From NCBI GenBank assembly GCA_032718475.1, contig JAUCBJ010002989.1, positions 1 through 64,000 on the forward strand: 64,000 nucleotides of DNA, in the 5' to 3' direction. The translations under genes and the position numbers were made by a program. Below the pieces are notes generated by a model, which saw nothing but the letters and a program-made list of their open reading frames with translations, searched no databases and was not told the DNA's origin. The DNA is from Nemertoderma westbladi. Its lineage: Eukaryota; Animalia; Xenacoelomorpha. This document shows, one piece after another, positions 1-64,000 of this stretch. How positions within the stretch are numbered: the first letter of the stretch is position 1; every line of letters begins with the position of its first letter.

Positions 1-1625
1 GGTCGACTGTTTGCTTGATTCATTTTATACATGCTATTCACAATTACGTAACATTGTATTATTATTAGGCCTTGCATATAGTTAGTTTTGTATTGATTTT
101 GAGTCACGGACCTCATTATGGTAGAGCATGTAATTGACCCAGATCCACACACCTGCTATTATTACATTATTGGTTGAGATGCATGCATCCCCCGTGTATA
201 ATTTGTACGATATTCCATATTATTCAGTAATACCAGCGCACGTTAAGTAATAGATTGGTGAAACGTGTCCTTATTAATTAATTAATATTATCATTAAGGC
301 AGTGACTGCCGGTGCTTTATTACCACCCTATTATTGTTTTTATCCATTTAGTCACCGGATGAGGGGAGGCTGCAAGTAATATACACTATAATGCCTCTTG
401 TCGGGTAAAGTATATATTCATTTGCGGTGCGTAAATAAAGTTAATTTATGTCCTTATGTATATATATATATATATATGGAAACTCCCTGACATTTTTTAT
501 CATGACCAATTTAATCCGCATCACCTATTAACAATCGCCCGTGCCGTGCTGCCGATGTTCTATTCCCTATTCGCTGTTGCTTTCAGTTAGTTGGCCTGAT
601 GGCCCGAACCCGTACGGAATCATTAATGCAGCAGCGTTGTAGCAGTACAGCTAACGTGGTTGCTGGGAGGATGTTTGCCTTCGAGATGGATACAACAACT
701 CTTATTTCTGCCGAACGCCCCTACCTACAAATATCAAATTATATCAATTCAATCATATTATTTTTGCTATGTCTTATGAGACATTAATATAATAATAATA
801 CTAGTAAGGCTAATTGACATTGCATGTTCCTTAATTAATTGTCTTACCCGCATAGTATGATTTAAGAAGCGCAATTAGAGCAGAGATTCCTATTTTCTTT
901 CTATTAATCGTATTTCCTTCCTCCTATTTTCTTACTTATATATTCCTATTAATCCGTGAGTCATACCGGATACCCCCCCCCCCCCCCCCCCCCCCCTTCA
1001 TTAACAGCTAACTGCATTCACATATGGGATGGGGATTCTCAAAATCAATATTGTTACATTATTTGTGGCACTACGGGTAAAAAGTTTTGTGGCAGTCTTC
1101 ACGGGCGAGTGCCTACAACCCATCTCAGATAAGCCGGAATTTGTGTTGGCAACTACCTGAGTAACTTTGCAACGGTCCATTTATTAAATCATTTGTGGTT
1201 AAATCCTGTAAAACACACAGTAATTTAATTACTTGATTATGGAAATAAAGTTGCTTTTCGGCTATGTATCACATCACAATCATATAATTAAAATAATGAA
1301 TTAATCCTTCATTAAATGAATAATCGAATGCGGATGCATATCTTTTTTCATCTGCACATTTATTTCAGTGTTAAGGGCACAGTCCTCCATGGGCCTTTTA
1401 TTTTTGTTAATTCGAAAATTTGACTATTATTATTATTTATCATTGTTTTCTTTATTATAGGCTTATACATCCTCTTTTACATAAACCATCCAAAATTCAC
1501 GTTTTGTCCGTATATCATGAAATAATTAAAAAAGGGATGATTTTTAACTGATTATTATCTTCGCGCTACCAAGTACCAGTTTAGATTTAGATAACATCAT
1601 TGTGACTCTAATCATAATCACGGCT

Positions 1626-3345
1626 TACTACTACTAGGTCGAGCGAACACGGACTGTGGAAATGAGATCCTTCCCAATTCTCAATATAGTTGTCGCAATT
1701 TAGTTTCTCTCAAGTTTAGTATCCCTTTCAAGTTGGTATATATATGTTGTAGCCGGTCGTCCACGGCTACGCTTTCCTTATGTTGGTTGCCGGAAAAGTA
1801 GATCTGGTGCGAGCCCAGCAGTGCCCACTGAATCTTAATCTGCATTTACTGAGGGTGGTTGATACAGGTGGTATATAGCTTGTCTCCAGCTGATGTTTAG
1901 GGCTGCCCTTAGTAGTATTGTGTAGCAACCATCAATTCGGTGTTCAAGTGATTTCGTTAGTGTCAAGGTCTGTATAAAAGGAACACTTTCCTTCGTCAAC
2001 CTTCCTTAGTTGATTATTATCGATTTCAACATTCAACATTTCCATCAACATTAAAAGTCATGAATTCGGTCTTGGTAGCATTTATATGCAAGAAGCTGTG
2101 CATCTGCTAGCGTTTTTTAGAGAGCAGGGCGATGTCCTCCACAAAGTCGGTGTTAGTGACTGTAGTTGCCGGATATCGATATCAGCTACTCATGGGTTCT
2201 TGTAGTGTGAATCCCAGATCTTCACCCTTTGTGGCCGTCCGCCCTCATTTCGTAGGCCCCTAATCCAAGACAATTACGAATAGTAATGGAGCCAATATGT
2301 CACCTTGCAGTATGCCAGCCAGGATTGAGAAGAATTCAGTTTCTCCATCTGGGGAGAGTACCTGAGCTTCTGTGTCACAATATAACAATCCAATGCCAGC
2401 GACAATTACTTCTGGTATTACATAAGCTCTTAGGATTTCCAGCATTTTATCTCTATGGAGTCGAATGCTATCTTGAAGTCCGCAAATGTCATGTCATGCC
2501 TATTGGAGATTCTTTGACAATTCCCTCAATCAGTTTCTGTATCGCAAGTGTCTGAGCTATTGTTGATCTACTTGGTCGAAATCCGTTTTGGCTCTTACGC
2601 AGCAGTTTCTCTATGTGAGGCCTAATCCTATATAGAATCATTTTATTGTATATTTTGGCAGCTACCAGAAGCAGACATATCCCACGATAGTTTGTTGGTA
2701 TGCCGAGGTCTCCTTTCTTGGGGAGAGGCTTTAGTTGACTTTTATTCCAAATTGGCGGTGGCTTTTCCCCTTTAAGCATCCGGTTGGAAACATCCAATAA
2801 TGGTCAAGGGGTTTCATCTAATCCACTCGCTTTATGATTGGTCATGCTTTTAATGCTTGGTAGGAGTTCGGCAGGTGTGAAGTCCCCTGTTCCTATAGAT
2901 AGCGTCTTGTCATATATTTTCCTTGAAAGGCTGACCCAACACGTTCTTCAGGACTATCAGCTTTTAGCACAACTTTTCCGATCAGATAAGGGAATTTACG
3001 GTTTTCCAGGTAAGTCTTGATTGTTGCTGTATGTGAGCTGTTGTAATTTCTTCAATTTCGTCCTCTATGTACTTCCCCTGGCTGACGTTGTATACCAATT
3101 TAAGATCTTCCTTAGCTTTATCAACCTTGTTGATGTTTTAGATTGTTGATTGTTCGGTTTTCACTTTGTAGACATCTAAGGATCTTATCTCTTACAACTA
3201 CCCTCAGAGTCTTGCCAAGGCACGTACTGTTTTCGTTTGCGTTTCTGTGGAATATGCCTCTTGGCTGATTCCTTGTGGACTTTTATTATGTTCTGGTATA
3301 TAGAATCGGTAGACTGGTCTTCATCCATTGGCTGAAGGACATTTT
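1626..3345 (-). mobile_element. Degenerate, 5'-truncated RTE-clade non-LTR retrotransposon (family B)
   Basis: Frameshifted RT pieces on the minus strand: LPKKGDLGIPTNYRGICLL...SQNGFRPSRST (2489-2797) and GILQGDILAPLLFVIVLD (2260-2445). A (TAG)n tail reads tactactactagg at ~1626-1638 on +. The 5' boundary is approximate. Confidence 0.85.
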
Positions 3346-3829
3346 GAGTCCGCTTTCAAGCAAGCATAATGAGCAAAATATTACATGTATAAATATATAA
3401 CACGCGGATTATCCTCTACTAAATGTAGATAGATGGGTTGACTATTTTTTCCCCAGTATCTAATTGTCATTATTTTCGTTTAGTTTTAAGGCTCCATTCG
3501 CGTAATTATTATGTATGGTTTGGATCTTTCTAGTAAGAAATGCCCCGCCTCAATACGATAAATGATGTGGTACATTAGATGTACTTTGAGAAATGAATGG
3601 TAGCGTTATTAGTGTAGGCTGTAGGTGTAGGCACAGCTTCAGGGGGTAACAGTTGGCCATTCAGTAATAAGTAAACAAACATAATTACTGTCCTAATTAA
3701 TTCGTTCACTACGTTATGAGTATTCACAATGGCTTAGCGTACTATTAGTTCGTCAGTAATAACTAATCAAATTAGGTTATAGTCAATAATTGAGCTAAAA
3801 TACGTTTTTCCGACGGTCTTTGTTTCTAA

Positions 3830-4180
3830 TGAGTTTCTGAGAATGGTAGTTTTACTATTCGAAGATCCGTCTCAAAAATATTAGAATATATATATTGATA
3901 CTTTAAGTATATATATTAATATTATAGTTATTTATTATTTAATTAAATATTATTTTTATTAATTTTTTTGTAACGTCCATAGATTGTATTAGATTGTATT
4001 TTTGTGTTTCCGCTCCATTTGCTATAGAGTTGGATCATCCTAAGTTCTGTTTAAATTACTGAATAAAATATTATTATTATTTACTTAAGTCCAGCGGGGA
4101 AACGTAGTTGATTAGTTGATTATATTCGAATTCACAAATCATTCGAATATTTGGTTATTCGAATATTCTCAGAAACTCTA
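3830..4180. mobile_element. hAT-type MITE
   Basis: TIR gagtttctgagaat / attctcagaaactc(ta). 8-bp TSD gtttctaa at 3822-3829 and 4181-4188. Internal attcgaa subrepeats. Confidence 0.7.
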
Positions 4181-4381
4181 GTTTCTAATGAGTCATATTT
4201 ACCTGAATATTTATATGCAGGAGATACAAATATTCCTGCCTTTTAATATCGCCTCCCCTCCGCGTTTATGTTTCATATCGTACACTAGATGGTGCTGGTA
4301 TTAAAAGGAATGACTTAAGTGCGTTTGGATTTGTCTCTTTTTTTATATTTCTGTCGGATAATTATATTTTTTCGCTTTTAG

Positions 4382-4531
4382 AATGGGGGGAGTTTCTTCA
4401 CGCTCGGGGTCGGAAGTTTACAGATTTTGGGGAAATTCGACGCGAAATTGAGGAAGAAACAGACCGACTTACCGGCTCTAATAAGGGAATATCCTCTGTC
4501 CCGATCAATCTCAGAGTCTTCTCTCCCCACG
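4382..4531 (+). CDS. DNM1: Dynamin exon (GTPase; vertebrate exon 3 equivalent)
   Basis: ttttag|...CAC G|gttagt; [50 protein letters not shown]; 150 bp. Confidence 0.95.
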
Positions 4532-7500
4532 GTTAGTGGTTTAGATTATGTTTATTTCACTGTTAGCGTTAGGTAGACCTATATAGTATACTGATTTCAC
4601 CCAGAGGATCAGCCTGTCCACAGCCTTGTACTTTGTACCAGGGATGGCAAAACGAAACGAAATGAAAGAATGCATAATTGGCAATAGCGAAACGAAAAAA
4701 TAACGCTCGTTTCGTTAAATTTTCGTTTTGTTTCATAATATTTAAATATAATAATATATATAAATAATTGATAAATTATAAATAATAATAAGGATATTAT
4801 CCTTGCGGACTACAGTAGAAGCTGCAACACCTACCCAAAAAGAGTCAACACATATTGAAAGAATTATAATGTACTATTTTATAATATATTGTACTAAATT
4901 ATATTACAATATAAAGGCGTTACGATGGGGGGCGGGGCGGGGTATATGTAAAATTTTTATTTGATTTTTTAAATCAAACGTTTTACTTAAAAAAACAACA
5001 ACAACAACAACAACAAAACAAAAACTAATTTAAAATGTTGAAACGAAAATTCCATAGAAAAAAACCGAAACGAAATGAAACGAAAATTTGAACGAATTGG
5101 TAAAAAACGAGAACAAAACGAAACGAAATTTTTGAAAACGAAACAAATTTTAAATGTGTTTCGTTTCGTTTCGTTATGCCATCCCAGCTTTGTATTATGT
5201 TAAGTCAACCTTATGGCTTGAACATTGGGGTCACTGGTCAGCCTGAGTCCGTCGGTATTGCTCACCGATTTTTTGCTATGCTCACTGCTCTTTACATTTT
5301 TCCCTTATTACCTCTACGTTAATGTTCTACTTGGTATCCGCGTATCTACTTGGTTCTGTTCTACTTGTCAGGTCAGGTATTCTAGGTCATTGATCAAGAA
5401 AACTTGCCACCTCCATGCAGCATAAAGGAGGTGCCACCTGTAGCTGCATAGACCCTCTTACTAGGGCAAATCTGGTCCTGTAACTAGGACCCCTTGGTCC
5501 TGGATTAAGGTCCCATATACTTGGCTGCAGGGGTATATGGCCTGACCAGGCAGATGGTGATCTACCAATGGCTGGTCAGGAATAGAGTGTTCTCATGTCC
5601 ACTCTGAGAGCACTTCACTGCGACCTGCACCTGGCAGCAAGGGTACAGGGCATTACCCAGCAGATGAGCTGCAACAGCCAATGGTGGATCATGTGCGCCA
5701 GAGTAGATATGGGTGATGGGCCTCATATCTGACTCCATTGCGACACCCACCCTGTGGAATGGCAAACCAGGGTGTGGTATTTGCCCCGAGAGCTGACTCG
5801 GCAAAAAAGCTCCCCCCAACCCCCACTATGGATTACATTAGTAATCTGGAGGTCCGGCCACTAGAGGCCAGTGGAATTACCGGACACAATCGGCCTCACA
5901 GGCGTCAGTTAACTCCTGACCGGCTGCCTGTCTCACCCCCTAATGGAGAGAGAGCAGCCAACAATTCTTTGAGTTCCTTTCCTGATGACCTTTCTGGCCC
6001 AAACCCTGGGTCACCAGGGAGGCCAGATTGTGATGGGGAGAGGGATTCTGGAGTTGGAGGCTACTCTTATGTTCCACCCCGACCAACAAAGCCATTGGTG
6101 AATCTGAGGCAAGTCACTAGACTAGCCTCAGTAAACACTACTAGGATCGGCATGCTGCATTGCAGCTGCATTTTTAAGAATGCTGTGCCGGCTAAAGTAA
6201 ACGGCTCAGTAAACACCCTAACACTCGGATCCCCAATGCGACAAGGTGAGCTGACTGCCTTGGCAGATAAGCTTTATCTTAGCGCAGTGGGTGTTCAAGA
6301 GCACCGAATGCAGACTGGACAGGCTGATGAGGTTCTGATTAAGGACATGGCCATAATGGCAGGGTATTGCCTGATAACTTTATAGAAGTAAAATTGTTTG
6401 AGTCTGTACTCCCAGATATTCCCATTGGCGATATCTCATTTGCAGAAGTGAAGGCTGCTGCAAAGAGCATTAAGACCAATCGTGCCAGTGGAGTAGATGG
6501 TGTTCCCCCTGAGGTCTTTAAAATAGCTGAGTGTTTAAAGCTCATCTATCCCATCATAGTAGACATGTACCGAACAACAAGAGTCCCACAAGAAATGAAA
6601 ACAAATAAGTTGGTGCCAGTTCCCAAGAAGGGCAACCTAACACTCTATGGTTCTTTTCGGGGAATCTCATTGATCTCGATTGCTGCAAAGCTATACAATA
6701 GGATTCTATTAAATCGCATCAGGGATCCCATTGAGAGACTGCTCCGTGGAAATCAGAATGGGTTCCGTAAAGGTCGTGGGACCATGGAGCCCATTTTGGC
6801 ACTTAGAAGGATAATTGAAGAATTATCAAAAAAGAAAGACAGACATCTGGCTGTTATCTTTGTTGACTTCTTCAAGGCCTTTGATTCAGTCTCTCGCTCA
6901 CGTATGTTCACCATACTTTCATTATATGGGATTCCTGATGAAATTATTGCAGCAATCAGATCAGTATACGATGTTTCGACAACATTTGTGTCTACTGTTG
7001 ACGGTGACACAGAACCATTTGAAGTGTTATGGGGCGTCCTCCAAGGAGACACACTTGCACCATTCTTGTTCATTATTGTGGTTGACTATGTTCTACGCAT
7101 GTCCTTAGATCATTATAATGGTGATGGGGTGATGATAACTCCACCTGCTGGCGTCAGAGGTCGAGGAAATCCTGCTAAGTGCCTAACTGATCTAGACTTT
7201 GCTGATGACTTAGGAGTACTCTCAGAGTCATTAGAGGGAGCCCAACGGCTCTTCAGCTCATTAGAACATGCTGCTTCTAGTGTTGGTCTTTTTATTAACT
7301 CCAGAAAGACCAAAATTCTGACAGTTAACTTTGAAAGTCCTCAGCAAGTCTCTGATCGGATGAGCATAAGCTCAAAGGATGGTATGCTTGAGCATGTGGA
7401 CGACTTCTGTTACCTGGGATCATGGATCCGGAAGTCAGGTGAGGACCTTCGAATACGTAAGGGAAAGGCATGGGCAGCCTTGAATAGGCTTTCCAGGATT

Positions 7501-10500
7501 TGTAAGTCACCGAGAATTAATTGGAAACTTAAGGTCCGATTATTTAGAGCAGTAGTAGTTCCAGTACTCCTCTATGGGAGTCCATGCTGGGCTCTAACTG
7601 CTGAGGACACCAAATCTCTGGATGGCACATTCACAAGAATGCTACGCCGGGTTCATTGTGTCAAGTACAATGCACACATCTCCAACCAGACACTATATAA
7701 CATTGCGGGTGTCTCATTGGTTCCCCCAAGCTTGACACTAGAACAAAATCGCCTCCGCTTTGCGGGACATTGCTTTCGCCATGAGGACCAGCCAGTGCAA
7801 AATCTTGTACTTTGGCAGCCTCATCGAGTGAATAAGCATGGTGGACAGCCCATGACTTTCTTGAGACGCATCTTAAAGGACACTGGCCTTAAAGATGCGG
7901 ATGATCTAGCAAATGTCATGGGTGATAGGGAGTTGTGGCGGTGCAATTTTGTTGACAAGCCGGCACAGCATTCTTAAAAATGCAGCTGCAATGCAGCATG
8001 CCGATCCTAGTCTAGTAGTAGTTCTACTTGGTATCCGCGTTTGCGAAATTTACATAATATTTATGTTTTTTTGTTTAGTGTTTTGTTTTTAGTTTAGTTT
8101 ACTATTAAATATATTATACCGGACTAGTTGTTATCGTTGTTACATGCTATTTTTTACTTTCAGTTCTAAATCTCACATTAATTGATCTTCCGGGTCTAAC
8201 AAAGATCGCCGTCGGTGATCAACCAGCAGATATAGAAGATCAGATCAGAGATATGGTGATCACTTACATATCTAAACCGAACTGTCTGATCTTGGCGGTG
8301 ACGCCGGCTAACTCTGATCTCGCTAACTCAGACGCCCTAAAGCTCGCCAAGGAAGTCGACCCTCAAGGTTAGTTATGTGGTCGGCTTCTTGAGGAAACTG
8401 GCCTAGAGATTGTTGACAAGCTGATAGTTTGTAAGCGGATACGTTATTGTTAGTACATAGTTAGTTAGTTAGAGTACTATACTGTTAGCTCGCTAAGTAT
8501 GTTTATAACCCTATGGGTTGTTTTCTAACAGGTCTGAGAACAATTGGTGTTGTAACTAAACTTGATCTAATGGACCAAGGAACCGATGCGAGGGATATAT
8601 TAGAGAACCGATTATACCCTCTTAGAAGAGGTAAGTTGCTCGAGTTAATATCCCTGCAAAATGTAAATTGAGATTAACTTATCTATTAACCGACATTTAT
8701 CTGTATTATGTATTATTGTATTATTTTATGTATTATCTCCACCAAAACCGGGATCAATTAATATTTTCGTCATATCATAATTAATTAATCTATTTATAGG
8801 ATATATTGGGGTTGTGAACAGAAGTCAGCGAGATATTGAAGGCAGAAAAGACATCAAAGTTGCCATGGCGAGTGAAAGGAAATTCTTTTTGTCCAACCAA
8901 TCCTACCGACACATGGCTGATAGAATGGGGACACCGTTCCTGCAGAAAACATTAAACCAGGTACGTTGGACACAGGTCCTTAACAAACCATGTAAGTTGG
9001 ACACAGGTCCTTAACAAACCAGGTAAGTTGGACATCGTTCCTTAACAAACCAGGTAAGTTGGACACCGTTCCTTAACAAACCAGGTAAGTTGGACACGGG
9101 TCCTTAACAAACCAGGTAAGTTGGACACGGGTCTTTAACAAACCAGGTAAGTTGGACACCGTTCCTTAACAAACCAGGTAAGTTGGACACGGGTCCTTAA
9201 CAAACCAGGTAAGTTGGACACAGTTCCTTAACAAACCAGGTAAGTTGGACACGGCTCCTTAACAAACCAGGTAAGTTGGACACGGGTCCTTAACAAACCA
9301 GGTAAGTTGGACACGGGTCCTTAACAAACCAGGTAAGTTTGACACGGGTCCTTAACAAACCAGGTAAGTTGGACACGGGTCCTTAACAAACCAGGTAAGT
9401 TGGACACCGTTCCTTAACAAACCAGGTAAGTTGGACACGGGTCCTTAACAAACCAGGTAAGTTGGACACAGTTCCTTAACAAACCAGGTAAGTTGGACAC
9501 GGCTCCTTAACAAACCAGGTAAGTTGGACACGGGTCCTTAACAAACCAGGTAAGTTAGACACAGTTCCTTAACAAACCAGGTAAGTTGGACACCGTTCCT
9601 TAACAAACCAGGTAAGTTGGACACGGGTCCTTAACAAACCAGGTAAGTTGGACACCGTTCCTTAACAAACCAGGTAAGTTGGACACGGGTCCTTAACAAA
9701 CCAGGTAAGTTAGACACAGTTCCTTAACAAACCAGGTAAGTTGGACACCGTTCCTTAACAAACCAGGTAAGTTGGACACAGTTCCTTAACAAACCAGGTA
9801 AGTTGGACACGGCTCCTTAACAAACCAGGTAAGTTGGACACGGGTCCTTAACAAACCAGGTAAGTTGGACACGGGTCCTTAACAAACCAGGTAAGTTTGA
9901 CACGGGTCCTTAACAAACCAGGTAAGTTGGACACGGGTCCTTAACAAACCAGGTAAGTTGGACACCGTTCCTTAACAAACCAGGTAAGTTGGACACGGGT
10001 CCTTAACAAACCAGGTAAGTTGGACACAGTTCCTTAACAAACCAGGTAAGTTGGACACGGCTCCTTAACAAACCAGGTAAGTTAGACACAGGTCCTTAAC
10101 AAACCAGCTAATTTGGACACCGTTCCTTAACAAACCAGGTAAGTTGGACACGGGTCCTTAACAAACCAGGTAAGTTGGACACGGGTCCTTAACAAACCAG
10201 GTAAGTTGGACACAGGTCCTTAACAAACCAGGTAAGTTGGACACCGTTCCTTAACAAACCAGGTAAGTTGGACACGGGTCCTTAACAAACCAGGTAAGTT
10301 GGACACAGTTCCTTAACAAACCAGGTAAGTTGGACACGGCTCCTTAACAAACCAGGTAAGTTGGACACGGGTCCTTAACAAACCAGGTAAGTTGGACACG
10401 GGTCCTTAACAAACCAGGTAAGTTTGACACGGGTCCTTAACAAACCAGGTAAGTTAGACACAGTTCCTAACAAACCAGGTAAGTTGGACACAGGTCCTTA

Positions 10501-13500
10501 ACAAACCAGGTAAGTTGGACACCGTTCCTTAACAAACCATGTAAGTTGGACACGGGTCTTTAACAAATCAGGTAAGTTGGACACAGTTCCTTAACAAACC
10601 AGGTAAGTTGGACACGGGTCCTTAACAAACCAGGTAAGTTGGACACGGGTCCTTAACAAACCAGGTAAGTTAGACACAGTTCCTTAACAAACCAGGTAAG
10701 TTGGACACCGTTCCTTAACAAACCAGGTAAGTTGGACACGGGTCCTTAACAAACCAGGTAAGTTGGACACAGGTCCTTAACAAACCAGGTAAGTTGGACA
10801 CAGGTCCTTAACAAACCAGGTAAGTTGGACACTGTTCCTTAACAAACCAGGTAAGTTGGACACGGGTCTTTAACAAATCAGGTAAGTTGGACACAGTTCC
10901 TTAACAAACCAGGTAAGTTGGACACGGGTCTTTAACAAACCAGGTAAGTTGGACACGGGTCCTTAACAAACCAGGTAAGTTAGACACAGTTCCTTAACAA
11001 ACCAGGTAAGTTGGACACCGTTCCTTAACAAACCAGGTAAGTTGGACACGGGTCCTTAACAAACCAGGTAAGTTAGACACAGTTCCTTAACAAACCAGGT
11101 AAGTTGGACACAGTTCCTTAACAAACCAGGTAAGTTGGACACGGGTCTTTAACAAACCAGGTAATTTGGACACCGTTCCTTAACAAACCAGAATTCCAGG
11201 TGACAAGATACATTGTTTAGGTACACTACAGTTGTTGGTAGGCATGCGGATCAAAGAGGTAAATATGTTTATATAGGTAAATAGGTTTAAGACCTGTAGT
11301 AACTAACCACTCCGTTTGTTGTTGTTGTTGTTAATTTCCCCATTTTGTTTTTGGTCACTTCTACAGTAGGGCGTTTTACTCACTTGGTAGAGCGTTGGAC
11401 TTTGAATTCGAAATACCGGGTTCAATCCCACATGTAGGTGGAATGTTTGTTTCGAATAAATATTTCGGGATTGTGGTTTAATTAAAACTTGTAAGCATAA
11501 TTGGGGTTGGTGGTAAGCCATTCAAGGATGATGTTGTTTATTAGACGCGGAGGTTTAGGTGATTTCGAGCTTGTTATCATTTAATATTAACTTAATGTTT
11601 CAGCAATTAACCAATCACATTCGCGAGACGTTGCCAGCGTTACGCAGTCGACTACAAGCGCAGTTGTTACAGTTGGATAAAGATTGCGCTGAATATAAGA
11701 ATTACTCTCCAGACGACCCCTCACGTAAAACCAAAGCAATGCTACAGTTAGTCTACGCTATAGTATACAATTAATTACAATATTTATTTAATTATAAACT
11801 TTATTATTTATTTACCAAGCGTTAACTGGTCTCTACCGGAGCAGTCCAGCAGTGAATTATGAATCATCTGTAAAATAATATCTAGATATAATTCCTAGAA
11901 CTCGCAGTGAATCAATTTATTACAAAAATAACACGAAAAGGACGTCGCGTCGGTACATCTAAACCACGTGTTACATCTAAACCACGTGTTACATCTAAAC
12001 CACGTGTTACATCTAAACCACGTGTTACACATCTAAACCACATGTTACATCAAAACCACGTGTTACATCTAAACCACGTGTTACATCTATACCACGTGTT
12101 ACATCTAAACCACGTGTTACACATCTAAACCACATGTTACATCTAAACCACGTGTAACATCTAAACCACGTGTTACATCTAAACCACGTGTTACATCTAA
12201 ACCACGTGTTAAATATAAACAACGTGTTACATCTAAACCACGTGTTACATCTAAACCACGTGTTACATCTAAACCACGTGTTACATCTAAACTAAACCAC
12301 GTGTTACATCTCAACCACGTGTTACATCTAAACCACGTGTTACATCTAAACCACGTGTTACATCTAAACCACGTGTTACATCTAAACCACGTGTTACATC
12401 TAAACCACGTGTTACATCTATACCACGTGTTACATCTAAACCACGTGTTACATCTAAACCACGTGTTACATCTAAACTAAACCACGTGTTACATCTCAAC
12501 CACGTGTTACATCTAAACCACGTGTTACATCTAAACCACGTGTTACATCTAAACCACGTGTTACATCTAAACCACGTGTTACATCTAAACCACGTGTTAC
12601 ATCTAAACAACGTGTTAAATATAAACAACGTGTTACATCTAAACCACGTGTTACATCTAAACCGCATGTTACATCTAAACCACGTGTTACATGTAAACCT
12701 CGTGTTACATCTAAACCACGTGTTACATCTATACCACGTACGTTACATAAGGTGGGTGGGGGGGGGGGGGGGGGGTCACTAATTAACTAGAAATTTCCAT
12801 CCCTTTATTTTAGACTGGATTTTATCGAAATTAATTGATATTTTGCACACTTACTTTTACTTGTATACAATAGGTGGGTAATAAATTTCAAAAAAAAAAT
12901 TCGAATTTTTAATTTTTCTTACCTAATTAACATAATTTAAGCAATTATTTTTTAAAATTAAGAGGATCTTAGATTGATGGTCTTCAAGTTTCCAAACATT
13001 CATCATTTGTGCAAAATGGGGTCTTGAAACGACTGTATTACCAGAATTTTGATAAATGCTCATTTTCAAAAATTATTTGAAAAAACTTTTTTGTGCCACA
13101 TTTTGGACACATTTTGCCATTTTTAGCTAAATTTAACACTTTGTGACCTATGTTTCAGCTACCACAAATAAAATGAAAAATTGTAATAGGAGGTGTTAAG
13201 CACCCAATCATCATTCATACCAAATTTCACGCGAATTCGTTATTTTTTGGAAAAGCCTTCATTGCAATTTGAAAGTTATATATTGCATTTGGCAGAAAAA
13301 GCATTGAAAGTTTATTCTTAGGGTAATTTAGTTAATTGAAATCTTAAAAATGTTTTGGGGTGTTTTCTGGGACAGTGATTTAATTTCTAATGTCAATTTT
13401 CTCATTTGACAGCGTCATGTCTGTCTTTCTGTCCGTCAAAATATGACCGACTGCTGAACAGACAATGTGGTGTGGATGATGTCGAAATCTGACATTGAAA

Positions 13501-16500
13501 ATGAAATCACCAACCATGAAAACCCCCCTAACAAAATGTTTAGCTAGTTGGTGTGCTTTCCTATTACTTTGACATACAGATCGCTGGACAGACAGAAAAA
13601 CATACAGACATAGTAGGTTTTGTTAAAAGTGAAACCTGACATCGTAAATGAAATTTTCACAGGCACGGAGTAAGGTTTTTACTCATAACTTTTGAACTAA
13701 ATCAGATCAGCACCAGTGGTAGTTTAGGCTCCATCACTGCAACATAGACCAACCGCCACCCGGCACCCCCATCTAATTGTTGAACATGATCCACATTGAA
13801 TCCATTGTGGAGGAATTATTTAATTTTAATTTTAAAATGCTAATCTCTCCCGGCCGATCATGATCCAATGGTATATACTTTTACTGCCTGTAGATTATTT
13901 TACATAATTAATTAACCGTTGTTTTTGTGCCTTCAGTTTAATGTTCCTTTATTCTACTTGAGCTACCGATACAATGCCATCTGAATCCGTCTATATTCGT
14001 ATATTGCATAGTACTCTGACACTGACAGCTCTGCAGACCATTATGTGGTCTTCCGCACCATGTATATGTATAACCGATTAATATGATATCGTGTTGGGGT
14101 GAAATCTATGGTGAAATTTTTCCAAAAATGTCAAAAAATATTTTCTTTGTTTTAACATTGTAAACGTCTTGATAATGTTAAAATTAGACATCTATTTAAT
14201 ATTACATCAAAAAACGTGAACCAATTATAGACACAATTTGTAAAGTACAATCTAATTATATTAACTGTACAGTAGCTTAATATTATATTGATTAACACAG
14301 TAAAACTTTATTCTTTATTAAATATGCTTCGAAAAGAACAAGGGTAAAACAATGAAAAAGTGTAGCACCAGAACTAACCTAAAAATACTAAAAAAATAAA
14401 AAATTTTAAAATCTAAAAAAAAAATTATTTTCTAAAAAATAAAATTTGGCGCCTAATTTGCATTATTAAATCTGCCACTTTTCAGTTTGAAAACTAGAAT
14501 TTTAAGAAAAATAGAAAATATTTATTTTTAGTGGAAGATGGGCGTTAGTATTTGGAATTTGTCACGTTCAAGCTTGTAAAAGAAAATCCACCCCACCTCT
14601 CGATTCGGACTACATTGTTGCTCATTAATGTTGTATTCACCCAAACATATTTTTGTACACCCACCCTAGTCTGCAGGAATTTATTTTTGTTTATCCAGAA
14701 TAGTGCAGGAATTTTCTCAGAAGTTTGGCAGTTCCATTGGCGGGGGAGCCTCCGATGAAGATATCAACGTAGACCAGCTCTGTGGGGGGGCTAAAATCAA
14801 TAGAATATTCGTCGAAAGACTACCTTATGAGATCTTGAAGGTACCCGACAGTCCCCACTCAAGCCGTGTGTAATTCTTGTAGATTTGATCTAGGCAGTCA
14901 TTCTTATAACCTCGATCGCGTTTTACTATACACCCTCGTTTCTAACTAATTCATCGCTTTGCTCCTTCATAATTGTAAATTATCTTTCATATGATAATTT
15001 AATAACTTATTTTAAATTAATTATTGAATTGTTTGAGCTTCATTTCTAAATAATCACTATATTTTCTTATAAATAGTTAAATATCTATCTAAAATGATCT
15101 TTAATTATAGTTGTGATTGAATAAATGGAATATAATATTAATAACTTTGGTGATTATTTAGTACTTTGTCGCCGGGACTTGTGAACGAATGTATTGCCTG
15201 ATCACAATAATATCTTTAAGGTTTCTCTTTAAGAATATCCACGTCACTAAATAATATTCCAATTAGGCTCATCTCTTAACAGCTGTATCTTAATGAGTAT
15301 TAATTTGTCCTGATATTTCTAACGTGAGGTTATTAATGACTTGGCCTTTACTTGTTACTGTCAACGTGAGGTTATTAATGACTTGACCTTTACTTGTTAC
15401 TACCACTTAAGTTCGCATTGCTTATGCTAAACTGTTTTTGTTTACGTGTGTTTTCTCTGAAAGGTGGATGGATTTGTATCTCCTAATATGTCCGCGATTG
15501 CAATATTTATCAATTTTGGTTGTTTTGGCTCTCTATTTACTGGTTTGTGTATTATTATTACCCACTCAGTTAAATTGGCAATACCAAAAGTCCAAAACCA
15601 CCATAATATAAAGTCAATCACCTTGTTCCGAATATGAATCGAGAGATTTAGATTCCAATTAAATCTCTGATACTCTTTTTTCGCATTGTTAACCTAAACC
15701 AACGGCACCATAGAGATACAAGATCGGATAAATAGAGAGACTTCTACGTAATCAATGTAAGAGAACAATTACCCAAAGGGGCGGTAGAATCCAAAAACGG
15801 GCGAAATATTTATTTTGTGTAATCAAGAATAAGTATTTATATCAGAGATTCAAGACTGCCTGTTTAAAACAACATTATTCTCAGTTTGTCGATAATGACA
15901 TTTTCATAAATAAATTACCTACAACTTTTTTATCCTTCTCACAATTCTAGTCACCTAGTAGACTAGAACCGAACTGTTTAGCCGTTATATGGCTTCAATT
16001 ATTGTGAGTATTTGTTTTTTATTACGTGCCCATTGTGATGTTCTAGAACAGATTTAGTAAGTGTAACCCCCCTTTGTACATCTTAAACTTCTCTTATCTC
16101 AAGAACAATTCAGTCAAATTTGTTGATATTTGGCAAGCGTGTAATATATATAATAATTATTAAGTAATTTTAAACAGGACTAGGATGATCCATATATATA
16201 GCAATATAATTTATACAATCTATGGATATTAAACCATAAACAATAAGATATAATAACTATTTACATACTGGTGATCCGAATCAATCCTTGATTGATTGTG
16301 TTACGCTAACGAACATATAGTGAGATAGTGCAAATACAGTTACGAGAGTTCCAGAACATATAGTGAGATAGTGCAAATACGGTTCGAGTTCCAGAACATG
16401 TAAAATTTGTTAAAATATTTAAATTATAAATAAATATAGAGAAGATAAGTACCGGTAGTTCATATAAGAGAGACTAAGTAATAGATATCTAAATACAATT

Positions 16501-19500
16501 AATTAAATAATTTAAATAAAAAAAATATGCGTTATATGAGTGCCTGTAGGTGGAAAGCCAGGTGTATATAACGCCAGATCTTATGGTGGTACGCGTTCGA
16601 GAGGAACTGTGCGGCTACACGCCTTCGTTGGTGGGAGAGGTACCGCAGGTTAATCTGTGCGTTTTGGGGTGAATCAATGGCAGCGAGGATTCTCGAGGTG
16701 GAGCTGTACTTTGACAACCCACACCATAGTTTTAAGTAGAAGCCGCGTACTTTATGAACGTGAGGTTGTGTGTTCCATTCTGCTCTCGCTCTGTGTCTAT
16801 CAGTAAAAATTTCACACCCAAAAACGGTTGCTGGGAAGACGACATAGGCCCACTTTTTGATTGCACTGTCAAGTGAGATTGACTTTAGATTTACTTTGCT
16901 TGCAATCCGCAAACTAGAGGAAACTCCGCGACTCTTTAGGTGGTCGAAGTGAGCACCAAAGGTGTTTTTCGTCGACAATACTACCCCTAAATAGGAGAAC
17001 GAGTTAACGAAGTCAACTTAATCACCCTTGTATGTCAGTTTATCGTTGCGAGAAAGGCGCCCTCCCCTTCTAAACTTAATAGCCTTTGTCTTCTTCATAT
17101 TTACGGTTAGTAAATTTTGGTCGCAGTAAATGGACAGCTTATCAAGCGTAGCTTGTACATCTTATTTTTATTATTGTACGTATTTTTGTAATAAATAAAA
17201 CAAGTTGAGATGTTTCAATGTAAAACATCGATTAACAATTTACACTGTTCAATGTAAACCACGATATTAATTAAATACAACAATTATAGTATTATTCTAA
17301 CAGATTTTTATATTTCAAACTATAATGTTAGCCTTATGGAGAATCGTTATGAGGCTGAGTAAACATTCAGCCGTATAAGCATACAGCCTCCATAGTATTA
17401 ATGTTGGCACAAAGATTTCCAAATAAAACAATAATTCGATGAGAGCATAGTACAATACATTGTGTAGCCAACACACTGTTTAACTAACAGTCATTTACCT
17501 TGCACGCCAATTAATTAACATTGGGAAGAGTTATTCAGCTGAGACTGTAATAGCCAGCTAAACCAGTTAATGTTTGCTTACTGTCTGGGTTGTAGAGTAG
17601 AGTGATAATAAAACTTGGCAGAGAAAGTACTTCTTTGTTAGTTGCCCTTCCTATTGAATGCATTACCAGGCCATCTCATATACATTTTTCATGAGTGCCA
17701 GCTGGTATTTTTATCATTGTTTCTATGGCAATTTTCGTGTTTTGGGGCTATTTTTCGAAATAAAACAAGTTGAGATGTTTCAATTTAATCCGCGATTTCA
17801 CAAGTACCCATAGAAATTTATTTTCATGGTCTATTAAAATTTCATCAAAATCGTTAAAGCCGTATTTGCTCTAGATCAGTAGTCAATAGATTTTTTTTCT
17901 TACAGTAATAAAGTCTCTAAAGACTTAACTAATTATTGATGTAAGTTTTTAGAGCCAATGATATTACTTCAGATAATCAGAATATTTATGTGGTTTTTCC
18001 GGCCGTAATTTCGTTTTTTACATGTCATCCCGTTAGGATTCGATGATGAAATTATAATCACCATCTTTCGTATGAGAATCTTGTGATTATGCTTATTAGT
18101 TACACCTGAGAATCCTAGTTACACCTGAGAATCCCACAATTTGTATTTCAGGTAATACGTTTTCGTATTTATCACAATGCACACATCTCCAACCAGACAC
18201 TATATAACATTGGAAGTGTCTCATTGGTTCCCCCAAGCTTGACACTAGAACATAATCGCCCCCGCTTTGCAGGACATTGCTTTCGCCGTGAGGGCCAGCC
18301 AGTGCATAATCTTGTGCTTTGGCAGCCTCATGGAGTGAATAAGCAGGGTGGACAGCCCATGACTTTCTTGAGACGCCTCTTAAAGGACATTGGCCTTGAA
18401 GATGCGGATGATCTAGCAAATTTTATGGGTGATGGGAGTTGTGGCGGCGCAATTTTGTCGACAAGCCGGCGCAGCATGCCGATCCTAGTAGTAGTAGTAG
18501 TATTTATCACAATGTTGTTAATTCTCGGCACACTGCATTATAAGTGTTAATCAGTTGATATAATAAGGCTACCAATTAAAGTCATCCCAAAATTGATAAA
18601 AATTTGTCAAAAAAAATTATATTACACCAAATTAAATAATAGGACCCCAAAAAAATTATTCAACACCAAATAAAATAAAATCACCCCAAATCAAATTATT
18701 CAAACACCAACACAAATTTTTCAACTCCAAAAACAATTATTCAACACCAAAACCAATTATTCAATACCAAATTAAATAAATGCTCCCCAAAACCAATTAT
18801 TCGCACCAAAATAAATGACAAAACCCCCAAAATAAATATATTTTCCCCCAAATCATTACAGATTTTCCCACAACAAATACATTTTCGCCCAAAATAATTA
18901 CATTTTCCCCTAAAACAAATACTTTTTCGCCCAAAACAAATACATTTTCGCCCAAAATAAATACATTTTCCCCCAAAACAAAAAATACATTTTCGCCCAA
19001 AACAAATACATTTTGCCCAAAATAAATACATAATCCCCCAAAATAAATACTACTGCAGCAATAGGCCTAGCACTTCCTGGCAGGCCGACAAAGGCGAAAA
19101 AGGCATTTATAACTCAGTGACTCCGAAATATACAGTTTAGGCCTATAAACAGACTCAGTCACAAACTCTCAGTTTGGTATAAATGTAGGTCCCCTATAAT
19201 ATGATTGAACATTTTATTTGATTAAGTGGAAATAAATTTTGCAAAAATAAATTTTCCATAAAATATTTGGTGCTGGAATAATTTTTTTTGGTTGACAAGT
19301 GATTATTTTTGGGGGATGAATATCCCCACTGAATGAATAATTGTTTTTGGGGAATCAATAATTATTTTTGGGGGAAGAATAATTGTTTTTGGGGGATGAA
19401 TAATTGTTTTTGGGGGATGTATAATTGTTTTGGGGGGATGAATAATTGTTTTTGGGGGATGGATAATTGTTTTTGGGGGATGAATAATTGTTTTTGGGGG

Positions 19501-22500
19501 ATGAATAATTGTTTTTGGGGGATGAATTAATAATTGTTTTTGGGGGATGGATAATTGTTTTTGGGGGATGGATAATTGTTTTTGGGGGATGAATAATTGT
19601 TTTTGGGGGATGAATAATTGTTTTTGGGGGATGAATAATTGTTTTTGGGGGATGAATAATTATTTTTGGGGAAATAATAATTGTTTTTGGGGGATGAATA
19701 ATTATTTTTGGGGGATGAATAATTGTTTTTGGGGGGATGGATAATTGTTTTTGGGGGATGAATAATTGTTTTTGGGGGATGAATAATTGTTTTTGGGGGA
19801 TGGATAATTGTTTTTGGGGGATGAATAATTGTTTTTGGGGGATGAATAATTGTTTTTGGGGGATGAATAATTGTTTTTGGGGGATGAATAATTGTTTTTG
19901 GGGGAATAATAATTGTTTTTGGGGGATGAATAATTATTTTTGGGGGATGAATAATTGTTTTTGGGGGATGAATAATTATTTTTGGGGAAATAATAATTAT
20001 TTTTGGGGAAATAATAATTGTTTTTGGGGGATGAATAATTATTTTTGGGGGATGAATAATTGTTTTTGGGGGATGAATAATTATTTTTGGGGGATGAATA
20101 ATTGTTTTTGGGGGATGAATAATTATTTTTGGGGGATGAATAATTGTTTTTGGGGGATGAATAATTGTTTTTGGGGGATGAATAATTGTTTTTGGGGGAT
20201 GAATAATTGTTTTTGGGGGAATAATAATTGTTTTTGGGGGATGAATAATTATTTTTGGGGGATGAATAATTGTTTTTGGGGGATGAATAATTATTTTTGG
20301 GGAAATAATAATTATTTTTGGGGAAATAATAATTGTTTTTGGGGGATGAATAATTATTTTTGGGGGATGAATAATTGTTTTTGGGGGATGAATAATTATT
20401 TTTGGGGGATGAATAATTGTTTTTGGGGGATGAATAATTATTTTTGGGGGATGAATAATTGTTTTTGGGGGATGAATAATTGTTTTTGGGGGATGAATAA
20501 TTGTTTTTGGGGGATGAATAATTGTTTTTGGGGGAATAATAATTGTTTTTGGGGGATGAATAATTATTTTTGGGGGATGAATAATTGTTTTTGGGGGATG
20601 AATAATTGTTTTTGGGGGATGAATAATTATTTTTGGGGGATGAATAATTGTTTTTGGGGGATGAATAATTATTTTTGGGGGATGAATAATTGTTTTTGGG
20701 GGATGAATAATTGTTTTTGGGGGATGAATAATTGTTTTTGGGGGATGAATAATTGTTTTTGGGGGAATAATAATTGTTTTTGGGGGATGAATAATTATTT
20801 TTGGGGGATGAATAATTGTTTTTGGGGGATGAATAATTGTTTTTGGGGGATGAATAATTATTTTTGGGGGATGAATAATTGTTTTTGGGGGATGAATAAT
20901 TATTTTTGGGGGATGAATAATTGTTTTTGGGGGATGAATAATTGTTTTTGGGGGATGAATAATTGTTTTTGGGGGATGAATAATTGTTTTTGGGGGATGA
21001 ATAATTGTTTTTGGGGGAATAATAATTGTTTTTGGGGGATGAATAATTATTTTTGGGGGATGAATAATTGTTTTTGGGGGATGAATAATTATTTTTGGGG
21101 GATGAATAATTGTTTTTGGGGGATGAATAATTGTTTTTGGGGGATGAATAATTATTTTTGGGGGATGAATAATTGTTTTTGGGGGATGAATAATTGTTTT
21201 TGGGGGATGAATAATTATTTTTGGGGGATGAATAATTGTTTTTGGGGGATGAATAATTATTTTTGGGGGATGAATAATTGTTTTTGGGGGATGAATAATT
21301 GTTTTTGGGGGATGAATAATTGTTTTTGGGGGATGAATAATTGTTTTTGGGGAAATAATAATTGTTTTTGGGGGATGAATAATTATTTTTGGGGGATGAA
21401 TAATTGTTTTTGGGGGATGAATAATTATTTTTGGGGGATGAATAATTGTTTTTGGGGGATGAATAATTGTTTTTGGGGGATGAATAATTGTTTTTGGGGG
21501 AATAATAATTGTTTTTGGGGGATGAATAATTATTTTTGGGGGATGAATAATTGTTTTTGGGGGATGAATAATTATTTTTGGGGAAATAATAATTGTTTTT
21601 GGGGGATGAATAATTATTTTTGGGGGATGAATAATTGTTTTTGGGGGATGAATAATTATTTTTGGGGAAATAATAATTATTTTTGGGGAAATAATAATTG
21701 TTTTTGGGGGATGAATAATTGTTTTTGGGGGATGAATAATTGTTTTTGGGGGATGAATAATTGTTTTTGGGGGATGAATAATTGTTTTTGGGGGATGAAT
21801 AATTGTTTTTGGGGATGAATAATTGTTTTTGGGGGATGAATAATTGTTTTTGGGGGATGAATAATTGTTTTTGGGGGAATAATAATTGTTTTTGGGGGAT
21901 GAATAATTATTTTTGGGGGATGAATAATTGTTTTTGGGGGATGAATAATTGTTTTTGGGGGATGAATAATTATTTTTGGGGGATGAATAATTGTTTTTGG
22001 GGGATGAATAATTATTTTTGGGGGATGAATAATTGTTTTTGGGGGATGAATAATTGTTTTTGGGGGATGAATAATTGTTTTTGGGGGATGAATAATTGTT
22101 TTTGGGGGATGAATAATTGTTTTTGGGGGAATAATAATTGTTTTTGGGGGATGAATAATTATTTTTGGGGGATGAATAATTGTTTTTGGGGGATGAATAA
22201 TTATTTTTGGGGGATGAATAATTGTTTTTGGGGGATGAATAATTGTTTTTGGGGGATGAATAATTATTTTTGGGGGATGAATAATTGTTTTTGGGGGATG
22301 AATAATTGTTTTTGGGGGATGAATAATTATTTTTGGGGGATGAATAATTGTTTTTGGGGGATGAATAATTATTTTTGGGGGATGAATAATTGTTTTTGGG
22401 GGATGAATAATTGTTTTTGGGGGATGAATAATTGTTTTTGGGGGATGAATAATTGTTTTTGGGGGATGAATAATTATTTTTGGGGGATGAATAATTGTTT

Positions 22501-25500
22501 TTGGGGGATGAATAATTATTTTTGGGGGATGAATAATTGTTTTTGGGGGATGAATAATTGTTTTTGGGGGATGAATAATTGTTTTTGGGGGAATAATAAT
22601 TGTTTTTGGGGGATGAATAATTATTTTTGGGGGATGAATAATTGTTTTTGGGGGATGAATAATTATTTTTGGGGAAATAATAATTGTTTTTGGGGGATGA
22701 ATAATTATTTTTGGGGGATGAATAATTGTTTTTGGGGGATGAATAATTATTTTTGGGGAAATAATAATTATTTTTGGGGAAATAATAATTGTTTTTGGGG
22801 GATGAATAATTGTTTTTGGGGGATGAATAATTGTTTTTGGGGGATGAATAATTGTTTTTGGGGGATGAATAATTGTTTTTGGGGGATGAATAATTGTTTT
22901 TGGGGATGAATAATTGTTTTTGGTGAGAGGGATATTCAAAATTGGGGGATGCGAATTGGTGCTACAAAAAAAATATATTTGGTGCAAAATATTTTATTTT
23001 GGTGTTAAATCATCTCATTTGGGGTGGCATTCAATTAGTGGCGATATTATAATAGTAATTTATAGAAATGATTCATTGTAAATATACATTACATACTATT
23101 TCCTAAATAAGTACACATTCTGTGATTTCCACAAGTGAAATGCAAAATTGATGTTTCAATTTAATTTCAATACTTATATCTGTATTATCTATCTATATTA
23201 TATTTTGATACCATCTATCAAAATATATCCTGCTGTTGGTCTTTGTGTGCTGATGATCTAATATCAGGTCTTAGTCCTGTTTAAATTACTTAATCATTTA
23301 TACAATCTATGGATATTAAAACATATAATAAAACACGAAGTGGGGACTTCGCGCAGCACGAAGTTGGCAGAGCCTTAGCGAATTGACACTGTTAGGGGGT
23401 AGGTCAATTTATGCAAATAGTCACGTTGGCCCTCTAGCGGCAGACTGGAGAACTGCAGATGGATTCGCCTCCTTTGAAAGTCACAGCTAATGGTCTAATA
23501 CATATCTGCCAAGTTTCAGCTTAAACGGATTAAAAGCAAAGAAATGGGAGGGCATTTAATGTTTAGACATGTGGCCCTCTAGCGGGAGACCATTGCACTG
23601 ATGGTGTCTGAAAGTCTCTCAAAAATCTCAACTTTTGCTCATATTGATACCTACAAATTTTCAACTTGGCAGCTTTAAATCCGACAAAGTTATTAGCATG
23701 TCAAAATCGTAACGACGACGACGACGACGACGACAACGACGACGACGACGACGACAACGACGACGACAACTATTTGCATAAATTGACCCACCCCCTAACA
23801 GTGTCAATTCGCTAAGGCTCCGCCAACTTCGTGGCTCGCCCCACAATAAGATTCGTTTGCAGTACAGGTCATAATTGCAACTGAATTGGGATACAGATTA
23901 AATCCATCCGTAAGCGCAGACTGTATTCAATAGCAACCGTAAGGTAGCTTACCCACCTATAGCAAATCAATCGGAATGATGCGGGAGCCTCCGTGGTGTA
24001 GTGGTCAGCATACCTGAACGTTTATCGGGAGTCACGGGTTCGTTCCCTGCTGGTGGCGAATTCATTTTTTCCGCTACATTTGCTTATAAGGTTGGATCAT
24101 CCTACGTCCTGTTTAAATTACTTTAATAATTTATACAATCTATGGATGTTAAAACATATAAAACAATATTATTATTACTGATTCAATGATGATATCAAAA
24201 CACCATCTTTCGCATGAAATATATTGATTCTATCCATTATCTGAGAATCTGTAAGGTTAATGTTAAATTTAGTTTTTCCACGTCGAGCTAAACAATGAAC
24301 AATAACAGCTTCTCAGGCCTTTTCTTTTGTTGTTTTACTATCATATCTACCCATTCCCACCTTTACAGACCATTCAGCTGCTATTATTTTACTACACCCC
24401 TAACCATACCACATGAAATCAACCAGATCAATTAACCAAGATTTTTAGAATTCCTTCAAACTTTCACATCTTCCACACATCCATGAAAGAACAAACCTCA
24501 CCAAATCTCAGCCTATTTGACCCAGGCATTTTAATGATAAATATTAGATTGCACTTAATATATGCAGCACTTGACGTGGTAAGATTATGACCAATGTACC
24601 AGGTGTTCCATAGTGATTGCCCCCCCCCCCCCTGGCCAGCCAAAACTGCCAGACATGCACCTTAGTGCAATATATCATTCGAAAGATAATTTAAATCTGA
24701 GCTTGCATTCAAAAATTTAGGGTCCAATACAAAAGTATAACAATTTTATTTGCTATTCTTTAAACCAATCTTATTTTTCAAATTTTTTGATTTAATCACA
24801 ATTAAAAAAATATAATTTATCCAGCGTTAGTCATCAGCTTTGCAGCCATGTTATCCCTAAAGTGCATGTCTGGCAGTTTTGGCTGGCCAGGGGAGGAGGG
24901 GGGTGGGGAATCATTATGGAACACCCGGTACATAACCTAACTTACTTAATTAATAATGAAATTTGAAACAGAGTCAGTTTCACATCCCTCCTCCTTGCTG
25001 GGGGAGCCAGAATTTTTATTTTCGCTTTCATTCTTTAGCTACAAGTGTTTGAAAAAGGTGTCTCCGGCGATATTTCACAGGTCACACTGCAATCATTCTA
25101 CAACCTTATTGTGATTTGATGGTACCAATAGAAAGCTGACCATGCAAGGATTCCAAATTTGAATTTGGTTGGGAAATAGCTGAGATATGGGCATTCGAAA
25201 GTGGCATGTATTTGCTTCCCCCTGTAGGCCATTTATTCTATGTAATAAATGTATCATAATTCTAGAACATTTTGTTTATTCCATACGTAGCTGGGCAACA
25301 ATGCAATACCTCTTTAATTATACTACTACGTAGCTTTGGATTAGATAGGAAAGATTATGACCTATGTACATAACCTAACTTAACATATCGGTTGTTAATA
25401 CTACTTTCACGTTGAATAAACGATATCTTCCCACTTTCGTGGGGCCTTAGCGCAAAAAGAATTAATCTTATCGCACGGGTACCACAATTTCAACCGTTGC

Positions 25501-28500
25501 TTAGCTACGCTCTAGCGAGAGACTGGTGAACTGTTGACAGCCCCCACTTAAATTATATTTCAGACTATTTTCAGAATCACTATATGTGTACCAATACCGA
25601 GTTGGGATTAATTTCATCAAAGACTGACTGAGTTATTAACCTTCAAGCATTTGGCGACAGACATGCCGATGTAAAGAACGACCGACAGACCGGCCGACCA
25701 ACCGACTGACAGCGTCCTCGCCACTCGCCCCTCGCTCACCCGGCGCCCCACCATATATTGTTATGCTAAATTCCCCGATTCAATGATGATATAAAAACAC
25801 CATCTTTCGCATTAAATCTATTACTGTAATTATTTTACTTTCACCCTAACCAATCACAATTTACAGTTTATTAATTCGCTATCGACCAAACATATCCCAC
25901 TTTTACAGACTCAGTTTTATTTTACTGTTATTCTAGCAAATCCCATCTTCCCAGGCTGGTTGGTTCAGCTGTTGTTAATTTATTATTTCCCTTTAACCAA
26001 TCCAACTTTTACAATCTTTTAATGTGATATTATTTTCCTATTAACATAATAGTCAATCACACATTTACAACCTTTTTCAGCTATTCAATCACTCACTAGC
26101 AGGCTCATCGACTGATGTTTTACTATTCCTAACCAATGCAGGCTTGTCAGCGGTTATTGTTTCAGTATCCCATCTGTGTATTGCAGGAACTGTCAGTTGT
26201 TATTTTACTCTTATCATAAAACCCAACTTCGCAGTCTCATTCAGCTTTTATGATTTTAATATACTTGTAACCAATCACACATTCGCAGACTCGTCCAGCT
26301 GTTTAGCACCGACTTCGAGAATCTGATTCTCGGGAGTAGTGACGACATTGGCACGGTAGAGCTTTCAGGAGGCGCGCGAATAAATCGTTTATTTCATGAA
26401 CGTTTCCCTTACGAAGTGAAGAAGGTAGTTTTAGAGTAGTGTGTAACTGACCTTCTGTTCTTGTTATTTTGGTATGTTTCCTGGCAGTAGTTAACTTTTT
26501 GTATTTAATTTTTGCAAGTTTTTGTATTACCTGTTGCATGCTCAGTAATATTCCTCCCCTCCGCAAGCACATTACATAAACAACTATGAACAAAAGTAAT
26601 TTGAGTTTAGGGCCCTGCTACTGAAAGCATTTCACGAAATAGTAATAGTTCTGGAATGTAGAGCGCACCCTGGTCACTGAAGGTATTATGAGATATTTAA
26701 TAATACCCTATACTATACGAAACGGAAAATGTTTACCCGTCAACTTCTACAGTATTAATTATTTTTGTTGGTCGGCATTATCCGGGACGGAATTGTCCTA
26801 TCTTCAAATAATGGATACTCATTTACAAACATTTCGTATTTTTTTTCCAATCTCTTACTACTTATCCTTTTAATGTGTTGTATTTCTGCCGTTCCCTGAT
26901 GGGTGATTAATAATATTATACTTACCATATTCCGTGTGTTTGTTATTTATTTCAGATCTGTGGATGTTGTAACATCCAGACAATTACAGTGTCAACCATG
27001 TCTTCTTTATGCAAACTTGCAATTGAGCAATTAAGGTGTAAATAGTTACGATCAGCTCTAACCCCTAGTTATCGCTTTTATCGAATAGTGTAATAGGTTC
27101 AGTGATCAATCAGTTGCCAATGACTTACTTGGGGGTGATATTTGGTGACAATAACAGTGAGTTGTTTGGTTACAGAATGGTACAACGTCTTAGGTCCGAC
27201 TTTGACACACAACTCACCGGCAGTGGCGATGTTGTCGATACAGATATTTTATGCTCAGGGGCTCGTATAAACAAACTATTTATAGAACGACTGCCCTACG
27301 AAATGACAAAGGTGAACTTAATTTCGGAAAACATTGTTTTATTTACAAAAAACTTATTCAGAGAAAAATTTAGTTAGTGTGTTAATAATGTTAAGAACAG
27401 TGCTAATAATAACTGTGGCAAGACTACAAGAGCGCGCGCAAGTTTCGAGAAATGGCCGTGGTGTTCGTGGCTCAAATGTGGTGTCCGTGACACAGCTGTG
27501 GTGTCCGTGACACAGCTGTGGTGTTCGTGACACAGCTGTGGTGTCCGTGACACAGCTGTGGTGTTCGTGACACAGCTGTGGTGTCCGTGACACAGCTGTG
27601 GTGTCCGTGACACAGCTGTGGTGTTCGTGACACAGCTGTGGTGTCCGTGACACAGCCGTGGTGTCCGTGATACAGCTGTGGTGTCCGTGACACAGCGGTG
27701 GTGTTCGTGACACAGCCGTGGTGTTCGTGACACAGCCGTGGTGTCCGTGATACAGCTGTGGTGTCCGTGACACAGCCGTGGTGTCCGTGATACAGCTGTG
27801 GTGTCCGTGACACAGCTGTGGTGTTCGTGACACAGCCGTGGTGTCCGTGATACAGCTGTGGTGTCCGTGACACATCCGTGGTGTCCGTGACACAGTTGTG
27901 GTGTCCGTGACACAGCTGTGGTGTCCGTGATACTAACAGCTGTGGGGTCCGTGACACAGCTGTGGGGTCCGTGACACAGCTGTGGTGTCCGTGACACAGC
28001 TGTGGTGTCCGTGGCAAAGCTGTGGGGTCCGTGACACAGCTGTGGTGTCAGTTACACAGTCGAAGTGTTAGTGACAAGGCGGGAGCGTTTCACGACGTTG
28101 CGTTCGTGGTAAAAGTCATGCCATTTTTACCAACAACTTTGTATGTTTGATGGTGTTCGTTTGCACAGTTCTTACCATAAAGCCAATTAATTGTTGTTAC
28201 TATTGAAATTCACTCCTCCATAGCCAAATTAGCTTTCCCAGCTAGCTTTGGGGGTGTAATTTATTTATTTACAATAACTTTTTCCTGAATATGTTTACAA
28301 ACTTAAGTTTGATGCGACTGATCACACTTATGAAATCATCAGGTGAAGGGACTGGACTGTCTTTAGTTGTATCATTATCAATATACATTGTTTTACTTTT
28401 CTTACAGCCAATTATTTACATATCCTACATTGAGAAATTTGTTCATAAAATGATGCCACATCATAACAATTATGAAAATGTTATCAATTCTAACCTATTA

Positions 28501-31500
28501 TAATAAGTTATAATGTTAGCGTAACATTACCGTAACGTATTTGTGTTACAATCTTAATCACATAATAATAGTGAGGCCTTAATTAAATGCGTTCTAATAA
28601 AATAACCATCGGCAGTTTAATGTTTAAGGTAAAATAATCTCGATGTTTTTTGTTTAGATTATACAGCGTAAATTATTTTACTTTTAATATATTCCTGCCG
28701 CTTTTTTATTTTCTGATATATATCCCTCACACAATTAATTTCCATATTTTTGTTCTCGCTTTCCATTTTCCTGCATGGCATGATTCTTTATTGTTTGTTC
28801 TTTTTTCTTGACTTGGTCTTTCACCTTAGACTTGCATTTGACATTAATATCATTATATCATATCATAATAAATCATTATTCGAAATTGTTTTTGCTGATT
28901 GATAAACTTCATTTTTCTTTATAAAGTAGTGTTGTTAAAAGTAAGTGCCGTTAATATTACATAATCAATACGTACATTACATTTTGTAATATAATTCCTA
29001 TCCTATTAAGAAAAACAACTTACATATTATTTATTACGGATTTTGATTAATGCATCTGCGAAAATTAGGAAATTGCGAAATTATGTTAACAGTTTTTTTG
29101 TTGTTGGAGTAACGTTAAGCGGAGATGATACTAAATTATAACTAATTAGTTTGGAGAAGAGCAGAGGTAAAATATCCTATAAACCTTCACTTATGTTTCA
29201 TCATTTCTCTCACATAAAATTGATTATATTTTACACATTATGCGATCATTATAAGTATTTCATTAATTATGTTGCATAATGTCTATGTGCTTTTCCTTTC
29301 TCTCATATATGGTTTATTGTTATTGTAAATCGTTTCCAGTTGGACTTCGGGGAGCAAGATGTCCGTAAGGAGATCATCTACGCTATCCGCAACATCCACG
29401 GTGTCCGTACCGGACTGTTTACTCCGGATATGGCCTTTGAGTTGGTGGTCAAACGGAAAATCTCCAAACTGAAAGAGCCCGCTATTAAGTGCGTGGATCT
29501 TGTAATGGAAGAACTCAATAACGTAATCCGTAAGTGCGGCGAGAGATTACAGCGGTATCCACGACTACGGGAAGAAACGGAACGCATTGTGACCGGACAC
29601 ATTCGCGAGAAGGAAGTCCGATCCAAGGATCACATAAATCTAATGATAGACGTTGAACTCGCATATATGAATACTAATCACGAAGACTTTGTTGGTTTTG
29701 CAAAGTAAGTTGACAATATTAAAAAAATGTATCAAATAAGACAATAAATATACATATTTGTATACAAATGAACATCATGCACATTATTTTGTTTTAGTGC
29801 CAGGCATCGCACATTATTTTGTTTTAGTGCCAGGCATCGCACATTATTTTGTTTTAGTGCCAGGCATCGCATATTATTTTGTTTTAGTACCAGGCATCGC
29901 ATATTATTTTGTTTTAGTGCCAGGCATCGCATATTATTTTGTTTTAGTGCCAGGCATCGCATATTATTTTGTTTTAGTGCCAGGCATCGCATATTATTTT
30001 GTTTTAGTGCCAGGCATCGCATATTATTTTGTTTTAGTGCCAGACATCGCACATTATTTTGTTTTAGTACCAGGCATCGCACATTATTTTGTTTTAGTGC
30101 CAGGCATCGCATATTATTTTGTTTTAGTGCCAGGCATCGCATATTATTTTGTTTTAGTGCCAGGCATCGCATATTATTTTGTTTTAGTGCCAGACATCGC
30201 ACATTATTTTGTTTTAGTACCAGGCATCGCATATTATTTTGTTTTAGTGCCAGGCATCGCATATTATTTTGTTTTAGTGCCAGACATCGCACATTATTTT
30301 GTTTTAGTACCAGACATCGCATATTATTTTGTTTTAGTGCCAGACATCGCATATTATTTTGTTTTAGTGCCAGGCATCACATATTATTTTGTTTTAGTGC
30401 CAGGCATCGCATATTATTTTGTTTTAGTGCCAGACATCGCACATTATTTTGTTTTAGTACCAGACATCGCATATTATTTTGTTTTAGTGCCAGACATCGC
30501 ATATTATTTTGTTTTAGTGCCAGGCATCACATATTATTTTGTTTTAGTGCCAGGCATCGCATATTATTTTGTTTTAGTGCCAGACATCGCATATTATTTT
30601 GTTTTAGTACCAGACATCGCATATTATTTTGTTTTAGTGCCAGACATCGCATATTATTTTGTTTTAGTGCCAGGCATCACATATTATTTTGTTTTAGTGC
30701 CAGGCATCGCATATTATTTTGTTTTAGTGCCAGACATCGCACATTATTTTGTTTTAGTACCAGACATCGCATATTATTTTGTTTTAGTGCCAGACATCGC
30801 ATATTATTTTGTTTTAGTGCCAGGCATCACATATTATTTTGTTTTAGTGCCAGGCATCGCATATTATTTTGTTTTAGTGCCAGACATCGCACATTATTTT
30901 GTTTTAGTACCAGGCATCGCATATTATTTTGTTTTAGTGCCAGGTATCGCATATTATTTTGTTTTAGTACCAGGCATCGCATATTATTTTGTTTTAGTGC
31001 CAGGTATCGCATATTATTTTGTTTTAGTGCCAGGTATCGCATATTATTTTGTTTTAGTACCAGGCATCGCATATTATTTTGTTTTAGTGCCAGGTATCGC
31101 ATATTATTTTGTTTTAGTGCCAGGCATCACATATTATTTTGTTTTAGTGCCAGGCATCGCATATTATTTTGTTTTAGTGCCAGACATCGCACATTATTTT
31201 GTTTTAGTACCAGGCATCGCATATTATTTTGTTTTAGTGCCAGGCATCGCATATTATTTTGTTTTAGTGCCAGGCATCGCATATTATTTTGTTTTAGTGC
31301 CAGGCATCGCATATTATTTTGTTTTAGTGCCAGGCATCGCACATTATTTTGTTTTAGTGCCAGGCATCGCATATTATTTTGTTTTAGTGCCAGACATCGC
31401 ATATTATTTTGTTTTAGTGCCAGCGCAAGTGTATCAGATAAAGTGAAATCAGCGAGTTCCACCAAGAACGTTAGCAACCAACTTATTCGTAAGGGATGGA

Positions 31501-34500
31501 TAACCGTACATCTCAGCTTTATGAAGGGAGGTACTAAAGAATACTGGTTCGTTCTAACTTCCGATAATTTATCCTGGTACAGAGATAACACGGTTAGTTG
31601 AATATTATACTGTATATATCACCGTCGTTTTACATGTGTTAGCGCTTTTAGTAAATTATGTTCATTCAATCTCAATTTCGTATATTTCGGGCTTATAATA
31701 ATCGGAGCTGAGAATTCATGCATCTATGACGTTATAAACTGCTGGTCTGACACAATAAACGGGATTGCGCTAGTGTACCTGTCAACAAGGGCCGCTTACT
31801 ATATCGATCGTAGCTTCCCCTCTGCCTTCCTCTCATAAGTTGGTTTATTACGGTATTTGATTATCTATTGTATTTGACTGAGATACGATACCGGGAGGGT
31901 GTGCCAACACAATATAACAAGCAAATGGCTGACTAATTAATTCTGTAAGGACTCAAGTGCGGTATTTGTGTTTCTCTTTAGGAGAAACGTATAGTGACTT
32001 GCCTCTATGTACAATTATATAAATATTTCTATCGCAATTAATTTATGACAACTCTCAATCGTGATACAATTAATAATAAGAGCCTTTCTTATATTAATGG
32101 TCTGGTATATCGCCATATATTAATTATTTAGTAAGTCAGAGATAGAACAACACACTTCTATTACAATTGTCCAGATTACCACTGATACTTAATTGCACAG
32201 ACCCACCTTATATTTGGCGCGTGTAAAATCTCCTTGATTACGTTATATCGGCGGTATAATCAACAATAAGAGAGCAAATTATATAAAATATTATACTTAA
32301 GACATAAAGACATCAATTGTACAAAGACATTACAATTGAACACAGGACATTAATTGTAGGACTGCTACTAAGTGTTCGTGCGTACACTGTTTCATAAGGA
32401 CTGCTACTAAATGTTCGTGCGTACACTGTTTCGTAAGGACTGCTACTAAGTGTTCGTGCGTACAATGTTTCATAAGGACTGCTACTAAGTGTTCGTGCGT
32501 ACACTGTTTCATAAGGACTGCTACTAAGTGTTCGTGCGTACACTGTTTCATAAGGACTGCTACTAAGTGTTCGTGCGTACACTGTTTCATAAGGACTGCT
32601 ACTAAATGTTCGTGCGTACACTGTTTCGTAAGGACTGCTACTAAGTGTTCGTGCGTACAATGTTTCATAAGGACTGCTACTAAGTGTTCGTGCTACACTG
32701 TTTCATAAGGATTGCTACTAAGTGTTCGTGCGTACACTGTTTCATAAGGATTGCTACTAAGTGTTCGTGCGTACACTGTTTCATAAGGATTGCTACTAAG
32801 TGTTCGTGCGTACACTGTTTCATAAGGATTGCTACTAAGTGTTCGTGCGTACACTATTTCATAAAGACTGCTACTAAGTGTTCGTGCGTACACTGTTTCA
32901 TATGGACTGCTACTAAGTGTTCGTGCGTACACTGTTTCATAAGGACTGCTACTAAGTGTTCGTGCGTACACTGTTTCATAAGGACTGCTACTAAGTGTTC
33001 GTGCTACACTGTTTCATAAGGACTGCTACTAAGTGTTCGTGCGTACACTGTTTCATAAGGACTGCTACTAAGTGTTCGTGCTACACTGTTTCATAAGGAC
33101 TGCTACTAAGTGTTCGTGCGTACACTGTTTCATAAGGACTGCTACTAAGTGTTCGTGCGTACACTGTTTCATAAGGACTGCTACTAAGTGTTCGTGCTAC
33201 ACTGTTTCATAAGGACTGCTACTAAGTGTTCGTGCTACACTGTTTCATAAGGACTGCTACTAAATGTTCGTGCGTACACTGTTTCATAAGGACTGCTACT
33301 AAGTGTTCGTGCTACACTGTTTCATAAGGACTGCTACTAAGTGTTCGTGCGTACACTGTTTCATAAGGACTGCTACTAAGTGTTCGTGCTACACTGTTTC
33401 ATAAGGACTGCTACTAAGTGTTCGTGCGTACACTGTTTCATAAGGACTGCTACTAAGTGTTCGTGCGTACACTGTTTCATAAGGACTGCTACTAAGTGTT
33501 CGTGCGTACACTGTTTCATAAGGACTGCTACTAAATGTTCGTGCGTACACTGTTTCGTAAGGACTGCTACTAAGTGTTCGTGCGTACAATGTTTCATAAG
33601 GACTGCTACTAAGTGTTCGTGCTACACTGTTTCATAAGGATTGCTACTAAGTGTTCGTGCGTACACTGTTTCATAAGGATTGCTACTAAGTGTTCGTGCG
33701 TACACTGTTTCATAAGGATTGCTACTAAGTGTTCGTGCGTACACTGTTTCATAAGGATTGCTACTAAGTGTTCGTGCGTACACTATTTCATAAAGACTGC
33801 TACTAAGTGTTCGTGCGTACACTGTTTCATATGGACTGCTACTAAGTGTTCGTGCGTACACTGTTTCATAAGGACTGCTACTAAGTGTTCGTGCGTACAC
33901 TGTTTCATAAGGACTGCTACTAAGTGTTCGTGCTACACTGTTTCATAAGGACTGCTACTAAGTGTTCGTGCGTACACTGTTTCATAAGGACTGCTACTAA
34001 GTGTTCGTGCTACACTGTTTCATAAGGACTGCTACTAAGTGTTCGTGCGTACACTGTTTCATAAGGACTGCTACTAAGTGTTCGTGCGTACACTGTTTCA
34101 TAAGGACTGCTACTAAGTGTTCGTGCTACACTGTTTCATAAGGACTGCTACTAAGTGTTCGTGCTACACTGTTTCATAAGGACTGCTACTAAATGTTCGT
34201 GCGTACACTGTTTCATAAGGACTGCTACTAAGTGTTCGTGCTACACTGTTTCATAAGGACTGCTACTAAGTGTTCGTGCGTACACTGTTTCATAAGGACT
34301 GCTACTAAGTGTTCGTGCTACACTGTTTCATAAGGACTGCTACTAAGTGTTCGTGCGTACACTGTTTCATAAGGACTGCTACTAAGTGTTCGTGCTACAC
34401 TGTTTCATAAGGACTGCTACTAAGTGTTCGTGCGTACACTGTTTCATAAGGACTGCTACTAAGTGTTCGTGCTACACTGTTTCATAAGGACTGCTACTAA

Positions 34501-37500
34501 GTGTTCGTGCTACACTGTTTCATAAGGATTGCTACTAAGTGTTCGTGCGTTCACTGTTTCATAAGGATTGCTACTAAGTGTTCGTGCGTACACTATTTCA
34601 TAAAGACTGCTACTAAGTGTTCGTGCGTACACTGTTTCATATGGACTGCTACTAAGTGTTCGTGCGTACACTGTTTCATAAGGACTGCTACTAAGTGTTC
34701 GTGCGTACACTGTTTCATAAGGACTGCTACTAAGTGTTCGTGCTACACTGTTTCATAAGGACTGCTACTAAGTGTTCGTGCGTACACTGTTTCATAAGGA
34801 CTGCTACTAAGTGTTCGTGCGTACACTGTTTCATATGGACTGCTACTAAGTGTTCGTGCGTACACTGTTTCATAAGGACTGCTACTAAGTGTTCGTGCGT
34901 ACACTGTTTCATAAGGACTGCTACTAAGTGTTCGTGCGTACACTGTTTCATAAGAACTGCTACTAAGTGTTCGTGCTACACTGTTTCATAAGGATTGCTA
35001 CTAAGTGTTCGTGCGTACACTGTTTCATAAGGACTGCTACTAAGTGTTCGTGCGTACACTGTTTCATAAGGACTGCTACTAAGTGTTCGTGCGTACACTG
35101 TTTCATAAGGACTGCTACTAAGTGTTCGTGCGTACACTGTTTCATAAGAACTGCTACTAAGTGTTCGTGCTACACTGTTTCATAAGGATTGCTACTAAGT
35201 GTTCGTGCGTACACTGTTTCATAAGGACTGCTACTAAGTGTTCCTGCGTACACTGTTTCATAAGGACTGCTACTAAGTCTTCGTGCGTACACTGTTTCAT
35301 ATGGACTGCTACTAAGTGTTCGTGCGTACACTGTTTCATAAGGACTGCTACTAAGTGTCCGTGCGTACACTGTTTCATAAGGACTGCTACTAAGTGTTCC
35401 TGCGTACACTATTTCATAAGGACTGCTACTAAGTGTTCGTGCGTACACTGTTTCATATGGACTGCTACTAAGTGTTCGTGCGTACACTGTTTCATAAGGA
35501 CTGCTACTAAGTGTTCGTGCGTACACTGTTTCATAAGGACTGCTACTAAGTGTTCGTGCGTACACTGTTTCATAAGGACTGCTACTATGTGTTTGTGCGT
35601 ACACTGTTTCATAAGGACTGCTACTAAGTGTTCGTGCGTACACTGTTTCATAAGAACTGCTACTAAGTGTTCGTGCTACACTGTTTCATAAGGATTGCTA
35701 CTAAGTGTTCGTGCGTACACTGTTTCATAAGGACTGCTACTAAGTGTTCCTGCGTACACTGTTTCATAAGGACTGCTACTAAGTGTTCGTGCGTACACTG
35801 TTTCATATGGACTGCTACTAAGTGTTCGTGCGTACACTGTTTCATAAGGACTGCTACTAAGTGTTCGTACGTACACTGTTTCATAAGGACTGCTACTAAG
35901 TGTTCGTGCGTACACTGTTTCATAAGAACTGCTACTAAGTGTTCGTGCTACACTGTTTCATAAGGATTGCTACTAAGTGTTCGTGCGTACACTGTTTCAT
36001 AAGGACTGCTACTAAGTGTTCGTGCGTACACTGTTTCATAAGGACTGCTACTAAGTGTTCGTGCGTACACTGTTTCATAAGAACTGCTACTAAGTGTTCG
36101 TGCTACACTGTTTCATAAGGATTGCTACTAAGTGTTCGTGCGTACACTGTTTCATAAGGACTGCTACTAAGTGTTCCTGCGTACACTGTTTCATAAGGAC
36201 TGCTACTAAGTGTTCGTGCGTACACTGTTTCATATGGACTGCTACTAAGTGTTCGTGCTACACTGTTTCATAAGGATTGCTACTAAGTGTTCGTGCGTAC
36301 ACTGTTTCATAAGGACTGCTACTAAGTGTTCGTGCGTACACTGTTTCATAAGAACTGCTACTAAGTGTTCGTGCGTACAATGTTTCATAAGGACTGCTAC
36401 TAAGTGTTCGTGCTACACTGTTTCATAAGGATTGCTACTAAGTGTTCGTGCGTACACTGTTTCATAAGGATTGCTACTAAGTGTTCGTGCGTACACTGTT
36501 TCATAAGGATTGCTACTAAGTGTTCGTGCGTAGGGGGTACACTGTTTCATAAAGACTGCTACTAAGTGTTCGTGCGTACACTGTTTCATATGGACTGCTA
36601 CTAAGTGTTCGTGCGTACACTGTTTCATAAGGACTGCTACTAAGTGTTCGTGCGTACACTGTTTCATAAGGACTGCTACTAAGTGTTCGTGCGTACACTG
36701 TTTCATAAGGACTGCTACTATGTGTTTGTGCGTACACTGTTTCATAAGGACTGCTACTAAGTGTTCGTGCGTACACTGTTTCATAAGGACTGCTACTAAG
36801 TGTTCGTGCGTACACTGTTTCATAAGGACTGCTACTAAGTGTTCGTGCGTACACTGTTTCATAAGGACTGCTACTAAGTGTTCGTGCGTACACTGTTTCA
36901 TAAGAACTGCTACTAAGTGTTCGTGCTACACTGTTTCATAAGGATTGCTACTAAGTGTTCGTGCGTACACTGTTTCATAAGGACTGCTACTAAGTGTTCC
37001 TGCGTACACTGTTTCATAAGGACTGCTACTAAGTGTTCGTTCTACACTGTTTCATAAGGACTGCTACTAAGTGTTCGTGCGTACACTGTTTCGTAAGGAC
37101 TGCTACTAAGTGTTCGTGCGTACACTGTTTCATAAGAACTGCTACTAAGTGTTCGTGCGTACACTGTTTCATAAGGATTGCTACTAAGTGTTCGTGCGTA
37201 CACTGTTTCATAAGGACTGCTACTAAGTGTTCGTGCGTACACTGTTTCATAAAGACTGCTACTAAGTGTTCGTGCGTACACTGTTTCATAAGGACTGCTA
37301 CAAGTGTTCGTGCGTACACTGTTTCATAAGGACTGCTACTAAGTGTTCGTGCGTACACTGTTTCATAAGGATTGCTACTAAGTGTAGGCAGCGATAGATT
37401 GAATGACTTACTGTTAGGCCTACCTTAGCGTCGTGACCGTATAATTCGGTAGAGTCATACTGAAAGAATACTGCTACTTTATATCACCCCGTGATATATA

Positions 37501-40500
37501 GTACCCCACAGCCCAGCCTTGGGTGGCTTTACTTCACTTTTAAAATATTTATATTCCCGAGTAAAATATTATCTTCATTTCAAGGCGAATTGAGTTCAAT
37601 ATTTTTGCGTCACTAGTGTAATAATTAATTTATTTACTAATAGTTAACTAATTATTAATTTTCCATTGGTATTATTAGGAGAAAGATAAGAAGTATATGC
37701 TGCCCCTCGACTCCCTACAATTGCGCGATGTGGAACAGGGGTTCATGTCGAAGCGATATTCATTCTCGATATTCAAACCGGAAGGGGGGTGAGTTGCATT
37801 TCTTTTATCTATCATCTCTGATTTCTTTTATCCTGGATTGACCTTTTTCAAACCGGCCAGGCCGGAACCGGAGCCGGATTTGTAAAAAAAAATCCGGCCG
37901 AAATTCCGGCCAAAGCCGGATTTTTTTTATATATCACCATAAGCATTTGCACCATATAACCTACGCCGATTTGATACTTGCTTATTTGATATAATGGATT
38001 GATTTGATAAATAAAGTGCAAATTGAACTATAATAATAGCTGTAGTTTTTTATACTATCTGAGTTAAATTGTATTCACTACAGTTTCTAAATTGCCCGTC
38101 GAATATATAAACTGGTCATTCACGGTTGTAGCTTAATCTCAATTTATAACAATACCTAAACCTACATAACATCAAACATCATAGCGCTGGGACAATATAA
38201 TAATTATTGACTAGTTATAATTAGTATATGGGTTGGGTATGTACATGTATTTATTATATATTAAGTGTTAGTGAGGCTGAGTGACTACAAACGCATTGTT
38301 TATATTTTTAGCAATGTTTACAAGGATTATAAGGAACTGCAACTCTCGTGCGACAATGTTGACACCATGGAGGATTGGAAGGCGTCCTTCCTGAGGGCTG
38401 GGGTTTATCCGGAGCAGGAGAAAAAGGACCACGATGAAGTGGCAGATGTACGTGGTACCGGTGTGGGTGTTCCTGTGGTACCGGTGTGGGTGTTACTGTG
38501 GTACCGGTGTGGGTGTTACTGTGGTACCGGTGTGGTGTTACTGTGGTACCGGTGTGGGTGTTACTGTGGTACCGGTGTGGGTGTTACTGTGGTACCGGTG
38601 TGGTGTTACTGTGGTACCGGTGTGGGTGTTACTGTGGTACCGGTGTGGGTGTTACTGTGGTACCGGTGTGGGTGTTACTGTGGTACTGGTGTGTGTGCTA
38701 CTGTGGTACCGGTGTGTGTGCTACTGTGGTACCGGTGTGGGTGCTACTGTGGTACCGGTGTGGGTGTTACTGTGGTACCGGTGTGGGTGTTACTGTGGTA
38801 CCGGTGTGGGTGTTACTGTGGTACCGGTGTGGGTGTTACTGTGGTACCGGTGTGGGTGTTACTGTGGTACCGGTGTGGGTGTTACTGTGGTACCGGTGTG
38901 GGTGTTACTGTGGTACCGGTGTGGGTGCTACTGTGGTACCGGTGTGGGTGCTACTGTGGTACTGGTGTGGGTGTTACTGTGGTACCGGTGTGGGTGTTAC
39001 TGTGGTACCCGTGTGGGTACCGATATGGGTGTTACTGTGGTACTGGTGTGGGTGTTACTGTGGTACCGGTCTGGGTGTTACTGTGGTACCGGTGTGGGTA
39101 TCGGTATCGGTACCGGTGTGGGTGTTACTGTGGTACCCGTGTGGGTACCGATATGGGTGTTACTGTGGTACTGGTGTGGGTGTTACTGTGGTACCGGTCT
39201 GGTTGTTACTGTGGTACCGGTGTGGGTATCGGTATCGGTACCGGTGTGGGTATCGGTATCGGTACCGGTGTAGGTGTTACTGTGGTACCGGTGTGGGTGT
39301 TACTGTGGTACCGGTGTGGGTGTTACTGTGGTACCGGTGTGGGTGTTACTGTGGTACCGGTATGGGTGTTACTGTGGTACCGGTGTAGGTGTTACTGTGG
39401 TACCGGTGTGGGTGTTACTGTGGTACCGGTGTGGGTGCTACTGTGGTACCGGTGTGGGTGTTACTGTGGTACCGGTGTAGGTGTTACTGTGGTACCGGTG
39501 TGGGTGTTACTGTGGTACCGGTGTGGGTGCTACTGTGGTACCCGTGTGGGTACCGATATGGGTGTTACTGTGGTACCGGTGTGGGTGTTACTGTGGTACC
39601 GGTGTGGGTGTTACTGTGGTACCGGTATGGGTGTTACTGTGGTACCGGTGTAGGTGTTACTGTGGTACCGGTGTGGGTGTTACTGTGGTACCGGTTTGGG
39701 TGCTACTGTGGTACCGGTGTGGGTGTTACTGTGGTACCGGTGTAGGTGTTACTGTGGTACCGGTGTGGGTGTTACTGTGGTACCGGTGTGGGTGTTACTG
39801 TGGTACCAGTGCGGGTATCGATATGGGTGTTACTGTGGTACCGGTGTGGGTGTTACTGTGGTACCAGTGCGGGTATCGATATGGGTGTTACTGTGGTACT
39901 GGTGTGGGTGTTACTGTGGTACCGGTGTGGGTGTTACTGTGGTACCGGTGTGGGTGTTACTGTGGTACCGGTGTGGGTGTTTCTGTGGTACCCGTGTGGG
40001 TACCGATATGGGTGTTACTGTGGTACCGGTGTGGGTGTTACTGTGGTACCAGTGCGGGTATCGATATGGGTGTTACTGTGGTACTGGTGTGGGTGTTACT
40101 GTGGTACCGGTGTGGGTGTTACTGTGGTACCGGTGTGGGTGTTACTGTGGTACCGGTGTGGGTGTTTCTGTGGTACCCGTGTGGGTACCGATATGGGTGT
40201 TACTGTGGTACTGGTGTGGGTGTTACTGTGGTACCGGTGTGGGTGTTACTGTGGTACCGGTGTGGGTGTTACTGTGGTACCGGTGTGGGTGTTACTGTGG
40301 TACTGGTGTGGGTGTTACTGTGGTACCGGTGTGGGTATCGGTATCGGTACCGGTGTGGGTGCTACTGTGGTACCGGTGTGGGTGTTACTGTGGTACCCGT
40401 GTGGGTACCGATATGGGTGTTACTGTGGTACTGGTGTGGGTGTTACTGTGGTACCGGTGTGGGTGTTACTGTGGTACCGGTGTGGGTGTTACTGTGGTAC

Positions 40501-43500
40501 CGGTGTGGGTGTTACTGTGGTACTGGTGTGGGTGTTACTGTGGTACCGGTGTGGGTATCGGTATCGGTACCGGTGTAGGTGTTACTGTGGTACCGGTGTG
40601 GGTGTTACTGTGGTACCCGTGTGGGTACCGATATGGGTGTTACTGTGGTACTGGTGTGGGTGTTACTGTGGTACCGGTGTGGGTGTTACTGTGGTACCGG
40701 TGTGGGTGTTACTGTGGTACCGGTGTGGGTGTTACTGTGGTACTGGTGTGGGTGTTACTGTGGTACCGGTGTGGGTATCGGTATCGGTACCGGTGTGGGT
40801 GCTACTGTGGTACCGGTGTGGGTGCTACTGTGGTACCGGTGTGGGTGTTACTGTGGTACCGGTGTGGGTGTTACTGTGGTACCGGTGTGGGTTATCGGAG
40901 TGATTAATAATTTTAGTTAGCTAATCATGATCCTTAATATGTCTTTGTTTACAGAGCAACGAATTATCTATCGATCCTGTTCTTGATCGACAAGTGGAGA
41001 TCATTAAATCTCTCGTTGACTCTTACATGGGGATAGTAACTAAAACAATTCGGGATGTCGTACCCAAATCCATTATGTATTATATGATTAACGATGTTAG
41101 TTGGGAAGGATTTAATTATTAATAGTTGTGACTGCGGAGTTGTTTCCGCTTTACTGGCCTCTAGAATAATGAATTATTCCCTCTCCAATATAATTGTATC
41201 TGTTACAGTGTTACCCCCCTCCCCCCCATCCCTCTGCCTCTACATTTCATTATCATTTAGACGAAGGATTTTCTTTCTGCTGAACTGCTCGCCTACCTGT
41301 ACCAGTGCGGATCCCAGGACAACCTAATGGAAGAATCGGCCGAGGAGGCACAGCGGAGGGACGATCTACTCAAAATGTACCACGCGACTAAGGAGGCCCT
41401 CCAGATCATCGGGGACATCAGCACGATGACGGTGTCCGCCCCCACGCCGGCCCCGGTCGTCGAGGAATGGTTGGACGTGGCGACCAATCAAAACTCCGGT
41501 TACGGCGGTGCTAGGTAGGACGTTTTGTTGCAAACAAACAACTTTTATAATAATTGTGTTTTTAAATGTAATGTCAATAATCAACTATTTGTCTATCTAA
41601 ACCTATCAATCACAATCAAAGATCTGAAAGACCAATCATAGATATCTTAGTGAGAAGGTAAAACGGCTAACCAACCAATCACAACCCGAGGTACTTTGGG
41701 GAGTATCAGTATGACTGCGAGTCAAATGCAGTGACAAGTTAAAGTGGAAGTATACAAATGGTGTATACATATTGGGGGGTGGGGGGGGGGGGGGGGGGGG
41801 GGGTTTACAAACCCACAAGCTGGGTACACATTTCATTATTTTTAGTAATTGTAACTACTACCCACTATAGCCCGTTATCTATTCCAGAGCACCCTCCCCA
41901 CTTCCCCACGGTACCCCATCCCGAACCCAACCTCCACAATCAACCCAGTCGCGCCCTGCAGGTCGGGCTGCGCCCTCAATGCCATCGCGCCCCGCTCCAA
42001 ACATTCCCAATCGACCCACTGGTCACATGGCCGCTCCACAGATACCAAGGTCAGTTACCATAACTTATTGGTTTTTAAACAAACATTTTCTTTTATCTAA
42101 CTGTTTGTAATAACTATTAACATACTTGTGTGTAAAGTAGCACTTTGTGTGTGTGAAGATCCGAGTGCTTTGTTACATGTTACATAAAATAAAGCCACGA
42201 GGATCAGAACACTGTAAAGTACTTTGCAACAAGTATGTATGTAGTTTTATTCCAAAATTGTAACATTACGAATTGATTGTATATATACATTATAAGTGAT
42301 AGAAATTGCACAAATTATATTAGTTTCTGTATAAATAAATGTAAAAATGACATAAATTATGTTATAAATAAGTTAGCTTATATTTATGGTGGCGTTTGGA
42401 GCCATGTTAATATTTAATATAGCTACTGGTTATTAATAGCTACCGGTAGGTAATACAGTAGGCCTATCTGGCTGTCAGGTAATTAATAATAAATACCAAC
42501 TATTGTTTAGTGGTAATCCCATCATAGTAGACATGTACCCGTGACATGTACGAAAAAGCCAGCATTTAATTATCTTGATATCGGAAACTTAAGGTCCGAT
42601 TATTTAGAGCAGCAGTAGTTCCAGTACTCCTCTATGGGAGTCCATGCTGGGCTCTAACTGCTGAGGACACCAAATCTCTGCATTGCACATTCACAAGAAT
42701 GCTACGCCGGGTTCATTGTGTCAAGTACAATGCACACATCTCCAACCAGACACTGTATAACATTGGAGGTGTCTCATTGGTTCCCCAAAGCTTGACACTA
42801 GAACAAAATCGCCTCCGCTTTGCAGGACATTGCTTTCGCCGTGATGACCAGCCAGTGCATAATCTTGTACTTTGGCAGCCTCATGGAGTGAATAAGCATG
42901 GTGGACAGCCCATGACTTTCTTGAGACGCATCTTAAAGGACACTGGCCTTGAAGATGGGGATGATCTAGCAAAGGGAGTTGTGGCGGCGCAATTTTGTCG
43001 ACAAGCCGGCACAGCATTCTTAAAAATGCAGCTGCAATGCAGCATGTCAATCCTAGTAGTAGTACTTTCAGTTATTTATTATAGTATTTACTATAATATT
43101 TTCAGTTATCGCCGTAACTTTACAGCTCGCGGTCCGGACATTATAACAACAACAATACAATACTAATTGTACAGGCCAAATAAAATACAATGCTATAATG
43201 TCCTCTAAAGTTGTAAAGTGCTAAATAACAACTCGTTGTTAATACTAACGGCATTAAGTAATGTTACAATTTTGGAATAAAATTATTTGTATTGCTTATA
43301 AAATATTATTATTATTCATAAAGTTTCCGTTTCCAAAGGAATCGAATTCAAACAATTGTATGTTGAATACATTTTTGGTTCATTTCTTAATAAATTCCTT
43401 AATTTAATTGATTATCGTTAATTTACGTTTCGGTGTAGAGCTGGAAATATAACTGTCGAAAAAATCGCAACTGGCCCGAAATACTATCTTTATATCTATC

Positions 43501-43624
43501 TATCTTTAACATATTATGTTTTTCCAGACGTCCAACCACCCAACCTCCAGGTGGGCCTTCTCCAATGGACTTCCCCAACAATCTCCCTCCCCCACTGATA
43601 CCCCAACGACCGCGACCCCAGTAG
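4382..43624 (+). CDS. DNM1: Classical dynamin (GTPase-stalk-PH-GED-PRD), multi-exon gene, 5' exons outside window
   Basis: Spliced exons 4382-4531, 8164-8367, 8532-8630, 8800-8960, 11604-11746, one of [14699-14840 | 26289-26424 | 27176-27311], 29340-29704, 31418-31592, 37679-37788, 38312-38447, 40955-41095, 41261-41514, 41888-42049, 43528-43624. All are AG/GT bounded, phase-compatible and give one open frame of ~777 codons. Motifs: [21 protein letters not shown] domain, GED, PxxP tail. The symbol denotes the DNM1/2/3 (shibire) orthology group. Confidence 0.96.
4639..5187. mobile_element. hAT-type MITE
   Basis: TIR cagggatggcaaaacgaaacgaaa / tttcgtttcgttatgccatcccag. 8-bp TSD ctttgtac (4631-4638) / ctttgtat (5188-5195). 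Many aaacg subterminal repeats. Confidence 0.85.
6139..6204 (-). mobile_element. Inverted, extremely 5'-truncated copy of RTE family A 3' end nested in the same element
   Basis: 6139-6193 is the reverse complement of the element's 3' end (~7958-8011) including the TAG tail. 12-bp TSD ctcagtaaacac at 6127-6138 and 6205-6216. Confidence 0.9.
6367..7977 (+). CDS. RTE-type reverse transcriptase (536 aa open frame)
   Basis: [79 protein letters not shown] motifs typical of non-LTR RTE RT; no stops. Confidence 0.93.
   Translation: MPDNFIEVKLFESVLPDIPIGDISFAEVKAAAKSIKTNRASGVDGVPPEVFKIAECLKLIYPIIVDMYRTTRVPQEMKTNKLVPVPKKGNLTLYGSFRGISLISIAAKLYNRILLNRIRDPIERLLRGNQNGFRKGRGTMEPILALRRIIEELSKKKDRHLAVIFVDFFKAFDSVSRSRMFTILSLYGIPDEIIAAIRSVYDVSTTFVSTVDGDTEPFEVLWGVLQGDTLAPFLFIIVVDYVLRMSLDHYNGDGVMITPPAGVRGRGNPAKCLTDLDFADDLGVLSESLEGAQRLFSSLEHAASSVGLFINSRKTKILTVNFESPQQVSDRMSISSKDGMLEHVDDFCYLGSWIRKSGEDLRIRKGKAWAALNRLSRICKSPRINWKLKVRLFRAVVVPVLLYGSPCWALTAEDTKSLDGTFTRMLRRVHCVKYNAHISNQTLYNIAGVSLVPPSLTLEQNRLRFAGHCFRHEDQPVQNLVLWQPHRVNKHGGQPMTFLRRILKDTGLKDADDLANVMGDRELWRCNFVDKPAQHS
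8164..8367 (+). CDS. DNM1: Dynamin exon (GTPase G3 DLPG)
   Basis: tttcag|...CAA G|gttagt; [69 protein letters not shown]; 204 bp. Confidence 0.96.
8532..8630 (+). CDS. DNM1: Dynamin exon (GTPase G4 TKLD)
   Basis: aacag|...AGA G|gtaagt; [33 protein letters not shown]; 99 bp. Confidence 0.96.
8800..8960 (+). CDS. DNM1: Dynamin exon (GTPase C-terminal part)
   Basis: ttatag|...AAC CAG|gtacgt; [53 protein letters not shown]; 161 bp. Confidence 0.96.
8961..11191 (+). repeat. 31-bp minisatellite (~72 copies) containing a consensus 5' splice site
   Basis: Unit gtaagttggacac(gggt/cgtt/agtt)ccttaacaaaccag; starts at the exon donor. Confidence 0.97.
11368..11436 (+). pseudogene. tRNA-derived relic or SINE head
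   Basis: A-box-like cacttggtagagc, anticodon-like arm ttgga-ctttgaa-ttcga, B-box ggttcaatccc; the acceptor stem does not pair. Confidence 0.45.
11604..11746 (+). CDS. DNM1: Dynamin exon (BSE helix / hinge)
   Basis: tttcag|...CTA CA|gttagt; [48 protein letters not shown]; 143 bp, ends phase 2. Confidence 0.96.
11955..12739. repeat. 18-bp minisatellite (~43 copies) with CACGTG core
   Basis: Unit acatctaaaccacgtgtt. Confidence 0.95.
12748..14668. mobile_element. Possible non-autonomous DNA transposon remnant
   Basis: Short imperfect inverted ends taaggtgggtg / cacccacccta around AT-rich non-coding sequence; no clear TSD. Confidence 0.3.
14699..14840 (+). CDS. DNM1: Dynamin stalk exon, variant A (alternative cassette)
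   Basis: ttatccag|A ATA...TTG AAG|gtaccc; [47 protein letters not shown]; 142 bp, phase 2-0, open. Confidence 0.8.
16532..17158 (-). mobile_element. Non-LTR retrotransposon fragment (RT C-terminal/thumb region; CR1/L2-like, clade uncertain)
   Basis: Minus-strand translation [29 protein letters not shown]...[24 protein letters not shown]...; contains one in-frame stop. Confidence 0.75.
18175..18500 (+). mobile_element. 5'-truncated copy of RTE family A
   Basis: High similarity to ~7667-8015, (TAG)n tail, TSD gtatttatcacaatg at 18165-18179 and 18500-18514. Confidence 0.9.
18560..23050. mobile_element. Foldback-like element with long inverted arms built from ~21-bp subrepeats
   Basis: The left arm (18560-19050) carries degenerate ccccaaaaacaattattca-type units in the opposite orientation to the right arm. 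The outer ends are imperfect inverted copies (ataataaggctaccaattaaag... vs ...cattcaattagtggcgatattat). A short unique core lies at ~19050-19250. Confidence 0.6.
19311..22923. repeat. 21-bp minisatellite (~170 copies)
   Basis: Unit gggggatgaataattgttttt with a/g variants; source of the MNNCFWG ORF artefacts. Confidence 0.97.
23335..23846. mobile_element. Non-autonomous element with ~65-bp subterminal inverted repeats and an internal (ACG)n microsatellite (Helentron/DINE-1-like or MITE)
   Basis: 23357-23421 is the near-perfect reverse complement of 23769-23833; (acg)n at ~23712-23768. Confidence 0.7.
23987..24058 (+). pseudogene. tRNA-like pseudogene or SINE head
   Basis: Cloverleaf-like: gcctccg/tggtggc acceptor, A-box tggtgtagtgg, cctga-acgttta-tcggg arm, B-box ggttcgttcc, downstream T-run. 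It lacks U33 and has stem mismatches. Confidence 0.55.
24599..24928. mobile_element. Tc1/mariner-type MITE with TA target duplication
   Basis: TIR ccaggtgttccata...ctggccagccaaaactgccagacatgcac and its inverse ending tatggaacacccgg. TA on both sides. An empty-site paralog lies at 25351-25381. Confidence 0.85.
26289..26424 (+). CDS. DNM1: Dynamin stalk exon, variant B (most canonical cassette)
   Basis: ttcgcag|A CTC...AAG AAG|gtagtt; [45 protein letters not shown]; 136 bp, phase 2-0. Confidence 0.9.
27176..27311 (+). CDS. DNM1: Dynamin stalk exon, variant C (alternative cassette)
   Basis: ggttacag|A ATG...ACA AAG|gtgaac; [45 protein letters not shown]; 136 bp, phase 2-0, open. Confidence 0.85.
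27458..28060. repeat. 20-bp minisatellite (~30 copies)
   Basis: Unit gtggtgtccgtgacacagct. Confidence 0.95.
29340..29704 (+). CDS. DNM1: Dynamin exon (stalk/middle domain)
   Basis: tttccag|TTG...GCA AA|gtaagt; ...[18 protein letters not shown]...[12 protein letters not shown]...[15 protein letters not shown]; 365 bp. Confidence 0.97.
29781..31423 (+). repeat. 30-bp minisatellite (~55 copies) containing the 3' splice site
   Basis: Unit atattattttgttttag|tgccaggcatcgc; the last unit supplies the true acceptor at 31416-31417. Confidence 0.97.
31418..31592 (+). CDS. DNM1: Dynamin exon (stalk-PH linker and PH start)
   Basis: [58 protein letters not shown]|gttagt; 175 bp. Confidence 0.93.
32357..37385. 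repeat. 39-bp (and 37-bp variant) minisatellite, ~130 copies
   Basis: Unit taaggactgctactaagtgttcgtgcgtacactgtttca; higher-order duplication with 929-bp period (32684 vs 33613). Confidence 0.97.
37679..37788 (+). CDS. DNM1: Dynamin exon (PH domain)
   Basis: attag|GAG...GGG GG|gtgagt; [36 protein letters not shown]; 110 bp. Confidence 0.95.
38312..38447 (+). CDS. DNM1: Dynamin exon (PH domain end)
   Basis: ttttag|C AAT...GCA GAT|gtacgt; [45 protein letters not shown]; donor chosen by phase compatibility. Confidence 0.9.
38452..40892. repeat. 23-bp GT-rich minisatellite (~105 copies) filling almost a whole intron
   Basis: Unit gtggtaccggtgtgggtgttact with variant subunits. Confidence 0.96.
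40955..41095 (+). CDS. DNM1: Dynamin exon (GED)
   Basis: tttacag|AGC...AAC GAT|gttagt; [47 protein letters not shown]. Confidence 0.95.
41261..41514 (+). CDS. DNM1: Dynamin exon (GED/BSE, PRD start)
   Basis: catttag|ACG...GCT AG|gtagga; [71 protein letters not shown]... Confidence 0.93.
41888..42049 (+). CDS. DNM1: Dynamin exon (proline-rich domain)
   Basis: attccag|A GCA...CCA AG|gtcagt; [54 protein letters not shown]. Confidence 0.88.
42583..43064 (+). mobile_element. 5'-truncated copy of RTE family A
   Basis: High similarity to ~7523-8015 with small indels; (TAG)n tail. Confidence 0.9.
43528..43624 (+). CDS. DNM1: Dynamin terminal coding exon (PRD)
   Basis: tttccag|A CGT...; [31 protein letters not shown] with TAG at 43622-43624. 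Confidence 0.87.
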
Positions 43625-44298
43625 ACCCAAGGACCCCCTCGGAGGGGCTGAGGAGTATCCATCCACACTAATACAGCACTGGTTTCCAGCCATCCCTTTA
43701 ATAATAATAACTCACTGTTCTAGTTAGTTTCGATGTAAACTAGTTCCCGTATTTGGGGAGTTTTGCAGTCTATTCTTTTTGTTTTGGTTTGGAGCGACTT
43801 TCGTGCTATGTTTATTGAGTCGCTATAGAAACCGTAGGCAATCCAGACCCCATTAAACATCTCCGCGTTTCCTCATCCACCAACCCCCACACATCTCCAA
43901 ATATTAATTATATTTTTCCGTTATTGCATATGTTAAGCGCGCGTCGCATATTTTTTCGCTATTATGTAATAATAGTTGAACCCGAAAAGTATTCGATGTA
44001 AATAAAGTAGCACTTCAGTATTGGGTGTGAATGTTTCCACGAACGAGCTAGGCGAGTGGGTGAAATATGAAACGAGATCCTGAAAGTGAAATACTGGTAC
44101 TTTATTTAAATCGAATATGTCGTTTTATTTTCAAGTTATAACTTTTATTAATTAAAAATCATATATTATACCCGCCCGGCTCCTTGTGTTGTATGCATCT
44201 GTGGTGAAAAACTTTCTGTTACGCCTACCTTGGCGTGACCGTAGAATACGGTATAGTCATACTGAAAGAATATTGCTACTTTATTTCACGCCGTCTGG

Positions 44299-44479
44299 AC
44301 TAAACGAAACGTTTGTTGGTTTGGTTTCCTCCCTGCACTAAACGAAACGTTTGTTGGTTTGGTTTCCTCTCTGCACTAAACGAAACGTTTGTTGGTTTGG
44401 TTTCCTCTCTGCACTAAACGAAACGTTTGTTGGTTTGGTTTCCTCTCTGCACTAAACGAAACGTTTGTTGGTTTGGTTT
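44299..44479. repeat. 38-bp tandem repeat (~5 copies)
   Basis: Unit actaaacgaaacgtttgttggtttggtttcctctctgc at 44299, 44337, 44375, 44413, 44451. Confidence 0.92.
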
Positions 44480-45968
44480 GCCCTTCCGTGTAGGTGGACT
44501 TTTTCCGATGTTCCCTTCGCAGTATTTAGTCCAAACGGATAATTTTCACAATTATTTTATTTCCAAATTAGTATTTGAATGTTGGGCTGTAGGATACGCG
44601 CTAAAAATACAAAATACTGTATATATAATGTTATTTTATTGAAATGACATTATTTGTATAATTTAAATTATATCGCGAAACTTCGGCGAATACTAACTTT
44701 TTACCTGCTAAATTATATTAATTTTGATCTAAATACGCTTACAAATACTTAGAAACTATTATTAAACATCTCACTCTGTTTTAAATGGCGCAAAATGACC
44801 CAAACTCAAATTGTTTCATATTCGACTATTAGGCCTAATTTGCGGTGAATATGAAGTTTAGGTTCGGTCAATTTGCGCCAGTATTTGTGCGTAAAATCGC
44901 CTCAGTTATTAAAATTTCACATCATCTGAACCGGCGCTAGTCAGAATAAACTAGGTACCGTAATTTTGCTTGTTATTCGGTATAATACTGTAAACTATAT
45001 TTAATTTTGCGTGTTGCAACGATTTTTAGCGACGATTTGCGTGACATTACCGGATATTTAATTGAAAATTTTCTATAAAAAAACGTATTCTCGTAAAATA
45101 AACCTGCGTAATTCAAAGAGATTCATTTGTGTGAAATTTAAATGGATATTATTAATTTTTTTGATTCTAGACTATTTATTACATGTAATTTCAAGCCTTC
45201 CCAATGCTCATTACATAATTGAGTTCAGTTCCACATAATTATTATTATTTAAAGTTGAATTGGCCGATCTTAATTACACTTTGTGGCCGTGGATATATAT
45301 TTTGCGAATGCAGTAAAAAATACATTCCAGATATATTATGGTAGATCTATAAGTAAATACATGTAAAACCATCGAATATTATAAAGGAGATTGTGTGGGA
45401 CTAAGTATTTTACGTTTTTTTTTATTTTAATGGATTTGATTTGATCAGCCTACGGTTGTATTCACAGGGTTCTGGCAGATCCTAAATTGAATATCTTTTA
45501 AATTCCAGTTTCCTTCAATGTTAAGTATTTCATTTAAAAGTGGCATGATTTCATGACTTTTAATTGTCAGACTTCAGCGGTGCATGTTTGGGACATTGTG
45601 ACACACTATAGTAACTGCGCAATGGAAAGTCTACATTTTGTTTACATGTTTCTATAGTAATGCTTAGATTAAGATAACGTCGTCAATTTATATGTATATT
45701 ATAGTTGCCGTGTATTTTATGAATATTAAATTTGTTCTGTTTCAGTTTTACATAATATAATAATAACTTAGTATTCAAGGTGCGAAGCATTGAGCTTCCC
45801 TTAGCTATCATAATTAATGTTATTGTTACTTTATTTAATTAATAAATTGATCATCAATAGTTAATAATAATTTATAGTTTAATTTGTTTTTTTCAGATTT
45901 GTTATATCTTTATCAAATTATCACATAATAACTATGTGAGGTCATTGTTCATAAAATATCATAAAATA

Positions 45969-46052
45969 GGAGAGGCTAGTTGACTTTTAGTCCAGATTGG
46001 CGGTGGCATTCCCCCTTTCAGCATCCGGTTGCAAACATCCAATAATGGTCTG
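45969..46052 (-). mobile_element. RTE family B RT fragment forming the edge of the satellite
   Basis: ggagaggctagttgacttttagtccagattggcggtggcattccccctttcagcatccggttgcaaacatccaataatggtc aligns to 2722-2805 (MLKGEKPPPIWNKSQL vs MLKGGMPPPIWTKSQL). Confidence 0.9.
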
Positions 46053-49000
46053 TTCAGCATCCTGTTGCAAACATCCAATAATGGTCTGTTTAGCACTCCG
46101 GTTGCAAACATCCAATAATGGTCTGTTCTGCACTCCTGTTGCAAACATCCAATAATGGTCTGTTCAGCACTCCTGTTGCAAACATCCAATAATGGTCAGT
46201 TTAGCACTCCTGTTGCAAACATCCAATAATGGTCTGTTCAGCATCCGGTTGCAAACATCCAATAATGGTCTGTTTAGCACTCCTGTTGCAAACATCCAAT
46301 AATGGTCTGTTCAGCATCCGGTTGCAAACATCCAATAATGGTCTGTTCAGCATCCGGTTGCAAACATCCAATAATGGTCTGTTCAGCACTCCGGTTGCAA
46401 ACATCCAATAATGGTCTGTTCAGCACTCCGGTTGCAAACATCCAATAATGGTCTGTTCTGCACTCCTGTTGCAAACATCCAATAATGGTCTGTTCAGCAT
46501 TCCGGATGCAAACATCCAATAATGGTCTGTTCAGCATCCGGTTGCAAACATCCAATAATGGTCTGTTCAGCACTCCGGATGCAAACATCCAATAATGGTC
46601 TGTTCAGCATCCGGTTGCAAACATCCAATAATGGTCTGTTCAGCACTCCGGTTGCAAACATCCAATAATGGTCTGTTCTGCACTCCTGTTGCAAACATCC
46701 AATAATGGTCTGTTCTGCACTCCGGTTGCAAACATCCAATAATGGTCTGTTCAGCACTCCGGATGCAAACATCCAATAATGGTCTGTTCTGCACTCCTGT
46801 TGCAAACATCCAATAATGGTCTGTTCTGCACTCCTGTTGCAAACATCCAATAATGGTCTGTTCAGCATCCGGTTGCAAACATCCAATAATGGTCTGTTTA
46901 GCACTCCTGTTGCAAACATCCAATAATGGTCTGTTCAGCATCCGGTTGCAAACATCCAATAATGGTCTGTTCAGCATCCGGTTGCAAACATCCAATAATG
47001 GTCTGTTCAGCACTCCGGTTGCAAACATCCAATAATGGTCTGTTCTGCACTCCTGTTGCAAACATCCAATAATGGTCTGTTCAGCATTCCGGATGCAAAC
47101 ATCCAATAATGGTCTGTTCAGCACTCCGGATGCAAACATCCAATAATGGTCTGTTCAGCATCCGGTTGCAAACATCCAATAATGGTCTGTTCAGCATCCG
47201 GTTGCAAACATCCAATAATGGTCTGTTCAGCATCCGGTTACAAACATCCAATAATGGTCTGTCCAGCACTCCGGTTGCAAACATTCACTAATGGTCTGTT
47301 CTGCACTCCTGTTGCAAACATCCAATAATGGTCTGTTCTGCACTCCGGTTGCAAACATCCAATAATGGTCTGTTCAGCACTCCGGATGCAAACATCCAAT
47401 AATGGTCTGTTCTGCACTCCTGTTGCAAACATCCAATAATGGTCTGTTCTGCACTCCGGTTGCAAACATCCAATAATGGTCTGTTCAGCACTCCGGTTGC
47501 AAACATCCAATAATGGTCTGTTCTGCACTCCTGTTGCAAACATCCAATAATGGTCTGTTTAGCACTCCGGTTGCAAACATCCAATAATGGTCTGTTTAGC
47601 ACTCCGGTTGCAAACATCCATTAATGGTCTGTTTAGCACTCCTGTTGCAAACATCCAATAATGGTCTGTTCAGCATCCGGTTACAAACATCCAATAATGG
47701 TCTGTTCAGCACTCCGGATGCAAACATCCAATAATGGTCTGTTCTGCACTCCTGTTGCAAACATCCAATAATGGTCTGTTCTGCACTCCGGTTGCAAACA
47801 TCCAATAATGGTCTGTTCAGCACTCCGGTTGCAAACATCCAATAATGGTCTGTTCTGCACTCCTGTTGCAAACATCCAATAATGGTCTGTTTAGCACTCC
47901 GGTTGCAAACATCCAATAATGGTCTGTTCAGCACTCCGGTTGCAAACATCCAATAATGGTCTGTTCTGCACTCCTGTTGCAAACATCCAATAATGGTCTG
48001 TTTAGCACTCCGGTTGCAAACATCCAATAATGGTCTGTTTAGCACTCCGGTTGCAAACATCCAATAATGGTCTGTTCAGCACTCCGGTTGCAAACATCCA
48101 ATAATGGTCTGTTCTACACTCCTGTTGCAAACATCCAATAATGGTCTGTTTAGCACTCCGGTTGCAAACATCCAATAATGGTCTGTTCAGCACTCCGGTT
48201 GCAAACATCCAATAATGGTCTGTTCTGCACTCCTGTTGCAAACATCCAATAATGGTCTGTTTAGCACTCCGGTTGCAAACATCCAATAATGGTCTGTTCT
48301 GCACTCCGGTTGCAAACATCCAATAATGGTCTGTTCTGCACTCCTGTTGCAAACATCCAATAATGGTCTATTCAGCACTCCGGTTGCAAACATCCAATAA
48401 TGGTCTGTTTAGCACTCCGGTTGCAAACATCCAATAATGGTCTGTTTAGCAGTCCTGTTGCAAACATCCAATAATGGTCTGTTCTGCACTCCTGTTGCAA
48501 ACATCCAATAATGGTCTGTTTAGCACTCCGGTTGCAAACATCCAATAATGGTCTGTTCAGCACTCCGGTTGCAAACATCCAATAATGGTCTGTTCTGCAC
48601 TCCTGTTGCAAACATCCAATAATGGTCTGTTTAGCACTCCGGTTGCAAACATCAAATAATGGTCTGTTCAGCACTCCGGTTGCAAACATCCAATAATGGT
48701 CTGTTCTGCACTCCTGTTGCAAACATCCAATAATGGTCTGTTTAGCACTCCGGTTGCAAACATCCAATAATGGTCTGTTTAGCACTCCTGTTGCAAACAT
48801 CCAATAATGGTCTGTTCTGCACTCCTGTTGCAAACATACAATAATGGTCTGTTTAGCACTCCGGTTGCAAACATCCAATAATGGTCTGTTTAGCACTCCT
48901 GTTGCAAACATCCAATAATGGTCTGTTCTGCACTCCTGTTGCAAACATCCAATAATGGTCTGTTTAGCACTCCGGTTGCAAACATCCAATAATGGTCTGT

Positions 49001-52000
49001 TCAGCACTCCGGTTGCAAACATCCAATAATGGTCTGTTCTGCACTCCTGTTGCAAACATCCAATAATGGTCTGTTTAGCACACCGGTTGCAAACATCCAA
49101 TAATGGTCTGTTCAGCACTCCGGATGCAAACATCCAATAATGGTCTGTTCTGCACTCCTGTTGCAAACATCCAATAATGGTATGTTCTGCACTCCGGTTG
49201 CAAACATCCAATAATGGTCTGTTCAGCACTCCGGTTGCAAACATCCAATAATGGTCTGTTCAGCACTCCGGTTGCAAACATCCAATAATGGTCTGTTCTG
49301 CACTCCTATTTTCATCCGGTTACAAACATCCAATAATGGTCTGTTCAGCACTCCTGTTGCAAACATCCAATAATGGTCTGTTCAGCATTCCGGATCCAAA
49401 CATCCAATAATGGTCTGTTCAGCACTCCGGATGCAAACATCCAATAATGGTCTGTTCAGCATCCGGTTGCAAACATCCAATAATGGTCTGTTCAGCACTC
49501 CGGTTGCAAACATCCAATAATGGTCTGTTCTGCACTCCTGTTGCAAACATCCAATAATGGTCTGTTCAGCATTCCGGATGCAAACATCCAATAATGGTCT
49601 GTTCAGCACTCCGGATGCAAACATCCAATAATGGTCTGTTCAGCATCCGGTTGCAAACATCCAATAATGGTCTGTTCAGCATCCGGTTGCAAACATCCAA
49701 TAATGGTCTGTTCAGCATCCGGTTACAAACATCCAATAATGGTCTGTCCAGCACTCCGGTTGCAAACATCCAATAATGGTCTGTTTAGCACTCCGGTTGC
49801 AAACATCAAATAATGGTCTGTTTAGCACTCCTGTTGCAAACATCCAATAATGGTCTGTTCAGCATCCGGTTACAAACATCCAATAATGGTCTGTTCAGCA
49901 CTCCGGATGCAAACATCCAATAATGGTCTGTTCTGCACTCCTGTTGCAAACATCCAATAATGGTCTGTTCTGCACTCCGGTTGCAAACATCCAATAATGG
50001 TCTGTTCAGCACTCCGGTTGCAAACATCCAATAATGGTCTGTTCAGCACTCCGGTTGCAAACATCCAATAATGGTCTGTTCTGCACTCCTGTTTCAAACA
50101 TCCAATAATGGTCTGTTTAGCACTCCGGTTGCAAACATCCAATAATGGTCTGTTCAGCACTCCGGTTGCAAACATCCAATAATGGTCTGTTCTGCACTCC
50201 TGTTGCAAACATCCAATAATGGTCTGTTTTGCACTCCGGTTGCAAACATCCAATAATGGTCTGTTTAGCACTCCGGTTGCAAACATCCAATAATGGTCTG
50301 TTTAGCACTCCTGTTGCAAACATCCAATAATGGTCTGTTCTGCACTCCGGTTGCAAACTTCCAATAATGGTCTGTTCTGCACTCCTGTTGCAAACATCCA
50401 ATAATGGTCTGTTTAGCACTCCGGTTGCAAACATCCAATAATGGTCTGTTCTGCACTCCTGTTGCAAACATCCAATAATGGTCTGTTTAGCACTCCGGTT
50501 GCAAACATCCAATAATGGTCTGTTTAGCACTCCTGTTGCAAACATCCAATAATGGTCTGTTCTGCACTCCTGTTGCAAACATCCAATAATGGTCTGTTTA
50601 GCACTCCGGTTGCAAACATCCAATAATGGTCTTTTTAGCACTCCTGTTGCAAACATCCAATAATGGTCTGTTCTGCACTCCTGTTGCAAACATCCAATAA
50701 TGGTCTGTTTAGCACTCCGGTTGCAAACATCCAATAATGGTCTGTTTAGCACTCCGGTTGCAAACATCCAATAATGGTCTGTTTAGCACTCCGGTTGCAA
50801 ACATCCAATAATGGTCTGTTTAGCACTCCTGTTGCAAACATCCAATAATGGTCTGTTCTGCACTCCTGTTGCAAACATCCAATAATGGTCTGTTTAGCAC
50901 TCCGGTTGCAAACATCCAATAATGGTCTGTTCTGCACTCCTGTTGCAAACATCCAATAATGGTCTGTTTAGCACTCCGGTTGCAAACATCCAATAATGGT
51001 CTGTTTAGCACTCCGGTTGCAAACATCCAGTAATGGTCTGTTTAGCACTCCGGTTGCAAACATCCAATAATGGTCTGTTTAGCACTCCTGTTGCAAACAT
51101 CCAATAATGGTCTGTTCTGCACTCCTGTTGCAAACATCCAATAATGGTCTGTTTAGCACTCCGGTTGCAAACATCCAATAATGGTCTGTTTAGCACTCCG
51201 GTTGCAAACATCCAATAATGGTCTGTTTAGCACTCCGGTTGCAAACATCCAGTAATGGTCTGTTTAGCACTCCGGTTGCAAACATCCAATAATGGTCTGT
51301 TTAGCACTCCTGTTGCAAACATCCAATAATGGTCTGTTCAGCACTCCGGTTGCAAACATCCAATAATGGTCTGTTTAGCACTCCGGTTGCAAACATCCAA
51401 TAATGGTCTGTTCAGCACTCCGGTTGCAATTATCCACTAATGGTCTGTTCAGCACTCCGGATGCAAACATCCAATAATGGTCTATTCAGCATCCGGTTAC
51501 AAACATCCAATAATGGTCTGTTCTGCACTCCTATTTTCATCCGGTTACAAACATCCAATAATGGTCTGTTCAGCACTCCGGATGCAAACATCCAATAATG
51601 GTCTGTTCAGCACTCTTGTTGCAAACATCCAATAATGGTCTGTTCTGGATCCGGTTGCAAACATCCAATAATGGTCTGTTCTGGATCCGGTTGCAAACAT
51701 CCAATAATGGTCTGTTCAGCACTCCGGATGCAAACATTCAATAATGGTCTGTTCTGCACTCCTGTTGCAAACATCCAATAATGGTCTGTTTAGCACTCCT
51801 GTTGCAAACATCCAATAATGGTCTGTTCAGCATCCGGTTGCAAACATCCAATAATGGTCTGTTCAGCACTCCGGATGCAAACATCCAATAATGGTCTGTT
51901 CTGCACTCCGGATTCAAACATCCAATAATGGTCTGTTCTGCACTCCTGTTGTAAACATCCAATAATGGTCTGTTTAGCACTCCTGTTGCAAACATCCAAT

Positions 52001-55000
52001 AATGGTCTGTTCAGATTCCGGTTGCAAACATCCAATAATGGTCTGTTCAGCACTCCGGATGCAAACATCCAATAATGGTCTGTTCAGCACTCCGGATGCA
52101 AACATCCAATAATGGTCTGTTCAGCACTCGCGTTGCAAACATCCACTAATGGTCTGTTCTGGATCCGGTTGCAAACATCCAATAATGGTCTGTTCAGCAC
52201 TCCGGATGCAAACATCCAATAATGGTCTGTTCTGCACTCCTGTTGCAAACATCCAATAATGGTCTGTTTAGCACTCCTGTTGCAAACATCCAATAATGGT
52301 CTGTTCAGCATCCGGTTACAAACATCCAATAATGGTCTGTTCTGCACTCCTGTTGCAAACATCCAATAATGGTCTGCTTAGCACTCCTGTTGCAAACATC
52401 CAATAATGATCTGTTCTGCACTCCTGTTGCAAACATCCAATAATGGTCTGTTTAGCACTCCTGTTGCAAACATCCAATAATGGTCTGTTCAGCATCCGGT
52501 TGCAAACATCCAATAATGGTCTGTTCAGCATCCGGTTGCAAACATCCAATAATGGTCTGTTCTGCACTCCTGTTGCAAACATCCAATAATGGTCTGTTTA
52601 GCACTCCGGTTGCAAACATCCAATAATGGTCTGTTTAGCACTCCTGTTGCAAACATCCAATAATGGTCTGTTCTGCACTCCTGTTGCAAACATCCAATAA
52701 TGGTCTGTTTAGCACACCGGTTGCAAACATCCAATAATGGTCTTTTTAGCACTCCTGTTGCAAACATCCAATAATGGTCTGTTCTGCACTCCTGTTGCAA
52801 ACATCCAATAATGGTCTGTTTAGCACTCCGGTTGCAAACATCCAATAATGGTCTGTTTAGCACTCCGGTTGCAAGCATCCAATAATGGTCTGTTTAGCAC
52901 TCCGGTTGCAAACATCCAATAATGGTCTGTTTAGCACTCCTGTTGCAAACATCCAATAATGGTCTGTTCTGCACTCCTGTTGCAAACATCCAATAATGGT
53001 CTGTTTAGCACTCCGGTTGCAAACATCCAATAATGGTCTGTTCTGCACTCCTGTTGCAAACATCCAATAATGGTCTGTTTAGCACTCCGGTTGCAAACAT
53101 CCAATAATGGTCTGTTTAGCACTCCGGTTGCAAACATCCAATAATGGTCTGTTTAGCACTCCTGTTGCAAACATCCAATAATGGTCTGTTCAGCATCCGG
53201 TTGCAAACATCCAATAATGGTCTGTTCAGCACTCCGGATGCAAACATCCAATAATGGTCTGTTCTGCACTCCGGATTCAAACATCCAATAATGGTCTGTT
53301 CTGCACTCCTGTTGTAAACATCCAATAATGGTCTGTTTAGCACTCCTGTTGCAAACATCCAATAATGGTCTGTTCAGATTCCGGTTGCAAACATCCAATA
53401 ATGGTCTGTTCAGCACTCCGGATGCAAACATCCAATAATGGTCTGTTCTGCACTCCTGTTGCAAACATCCAATAATGGTCTGTTTAGCACTCCTGTTGCA
53501 AACATCCAATAATGGTCTGTTCAGCATCCGGTTACAAACATCCAATAATGGTCTGTTCTGCACTCCTGTTGCAAACATCCAATAATGGTCTACTTAGCAC
53601 TCCTGTTGCAAACATCCAATAATGGTCTGTTCTGCACTCCTGTTGCAAACATCCAATAATGGTCTGTTTAGCACTCCTGTTGCAAACATCCAATAATGGT
53701 CGGTTCAGCATCCGGTTGCAAACATCCAATAATGGTCTGTTCAGCATCCGGTTGCAAACATCCAATAATGGTATGTTCTGCACTCCTGTTGCAAACATCC
53801 AATAATGGTCTGTTTAGCACTCCGGTTGCAAACATCCAATAATGGTCTGTTTAGCACTCCTGTTGCAAACATCCAATAATGGTCTGTTCTGCACTCCTGT
53901 TGCAAACATCCAATAATGGTCTGTTTAGCACACCGGTTGCAAACATCCAATAATGGTCTTTTTAGCACTCCTGTTGCAAACATCCAATAATGGTCTGTTC
54001 TGCACTCCTGTTGCAAACATCCAATAATGGTCTGTTTAGCACTCCGGTTGCAAACATCCAATAATGGTCTGTTTAGCACTCCGGTTGCAAGCATCCAATA
54101 ATGGTCTGTTTAGCACTCCGGTTGCAAACATCCAATAATGGTCTGTTTAGCACTCCTGTTGCAAACATCCAATAATGGTCTGTTCTGCACTCCTGTTGCA
54201 AACATCCAATAATGGTCTGTTTAGCACTCCGGTTGCAAACATCCAATAATGGTCTGTTCTGCACTCCTGTTGCAAACATCCAATAATGGTCTGTTTAGCA
54301 CTCCGGTTGCAAACATCCAATAATGGTCTGTTTAGCACTCCGGTTGCAAACATCCAATAATGGTATGTTTAGCACTCCGGTTGCAAACATCCAATAATGG
54401 TCTGTTTAGCACTCCTGTTGCAAACATCCAATAATGGTCTGTTCTGCACTCCTGTTGCAAACATCCAATAATGGTCTGTTCTGCACTCCTGTTGCAAACA
54501 TCCAATAATGGTCTGCTTAGCACTCCTGTTGCAAACATCCAATAATGGTCTGTTCTGCACTCCTGTTGCAAACATCCAATAATGGTCTGTTTAGCACTCC
54601 TGTTGCAAACATCCAATAATGGTCGGTTCAGCATCCGGTTGCAAACATCCAATAATGGTCTGTTCAGCATCCGGTTGCAAACATCCAATAATGGTATGTT
54701 CTGCACTCCTGTTGCAAACATCCAATAATGGTCTGTTTAGCACTCCGGTTGCAAACATCCAATAATGGTCTGTTTAGCACTCCTGTTGCAAACATCCAAT
54801 AATGGTCTGTTCTGCACTCCTGTTGCAAACATCCAATAATGGTCTGTTTAGCACACCGGTTGCAAACATCCAATAATGGTCTTTTTAGCACTCCTGTTGC
54901 AAACATCCAATAATGGTCTGTTCTGCACTCCTGTTGCAAACATCCAATAATGGTCTGTTTAGCACTCCGGTTGCAAACATCCAATAATGGTCTGTTTAGC

Positions 55001-58000
55001 ACTCCGGTTGCAAGCATCCAATAATGGTCTGTTTAGCACTCCGGTTGCAAACATCCAATAATGGTCTGTTTAGCACTCCTGTTGCAAACATCCAATAATG
55101 GTCTGTTCTGCACTCCTGTTGCAAACATCCAATAATGGTCTGTTTAGCACTCCGGTTGCAAACATCCAATAATGGTCTGTTCTGCACTCCTGTTGCAAAC
55201 ATCCAATAATGGTCTGTTTAGCACTCCGGTTGCAAACATCCAATAATGGTCTGTTTAGCACTCCGGTTGCAAACATCCAATAATGGTCTGTTTAGCACTC
55301 CGGTTGCAAACATCCAATAATGGTCTGTTTAGCACTCCTGTTGCAAACATCCAATAATGGTCTGTTCTGCACTCCTGTTGCAAACATCCAATAATGGTCT
55401 GTTTAGCACTCCGGTTGCAAACATCCAATAATGGTCTGTTTAGCACTCCGGTTGCAAACATCCAATAATGGTCTGTTCAGCACTCCGGTTGCAAACATCC
55501 ACTAATGGTCTGTTCAGCACTCCGGATGCAAACATCCAATAATGGTCTATTCAGCATCCGGTTACAAACATCCAATAATGGTCTGTTCTGCACTCCTATT
55601 TTCATCCGGTTACAAACATCCAATAATGGTCTGTTCAGCACTCCGGATGCAAACATCCAATAATGGTCTGTTCAGCACTCTTGTTGCAAACATCCAATAA
55701 TGGTCTGTTCTGGATCCGGTTGCAAACATCCAATAATGGTCTGTTCAGCACTCCGGATGCAAACATTCAATAATGGTCTGTTCTGCACCCCTGTTGCAAA
55801 CATCCAATAATGGTCTGTTTAGCACTCCTGTTGCAAACATCCAATAATGGTCTGTTCAGCATCCGGTTGCAAACATCCAATAATGGTCTGTTCAGCACTC
55901 CGGATGCAAACATCCAATAATGGTCTGTTCTGCACTCCGGATTCAAACATCCAATAATGGTCTGTTCTGCACTCCTGTTGTAAACATCCAATAATGGTCT
56001 GTTTAGCACTCCTGTTGCAAACATCCAATAATGGTCTGTTTAGCACTCCTGTTGCAAACATCCAATAATGGTCTGTTCAGCACTCCGGATGCAAACATCC
56101 AATAATGGTCTGTTCAGCACTCCGGATGCAAACATCCAATAATGGTCTGTTCAGCACTCGCGTTGCAAACATCCACTAATGGTCTGTTCTGGATCCGGTT
56201 GCAAACATCCAATAATGGTCTGTTCAGCACTCCGGATGCAAACATCCAATAATGGTCTGTTCAGCACTCCGGATGCAAACATCCAATAATGGTCTGTTCA
56301 GCACTCGCGTTGCAAACATCCACTAATGGTCTGTTCTGGATCCGGTTGCAAACATCCAATAATGGTCTGTTCAGCACTCCGGATGCAAACATCCAATAAT
56401 GGTCTGTTCTGCACTCCTGTTGCAAACATCCAATAATGGTCTGTTTAGCACTCCTGTTGCAAACATCCAATAATGGTCTGTTCAGCATCCGGTTACAAAC
56501 ATCCAATAATGGTCTGTTCTGCACTCCTGTTGCAAACATCCAATAATGGTCTGCTTAGCACTCCTGTTGCAAACATCCAATAATGGTCTGTTCTGCACTC
56601 CTGTTGCAAACATCCAATAGTGGTCTGTTTAGCACTCCTGTTGCAAACATCCAATAATGGTCTGTTCAGCATCCGGTTGCAAACATCCAATAATGGTCTG
56701 TTCAGCATCCGGTTGCAAACATCCAATAATGGTCTGTTCTGCACTCCTGTTGCAAACATCCAATAATGGTCTGTTTAGCACTCCTGTTGCAAACATCCAA
56801 TAATGGTCTGTTCAGCATCCGGTTGCAAACATCCAATAATGGTCTGTTCAGCATCCGGTTGCAAACATCCAATAATGGTCTGTTCTGCACTCCTGTTGCA
56901 AACATCCAATAATGGTCTGTTCTGCACTCCTGTTGCAAACATCCAATAATGGTCTGTTCTGCACTCCTGTTGCAAACATCCAATAATGGTCTGTTCAGCA
57001 TCCGGTTGCAAACATCCAATAATGGTCTGTTCTGCACTCCGGTTGCAAACATCCAATAATGGTCTGTTCAGCATTCCGGATGCAAACATCCAATAATGGT
57101 CTGTTCAGCATTCCGGATGCAAACATCCAATAATGGTCTGTTCAGCATCCGGTTGCAAACATCCAATAATGGTCTGTTCAGCATCCGGTTGCAAACATCC
57201 AATAATGGTCTGTTCAGCATTCCGGATGCAAACATCCAATAATGGTCTGTTCAGCACTCCGGATGCAAACATCCAATAATGGTCTGTTCAGCATCCGGTT
57301 GCAAACATCCAATAATGGTCTGTTCAGCATCCGGTTGCAAACATCCAATAATGGTCTGTTCAGCATCCGGTTACAAACATCCAATAATGGTCTGTTCAGC
57401 ATTCCGGTTGCAAACATCCACTAATGGTCTGTTCTGGATCCGGTTGCAAACATCCAATAATGGTCTGTTCAGCATCCGGTTGCAAACATCCAATAATGGT
57501 CTGTTCAGCACTCCGGATGCAAACATCCAATAATGGTCTGTTCTGCACTCCTGTTGCAAACATCCAATAATGATCTGTTCTGCACTCCGGTTGCAAACAT
57601 CCAATAATGGTCTGTTCAGCACTCCGGTTGCAAACATCCAATAATCGTCTGTTCTGCACTCCTGTTGCAAATATCCAATAATGGTCTGTTTAGCACTCCG
57701 GTTGCAAACATCCAATAATGGTCTGTTTAGCACTCCGGTTGCAAACATCCAATAATGGTCTGTTTAGCACTCCTGTTGCAAACATCCAATAATGGTCTGT
57801 TCAGCATCCGGTTACAAACATCCAATAATGGTCTGTTCTGCACTCCTGTTGCAAACATCCAATAATGGTCTGTTTAGCACTCCTGTTGCAAACATCCAAT
57901 AATGGTCTGTTCTGCACTCCTGTTGCAAACATCCAATAATGGTCTGTTTAGCACTCCGGTTGCAAACATCCAATAATGGTCTGTTTAGCACTCCGGTTGC

Positions 58001-61000
58001 AAACATCCAATAATGGTCTGTTTAGCACTCCGGTTGCAAACATCCAATAATGGTCTGTTTAGCACTCCTGTTGCAAACATCCAATAATGGTCTGTTCTGC
58101 ACTCCTGTTGCAAACATCCAATAATGGTCTGTTTAGCACTCCGGTTGCAAACATCCAATAATGGTCTGTTTAGCACTCCGGTTGCAAACATCCAATAATG
58201 GTCTGTTCAGCACTCCGGTTGCAAACATCCACTAATGGTCTGTTCAGCACTCCGGATGCAAACATCCAATAATGGTCTATTCAGCATCCGGTTACAAACA
58301 TCCAATAATGGTCTGTTCTGCACTCCTATTTTCATCCGGTTACAAACATCCAATAATGGTCTGTTCAGCACTCCGGATGCAAACATCCAATAATGGTCTG
58401 TTCAGCACTCTTGTTGCAAACATCCAATAATGGTCTGTTCTGGATCCGGTTGCAAACATCCAATAATGGTCTGTTCAGCACTCCGGATGCAAACATTCAA
58501 TAATGGTCTGTTCTGCACCCCTGTTGCAAACATCCAATAATGGTCTGTTTAGCACTCCTGTTGCAAACATCCAATAATGGTCTGTTCAGCATCCGGTTGC
58601 AAACATCCAATAATGGTCTGTTCAGCACTCCGGATGCAAACATCCAATAATGGTCTGTTCTGCACTCCGGATTCAAACATCCAATAATGGTCTGTTCTGC
58701 ACTCCTGTTGTAAACATCCAATAATGGTCTGTTTAGCACTCCTGTTGCAAACATCCAATAATGGTCTGTTCAGATTCCGGTTGCAAACATCCAATAATGG
58801 TCTGTTCAGCACTCCGGATGCAAACATCCAATAATGGTCTGTTCAGCACTCCGGATGCAAACATCCAATAATGGTCTGTTCAGCACTCGCGTTGCAAACA
58901 TCCACTAATGGTCTGTTCTGGATCCGGTTGCAAACATCCAATAATGGTCTGTTCAGCACTCCGGATGCAAACATCCAATAATGGTCTGTTCTGCACTCCT
59001 GTTGCAAACATCCAATAATGGTCTGTTTAGCACTCCTGTTGCAAACATCCAATAATGGTCTGTTCAGCATCCGGTTACAAACATCCAATAATGGTCTGTT
59101 CTGCACTCCTGTTGCAAACATCCAATAATGGTCTGCTTAGCACTCCTGTTGCAAACATCCAATAATGGTCTGTTCTGCACTCCTGTTGCAAACATCCAAT
59201 AGTGGTCTGTTTAGCACTCCTGTTGCAAACATCCAATAATGGTCTGTTCAGCATCCGGTTGCAAACATCCAATAATGGTCTGTTCAGCATCCGGTTGCAA
59301 ACATCCAATAATGGTCTGTTCTGCACTCCTGTTGCAAACATCCAATAATGGTCTGTTTAGCACTCCTGTTGCAAACATCCAATAATGGTCTGTTCAGCAT
59401 CCGGTTGCAAACATCCAATAATGGTCTGTTCAGCATCCGGTTGCAAACATCCAATAATGGTCTGTTCTGCACTCCTGTTGCAAACATCCAATAATGGTCT
59501 GTTCTGCACTCCTGTTGCAAACATCCAATAATGGTCTGTTCTGCACTCCTGTTGCAAACATCCAATAATGGTCTGTTCAGCATCCGGTTGCAAACATCCA
59601 ATAATGGTCTGTTCTGCACTCCGGTTGCAAACATCCAATAATGGTCTGTTCAGCATTCCGGATGCAAACATCCAATAATGGTCTGTTCAGCATTCCGGAT
59701 GCAAACATCCAATAATGGTCTGTTCAGCATCCGGTTGCAAACATCCAATAATGGTCTGTTCAGCATCCGGTTGCAAACATCCAATAATGGTCTGTTCAGC
59801 ATTCCGGATGCAAACATCCAATAATGGTCTGTTCAGCACTCCGGATGCAAACATCCAATAATGGTCTGTTCAGCATCCGGTTGCAAACATCCAATAATGG
59901 TCTGTTCAGCATCCGGTTGCAAACATCCAATAATGGTCTGTTCAGCATCCGGTTACAAACATCCAATAATGGTCTGTTCAGCATTCCGGTTGCAAACATC
60001 CACTAATGGTCTGTTCTGGATCCGGTTGCAAACATCCAATAATGGTCTGTTCAGCATCCGGTTGCAAACATCCAATAATGGTCTGTTCAGCACTCCGGAT
60101 GCAAACATCCAATAATGGTCTGTTCTGCACTCCTGTTGCAAACATCCAATAATGATCTGTTCTGCACTCCGGTTGCAAACATCCAATAATGGTCTGTTCA
60201 GCACTCCGGTTGCAAACATCCAATAATCGTCTGTTCTGCACTCCTGTTGCAAATATCCAATAATGGTCTGTTTAGCACTCCGGTTGCAAACATCCAATAA
60301 TGGTCTGTTTAGCACTCCGGTTGCAAACATCCAATAATGGTCTGTTTAGCACTCCTGTTGCAAACATCCAATAATGGTCTGTTCAGCATCCGGTTACAAA
60401 CATCCAATAATGGTCTGTTCAGCACTCCGGATGCAAACATCCAATAATGGTCTGTTCAGCATCCGGTTGCAAACATCCAATAATGGTCTGTTCAGCATCC
60501 GGTTACAAACATCCAATAATGGTCTGTTCTGCACTCCTATTTTCATCCGGTTACAAACATCCAATAATGGTCTGTTCAGCATCCGGTTGCAAACATCCAA
60601 TAATGGTCTGTTCAGCACTCCGGATGCAAACATCCAATAATGGTCTGTTCAGCACTCTTGTTGCAAACATCCAATAATGGTCTGTTCTGGATCCGGTTGC
60701 AAACATCCAATAATGGTCTGTTCAGCACTCCGGATGCAAACATCCAATAATGGTCTGTTCTGCACTCCTGTTGCAAACATCCAATAATGGTCTGTTTAGC
60801 ACTCCTGTTGCAAACATCCAATAATGGTCTGTTCAGCATCCGGTTGCAAACATCCAATAATGGTCTGTTCAGCACTCCGATGCAAACATCCAATAATGGT
60901 CTGTTCTCCACTCCGGATGCAAACATCCAATAATGGTCTGTTCTGCACTCCGGATGCAAACATCCAATAATGGTCTGTTCTGCACTCCTGTTGTAAACAT

Positions 61001-64000
61001 CCAATAATGGTCTGTTTAGCACTCCTGTTGCAAACATCCAATAATGGTCTGTTCAGCATCCGGTTGCAAACATCCAATAATGGTCTGTTCAGCACTCCGG
61101 ATGCAAACATCCAATAATGGTCTGTTCAGCACTCCGGATGCAAACATCCAATAATGGTCTGTTCAGCACTCGCGTTGCAAACATCACTAATGGTCTGTTC
61201 TGGATCCGGTTGTAAACATCCAATAATGGTCTGTTCAGCACTCCGGATGCAAACATCCAATAATGGTCTGTTCTGCACTCCTGTTGCAAACATCCAATAA
61301 TGGTCTGTTTAGCACTCCTGTTGCAAACATCCAATAATGGTCTGTTCAGCATCCGGTTACAAACATCCAATAATGGTCTGTTCTGCACTCCTGTTGCAAA
61401 CATCCAATAATGGTCTGTTTAGCACTCCTGTTGCAAACATCCAATAATGGTCTGTTCTGCACTCCTGTTGCAAACATCCAATAATGGTCTGTTTAGCACT
61501 CCTGTTGCAAACATCCAATAATGGTCTGTTCAGCATCCGGTTGCAAACATCCAATAATGGTCTGTTCAGCATCCGGTTGCAAACATCCAATAATGGTCTG
61601 TTCTGCACTCCTGTTGCAAACATCCAATAATGGTCTGTTTAGCACTCCTATTGCAAACATCCAATAATGGTCTGTTCAGCATCCGGTTGCAAACATCCAA
61701 TAATGGTCTGTTCAGCATCCGGTTGCAAACATCCAATAATGGTCTGTTCTGCACTCCTGTTGCAAACATCCAATAATGGTCTGTTCTGCACTCCTGTTGC
61801 AAACATCCAATAATGGTCTGTTCTGCACTCCTGTTGCAAACATCCAATAATGGTATGTTCTGCACTCCGGTTGCAAACATCCAATAATGGTCTGTTCAGC
61901 ATCCGGTTGCAAACATCCAATAGTGGTCTGTTCAGCACTCCGGATGCAAACATCCAATAATGGTCTGTTCTGCACTCCTGTTGCAAACATCCAATAATGG
62001 TCTGTTCAGCATCCGGTTGCAAACATCTAATAATGGTCTGTTCTGCACTCCGGTTGCAAACATCCAATAATGGTCTGTTCAGCATCCGGTTGCAAACATC
62101 CAATAATGGTCTGTTCAGCATCCGGTTGCAAACATCTAATAATGGTCTGTTCTGCACTCCGGTTGCAAACATCCAATAATGGTCTGTTCAGCATCCGGTT
62201 GCAAACATCCAATAATGGTCTGTTCAGCACTCCGGATGCAAACATCCAATAATGGTCTGTTCTGCACTCCGGTTGCAAACATCCAATAATGGTCTGTTCA
62301 GCATCCGGTTGCAAACATCCAATAATGGTCTGTTCTGCACTCCTGTTGCAAACATCCAATAATAGTCTGTTCTGCACTCCTGTTGCAAACATCCAATAAT
62401 GGTCTGTTCTGCAGTCCTGTTGCAAACATCCAATAATGGTCTGTTCAGCATCCGGTTGCAAACATCCAATGATGGTCTGTTCTGCACTCCTGTTGCAAAC
62501 ATCCAATAATGGTCTGTTCTGCACTCCTGTTGCAAACATCCAATAATGGTCTGTTCTGCACTCCGCTTGCAAACATCCAATAATGGTCTGTTCTGCACTC
62601 CGGTTGCAAACATCCAATAATGGTCTGTTCAGCATCCGGTTGCAAACATCCAATAATGGTCTGTTCAGCACACCGGATGCAAACATCCAATAATGGTCTG
62701 TTCTGCACTCCTGTTGCAAACATCCAATAATGGTCTCTTCAGCATCCGGTTGCAAACATCCAATAATGGTCTGTTCTGCACTCCTGTTGCAAACATCCAA
62801 TAATGGTCTGTTCTGCACTCCTGTTGCAAACATCCAATAATGGTTTGTTCAGCACTCCGGATGCAAACATCCAATAATGGTCTGTTCTGCACTCCTGTTG
62901 CAAACATCCAATAATGGTCTGTTCAGCATTCGGTTGCAAACATCCAATAATGGTCTGTTCTGCACTCCTGTTGCAAACATCCAATAATGGTCTGTTCTGC
63001 ACTCCTGTTGCAAACATCCAATAATGGTCTGTTCAGCATCCGGTTACAAACATCCAATAATGGTCTGTTCAGCATCCGGTTACAAACATCCACTAATGGT
63101 CTGTTCAGCATCCGGTTGCAAACATCCAATAATGGTCTGTTCAGCATCCGGTTGCAAACATCCAATAATGGTCTGTTCAGCATCCGGTTGCAAACATCCA
63201 ATAATGGTCTGTTCAGCACTCCGGATGCAAACATCCAATAATGGTCTATTCAGCACTCCGGTTGCAAACATCCAATAATGGTCTGTTCAGCATCCGGTTG
63301 CAAACATCCAATAATGGTCTGTTCTGCACTCCTGTTGCAAACATCCAATAATGGTCTGTTCAGCATCCGGTTGCAAACATCCACTAATGGTCTGTTCTGC
63401 ACTCCTGTTGCAAACTTCCAATAATGGTCTGTTTAGCACTCCGGTTGCAAACATCCAATAATGGTCTGTTTAGCACTCCTGTTGCAAACATCCAATAATG
63501 GTCTGTTCTGCACTCCTGTTGCAAACATCCAATAATGGTCTGTTTAGCACTCCGGTTGCAAACATCCAATAATGGTCTGTTTAGCACTCCGGTTGCAAAC
63601 ATCCAATAATGGTCTGTTTAGCACTCCGGTTGCAAACATCCAATAATGGTCTGTTTAGCACTCCTGTTGCAAACATCCAATAATGGTCTGTTCTGCACTC
63701 CTGTTGCAAACATCCAATAATGGTCTGTTTAGCACTCCGGTTGCAAACATCCAATAATGGTCTGTTTAGCACTCCGGTTGCAAACATCCAATAATGGTCT
63801 GTTCAGCACTCCGGTTGCAAACATCCACTAATGGTCTGTTCAGCACTCCGGATGCAAACATCCAATAATGGTCTATTCAGCATCCGGTTACAAACATCCA
63901 ATAATGGTCTGTTCTGCACTCCTATTTTCATCCGGTTACAAACATCCAATAATGGTCTGTTCAGCACTCCGGATGCAAACATCCAATAATGGTCTGTTCA
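46017..64000. repeat. 36/37-bp satellite of at least 18 kb (~490 copies), RTE-derived, runs off the window end
   Basis: Unit ttcagca(c)tccggttgcaaacatccaataatggtctg; the 36-bp form translates on the minus strand as LNRPLLDVCNRM. Confidence 0.97.

Follow-up and report, generated by a model that had tools for sequence, protein, structure and literature searches.

Three diverged copies of exon 8 in a classical dynamin gene: a predicted mutually exclusive cluster

The window analysed here, a stretch of 64 kb of DNA, carries one classical dynamin gene with three copies of the equivalent of human exon 8 (residues 332-376; Table 1). Few parts of animal dynamins are as constrained as residues 332-376, which contain the human disease sites G359, E368, R369 and E373. 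The locus raises the question of whether all three copies, A, B and C, are used, one at a time, and what the resulting proteins might do differently.

Anatomy of the gene and its reading frame

Mapping by tblastn with four full-length dynamins recovered the G domain, middle/stalk, PH domain, GED and proline-rich tail in colinear order; the first ~80 codons of dynamin had no match in the 64 kb. The stalk exon matches dynamin-1/3 at E values of 1e-53 to 1e-48, compared with 1e-22 for DRP1. The nearest proteins are only ~70% identical, and in a quick tree of 44 rows, among which sponges, ctenophores, placozoans, acoels and tunicates were not represented by name, the protein branched outside the arthropods, with a long branch (0.72) and no further placement.

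All dynamin exons in the window other than exon 8 are single-copy in the tblastn mapping. A scan of the window with an HMM of the homologous segment returned exactly three copies (75.1 bits for B, and 52.7 and 46.4 for the other two), and the best match beyond these scored 1.1 bits. Pfam reported Dynamin_M for B and, below the cut-off, for A. It gave no match for C, yet C matches dynamin-1 at E 3e-8.

Table 1. Mapped features of the dynamin gene in the window
Feature	Position	Strand	Remarks
Four G-domain exons	4382-4531, 8164-8367, 8532-8630, 8800-8960	+	tblastn, spliced ORF
Constitutive upstream exon (human exon 7 equivalent)	11604-11746	+	donor ACA/GTTAGT, phase 2
Alternative exon A	14699-14840	+	142 nt, 47 codons; two extra codons inserted in loop L1N
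T-poor 3' splice-site region of B	26265-26286	+	final unit of a decayed array with a period of ~55 nt (about 25830-26303)
Alternative exon B	26289-26424	+	136 nt; nearest to canonical exon 8; likely default
3' splice-site region of C	27156-27176	+	complementary to B acceptor region
Alternative exon C	27176-27311	+	136 nt, 45 codons
Constitutive downstream exon	29340-29704	+	365 nt; human DNM1 377-497
PH, GED and proline-rich exons	31418-31592, 37679-37788, 38312-38447, 40955-41095, 41261-41514	+	tblastn, spliced ORF
PH, GED and proline-rich exons, continued	41888-42049, 43528 to stop at 43622	+	tblastn, spliced ORF

Each copy has CAG/GT ends, runs from phase 2 to phase 0 and is free of stops, so that the coordinates, lengths (142/136/136), splice ends, phase and frames given in a preliminary description of this DNA were all reproduced. 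The copies align to human DNM1 332/333-376, which places R361, E368 and R369 inside the duplicated segment; the alignment and the papers cited below identify this segment as human exon 8 with loop L1N and G346, in line with the earlier placing of L1N here.

We spliced the gene in silico. With A, B or C alone joined to the 13 other mapped exons, the frame stays open to the stop at 43622, and the ORF from exon 3 encodes 778 amino acids with A and 776 with either B or C. In all five other combinations (none, AB, AC, BC and ABC) the frame closes early, 1213-1600 nt before the last junction; in the double inclusions the stop lies no more than about 5 codons from the second copy, 1464 nt upstream of that junction. 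The claim that only one-of-three inclusion yields a full dynamin frame is thus upheld. The locus combines several of the features by which a mutually exclusive cluster is recognized: adjacent homologous exons of similar length (47/45/45 codons) encode one protein segment, share a frame, each have canonical splice sites, and would give no functional product when skipped or jointly included.

Divergence, selection and residue changes

Protein identity between the copies is 44-53% in pairwise comparison, with pS of 0.81-0.86 (saturated) and pN of 0.31-0.41. Saturated synonymous sites beside a conserved protein argue for purifying selection on all three copies during most of their history, and since all three pairs are saturated, none of them is young. 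Under a clock, with the same dS assigned to each of the three branches, omega=1 was rejected for A (p 1e-7), B (p 2e-10) and C (p 1e-9). Dropping the clock did not rescue joint neutrality of A and C (p 6e-5), and the A-C pair taken by itself gave an omega of about 0.03 (p 5e-5 against 1) with dS at its bound. With free branch lengths, the separate tests of A (p 0.99) and of C (p 0.12) did not reject omega=1. We also simulated stop-free neutral derivatives of B with change counts matched to A (21) or C (23); 0/5000 were as dynamin-like as A and 0/5000 as dynamin-like as C. Purifying selection on each copy is hence found under the clock and by profile simulation, and the case for long-term constraint stands on the saturated pS, the clock tests and the simulations. 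The AG, GT and frame of a neutral exon would survive 0.5 changes/site with a probability of 0.05, and an exon neutral for 0.1 changes/site would still be intact 46% of the time; recent inactivation or relaxation of A or C may be compatible with the data.

The relationship among the copies is less clear than had been proposed. The motifs LC.GA and ERLPYE shared by A and C, on which a sister relationship had been based, are real, but the trees conflict: the protein tree joins A and C (93% bootstrap, two long branches), whereas the tree of codon positions 1+2 joins B and C (74%), and the AU test does not reject ((B,C),A), with p values of 0.11 and 0.15. The flanks of the three copies have no detectable homology to one another.

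Across 86 segments, 27 of the 45 positions of residues 332-376 are at least 90% invariant; A alters 10 of these, C 11 and B 6. Compared with 67 homologous segments, A has 14 unseen residues (including D339K, S357C, H367V and F370L), C also 14 (including E355I, S357C, G358S, H367I and F370L) and B 7, and both A and C change residues that are invariant in 67/67. S357C and F370L in both, H367V in A, H367I in C, and G358S in C alone fall at positions that hardly vary in animals, although F370L occurs also in an unrelated locus, L040. The insertion of A preserves the frame, and arthropod dynamins have insertions at the same place.

The assembly core is common to all three copies and comprises G346, G359, a basic residue at 361, E368, R369 and E373. 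G346 and R361 lie within L1N/interface 3 (PMC12550548); G359 and E373 are likewise located at interface 3 (PMC5574673). The PH domain is bound by L1N (PMC6743466). E368 and R369 belong to DNM2 exon 8, and mutation of either leads to a gain of assembly (PMC5039012). In DRP1, G362D turns filaments into rings (10.1101/172809), and dynamin G358 corresponds to DRP1 G362 provided that the 39-residue match is ungapped. The change at 357 may be nearly silent as a Ser/Cys swap: C380S in fungal DnmA, a position whose equivalence we deduce from spacing, had little effect (PMC10746283).

Splice sites and the predicted use of the copies

The 751-nt intron between B and C holds 35 AG dinucleotides, and the AG-free zone of C is only 12 nt. 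Steric interference, with a branch point at most about 50 nt from the upstream donor, does not match introns of 11448 nt (A-B) and 751 nt, and steric exclusion is unlikely, as previously argued. The acceptor of A is well formed, T-rich and better than that of B. None of A, B and C has a G at +5 of the donor, compared with 12/12 constitutive donors, and such weak donors might have signalled alternative use; since only 15/36 exon-8 donors of other loci have this G, its lack is not diagnostic.

The docking and selector pairs suggested for the introns were not recovered, as no common docking site for selectors of A, B and C passed the controls of shuffles and random real triplets. The best upstream candidate (14010-14039) beat 12/12 shuffles, but 24% of 3000 random real triplets equalled it; a downstream model was equalled by 4/17 shuffles. 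Rfam gave no match over 11500-29800. The acceptor regions of B and C are predicted to form a duplex of 19 pairs (-19.4 kcal/mol). No other of the 120 acceptor pairs is as strong (next -11.2), and 5 and 6 of 1000 shuffles match it. This duplex, picked after the fact, ranks 2 of 1299 windows, B's acceptor is not the best partner of C's, and neither the MFE nor the centroid fold of 26240-27200 contains the pairing (z 0.75). We regard it as a weak lead.

From the genomic sequence we consider it probable that A, B and C form a mutually exclusive cluster in which all three are used, one at a time. Local genomic duplication would have produced the cluster; the introns of this gene abound in tandem arrays carrying splice sites. 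Lying between the same two constitutive exons, the copies would compete as alternative 3' splice sites, probably with one spliced in per transcript. Transcripts with none or more than one would stop early and be removed by nonsense-mediated decay, which would make the reading frame the main supportable enforcer. B, being near-canonical, is the likely default, and A and C are predicted to be minority or tissue-specific forms.

How far do the data favour this reading over others? It is unlikely that B is now constitutive and that A and/or C, formerly alternative exons, recently fell silent or to splicing at noise level and have begun to decay. Of the three copies B is the most canonical (75 bits against 53 and 46; half as many unseen residues as either A or C), A and C alter residues otherwise invariant, their numbers of altered near-invariant positions also fit relaxed selection, neutrality of either alone is not rejected once the clock is dropped, and intact sites would be expected for a while after silencing. 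However, none of the pairs is young, A and C have both stayed intact, the simulated neutral changes are far less conservative than those seen in A and C, and A has a T-rich acceptor better than that of B. Decidedly improbable is a role of A and C as 'poison' exons whose co-inclusion with B lowers dynamin through nonsense-mediated decay or gives a short G-domain product. The prompt stop in every double inclusion and a B-C intron long enough for joint inclusion agree with it, but C would always be the second copy and nevertheless keeps a dynamin-frame protein; because the second copy of a double inclusion is out of frame, a poison role cannot explain this conservation.

We give very little credence to an assembly or haplotype artefact, or to the copies being left over from separate paralogous genes or from retrocopies. 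Long tandem arrays, which are difficult to assemble, are frequent in the window, and a comparable false duplication exists in the public model P0004, but there the copies are identical. The protein divergence and silent-site saturation seen here go far beyond haplotypes, no homology was detected among the flanks, the exon boundaries are exact, and no neighbouring exon is fused or any other exon duplicated.

If the three copies are used singly, the gene would make three dynamins that are identical except at the end of stalk helix 1, in loop L1N and in the helix of E368/R369. As the assembly core is kept, all should fold and polymerise. In A and C the surrounding surface would be changed by loss of E355, S357C, H367V/I and F370L, with G358S in addition in C, and D339K and the two-residue loop insertion in A. 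Such changes would shift the point at which the PH-latched tetramer gives way to the membrane polymer, or the geometry of the polymer. Given one-at-a-time use of all three, we lean slightly towards a measurable assembly difference among the isoforms. The proposed three-way switch tuning assembly or autoinhibition thus keeps its exclusive geometry, the selection and the location in L1N, while inclusion of A and C is a prediction.

A more specific version is tentative and less likely than not: the L1N/PH-latch loop, which would also set polymer geometry, would be swapped among three natural versions, C having a serine at the counterpart of the filament/ring glycine of DRP1, and the choice might be steered by B-C acceptor pairing. 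If so, splicing would provide functionally distinct fission machines to an animal that has one classical dynamin gene, and the 3' splice sites of B and C would be masked by mutual pairing, leaving A. Three long-selected, viable versions on an otherwise identical protein would offer natural substitutions for learning which L1N residues matter for assembly threshold, autoinhibition and helix geometry.

Comparison with other alternative exons

The vertebrate exons 10a and 10b are 139 nt long, i.e. 1 mod 3, as are the lengths of A, B and C. In our gene, residues 399-444 lie within the single constitutive downstream exon, which we take to be the counterpart of four human exons, 9-12, so there is no separate exon 10 for a 10a/10b pair. 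According to two reports (PMC2916854; PMC4465641), the 10a/10b exons of DNM1 and DNM2 are, like A, B and C, tandem homologous stalk exons in the self-assembly region; they are used one at a time, as predicted here, and the DNM1 isoforms are expressed and switch in development. The 10a/10b exons cover residues 399-444, in two copies of which 14/46 residues vary, in contrast to the three copies of 332-376 here with 21-25/45 varying, including near-invariant positions. The earlier statement that 10a/10b is another, more downstream exon was accurate, and the duplicated exon is not of that type. Exclusivity in DNM1 is reported to rest on competing RNA structure (work cited in PMC3923563), whereas none is established for A, B and C. 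The same paper names Dscam, 14-3-3 and Mhc clusters, which likewise have more than two alternatives and long introns between them; these use docking-selector RNA pairing, while for A, B and C no common site beat controls.

Homologous mutually exclusive exons in general, as described in PMC5740500 and PMC9741552, resemble A, B and C in their shared splice phase, lengths that are not multiples of three and mostly conservative changes within a folded domain, and tandem exon duplications recur independently in the same gene families. The standard in PMC5740500 is junction reads that link each copy to the flanking exons and bridge the other copies, while A, B and C are known from genomic sequence. 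The main text of PMC9741552 has no match for dynamin.

A second version of exon 8 was found in 0/80 loci and 0/17 gene-model sets, and the literature searched contained no description of a duplicated dynamin exon 8. The sole protein of 118 with two exon-8 matches, P0004, was rejected, as it carries identical copies of a large block, an assembly-type duplication. No A- or C-like exon was found in any collection searched, from which close relatives are absent. A profile of A+C gave 64 candidates among longer proteins, none significant, and no candidate among short proteins; both are weak negatives. With an A+B+C profile against cluster representatives, the best 150 of 474 matches were all canonical-type segments, the nearest among these being identical to A at 24/45 and to C at 26/45 positions.

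Diverged copies at other exons follow the same pattern: an exon 4 pair with an exon 10 trio (L077), exon 10 pairs (L020, L023 and Lepeophtheirus P0020), an exon 11-12 pair (L029), exon 12 variants (Branchiostoma models) and exon 19 variants (Ptychodera, Glandiceps and Lineus models and L023). Because dynamin repeatedly duplicates exons 4, 10, 11-12, 12 and 19 in invertebrates, the uniqueness attributed to the cluster was overstated, although its novelty as an exon-8 duplicate stands in the loci and models surveyed. Exon 8 is a new position in a gene that, in invertebrates, has evolved alternative exons again and again. The invertebrate exon 10 duplicates go against the statement in PMC2916854 that the exon-10 pair is absent from invertebrates.

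Copy number, reading frame and age of the exon-8 cluster

Searches with four full-length dynamins (tblastn) located one classical dynamin gene, in which each other exon is single-copy. A profile HMM built from 33 distinct homologous segments drawn from 118 proteins matched exon 8 exactly three times in the window (B, 75.1 bits; C, 52.7 bits; A, 46.4 bits), with the next match at 1.1 bits. Each copy is preceded by CAG, followed by GT, stop-free and has one base preceding its first full codon; all three align to residues 332/333–376 of human DNM1. Positions, splice ends, phase and open frames were as the preliminary description had put them, as was the assignment of E368 and R369 to this segment, which a published table lists in exon 8 of DNM2 (PMC5039012). 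Each copy by itself, spliced in script to the remaining 13 mapped exons, left the frame open to the stop at 43622. None, AB, AC, BC or ABC led to a stop 1213–1600 nt upstream of the last junction, bearing out the earlier claim that only one of three yields dynamin.

Pairwise pS among the copies was 0.81–0.86 and pN 0.31–0.41, and identity was 31–36% at third versus 64–71% at second positions. The possibility that A and C evolve at a dN/dS near 1, raised in the preliminary description, was rejected by a codon model in which the three branches shared one dS (omega=1 rejected for A, B and C, each p 1×10−7 or lower). With dS free, joint neutrality of A and C was rejected (p 6×10−5), but neutrality of one copy at a time was not (A, p 0.99; C, p 0.12). 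The free-dS solution requires a short branch without support from any young pair, because all three pairs are saturated. None of 5000 stop-free neutral derivatives of B, matched for number of changes, reached the dynamin score of A or C, and 11 (versus A) and 14 (versus C) of 5000 retained no fewer invariant residues. If substitutions alone are counted, the chance that an exon survives 0.1 neutral changes per site intact is 46%; the tests therefore show long selection on the copies, as distinct from present use, which they do not imply. We conclude that A, B and C form a genuine three-member cluster of homologous exons, and an old one, and mutually exclusive use is the most likely prediction from the sequence, one we hold with considerable confidence.

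Positions of the cluster, neighbouring features and dynamin exon duplications elsewhere (L-handles, dynamin loci on metagenome stretches; P0020, a dynamin protein or gene model)
Feature	Position	Description
Dynamin gene	4382-43624
Exon 7	11604-11746	constitutive
Exon 8, copy A	14699-14840	142 nt
Exon 8, copy B	26289-26424	136 nt
Exon 8, copy C	27176-27311	136 nt
Downstream exon	29340-29704	365 nt
Region before C	27088-27175	two AGs, ending 27088 and 27157, could add 29 or 6 in-frame, stop-free codons to C
Array at B	25830-26303	decayed, ~55-nt unit with B acceptor and first bases; upstream in-frame AGs lead into stops
Second partial copy of array	24348-24412	1.5 kb upstream
Exon 7 start / B acceptor and first bases	11607-11653 / 26268-26315	alike in 38/50 columns
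Long tandem arrays	8954-11191, 29779-31423, 38452-40892	unit includes real splice site
Non-LTR retrotransposon	6343-7975	intron 3; 544-codon reverse-transcriptase frame (Pfam RVT_1)
Its 3' fragments	18174-18477, 42727-43017	91-93% identity
MITE-like elements	23357-23833, 24594-24933, 13354-13531	long terminal inverted repeats; introns before A and B
Satellite	46017-64000	37-nt unit, at least 487 copies, fills final 18 kb
L077, copepod-like	8567-9119, 10279-12445	exon 4 twice, exon 10 three times, diverged
L020, invertebrate-type	6415-7194	exon 10 twice
L023, invertebrate-type	8348-9113, 11650-12285	exon 10 twice, exon 19 twice
L013		exon 10 twice
L029, invertebrate-type	6641-7400	exon 11-12 twice
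Lepeophtheirus P0020		diverged second exon 10
Amphioxus gene models		alternative exon 12; two sets also differ at exon 5
Hemichordate and nemertean gene models		alternative exon 19
L040	1608-1745	long-branch dynamin among mite-like sequences

Choice and origin of the copies

Steric exclusion, which the preliminary description had dismissed, is indeed unlikely to enforce the choice, given introns of 11448 and 751 nt and 35 AGs between B and C. Every intron has GT-AG ends and thus gives no hint that incompatible spliceosomes are involved, and scans for the docking/selector pairs that the preliminary description suggested seeking did not pass real-sequence controls. The remaining mode would be splice-site competition with removal of out-of-frame products; 60% of such clusters in human have lengths indivisible by three (PMC5740500). 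The B acceptor has the lowest T content (0.25) of the gene's 16 acceptors. It is also complementary to the C acceptor over 19 pairs, C's AG included (−19.4 kcal/mol), a duplex noticed after the fact that was the best of 120 acceptor pairs and was matched by 5–6 of 1000 shuffles; decayed copies of the array unit upstream of B pair with the C acceptor less well (−9.6 to −16.9). The C acceptor has stronger partners, however, and the duplex was absent from the local fold, making it an improbable regulatory lead.

The suggestion that A and C are sister copies was favoured by the protein tree of the exon (93%) but not by the tree of first two positions, which joined B and C (74%); ((A,B),C) was the sole topology rejected (AU p 0.03 in both analyses). 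With the order A-B-C, sister copies A and C would need duplication of a two-exon block and loss of one B, and the exon-8 HMM found no remnant of a second B in the 64-kb window. The intron arrays are a plausible source of exon duplication. After the true donor at 8960, a weaker GTACGT, come 67 copies of CAG/GTAAGT, and the true acceptor 31418 closes a series of 55 TTTTAG acceptor copies; the spliceosome must choose one site among dozens. The likeness of the exon 7 start to the B acceptor (0/2000 shuffles) was the sole score of at least 30 among 1779 exon-to-window comparisons; it is unexplained and may be chance.

Dynamin exon duplications in other animals

The best 120 of 5683 protein matches to the downstream exon were ~70% identical at best, and a quick tree put the protein on a long branch outside arthropods, otherwise without clear placement. 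The commonest donor of the gene is GTTAGT (5/12 constitutive introns), which seems unusual for an animal and may help place the lineage.

No second exon-8 copy occurred in the best 80 of 248 confirmed metagenome stretches (one extra match overlapped the same exon); only 14 show exon 8 as a separate exon together with the exons on either side, and several of these are near-duplicates and thus represent fewer species. Nor did exon 8 vary in 90 named gene models from 17 sets, an insensitive survey that missed 10a/10b in both rodent sets. Diverged copies of other dynamin exons are common (Table; alternating models P0069, P0271-P0284, P0052, P0048, P0093 and their amphioxus, hemichordate and nemertean sets); apart from exons 8 and 10, the numbering is taken to be that of human. 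The cluster type is well known, and of the novelty implied earlier only the exon-8 position, unseen elsewhere in this sample, stands, since dynamin has such duplications at many other exons. A literature search covering few subscription journals returned nothing on alternative copies of dynamin exon 8.

Doubled exon 10 in L020 and L023 means that such a pair is not confined to vertebrates. Unlike vertebrate 10a/10b, residues 399–444 are fused into one 365-nt exon in N. westbladi, so that a 10a/10b switch is impossible there; the idea that the exon-8 trio took its place is speculative.

Residue differences among the copies

Compared with 67 distinct 45-residue segments out of 268 proteins, A and C each carry 14 residues never seen and B carries 7; A's assignments at 348–350 hinge on the placement of its 2-codon insertion. 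All copies keep F340, G346, L356, G359, A360, a basic 361, I362, N363, F366, E368, R369, P371, E373 and K376. Changes common to A and C are 354D, S357C, H367V/I, F370L and loss of E355; C adds G358S and R364K, and A adds D339K and the insertion. According to published work, L1N belongs to interface 3 and contains G346 and R361, and mutations there block assembly (PMC12550548); in soluble tetramers, L1N also contacts and binds the PH domain (PMC6743466); the E368K and R369W mutants have higher basal GTPase activity and are resistant to disassembly (PMC5039012; PMC6277281); and interface 3 holds G359 and E373 variants (PMC5574673).

Residues 2–40 of B match DRP1 337–375, and, the match being taken as ungapped, G358 falls on DRP1 G362, whose change to D turns filaments into rings (10.1101/172809). 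Work on fungal DnmA describes a simulated E378-R384 bridge that constrains L1N, and a nearly silent C380S (PMC10746283). By spacing, E378, R384 and C380 would correspond to E355, R361 and S357; the bridge would then persist in B alone, and S357C may be of little consequence. The L040 dynamin has F370L and an A-like loop, so such changes can arise independently.

Follow-up and report, generated by a model that had tools for sequence, protein, structure and literature searches.

A dynamin gene carrying 54 extra copies of its own acceptor junction: a mirage minisatellite that is probably spliced out as intron

By sequence homology, the + strand of the window, which is the whole 64,000-nt stretch of DNA analyzed here, carries the greater part of an animal dynamin gene. 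A 14-exon gene model, built with any one of three alternative exon copies, is stop-free and gives a protein of 776-778 aa, with internal exons of 99-365 nt. Among the 120 matches listed, the best identity to a homologue is about 68-70%, and a quick tree with 20 of these 120 homologues leaves the window dynamin on a long unplaced branch. All 12 constitutive donors of the gene have a G at position +5, and GTTAGT accounts for 5 of the 12. The stalk exon at 29340-29704 corresponds to residues about 377-497 of Dynamin-1 (PDB match, E about 1e-52). Used as a homologue query, the exon downstream of the repeat array described below returned 0 matches at E <= 1e-5 among 40 candidates, and a 27-nt exon probe returned 0 matches against metagenome contigs. 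The features around the junction of interest are as follows.

29340..29704, + strand: dynamin stalk exon, 365 nt, with a phase-2 donor AAA/GTAAGT (Dynamin-1 match and gene model)
29705..29797, + strand: unique intron remnant, 93 nt, ending in the first acceptor, which has an AG-free zone of 57 nt and, at -21, the sole TNAY-like motif
29798..31417, + strand: acceptor array, 54 x 30 bp, each unit being a 6-nt exon head plus a 24-nt intron-end copy with polypyrimidine tract and TAG
30248..30907, + strand: about four repeats of 5 units (150 bp) each, forming a higher-order block within the array (unit string and lag-5 match)
30938..31099, + strand: CAG/GTATCG in four units (GT at 30944, 31004, 31034 and 31094), possible 6-nt microexon donors without a +5 G
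31418..31592, + strand: exon for the stalk-PH linker and the start of the PH domain, 175 nt (gene model and linker comparison)

The junction is repeated with exact regularity and, as a repeat, exceeds chance by far. There are 55 copies of TTTTGTTTTAG, ending at 29797, 29827 and so on to 31417, with 30 as the sole spacing (1620 = 54 x 30), and the motif is absent from the rest of the window. TRF reports the array at 29779-31423 with a period of 30, 54.8 copies and 0% indels. The initial annotation had described 54 decoys at 30-bp intervals from 29797, over 1620 bp and with no indels, a description that holds exactly. Five variable columns divide the 54 units into 9 types, and their mean pairwise identity is 95.3%. 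Tract and TAG are kept at all 55 sites; when scored with a crude matrix built on 15 other acceptors of the gene, the decoys reach 8.0-9.6 (9.6 for the first) and the last site 8.7, as compared with a median of 4.7 for real acceptors. A second in-frame AG follows 6 bases past each of the 55 sites (+5/+6), giving 110 candidate AGs in all, and for exon 31418-31592 this alternative AG is at 31423. A microexon is an exon of 3-27 nt set between an acceptor and a donor. The four units reading CAG/GTATCG, whose GT positions had been given correctly in the initial annotation, could supply such donors; AG/GT occurs in 4 of the 54 units and AG/GC in 33. CAG/GTATCG fits 6 of 9 donor consensus positions, where real donors fit 5-8, but it is without the +5 G that the 12 constitutive ones share.

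Read in the dynamin frame, the array encodes one 10-residue peptide in 24 units and its T/H/Y variants in the other 30, with 0 stops, so that the stop-free frame claimed earlier does extend across all 54 units. This frame runs from stop to stop over 29772-31601 (609 aa) and has no Met ahead of the exon, as had also been noticed. Use of any upstream site would consequently be predicted to insert 10n residues without a stop, a further claim that the sequence bears out. The sole stop in the unit is the acceptor TAG itself, which the phase-2 intron places out of frame. Another forward frame, too, runs open across the entire array (29740-31446, 568 aa), so open frames come easily to the acceptor repeat.

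The unit composition points to the source of the array. One unit type (type B, 7 of the 54) is the 6-nt exon head followed by the final 26 nt of the unique intron remnant, exact save for one 2-nt gap. The array thus began as a junction duplication, in agreement with the earlier proposal that its template was the 3′ splice junction of the exon it precedes. The 93-nt unique stretch at 29705-29797 is likely the intron as it was before expansion. A junction piece, consisting of the dynamin intron end and six exon bases, was tandemly duplicated and then amplified to 54 extra copies, presumably by slippage or unequal exchange. Unit types also recur with a period of five: the lag-5 match is 0.51 versus 0.16 in shuffles, a value reached by 0 of 5000 shuffles, so 150-bp blocks were re-duplicated. 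Such re-duplication would be ordinary minisatellite turnover. With a boundary-spanning unit, a size of 30 bp, splice signals kept in the copies, and concerted turnover with differing boundaries, the acceptor array is a junction-derived ‘mirage’ minisatellite. It is extremely improbable, in our judgment, that the haplotype is a damaged allele that mis-splices, or that the array length is an assembly error. Only a single haplotype is seen and mirages are reported to be unstable in length (PMC3087553), but every modelled exon is open, and zero indels together with a coherent higher-order pattern are unlike read error.

Tandem arrays are common at the locus. Ten arrays longer than 200 bp, with unrelated units of 18-39 bp, make up 54% of the window; within the gene span, the share taken by eight of these is 42%. 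Arrays above 200 bp being routine in the window, the acceptor array is unremarkable in its setting. Three of the eight intragenic arrays touch a junction (P 0.005), two of seven when the acceptor array is left out (P 0.04), and one of seven by strict overlap (P 0.21), which gives only a hint that junctions are hot-spots for arrays. Two of the others lie at or next to a donor.

8954..11191, + strand: donor-side mirage with a 31-bp unit from an exon 3′ end and its donor; 72 donor positions, of which 67 are CAG/GTAAGT
38452..40892, + strand: 23-bp array that starts 4 nt past the exon 38312-38447 donor and stops 62 nt short of the acceptor that follows

The donor-side mirage has its source in the end of exon 8800-8960 and the donor of that exon. 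We infer that the true donor is the first, after 8960, and the 67 CAG/GTAAGT decoys are nearer to the consensus than this first donor (GTACGT). All 70 of the downstream GT decoys reach a stop, 46 of them shifted and 24 in frame, whereas the 39-nt source of the array would have been in frame and open. Through the 23-bp array, an intron that would otherwise measure about 70-90 nt reaches 2.5 kb.

Elsewhere in the window, a satellite with a 37-bp unit, at least 18 kb long (46017-64000), begins within a dispersed sequence. This sequence also occurs at 2722-2805, with 90% identity over 84 nt and one satellite unit included, suggesting that the satellite may have been born within a mobile-element copy. 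Additionally, an intron holds a stretch that we take by eye to be LINE-like reverse transcriptase (window about 6400-7950), and shorter, presumably related fragments lie at 18180-18480 and 42590-43030.

Which of the 55 acceptors is used can be approached through the protein. Splicing at the last acceptor (31417) would give the 175-nt exon and a stalk-PH linker of 26 residues, and 26 aa is the commonest linker length in the homologues (29 of 107, with 21-27 aa in 77 of 107). This count covers the 107 of 120 homologues with both anchors; the other 13 were excluded because an anchor motif is missing. The agreement in linker length makes 31417 the likely working acceptor. With the first acceptor, on the other hand, the exon would grow to 1795 nt, and the 540 residues added would have a mean hydropathy of +0.39; the native linker is at -0.43, and homologue linkers average -1.05. 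One of the two outcomes foreseen in the initial annotation was that exon definition picks the last site, and this branch agrees with the homologue linker lengths as well as with the published mirage, F7 and CBS cases discussed below.

The splice signals themselves do not favor the last site. Only at the first site do a long AG-free zone and, at -21, a branch-like motif persist. Intron definition could act there, with just 93 nt separating this site and the donor; closeness of the two ends is believed to be what gets short introns recognized (PMC3245539). Masking of the decoys by RNA structure was considered and rejected: the predicted unpaired fraction is 0.16 at the last site, the least accessible, versus 0.48-0.70 at the decoys, and the fold z-score is only -1.6. 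Hairpin enrichment in the array units was significant alone in 0 of 9 cases (P 0.07-0.41). If the last site wins, the deciding signals would have to lie in the exon and in the donor that follows, which amounts to exon definition. Our preferred reading, to which we give a probability of roughly 0.75, is that this is a tolerated mirage array, likely spliced out as intron via the last acceptor. The upstream exon would be joined to the exon-adjacent site, the array would be removed with the intron, and cross-exon definition, in which the 31593 donor takes part, would probably account for the choice of the last site. Some leakage would be compatible with this. Exons of 300 nt or less arise from the last five sites only, so a leak would most likely add 10-40 residues, and small insertions can be tolerated, since the dynamins of amphioxus, tick and fish include isoforms that are 6-18 residues longer at the stalk-PH junction. 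It is plausible that a few percent of splicing leaks to the nearest decoys, adding 10 or 20 residues; such a leak would escape NMD and would be noise, not a program.

A different route to a normal mRNA would take two steps. A 93-nt intron would first be spliced to the first acceptor, after which a second splice, from a GC or GT donor just past the 6-nt head and into the 31423 AG, would remove the array, making the array a nascent Rogers-type intron. Intron gain of that type calls for a usable AG/GT proto-splice site in the duplicated segment, through which the extra copies are excised. The first acceptor does have the best signals, by sequence the geometry would restore the exon exactly, and intron birth by duplication has been demonstrated experimentally, according to PMC3265369. 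We nevertheless hold this route to be highly improbable, as CAG/GCATCG fits only 5 of 9 consensus positions and is without the +5 G found in 12 of 12 constitutive donors, while GT versions occur in four late units only.

The perfect register of the array raises the question of whether it was selected, as the initial annotation had suggested. We compared it with 27,328 hypothetical junction duplications in the dynamin gene (16 acceptors, 15-70 nt), in which a unit is both 3n and open by chance with a frequency of 0.22 overall, 0.25 for the array's intron phase and 0.16 for the array's own junction. Changes within the array show no coding constraint: 4 of the 5 variant columns are non-synonymous, as against 20 of 30 possible transitions. 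The half of the unit holding the tract and AG is unchanged in 54 of 54 units (P = 0.02 under uniform mutation, 0.12 with G/C weighting), which speaks against a clean choice of the last site. The strongest control on frame selection lies within the same gene, in the form of the 31-bp donor array with its stop after every decoy. One junction array of the gene entered the frame (32 to 30) and the other left it (39 to 31), and the two arrays give no sign of a frame rule; a weak filter is compatible with two cases. Frame preservation was thus at chance level (0.16-0.25), and the claim of selection for 3n is not supported. The register would probably be accidental. In the literature, no genome-wide frame tests of splice-site VNTRs were found among the matches listed, which is a weak negative.

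Two hypotheses would give the register a meaning. One is a functional ladder, in which the nearest decoys are used to an appreciable extent and in a regulated manner, dynamins with +10n linker residues are made, and the 3n unit is kept by selection. It could draw on the fact that 54 of 54 decoys are intact and in frame, that the change from 32 to 30 restores the frame (the 32-nt source form would have met a stop), that other dynamins have natural inserts at this junction, and that human ABCA7 retains one VNTR unit in about 2% of transcripts (PMC5954066). Against this stand the chance-level odds, the donor array of the same gene that moved out of frame, the non-synonymous variants, an insert rich in Cys/Phe/Leu amid a polar linker, and the in-frame pseudo-sites of F7, which are described as unused (PMC1557585). 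A ladder is, on balance, quite unlikely. We consider it very unlikely that a 2-nt deletion, by making an in-frame 30-nt unit out of a stop-containing 32-nt duplicate, turned the array into a copy-number-variable, length-tunable source of +10n dynamin isoforms at the stalk-PH junction, a place at which other animals have cassette exons.

The other hypothesis is a weak purifying filter, in which the last site is mostly used and leakage makes frameshifting arrays costlier, leaving the 30-nt form free to expand and the 32-nt form not, or, as a variant, in which loss of the branch motif weakened the decoys and let the array expand. The 5′ flank of the array differs from every unit by 2 nt, and all 54 units carry this 2-nt gap, which restores the frame and at the same time deletes the only TNAY-like motif, at -21. 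The polarity of the difference, however, needs an outgroup, and the flank may have gained the two bases; the last, working unit is also without the branch motif; and the out-of-frame donor array reached 72 copies in the same gene. A filter of either form is unlikely. The tolerated, spliced-out array remains our preferred reading.

The gene has another feature, which may be more interesting than the acceptor array. Three copies of one exon are found upstream of the stretch that matches vertebrate exon 10a/10b.

14699-14840, + strand: dynamin exon copy 1, 142 nt, candidate mutually exclusive exon
26289-26424, + strand: dynamin exon copy 2, 136 nt, candidate mutually exclusive exon, closest to other dynamins (69%)
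27176-27311, + strand: dynamin exon copy 3, 136 nt, candidate mutually exclusive exon

Their protein identity is 43-51%, all three are 1 mod 3 in length, and each gives an open model. The donors of all three lack the +5 G. From sequence, they look like mutually exclusive exons, and the motif of the triplicated exon is present twice in just 1 of 120 homologues. The vertebrate exon 10a/10b pair is itself reported, in the account of PMC2916854, as absent from invertebrate dynamin.

The locus is of use beyond the question of its origin. Every decoy is in frame and stop-free, so mis-splicing would be spared by NMD and steady-state RNA would report the fidelity of 3′ splice-site choice. The array is in this way a natural reporter of acceptor choice among 55 near-identical sites. 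Intron definition predicts the first site (93 nt) and exon definition the last, at opposite ends of the array, and the donor array, which is out of frame and belongs to the same transcript, provides an internal control. Were the ladder true and regulated, an essential endocytic gene would have put a minisatellite to work as a splicing device.

Arrays of this type have precedents. Mirage minisatellites are described in the amphioxus genes for Adh3, troponin C, globins BflGb6 and BflGb9, and PGBD5, where by these accounts they leave regular splicing undisturbed (PMC3087553, PMC3902484); their units are 10-160 bp and the arrays are unstable in length (PMC3087553). Like the window array, they are tandem copies of an intron/exon boundary that bear splice signals. 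Either the 5′ or the 3′ boundary may be copied, and BflGb6 repeats the intron 3′ end and exon head as seen here, with 3-6 copies as compared with the 54 extra copies in the window. Unlike the amphioxus mirages as described, the window array is in frame and stop-free in every unit, donor and acceptor mirages occur together in one gene, and the host is not a lancelet by its dynamin sequence.

Human genes offer parallels too. The 37-bp VNTR in intron 7 of F7 repeats a donor, and the exon-adjacent copy alone is reported to be used, although not every pseudo-site leads to a premature stop (PMC1557585). Its terminal unit spans the real junction while identical pseudo-sites are silent, making it a direct match to the window's 31-bp donor array; on the donor side and with 5-9 copies, it is the mirror image of the acceptor array. 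In the human CBS 844ins68 allele, the junction between intron 7 and exon 8 is duplicated, splicing takes place at the downstream copy and the insert is skipped (PMC2630376). This is an acceptor-side junction duplication like the one in the window, but a single one of 68 bp that was not amplified. The unit retained in human ABCA7 belongs to a 25-bp VNTR in intron 18, whose length is reported to affect splicing of the next exon, mainly through exon skipping (PMC5954066). Its units carry a splice site, as do those of the window array, but on the donor side and out of frame. Since the exon after the window array is 175 nt, ABCA7-like skipping would shift the dynamin frame. The junction-repeat class is one already described, and the window array is most likely a large example of it in one more animal lineage.

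Follow-up and report, generated by a model that had tools for sequence, protein, structure and literature searches.

At the end of the 64,000-nucleotide stretch of Nemertoderma westbladi DNA analysed here (the window), alignments show a tandem array whose 36-bp unit corresponds to 12 codons of reverse transcriptase (RT) coding sequence from an RTE-like LINE. This array likely arose in place, by mis-pairing of two imperfect direct repeats of ~15 bp in a single decayed RTE-like copy, followed by duplication and expansion.

Extent of the array and its left junction

Repeat detection in the window gave a period of 37 with 487 copies at 46017-64000. The array begins 2.3-2.4 kb beyond the stop codon of a dynamin gene, which its exon structure and its 59-73% identity to bilaterian dynamins mark as animal, and is long in the sense of classical satellite DNA, its length of 17,984 bp being a lower bound because the window stops inside it. 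An earlier note on this DNA had put the array at no less than about 18 kb and some 2.4 kb past the dynamin stop, and both figures hold. The features concerned are as follows.

46017..64000, no strand assigned: tandem array of at least 17,984 bp and 487 units, reaching the window end
45969..46016, minus strand: RT remnant outside the repeats, equivalent to 16 codons and lacking 2 nt, located 3' of the monomer in the RT sense
43528..43624, plus strand: last coding exon of dynamin, with its proline-rich end and the stop codon TAG at 43622-43624
1625..3343, minus strand: decayed 5'-truncated RTE-like copy, found by tblastn with P0123, P0133 and P0121 (RVT_1 E-value 2e-8)

The left edge of the array aligns with the minus-strand RT of the copy listed last (45969-46050 versus 2722-2805; 84 columns, 90.5% identity, E-value 5e-27). 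Its local score is 127, whereas the best of 30 shuffles reached 31. By itself, the 48-nt flank scores 69 and agrees with 2722-2771 at 44 positions, with 4 mismatches and a 2-nt gap. The earlier note had reported this match, and a continuation of the array edge for about 50 bp into non-repeated RT, and both observations were reproduced. In minus-strand translation the array edge reads LNRPLLDVCNRM twice and then LKGGMPPPIWTKSQL. On the left side 48 nt of the same element continue in register (the right side lies beyond the window), and the whole unit is contained in the element's sequence, the extra bases of the 37- and 48-bp units matching upstream RT. The junction between flank, remnant and array is bridged by contigs from run X1 (44600-46031) and run X3 (45887-46038); runs X2 and X4 gave no cover at 45900-45949. 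Unit 1 differs at 46019 and 46021 from the letters that dominate the family (~90% of depth, X1-X3). At 45968/45969 the sequence changes abruptly to AT-rich non-RT DNA. A search for the 3' part of the RT to the left of 45969 gave no match (scores of 26 and 31, which is shuffle level), and the RT's 3' 1.1 kb is absent from this side. Judging from these alignments, the copy attached to the array is a scrap of 48 nt only.

RTE-clade elements are not known to have a C-terminal cysteine-histidine motif, and a CCHC pattern was found in the last 250 amino acids of none of four relatives. A single ORF with AP endonuclease and RT, as described for the RTE clade (PMC13295347), was present in all three full-length relatives (P0123, P0130 and P0133; 1010-1012 aa), the window copy being 5'-truncated and comprising the RT side only. 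This copy carries a short microsatellite-like tail, as in RTE elements, of TAG repeats (1625-1636) directly after the ORF end, and no target-site duplication of at least 7 bp was found around it in the ranges tried. The relatives in the PDB were L1 and R2 only. All 19 relatives are unnamed. On these features the parent family would be RTE-like, an assignment that does not distinguish RTE from RTEX. The copy at 1625..3343 contains stops, frameshifts and a 10-codon deletion at 2805/2806. Because the deleted codons lie directly upstream of the monomer, this copy, to which the earlier note had matched the monomer, cannot be the template, and by its sequence it is a cousin and not the parent.

The family appears abundant, with a depth at 46000-46049 of 125,000-251,000 (X1-X3), contig depth being no valid copy number. 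A second, commoner satellite from the same RT piece was considered and rejected, since such depth extends along all of 2560-2920 except the cousin's deletion. In X4, family depth was near flank depth (~300-400), with only 10-15 records, which is neutral on abundance. For the far end of the array, an exact 20-nt pattern had no hits in the metagenome contigs searched.

Direct repeats and variants of the unit

46017..46030, plus strand: R1, first imperfect direct repeat, at the start of unit 1, on the M-L-K side of the RT
49296..49343, minus strand: first of six identical 48-bp units, with 12 additional nt of upstream RT
56194..60420, no strand assigned: exact 1,645-bp block in two copies, starting at 56194 and 58776 (offset 2,582)

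The parent RT sequence contains two imperfect direct repeats of ~15 bp that are 36 bp, or one unit, apart. R1 lies in the window, and R2, on the G-V-L-N side, was read from family contigs of four runs. As a loose end it follows position 46059 in 21, 19, 27 and 1 contigs (X1-X4) and position 2805 in 13, 15 and 2 contigs (X2-X4), and in all four runs family contigs run on beyond the monomer with CTCCTGTTTTCCA. R2 and the upstream RT, known from the contigs of other family copies, would have been present at the array locus as well, whose right end the contigs do not distinguish from other copies of the family.

Among the 487 units, 376 are 37 bp, 105 are 36 bp and 6 are 48 bp long. The dominance of 37-bp units agrees with the earlier note, but their extra base, explained there as a 1-nt insertion, is parent sequence. 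The 48-bp units, which that note did not mention (the other five begin at 51521, 55586, 58316, 60527 and 63912), read K-I-G-V-Q-N where the relative P0121 has K-T-G-I-L-N. The residues G-V in the RT frame (G-I in P0121) were found in 354 of the 376 37-bp units and in all six 48-bp units, compared to 1 of 104 36-bp units, unit 1 being left out of this scoring as it has no upstream neighbour. Independently of this frame reading, tblastn with P0121 aligned KTGILN to a 37-bp unit. These upstream residues make it likely that the upstream RT was still attached while the array grew, and they support birth inside one RT copy. To this extent they strengthen the earlier proposal of an in-situ origin that is still visible, although no more than 48 nt of the copy are still attached to the array.

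A minor allele above 20% occurs at four unit columns (3, 4, 8 and 12), all of them within the repeat. Unit diversity per site amounts to 0.144 over columns 1-15, against 0.019 over columns 16-37, and the number of differences per unit pair, 2.59 overall, is 0.88 without the four columns, which hold about two thirds of the diversity. The chance that two of the four common variants fall on two pre-named changes is, as a rough estimate, 1.4e-4. All single-crossover classes are present (91, 12, 25, 111 and 6 units), in counts that assume the parent R2 to be as read from the 48-bp unit and that follow a reading devised after the data had been seen. By columns 4, 8 and 12, however, 242 of the 487 units are not single-crossover types (168 A-C-G, 68 A-C-T and 6 rarer), so that secondary exchange is needed as well. 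T at column 4 is absent from the family loose ends, and would have been peculiar to the parent copy or have arisen later by mutation. T at column 3 occurs in none of the 105 36-bp units, though many family copies have T there in R2. A record of a C put in behind 46059 was not taken as array evidence, since other family copies also yield such a record.

Self-comparison of the array revealed exact matches of at least 392 bp at 9 offsets, and the doubled 1,645-bp block is a recent segmental duplication within the array. A regular higher-order repeat was not seen; the offsets of the block duplications differ. The longest stretch free of stops, 295 aa on the minus strand (48375-49259), contains the RT peptide in only 7 of its 24 units because the 37-bp units rotate the frame; a coding role was rejected for this reason.

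Proposed birth and growth of the array, and alternatives

From the unit sequence, the left junction, R2 as seen elsewhere in the family and the R2 letters in most units, we infer the following course of events. A copy or fragment of the RTE-like family would have inserted 2.3 kb beyond the dynamin stop, after which slippage or unequal exchange between R1 and R2 would have produced the first duplication. Repeated exchanges with varying crossover points would then have generated the unit lengths: 36-bp units by a crossover to the left of the 1-nt length difference between the repeats, 37-bp units by a crossover to its right, and the 48-bp unit by an out-of-register crossover further into the upstream RT. 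Finally, unequal exchanges on the kilobase scale would have lengthened the array. Several findings speak against this account, among them the 242 units of other than single-crossover type, the distribution of T at columns 3 and 4 and the gap in cover in X2 and X4 noted above. In addition, a plain 5'-truncated LINE insertion does not explain why the RT lacks its 3' 1.1 kb, for which a further deletion or an inverted insertion has to be assumed, and in run X4 both high family depth and array-type records were absent.

The missing 3' RT and the mere 48 nt of attached parent would also fit an array that originated in a different copy of the family, by slippage of the same kind, and of which a piece, together with the 48-nt flank, moved here later by gene conversion, as circular DNA or by repair capture. 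Fragments of the family are indeed often joined to unrelated DNA: 5-8 contigs in X1-X3 have mixed loose ends ahead of 46012-46013. We consider such a transfer unlikely, as it requires an extra event, the junction of flank, remnant and array is present in X1 and X3 as well, and internal deletions are so common in the family (15 joints among those listed and 3 further) that the 3' part could easily have been lost in place. Somewhat less likely again is that the retrotransposon itself made the first duplication at insertion, by RT slippage or a template jump between the repeats, possibly as a 5'-inverted insertion with the 3' half in plus orientation beyond the array. In twin priming, an L1 mechanism, the inverted half reads toward the 5' end, and a flank joined to mid-RT that reads toward the 5' end is what such a half would give. 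In another RTE-like insertion of the window the element's 3' end is repeated in inverted orientation (6140-6193 versus 7958-8011, 100% identity), and it has been argued that younger transposable elements yield more repeats (PMC3389668). However, one RT event would leave one junction and not five classes, and eight other arrays, which make up 36% of positions 1-46016, have no such parent in view and include two built from dynamin exon-intron borders, so that host DNA processes suffice. The extent of these arrays also indicates that the N. westbladi genome makes arrays readily.

Part of the array length might be due to mis-assembly of a shorter array, given that the 1,645-bp block occurs twice without any difference and that no read spans the array. 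The array has more than 60 unit types in a non-periodic order, junction records of the array type were found in X1 and X2, which come from two studies, and depth at 46050-46090 was high in X1-X3, partly owing to family copies, but not in X4; we therefore regard inflation of the length as very improbable. The earlier note had further suggested that transcripts reading through from dynamin would be antisense to the RT, whose motif they would contain hundreds of times, and could supply piRNA or siRNA for silencing the family. The orientation does fit (dynamin plus, RT minus), the gap to the stop codon is 2.3 kb, and the apparent abundance of the family in X1-X3 would provide a target. The silencing itself found no support: nine AATAAA or ATTAAA hexamers lie between stop and array (a weak signal in AT-rich DNA), the target would be only 36-48 nt with unit 1 deviating from the family at two places, a kept frame is not apparent (the longest run of 36-bp units is 5), and in an inferred upstream dynamin intron an antisense stretch of the family, ~1.7 kb long, is already present. 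Silencing by this route thus seems highly doubtful, and we give equally little credence to the idea that the birth of the RT-codon satellite was selected as a defence, with dynamin read-through turning it into a self-made source of small RNAs against the family. Birth in place from R1 and R2 remains our preferred explanation, and the array is most likely functionless, one of many local arrays made by this genome.

Relation to known tandem repeats

The birth of minisatellites between short direct repeats is a published route (Haber and Louis 1998), also proposed for Alu (Jurka and Gentles 2006; both via PMC6947457 and PMC3389668). According to the human data given in PMC3389668, 300 of 7,276 repeats derived from transposable elements have flanking direct repeats of 5-20 bp, and a mechanism could be assigned to only 6%. 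As in these minisatellites, the unit described here is bounded by short direct repeats in a transposable element, and would have been duplicated and multiplied by slippage, conversion or unequal exchange. It differs in that the repeats are imperfect, ~15 bp long, with differences that persist as the main unit variants, and that the seed is RT coding sequence, with at least 487 units compared to the up to 100 stated for minisatellites (PMC6947457). The earlier note held that satellites from transposable elements usually stem from UTRs, LTRs or internal repeats, yet a coding origin is less unusual than this implies: PROsat (Phodopus, L1), Pvc 20 (harbour seal, L1) and HinfI (chicken, CR1) are related to LINE ORF2 (PMC9659126), and L1 ORF2 cases may be among the 7,276 repeats in the supplement of PMC3389668. 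Like these three, the present array is a tandem repeat that draws on the ORF in which a non-LTR retrotransposon encodes its RT. As described in PMC9659126, however, only a small region of PROsat resembles ORF2 (88%) and HinfI includes 3' UTR, whereas the present unit consists entirely of RT from an RTE-like clade and still has parental flank attached. The maize arrays CRM1TR and CRM4TR (PMC3648361) and the Athila-derived arrays of Rosa canina (10.64898/2026.09.17.752431) likewise derive wholly from one retrotransposon sub-sequence, with conversion shaping the variation. They are centromeric and come from LTR elements, with long units taken from LTR/UTR or kilobase pieces, and the short direct repeats required by the model, reported as not found for the CRM arrays (PMC3648361), are present here. 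A narrow literature search, which covered few subscription papers, turned up no publication that we recognised as describing an RTE RT-derived satellite or seed-inherited unit variants.

The array is a clear example of an already known route of repeat birth; the mechanism is not new. The origin of most tandem repeats is untraceable, whereas here the units themselves still record the seed, the repeat on either side of it and the classes of crossover, which makes the array well suited to teaching and testing the direct-repeat model. As the case shows, a young array can owe its main variants to inheritance from the seed and not to mutation, and since about two thirds of the diversity sits in four repeat columns, where such inherited variants are possible, caution is advised when arrays are dated by the divergence of their units.

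Extent of the array and its match to reverse transcriptase

Tandem Repeats Finder reported a single array that starts at 46017 and reaches the window end, with a period of 37 and 487 copies. When this array was cut into units, 105 were 36 bp, 376 were 37 bp and six were 48 bp long; the array is open at the window end, and all counts cover 46017-64000 only. The 36-bp units stand at most five in a row, and the reverse transcriptase (RT) frame is not kept along the array. Exact duplicated blocks of up to 1,645 bp, at unequal offsets, point to recent unequal exchange, with no regular higher-order unit.

The left edge and first units (45969-46050) were aligned with 2722-2805 in a decayed minus-strand copy of the parent LINE family, which carries an RVT_1 domain (2492-2803, E 2e-8). 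Identity was 90.5% over 84 aligned columns, and the score was 127 compared with at most 31 in 30 shuffles; the 48 non-repeated bases at the edge, taken alone, scored 69. In minus-strand translation, LNRPLLDVCNRM appears twice at the edge and passes without a break into LKGGMPPPIWTKSQL. At the level of sequence, this alignment establishes the origin of the array from RT, and together with the shuffles, the repeat finder, the domain and the dynamin stop it bears out what the earlier note had described of the array and its edge. Among the four sequencing runs compared (X1-X4), the left junction was bridged by one contig each in X1 and X3, and array-type junction records were present in X1 and X2. 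There was no cover of 45900-45949 in X2 or X4, and no array-type record among the X4 records listed, beyond which lie 808 pieces and 74 loose ends. An exact pattern from the array had no match in the scanned metagenome contigs.

Two direct repeats and the length variants

Past the monomer, family contigs run on with CTCCTGTTTTCCA, which was found behind 46059 in 21, 19, 27 and 1 contigs (X1, X2, X3 and X4) and behind 2805 in 13, 15 and 2 (X2, X3 and X4), X1 showing the segment from the other side. Thus, a pair of imperfect direct repeats lies in the RT, spaced one unit apart: R1 at the array start (M-L-K codons) and R2 upstream of it in the RT (G-V-L-N codons), which are one base apart in length and differ by one to two substitutions. 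In the RT frame, the relative P0121 has the G-I of K-T-G-I-L-N where 354 of the 376 37-bp units have G-V; the same holds for all six 48-bp units, which translate as K-I-G-V-Q-N, and for 1 of 104 36-bp units. The 48-bp junction also occurs in one X1 contig (loose end before 46022), where the family's G stands in place of the A of the window. Four variants are common in the array, at columns 3, 4, 8 and 12, every one inside the repeat, and diversity per site is 0.144 in the repeat versus 0.019 elsewhere. The G-V counts and this confinement indicate that the extra base of the 37-bp unit is inherited from R2 and is not a later insertion, contrary to the earlier description of these units as derivatives with a 1-nt insertion. 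If the 48-bp unit is taken to show R2 of the parent, all single-crossover classes are found (91, 12, 25, 111 and 6 units). Three points speak against so simple a picture: this reading was made after the fact, 242 of the 487 units require a secondary exchange, and the T at column 4 was not among the family loose ends.

Birth of tandem repeats between short direct repeats inside transposable elements is described by Haber and Louis (1998) and Jurka and Gentles (2006), as cited in the accessible parts of PMC6947457 and PMC3389668. According to the excerpts available, LINE ORF2-related satellites are listed in PMC9659126, and arrays derived wholly from a retrotransposon occur in maize (PMC3648361) and rose (10.64898/2026.09.17.752431); the accessible text of PMC2790886 yielded nothing specific. 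No paper on an array from RTE RT, or on seed-inherited length variants, was recognised in the literature searched, which is weak evidence.

Probable birth in place, truncated flank and proposed read-through

Since R2 letters come only from the upstream RT, this part was likely attached while the array grew. Their presence in the units supports birth inside one RT copy, in place, which, judged from the near end, we consider quite probable. Of the proposed in-situ birth, the RT origin stands and birth in one copy is likely, while the parent attached on the left is a remnant of 48 nt (45969-46016). The 3' part of the RT had no match within 44500-45968 and may have been lost by deletion in place, which is plausible given the many internal deletions in the family (at least 15 joints among those listed). 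A 5'-inverted insertion could conceivably explain the truncated left flank instead, or the array could have moved here from another locus.

It had also been proposed that read-through from dynamin, the host gene (stop at 43622-43624), into the array could feed silencing of the RT family. This idea agrees in orientation alone and is unsupported: against it count nine polyadenylation-like hexamers between stop and array, a target of just 36-48 nt, two positions (46019 and 46021) at which unit 1 departs from the letters that dominate in the family, and a 1.7-kb antisense family copy already present in a probable dynamin intron (the first exons lie outside the window).

Parent family and other arrays of the window

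Of 102 candidates, 19 unnamed ones proved to be relatives of a 104-aa RT piece, with identities of 57-72%. In each of the three full-length relatives scanned, a single ORF of about 1,010 aa encodes both AP endonuclease and RT. A C-terminal CCHC pattern is absent from all four relatives checked for it, and TAG repeats form the end of the window copy. As RTE elements have a single ORF and microsatellite-like tails, according to the accessible part of PMC13295347, the family fits RTE and is here called RTE-like, an assignment by features rather than by a tree of named clades. The decayed copy at 1625-3343, which lacks the 10 codons immediately upstream of the monomer, is a cousin of the array's parent. 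Summed contig depth was about 10^5 along 2560-2920 versus 8-30 on unique flank (X1-X3, two samples), which suggests a very abundant family, contig depth not being copy number and the high depth being absent in X4.

Other features of the window

14699-14840, 26289-26424 and 27176-27311, three diverged copies of a dynamin middle-domain exon (142, 136 and 136 bp), AG/GT borders, no stop
5344-8020, plus strand, element of a second RTE-like family, open 544-aa RT frame at 6343-7977
18174-18477 and 42580-43067, 3' fragments of the second family
23357-23833, 24594-24933, 37400-37492 and 44205-44294, small MITE-like elements with terminal inverted repeats, plus a dispersed 93-bp repeat
8954-11191, donor-border array, 31-bp unit, 67 copies of donor-like AGGTAAGT, partly exon sequence (8929-8941)
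29779-31423, acceptor-border array, 30-bp unit, 55 acceptor-like ends

The three exon copies cover about residues 331-380, and their lengths are all 1 mod 3. The frame between 11746 and 29340 is kept with one copy at a time only, which gives the three the look of mutually exclusive exons; two matches to this exon were found in 1 of 152 fetched dynamins. The second family shares 43% identity with the first over 90 aa. Its element at 5344-8020 lies between the two copies of a 20-bp target-site duplication (at 5324 and at 8021) and carries its own 3' end inverted and exact (6140-6193 versus 7958-8011), directly before an endonuclease-like piece. The 93-bp repeat lies directly behind a 39-bp array and directly before a 38-bp array.

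Besides this array, eight more, whose periods range over 18-39 bp, make up 36% of the first 46 kb. In total, tandem repeats form 54% of the window, spread over nine arrays whose 18-39-bp units are unrelated to one another. Two consist of dynamin's own exon-intron borders, like the amphioxus 'mirages', but have far higher copy numbers than the 3-6 units given for BflGb6 in the accessible text of PMC3087553. A third array (38452-40892) begins just behind a likely donor.

Arrays are made readily in this genome, which is seemingly rich in this LINE, so by chance alone one would expect RT sequence to have seeded some of them. The present array is most likely a neutral by-product. What is worth keeping is that its main variants record both parental repeats.
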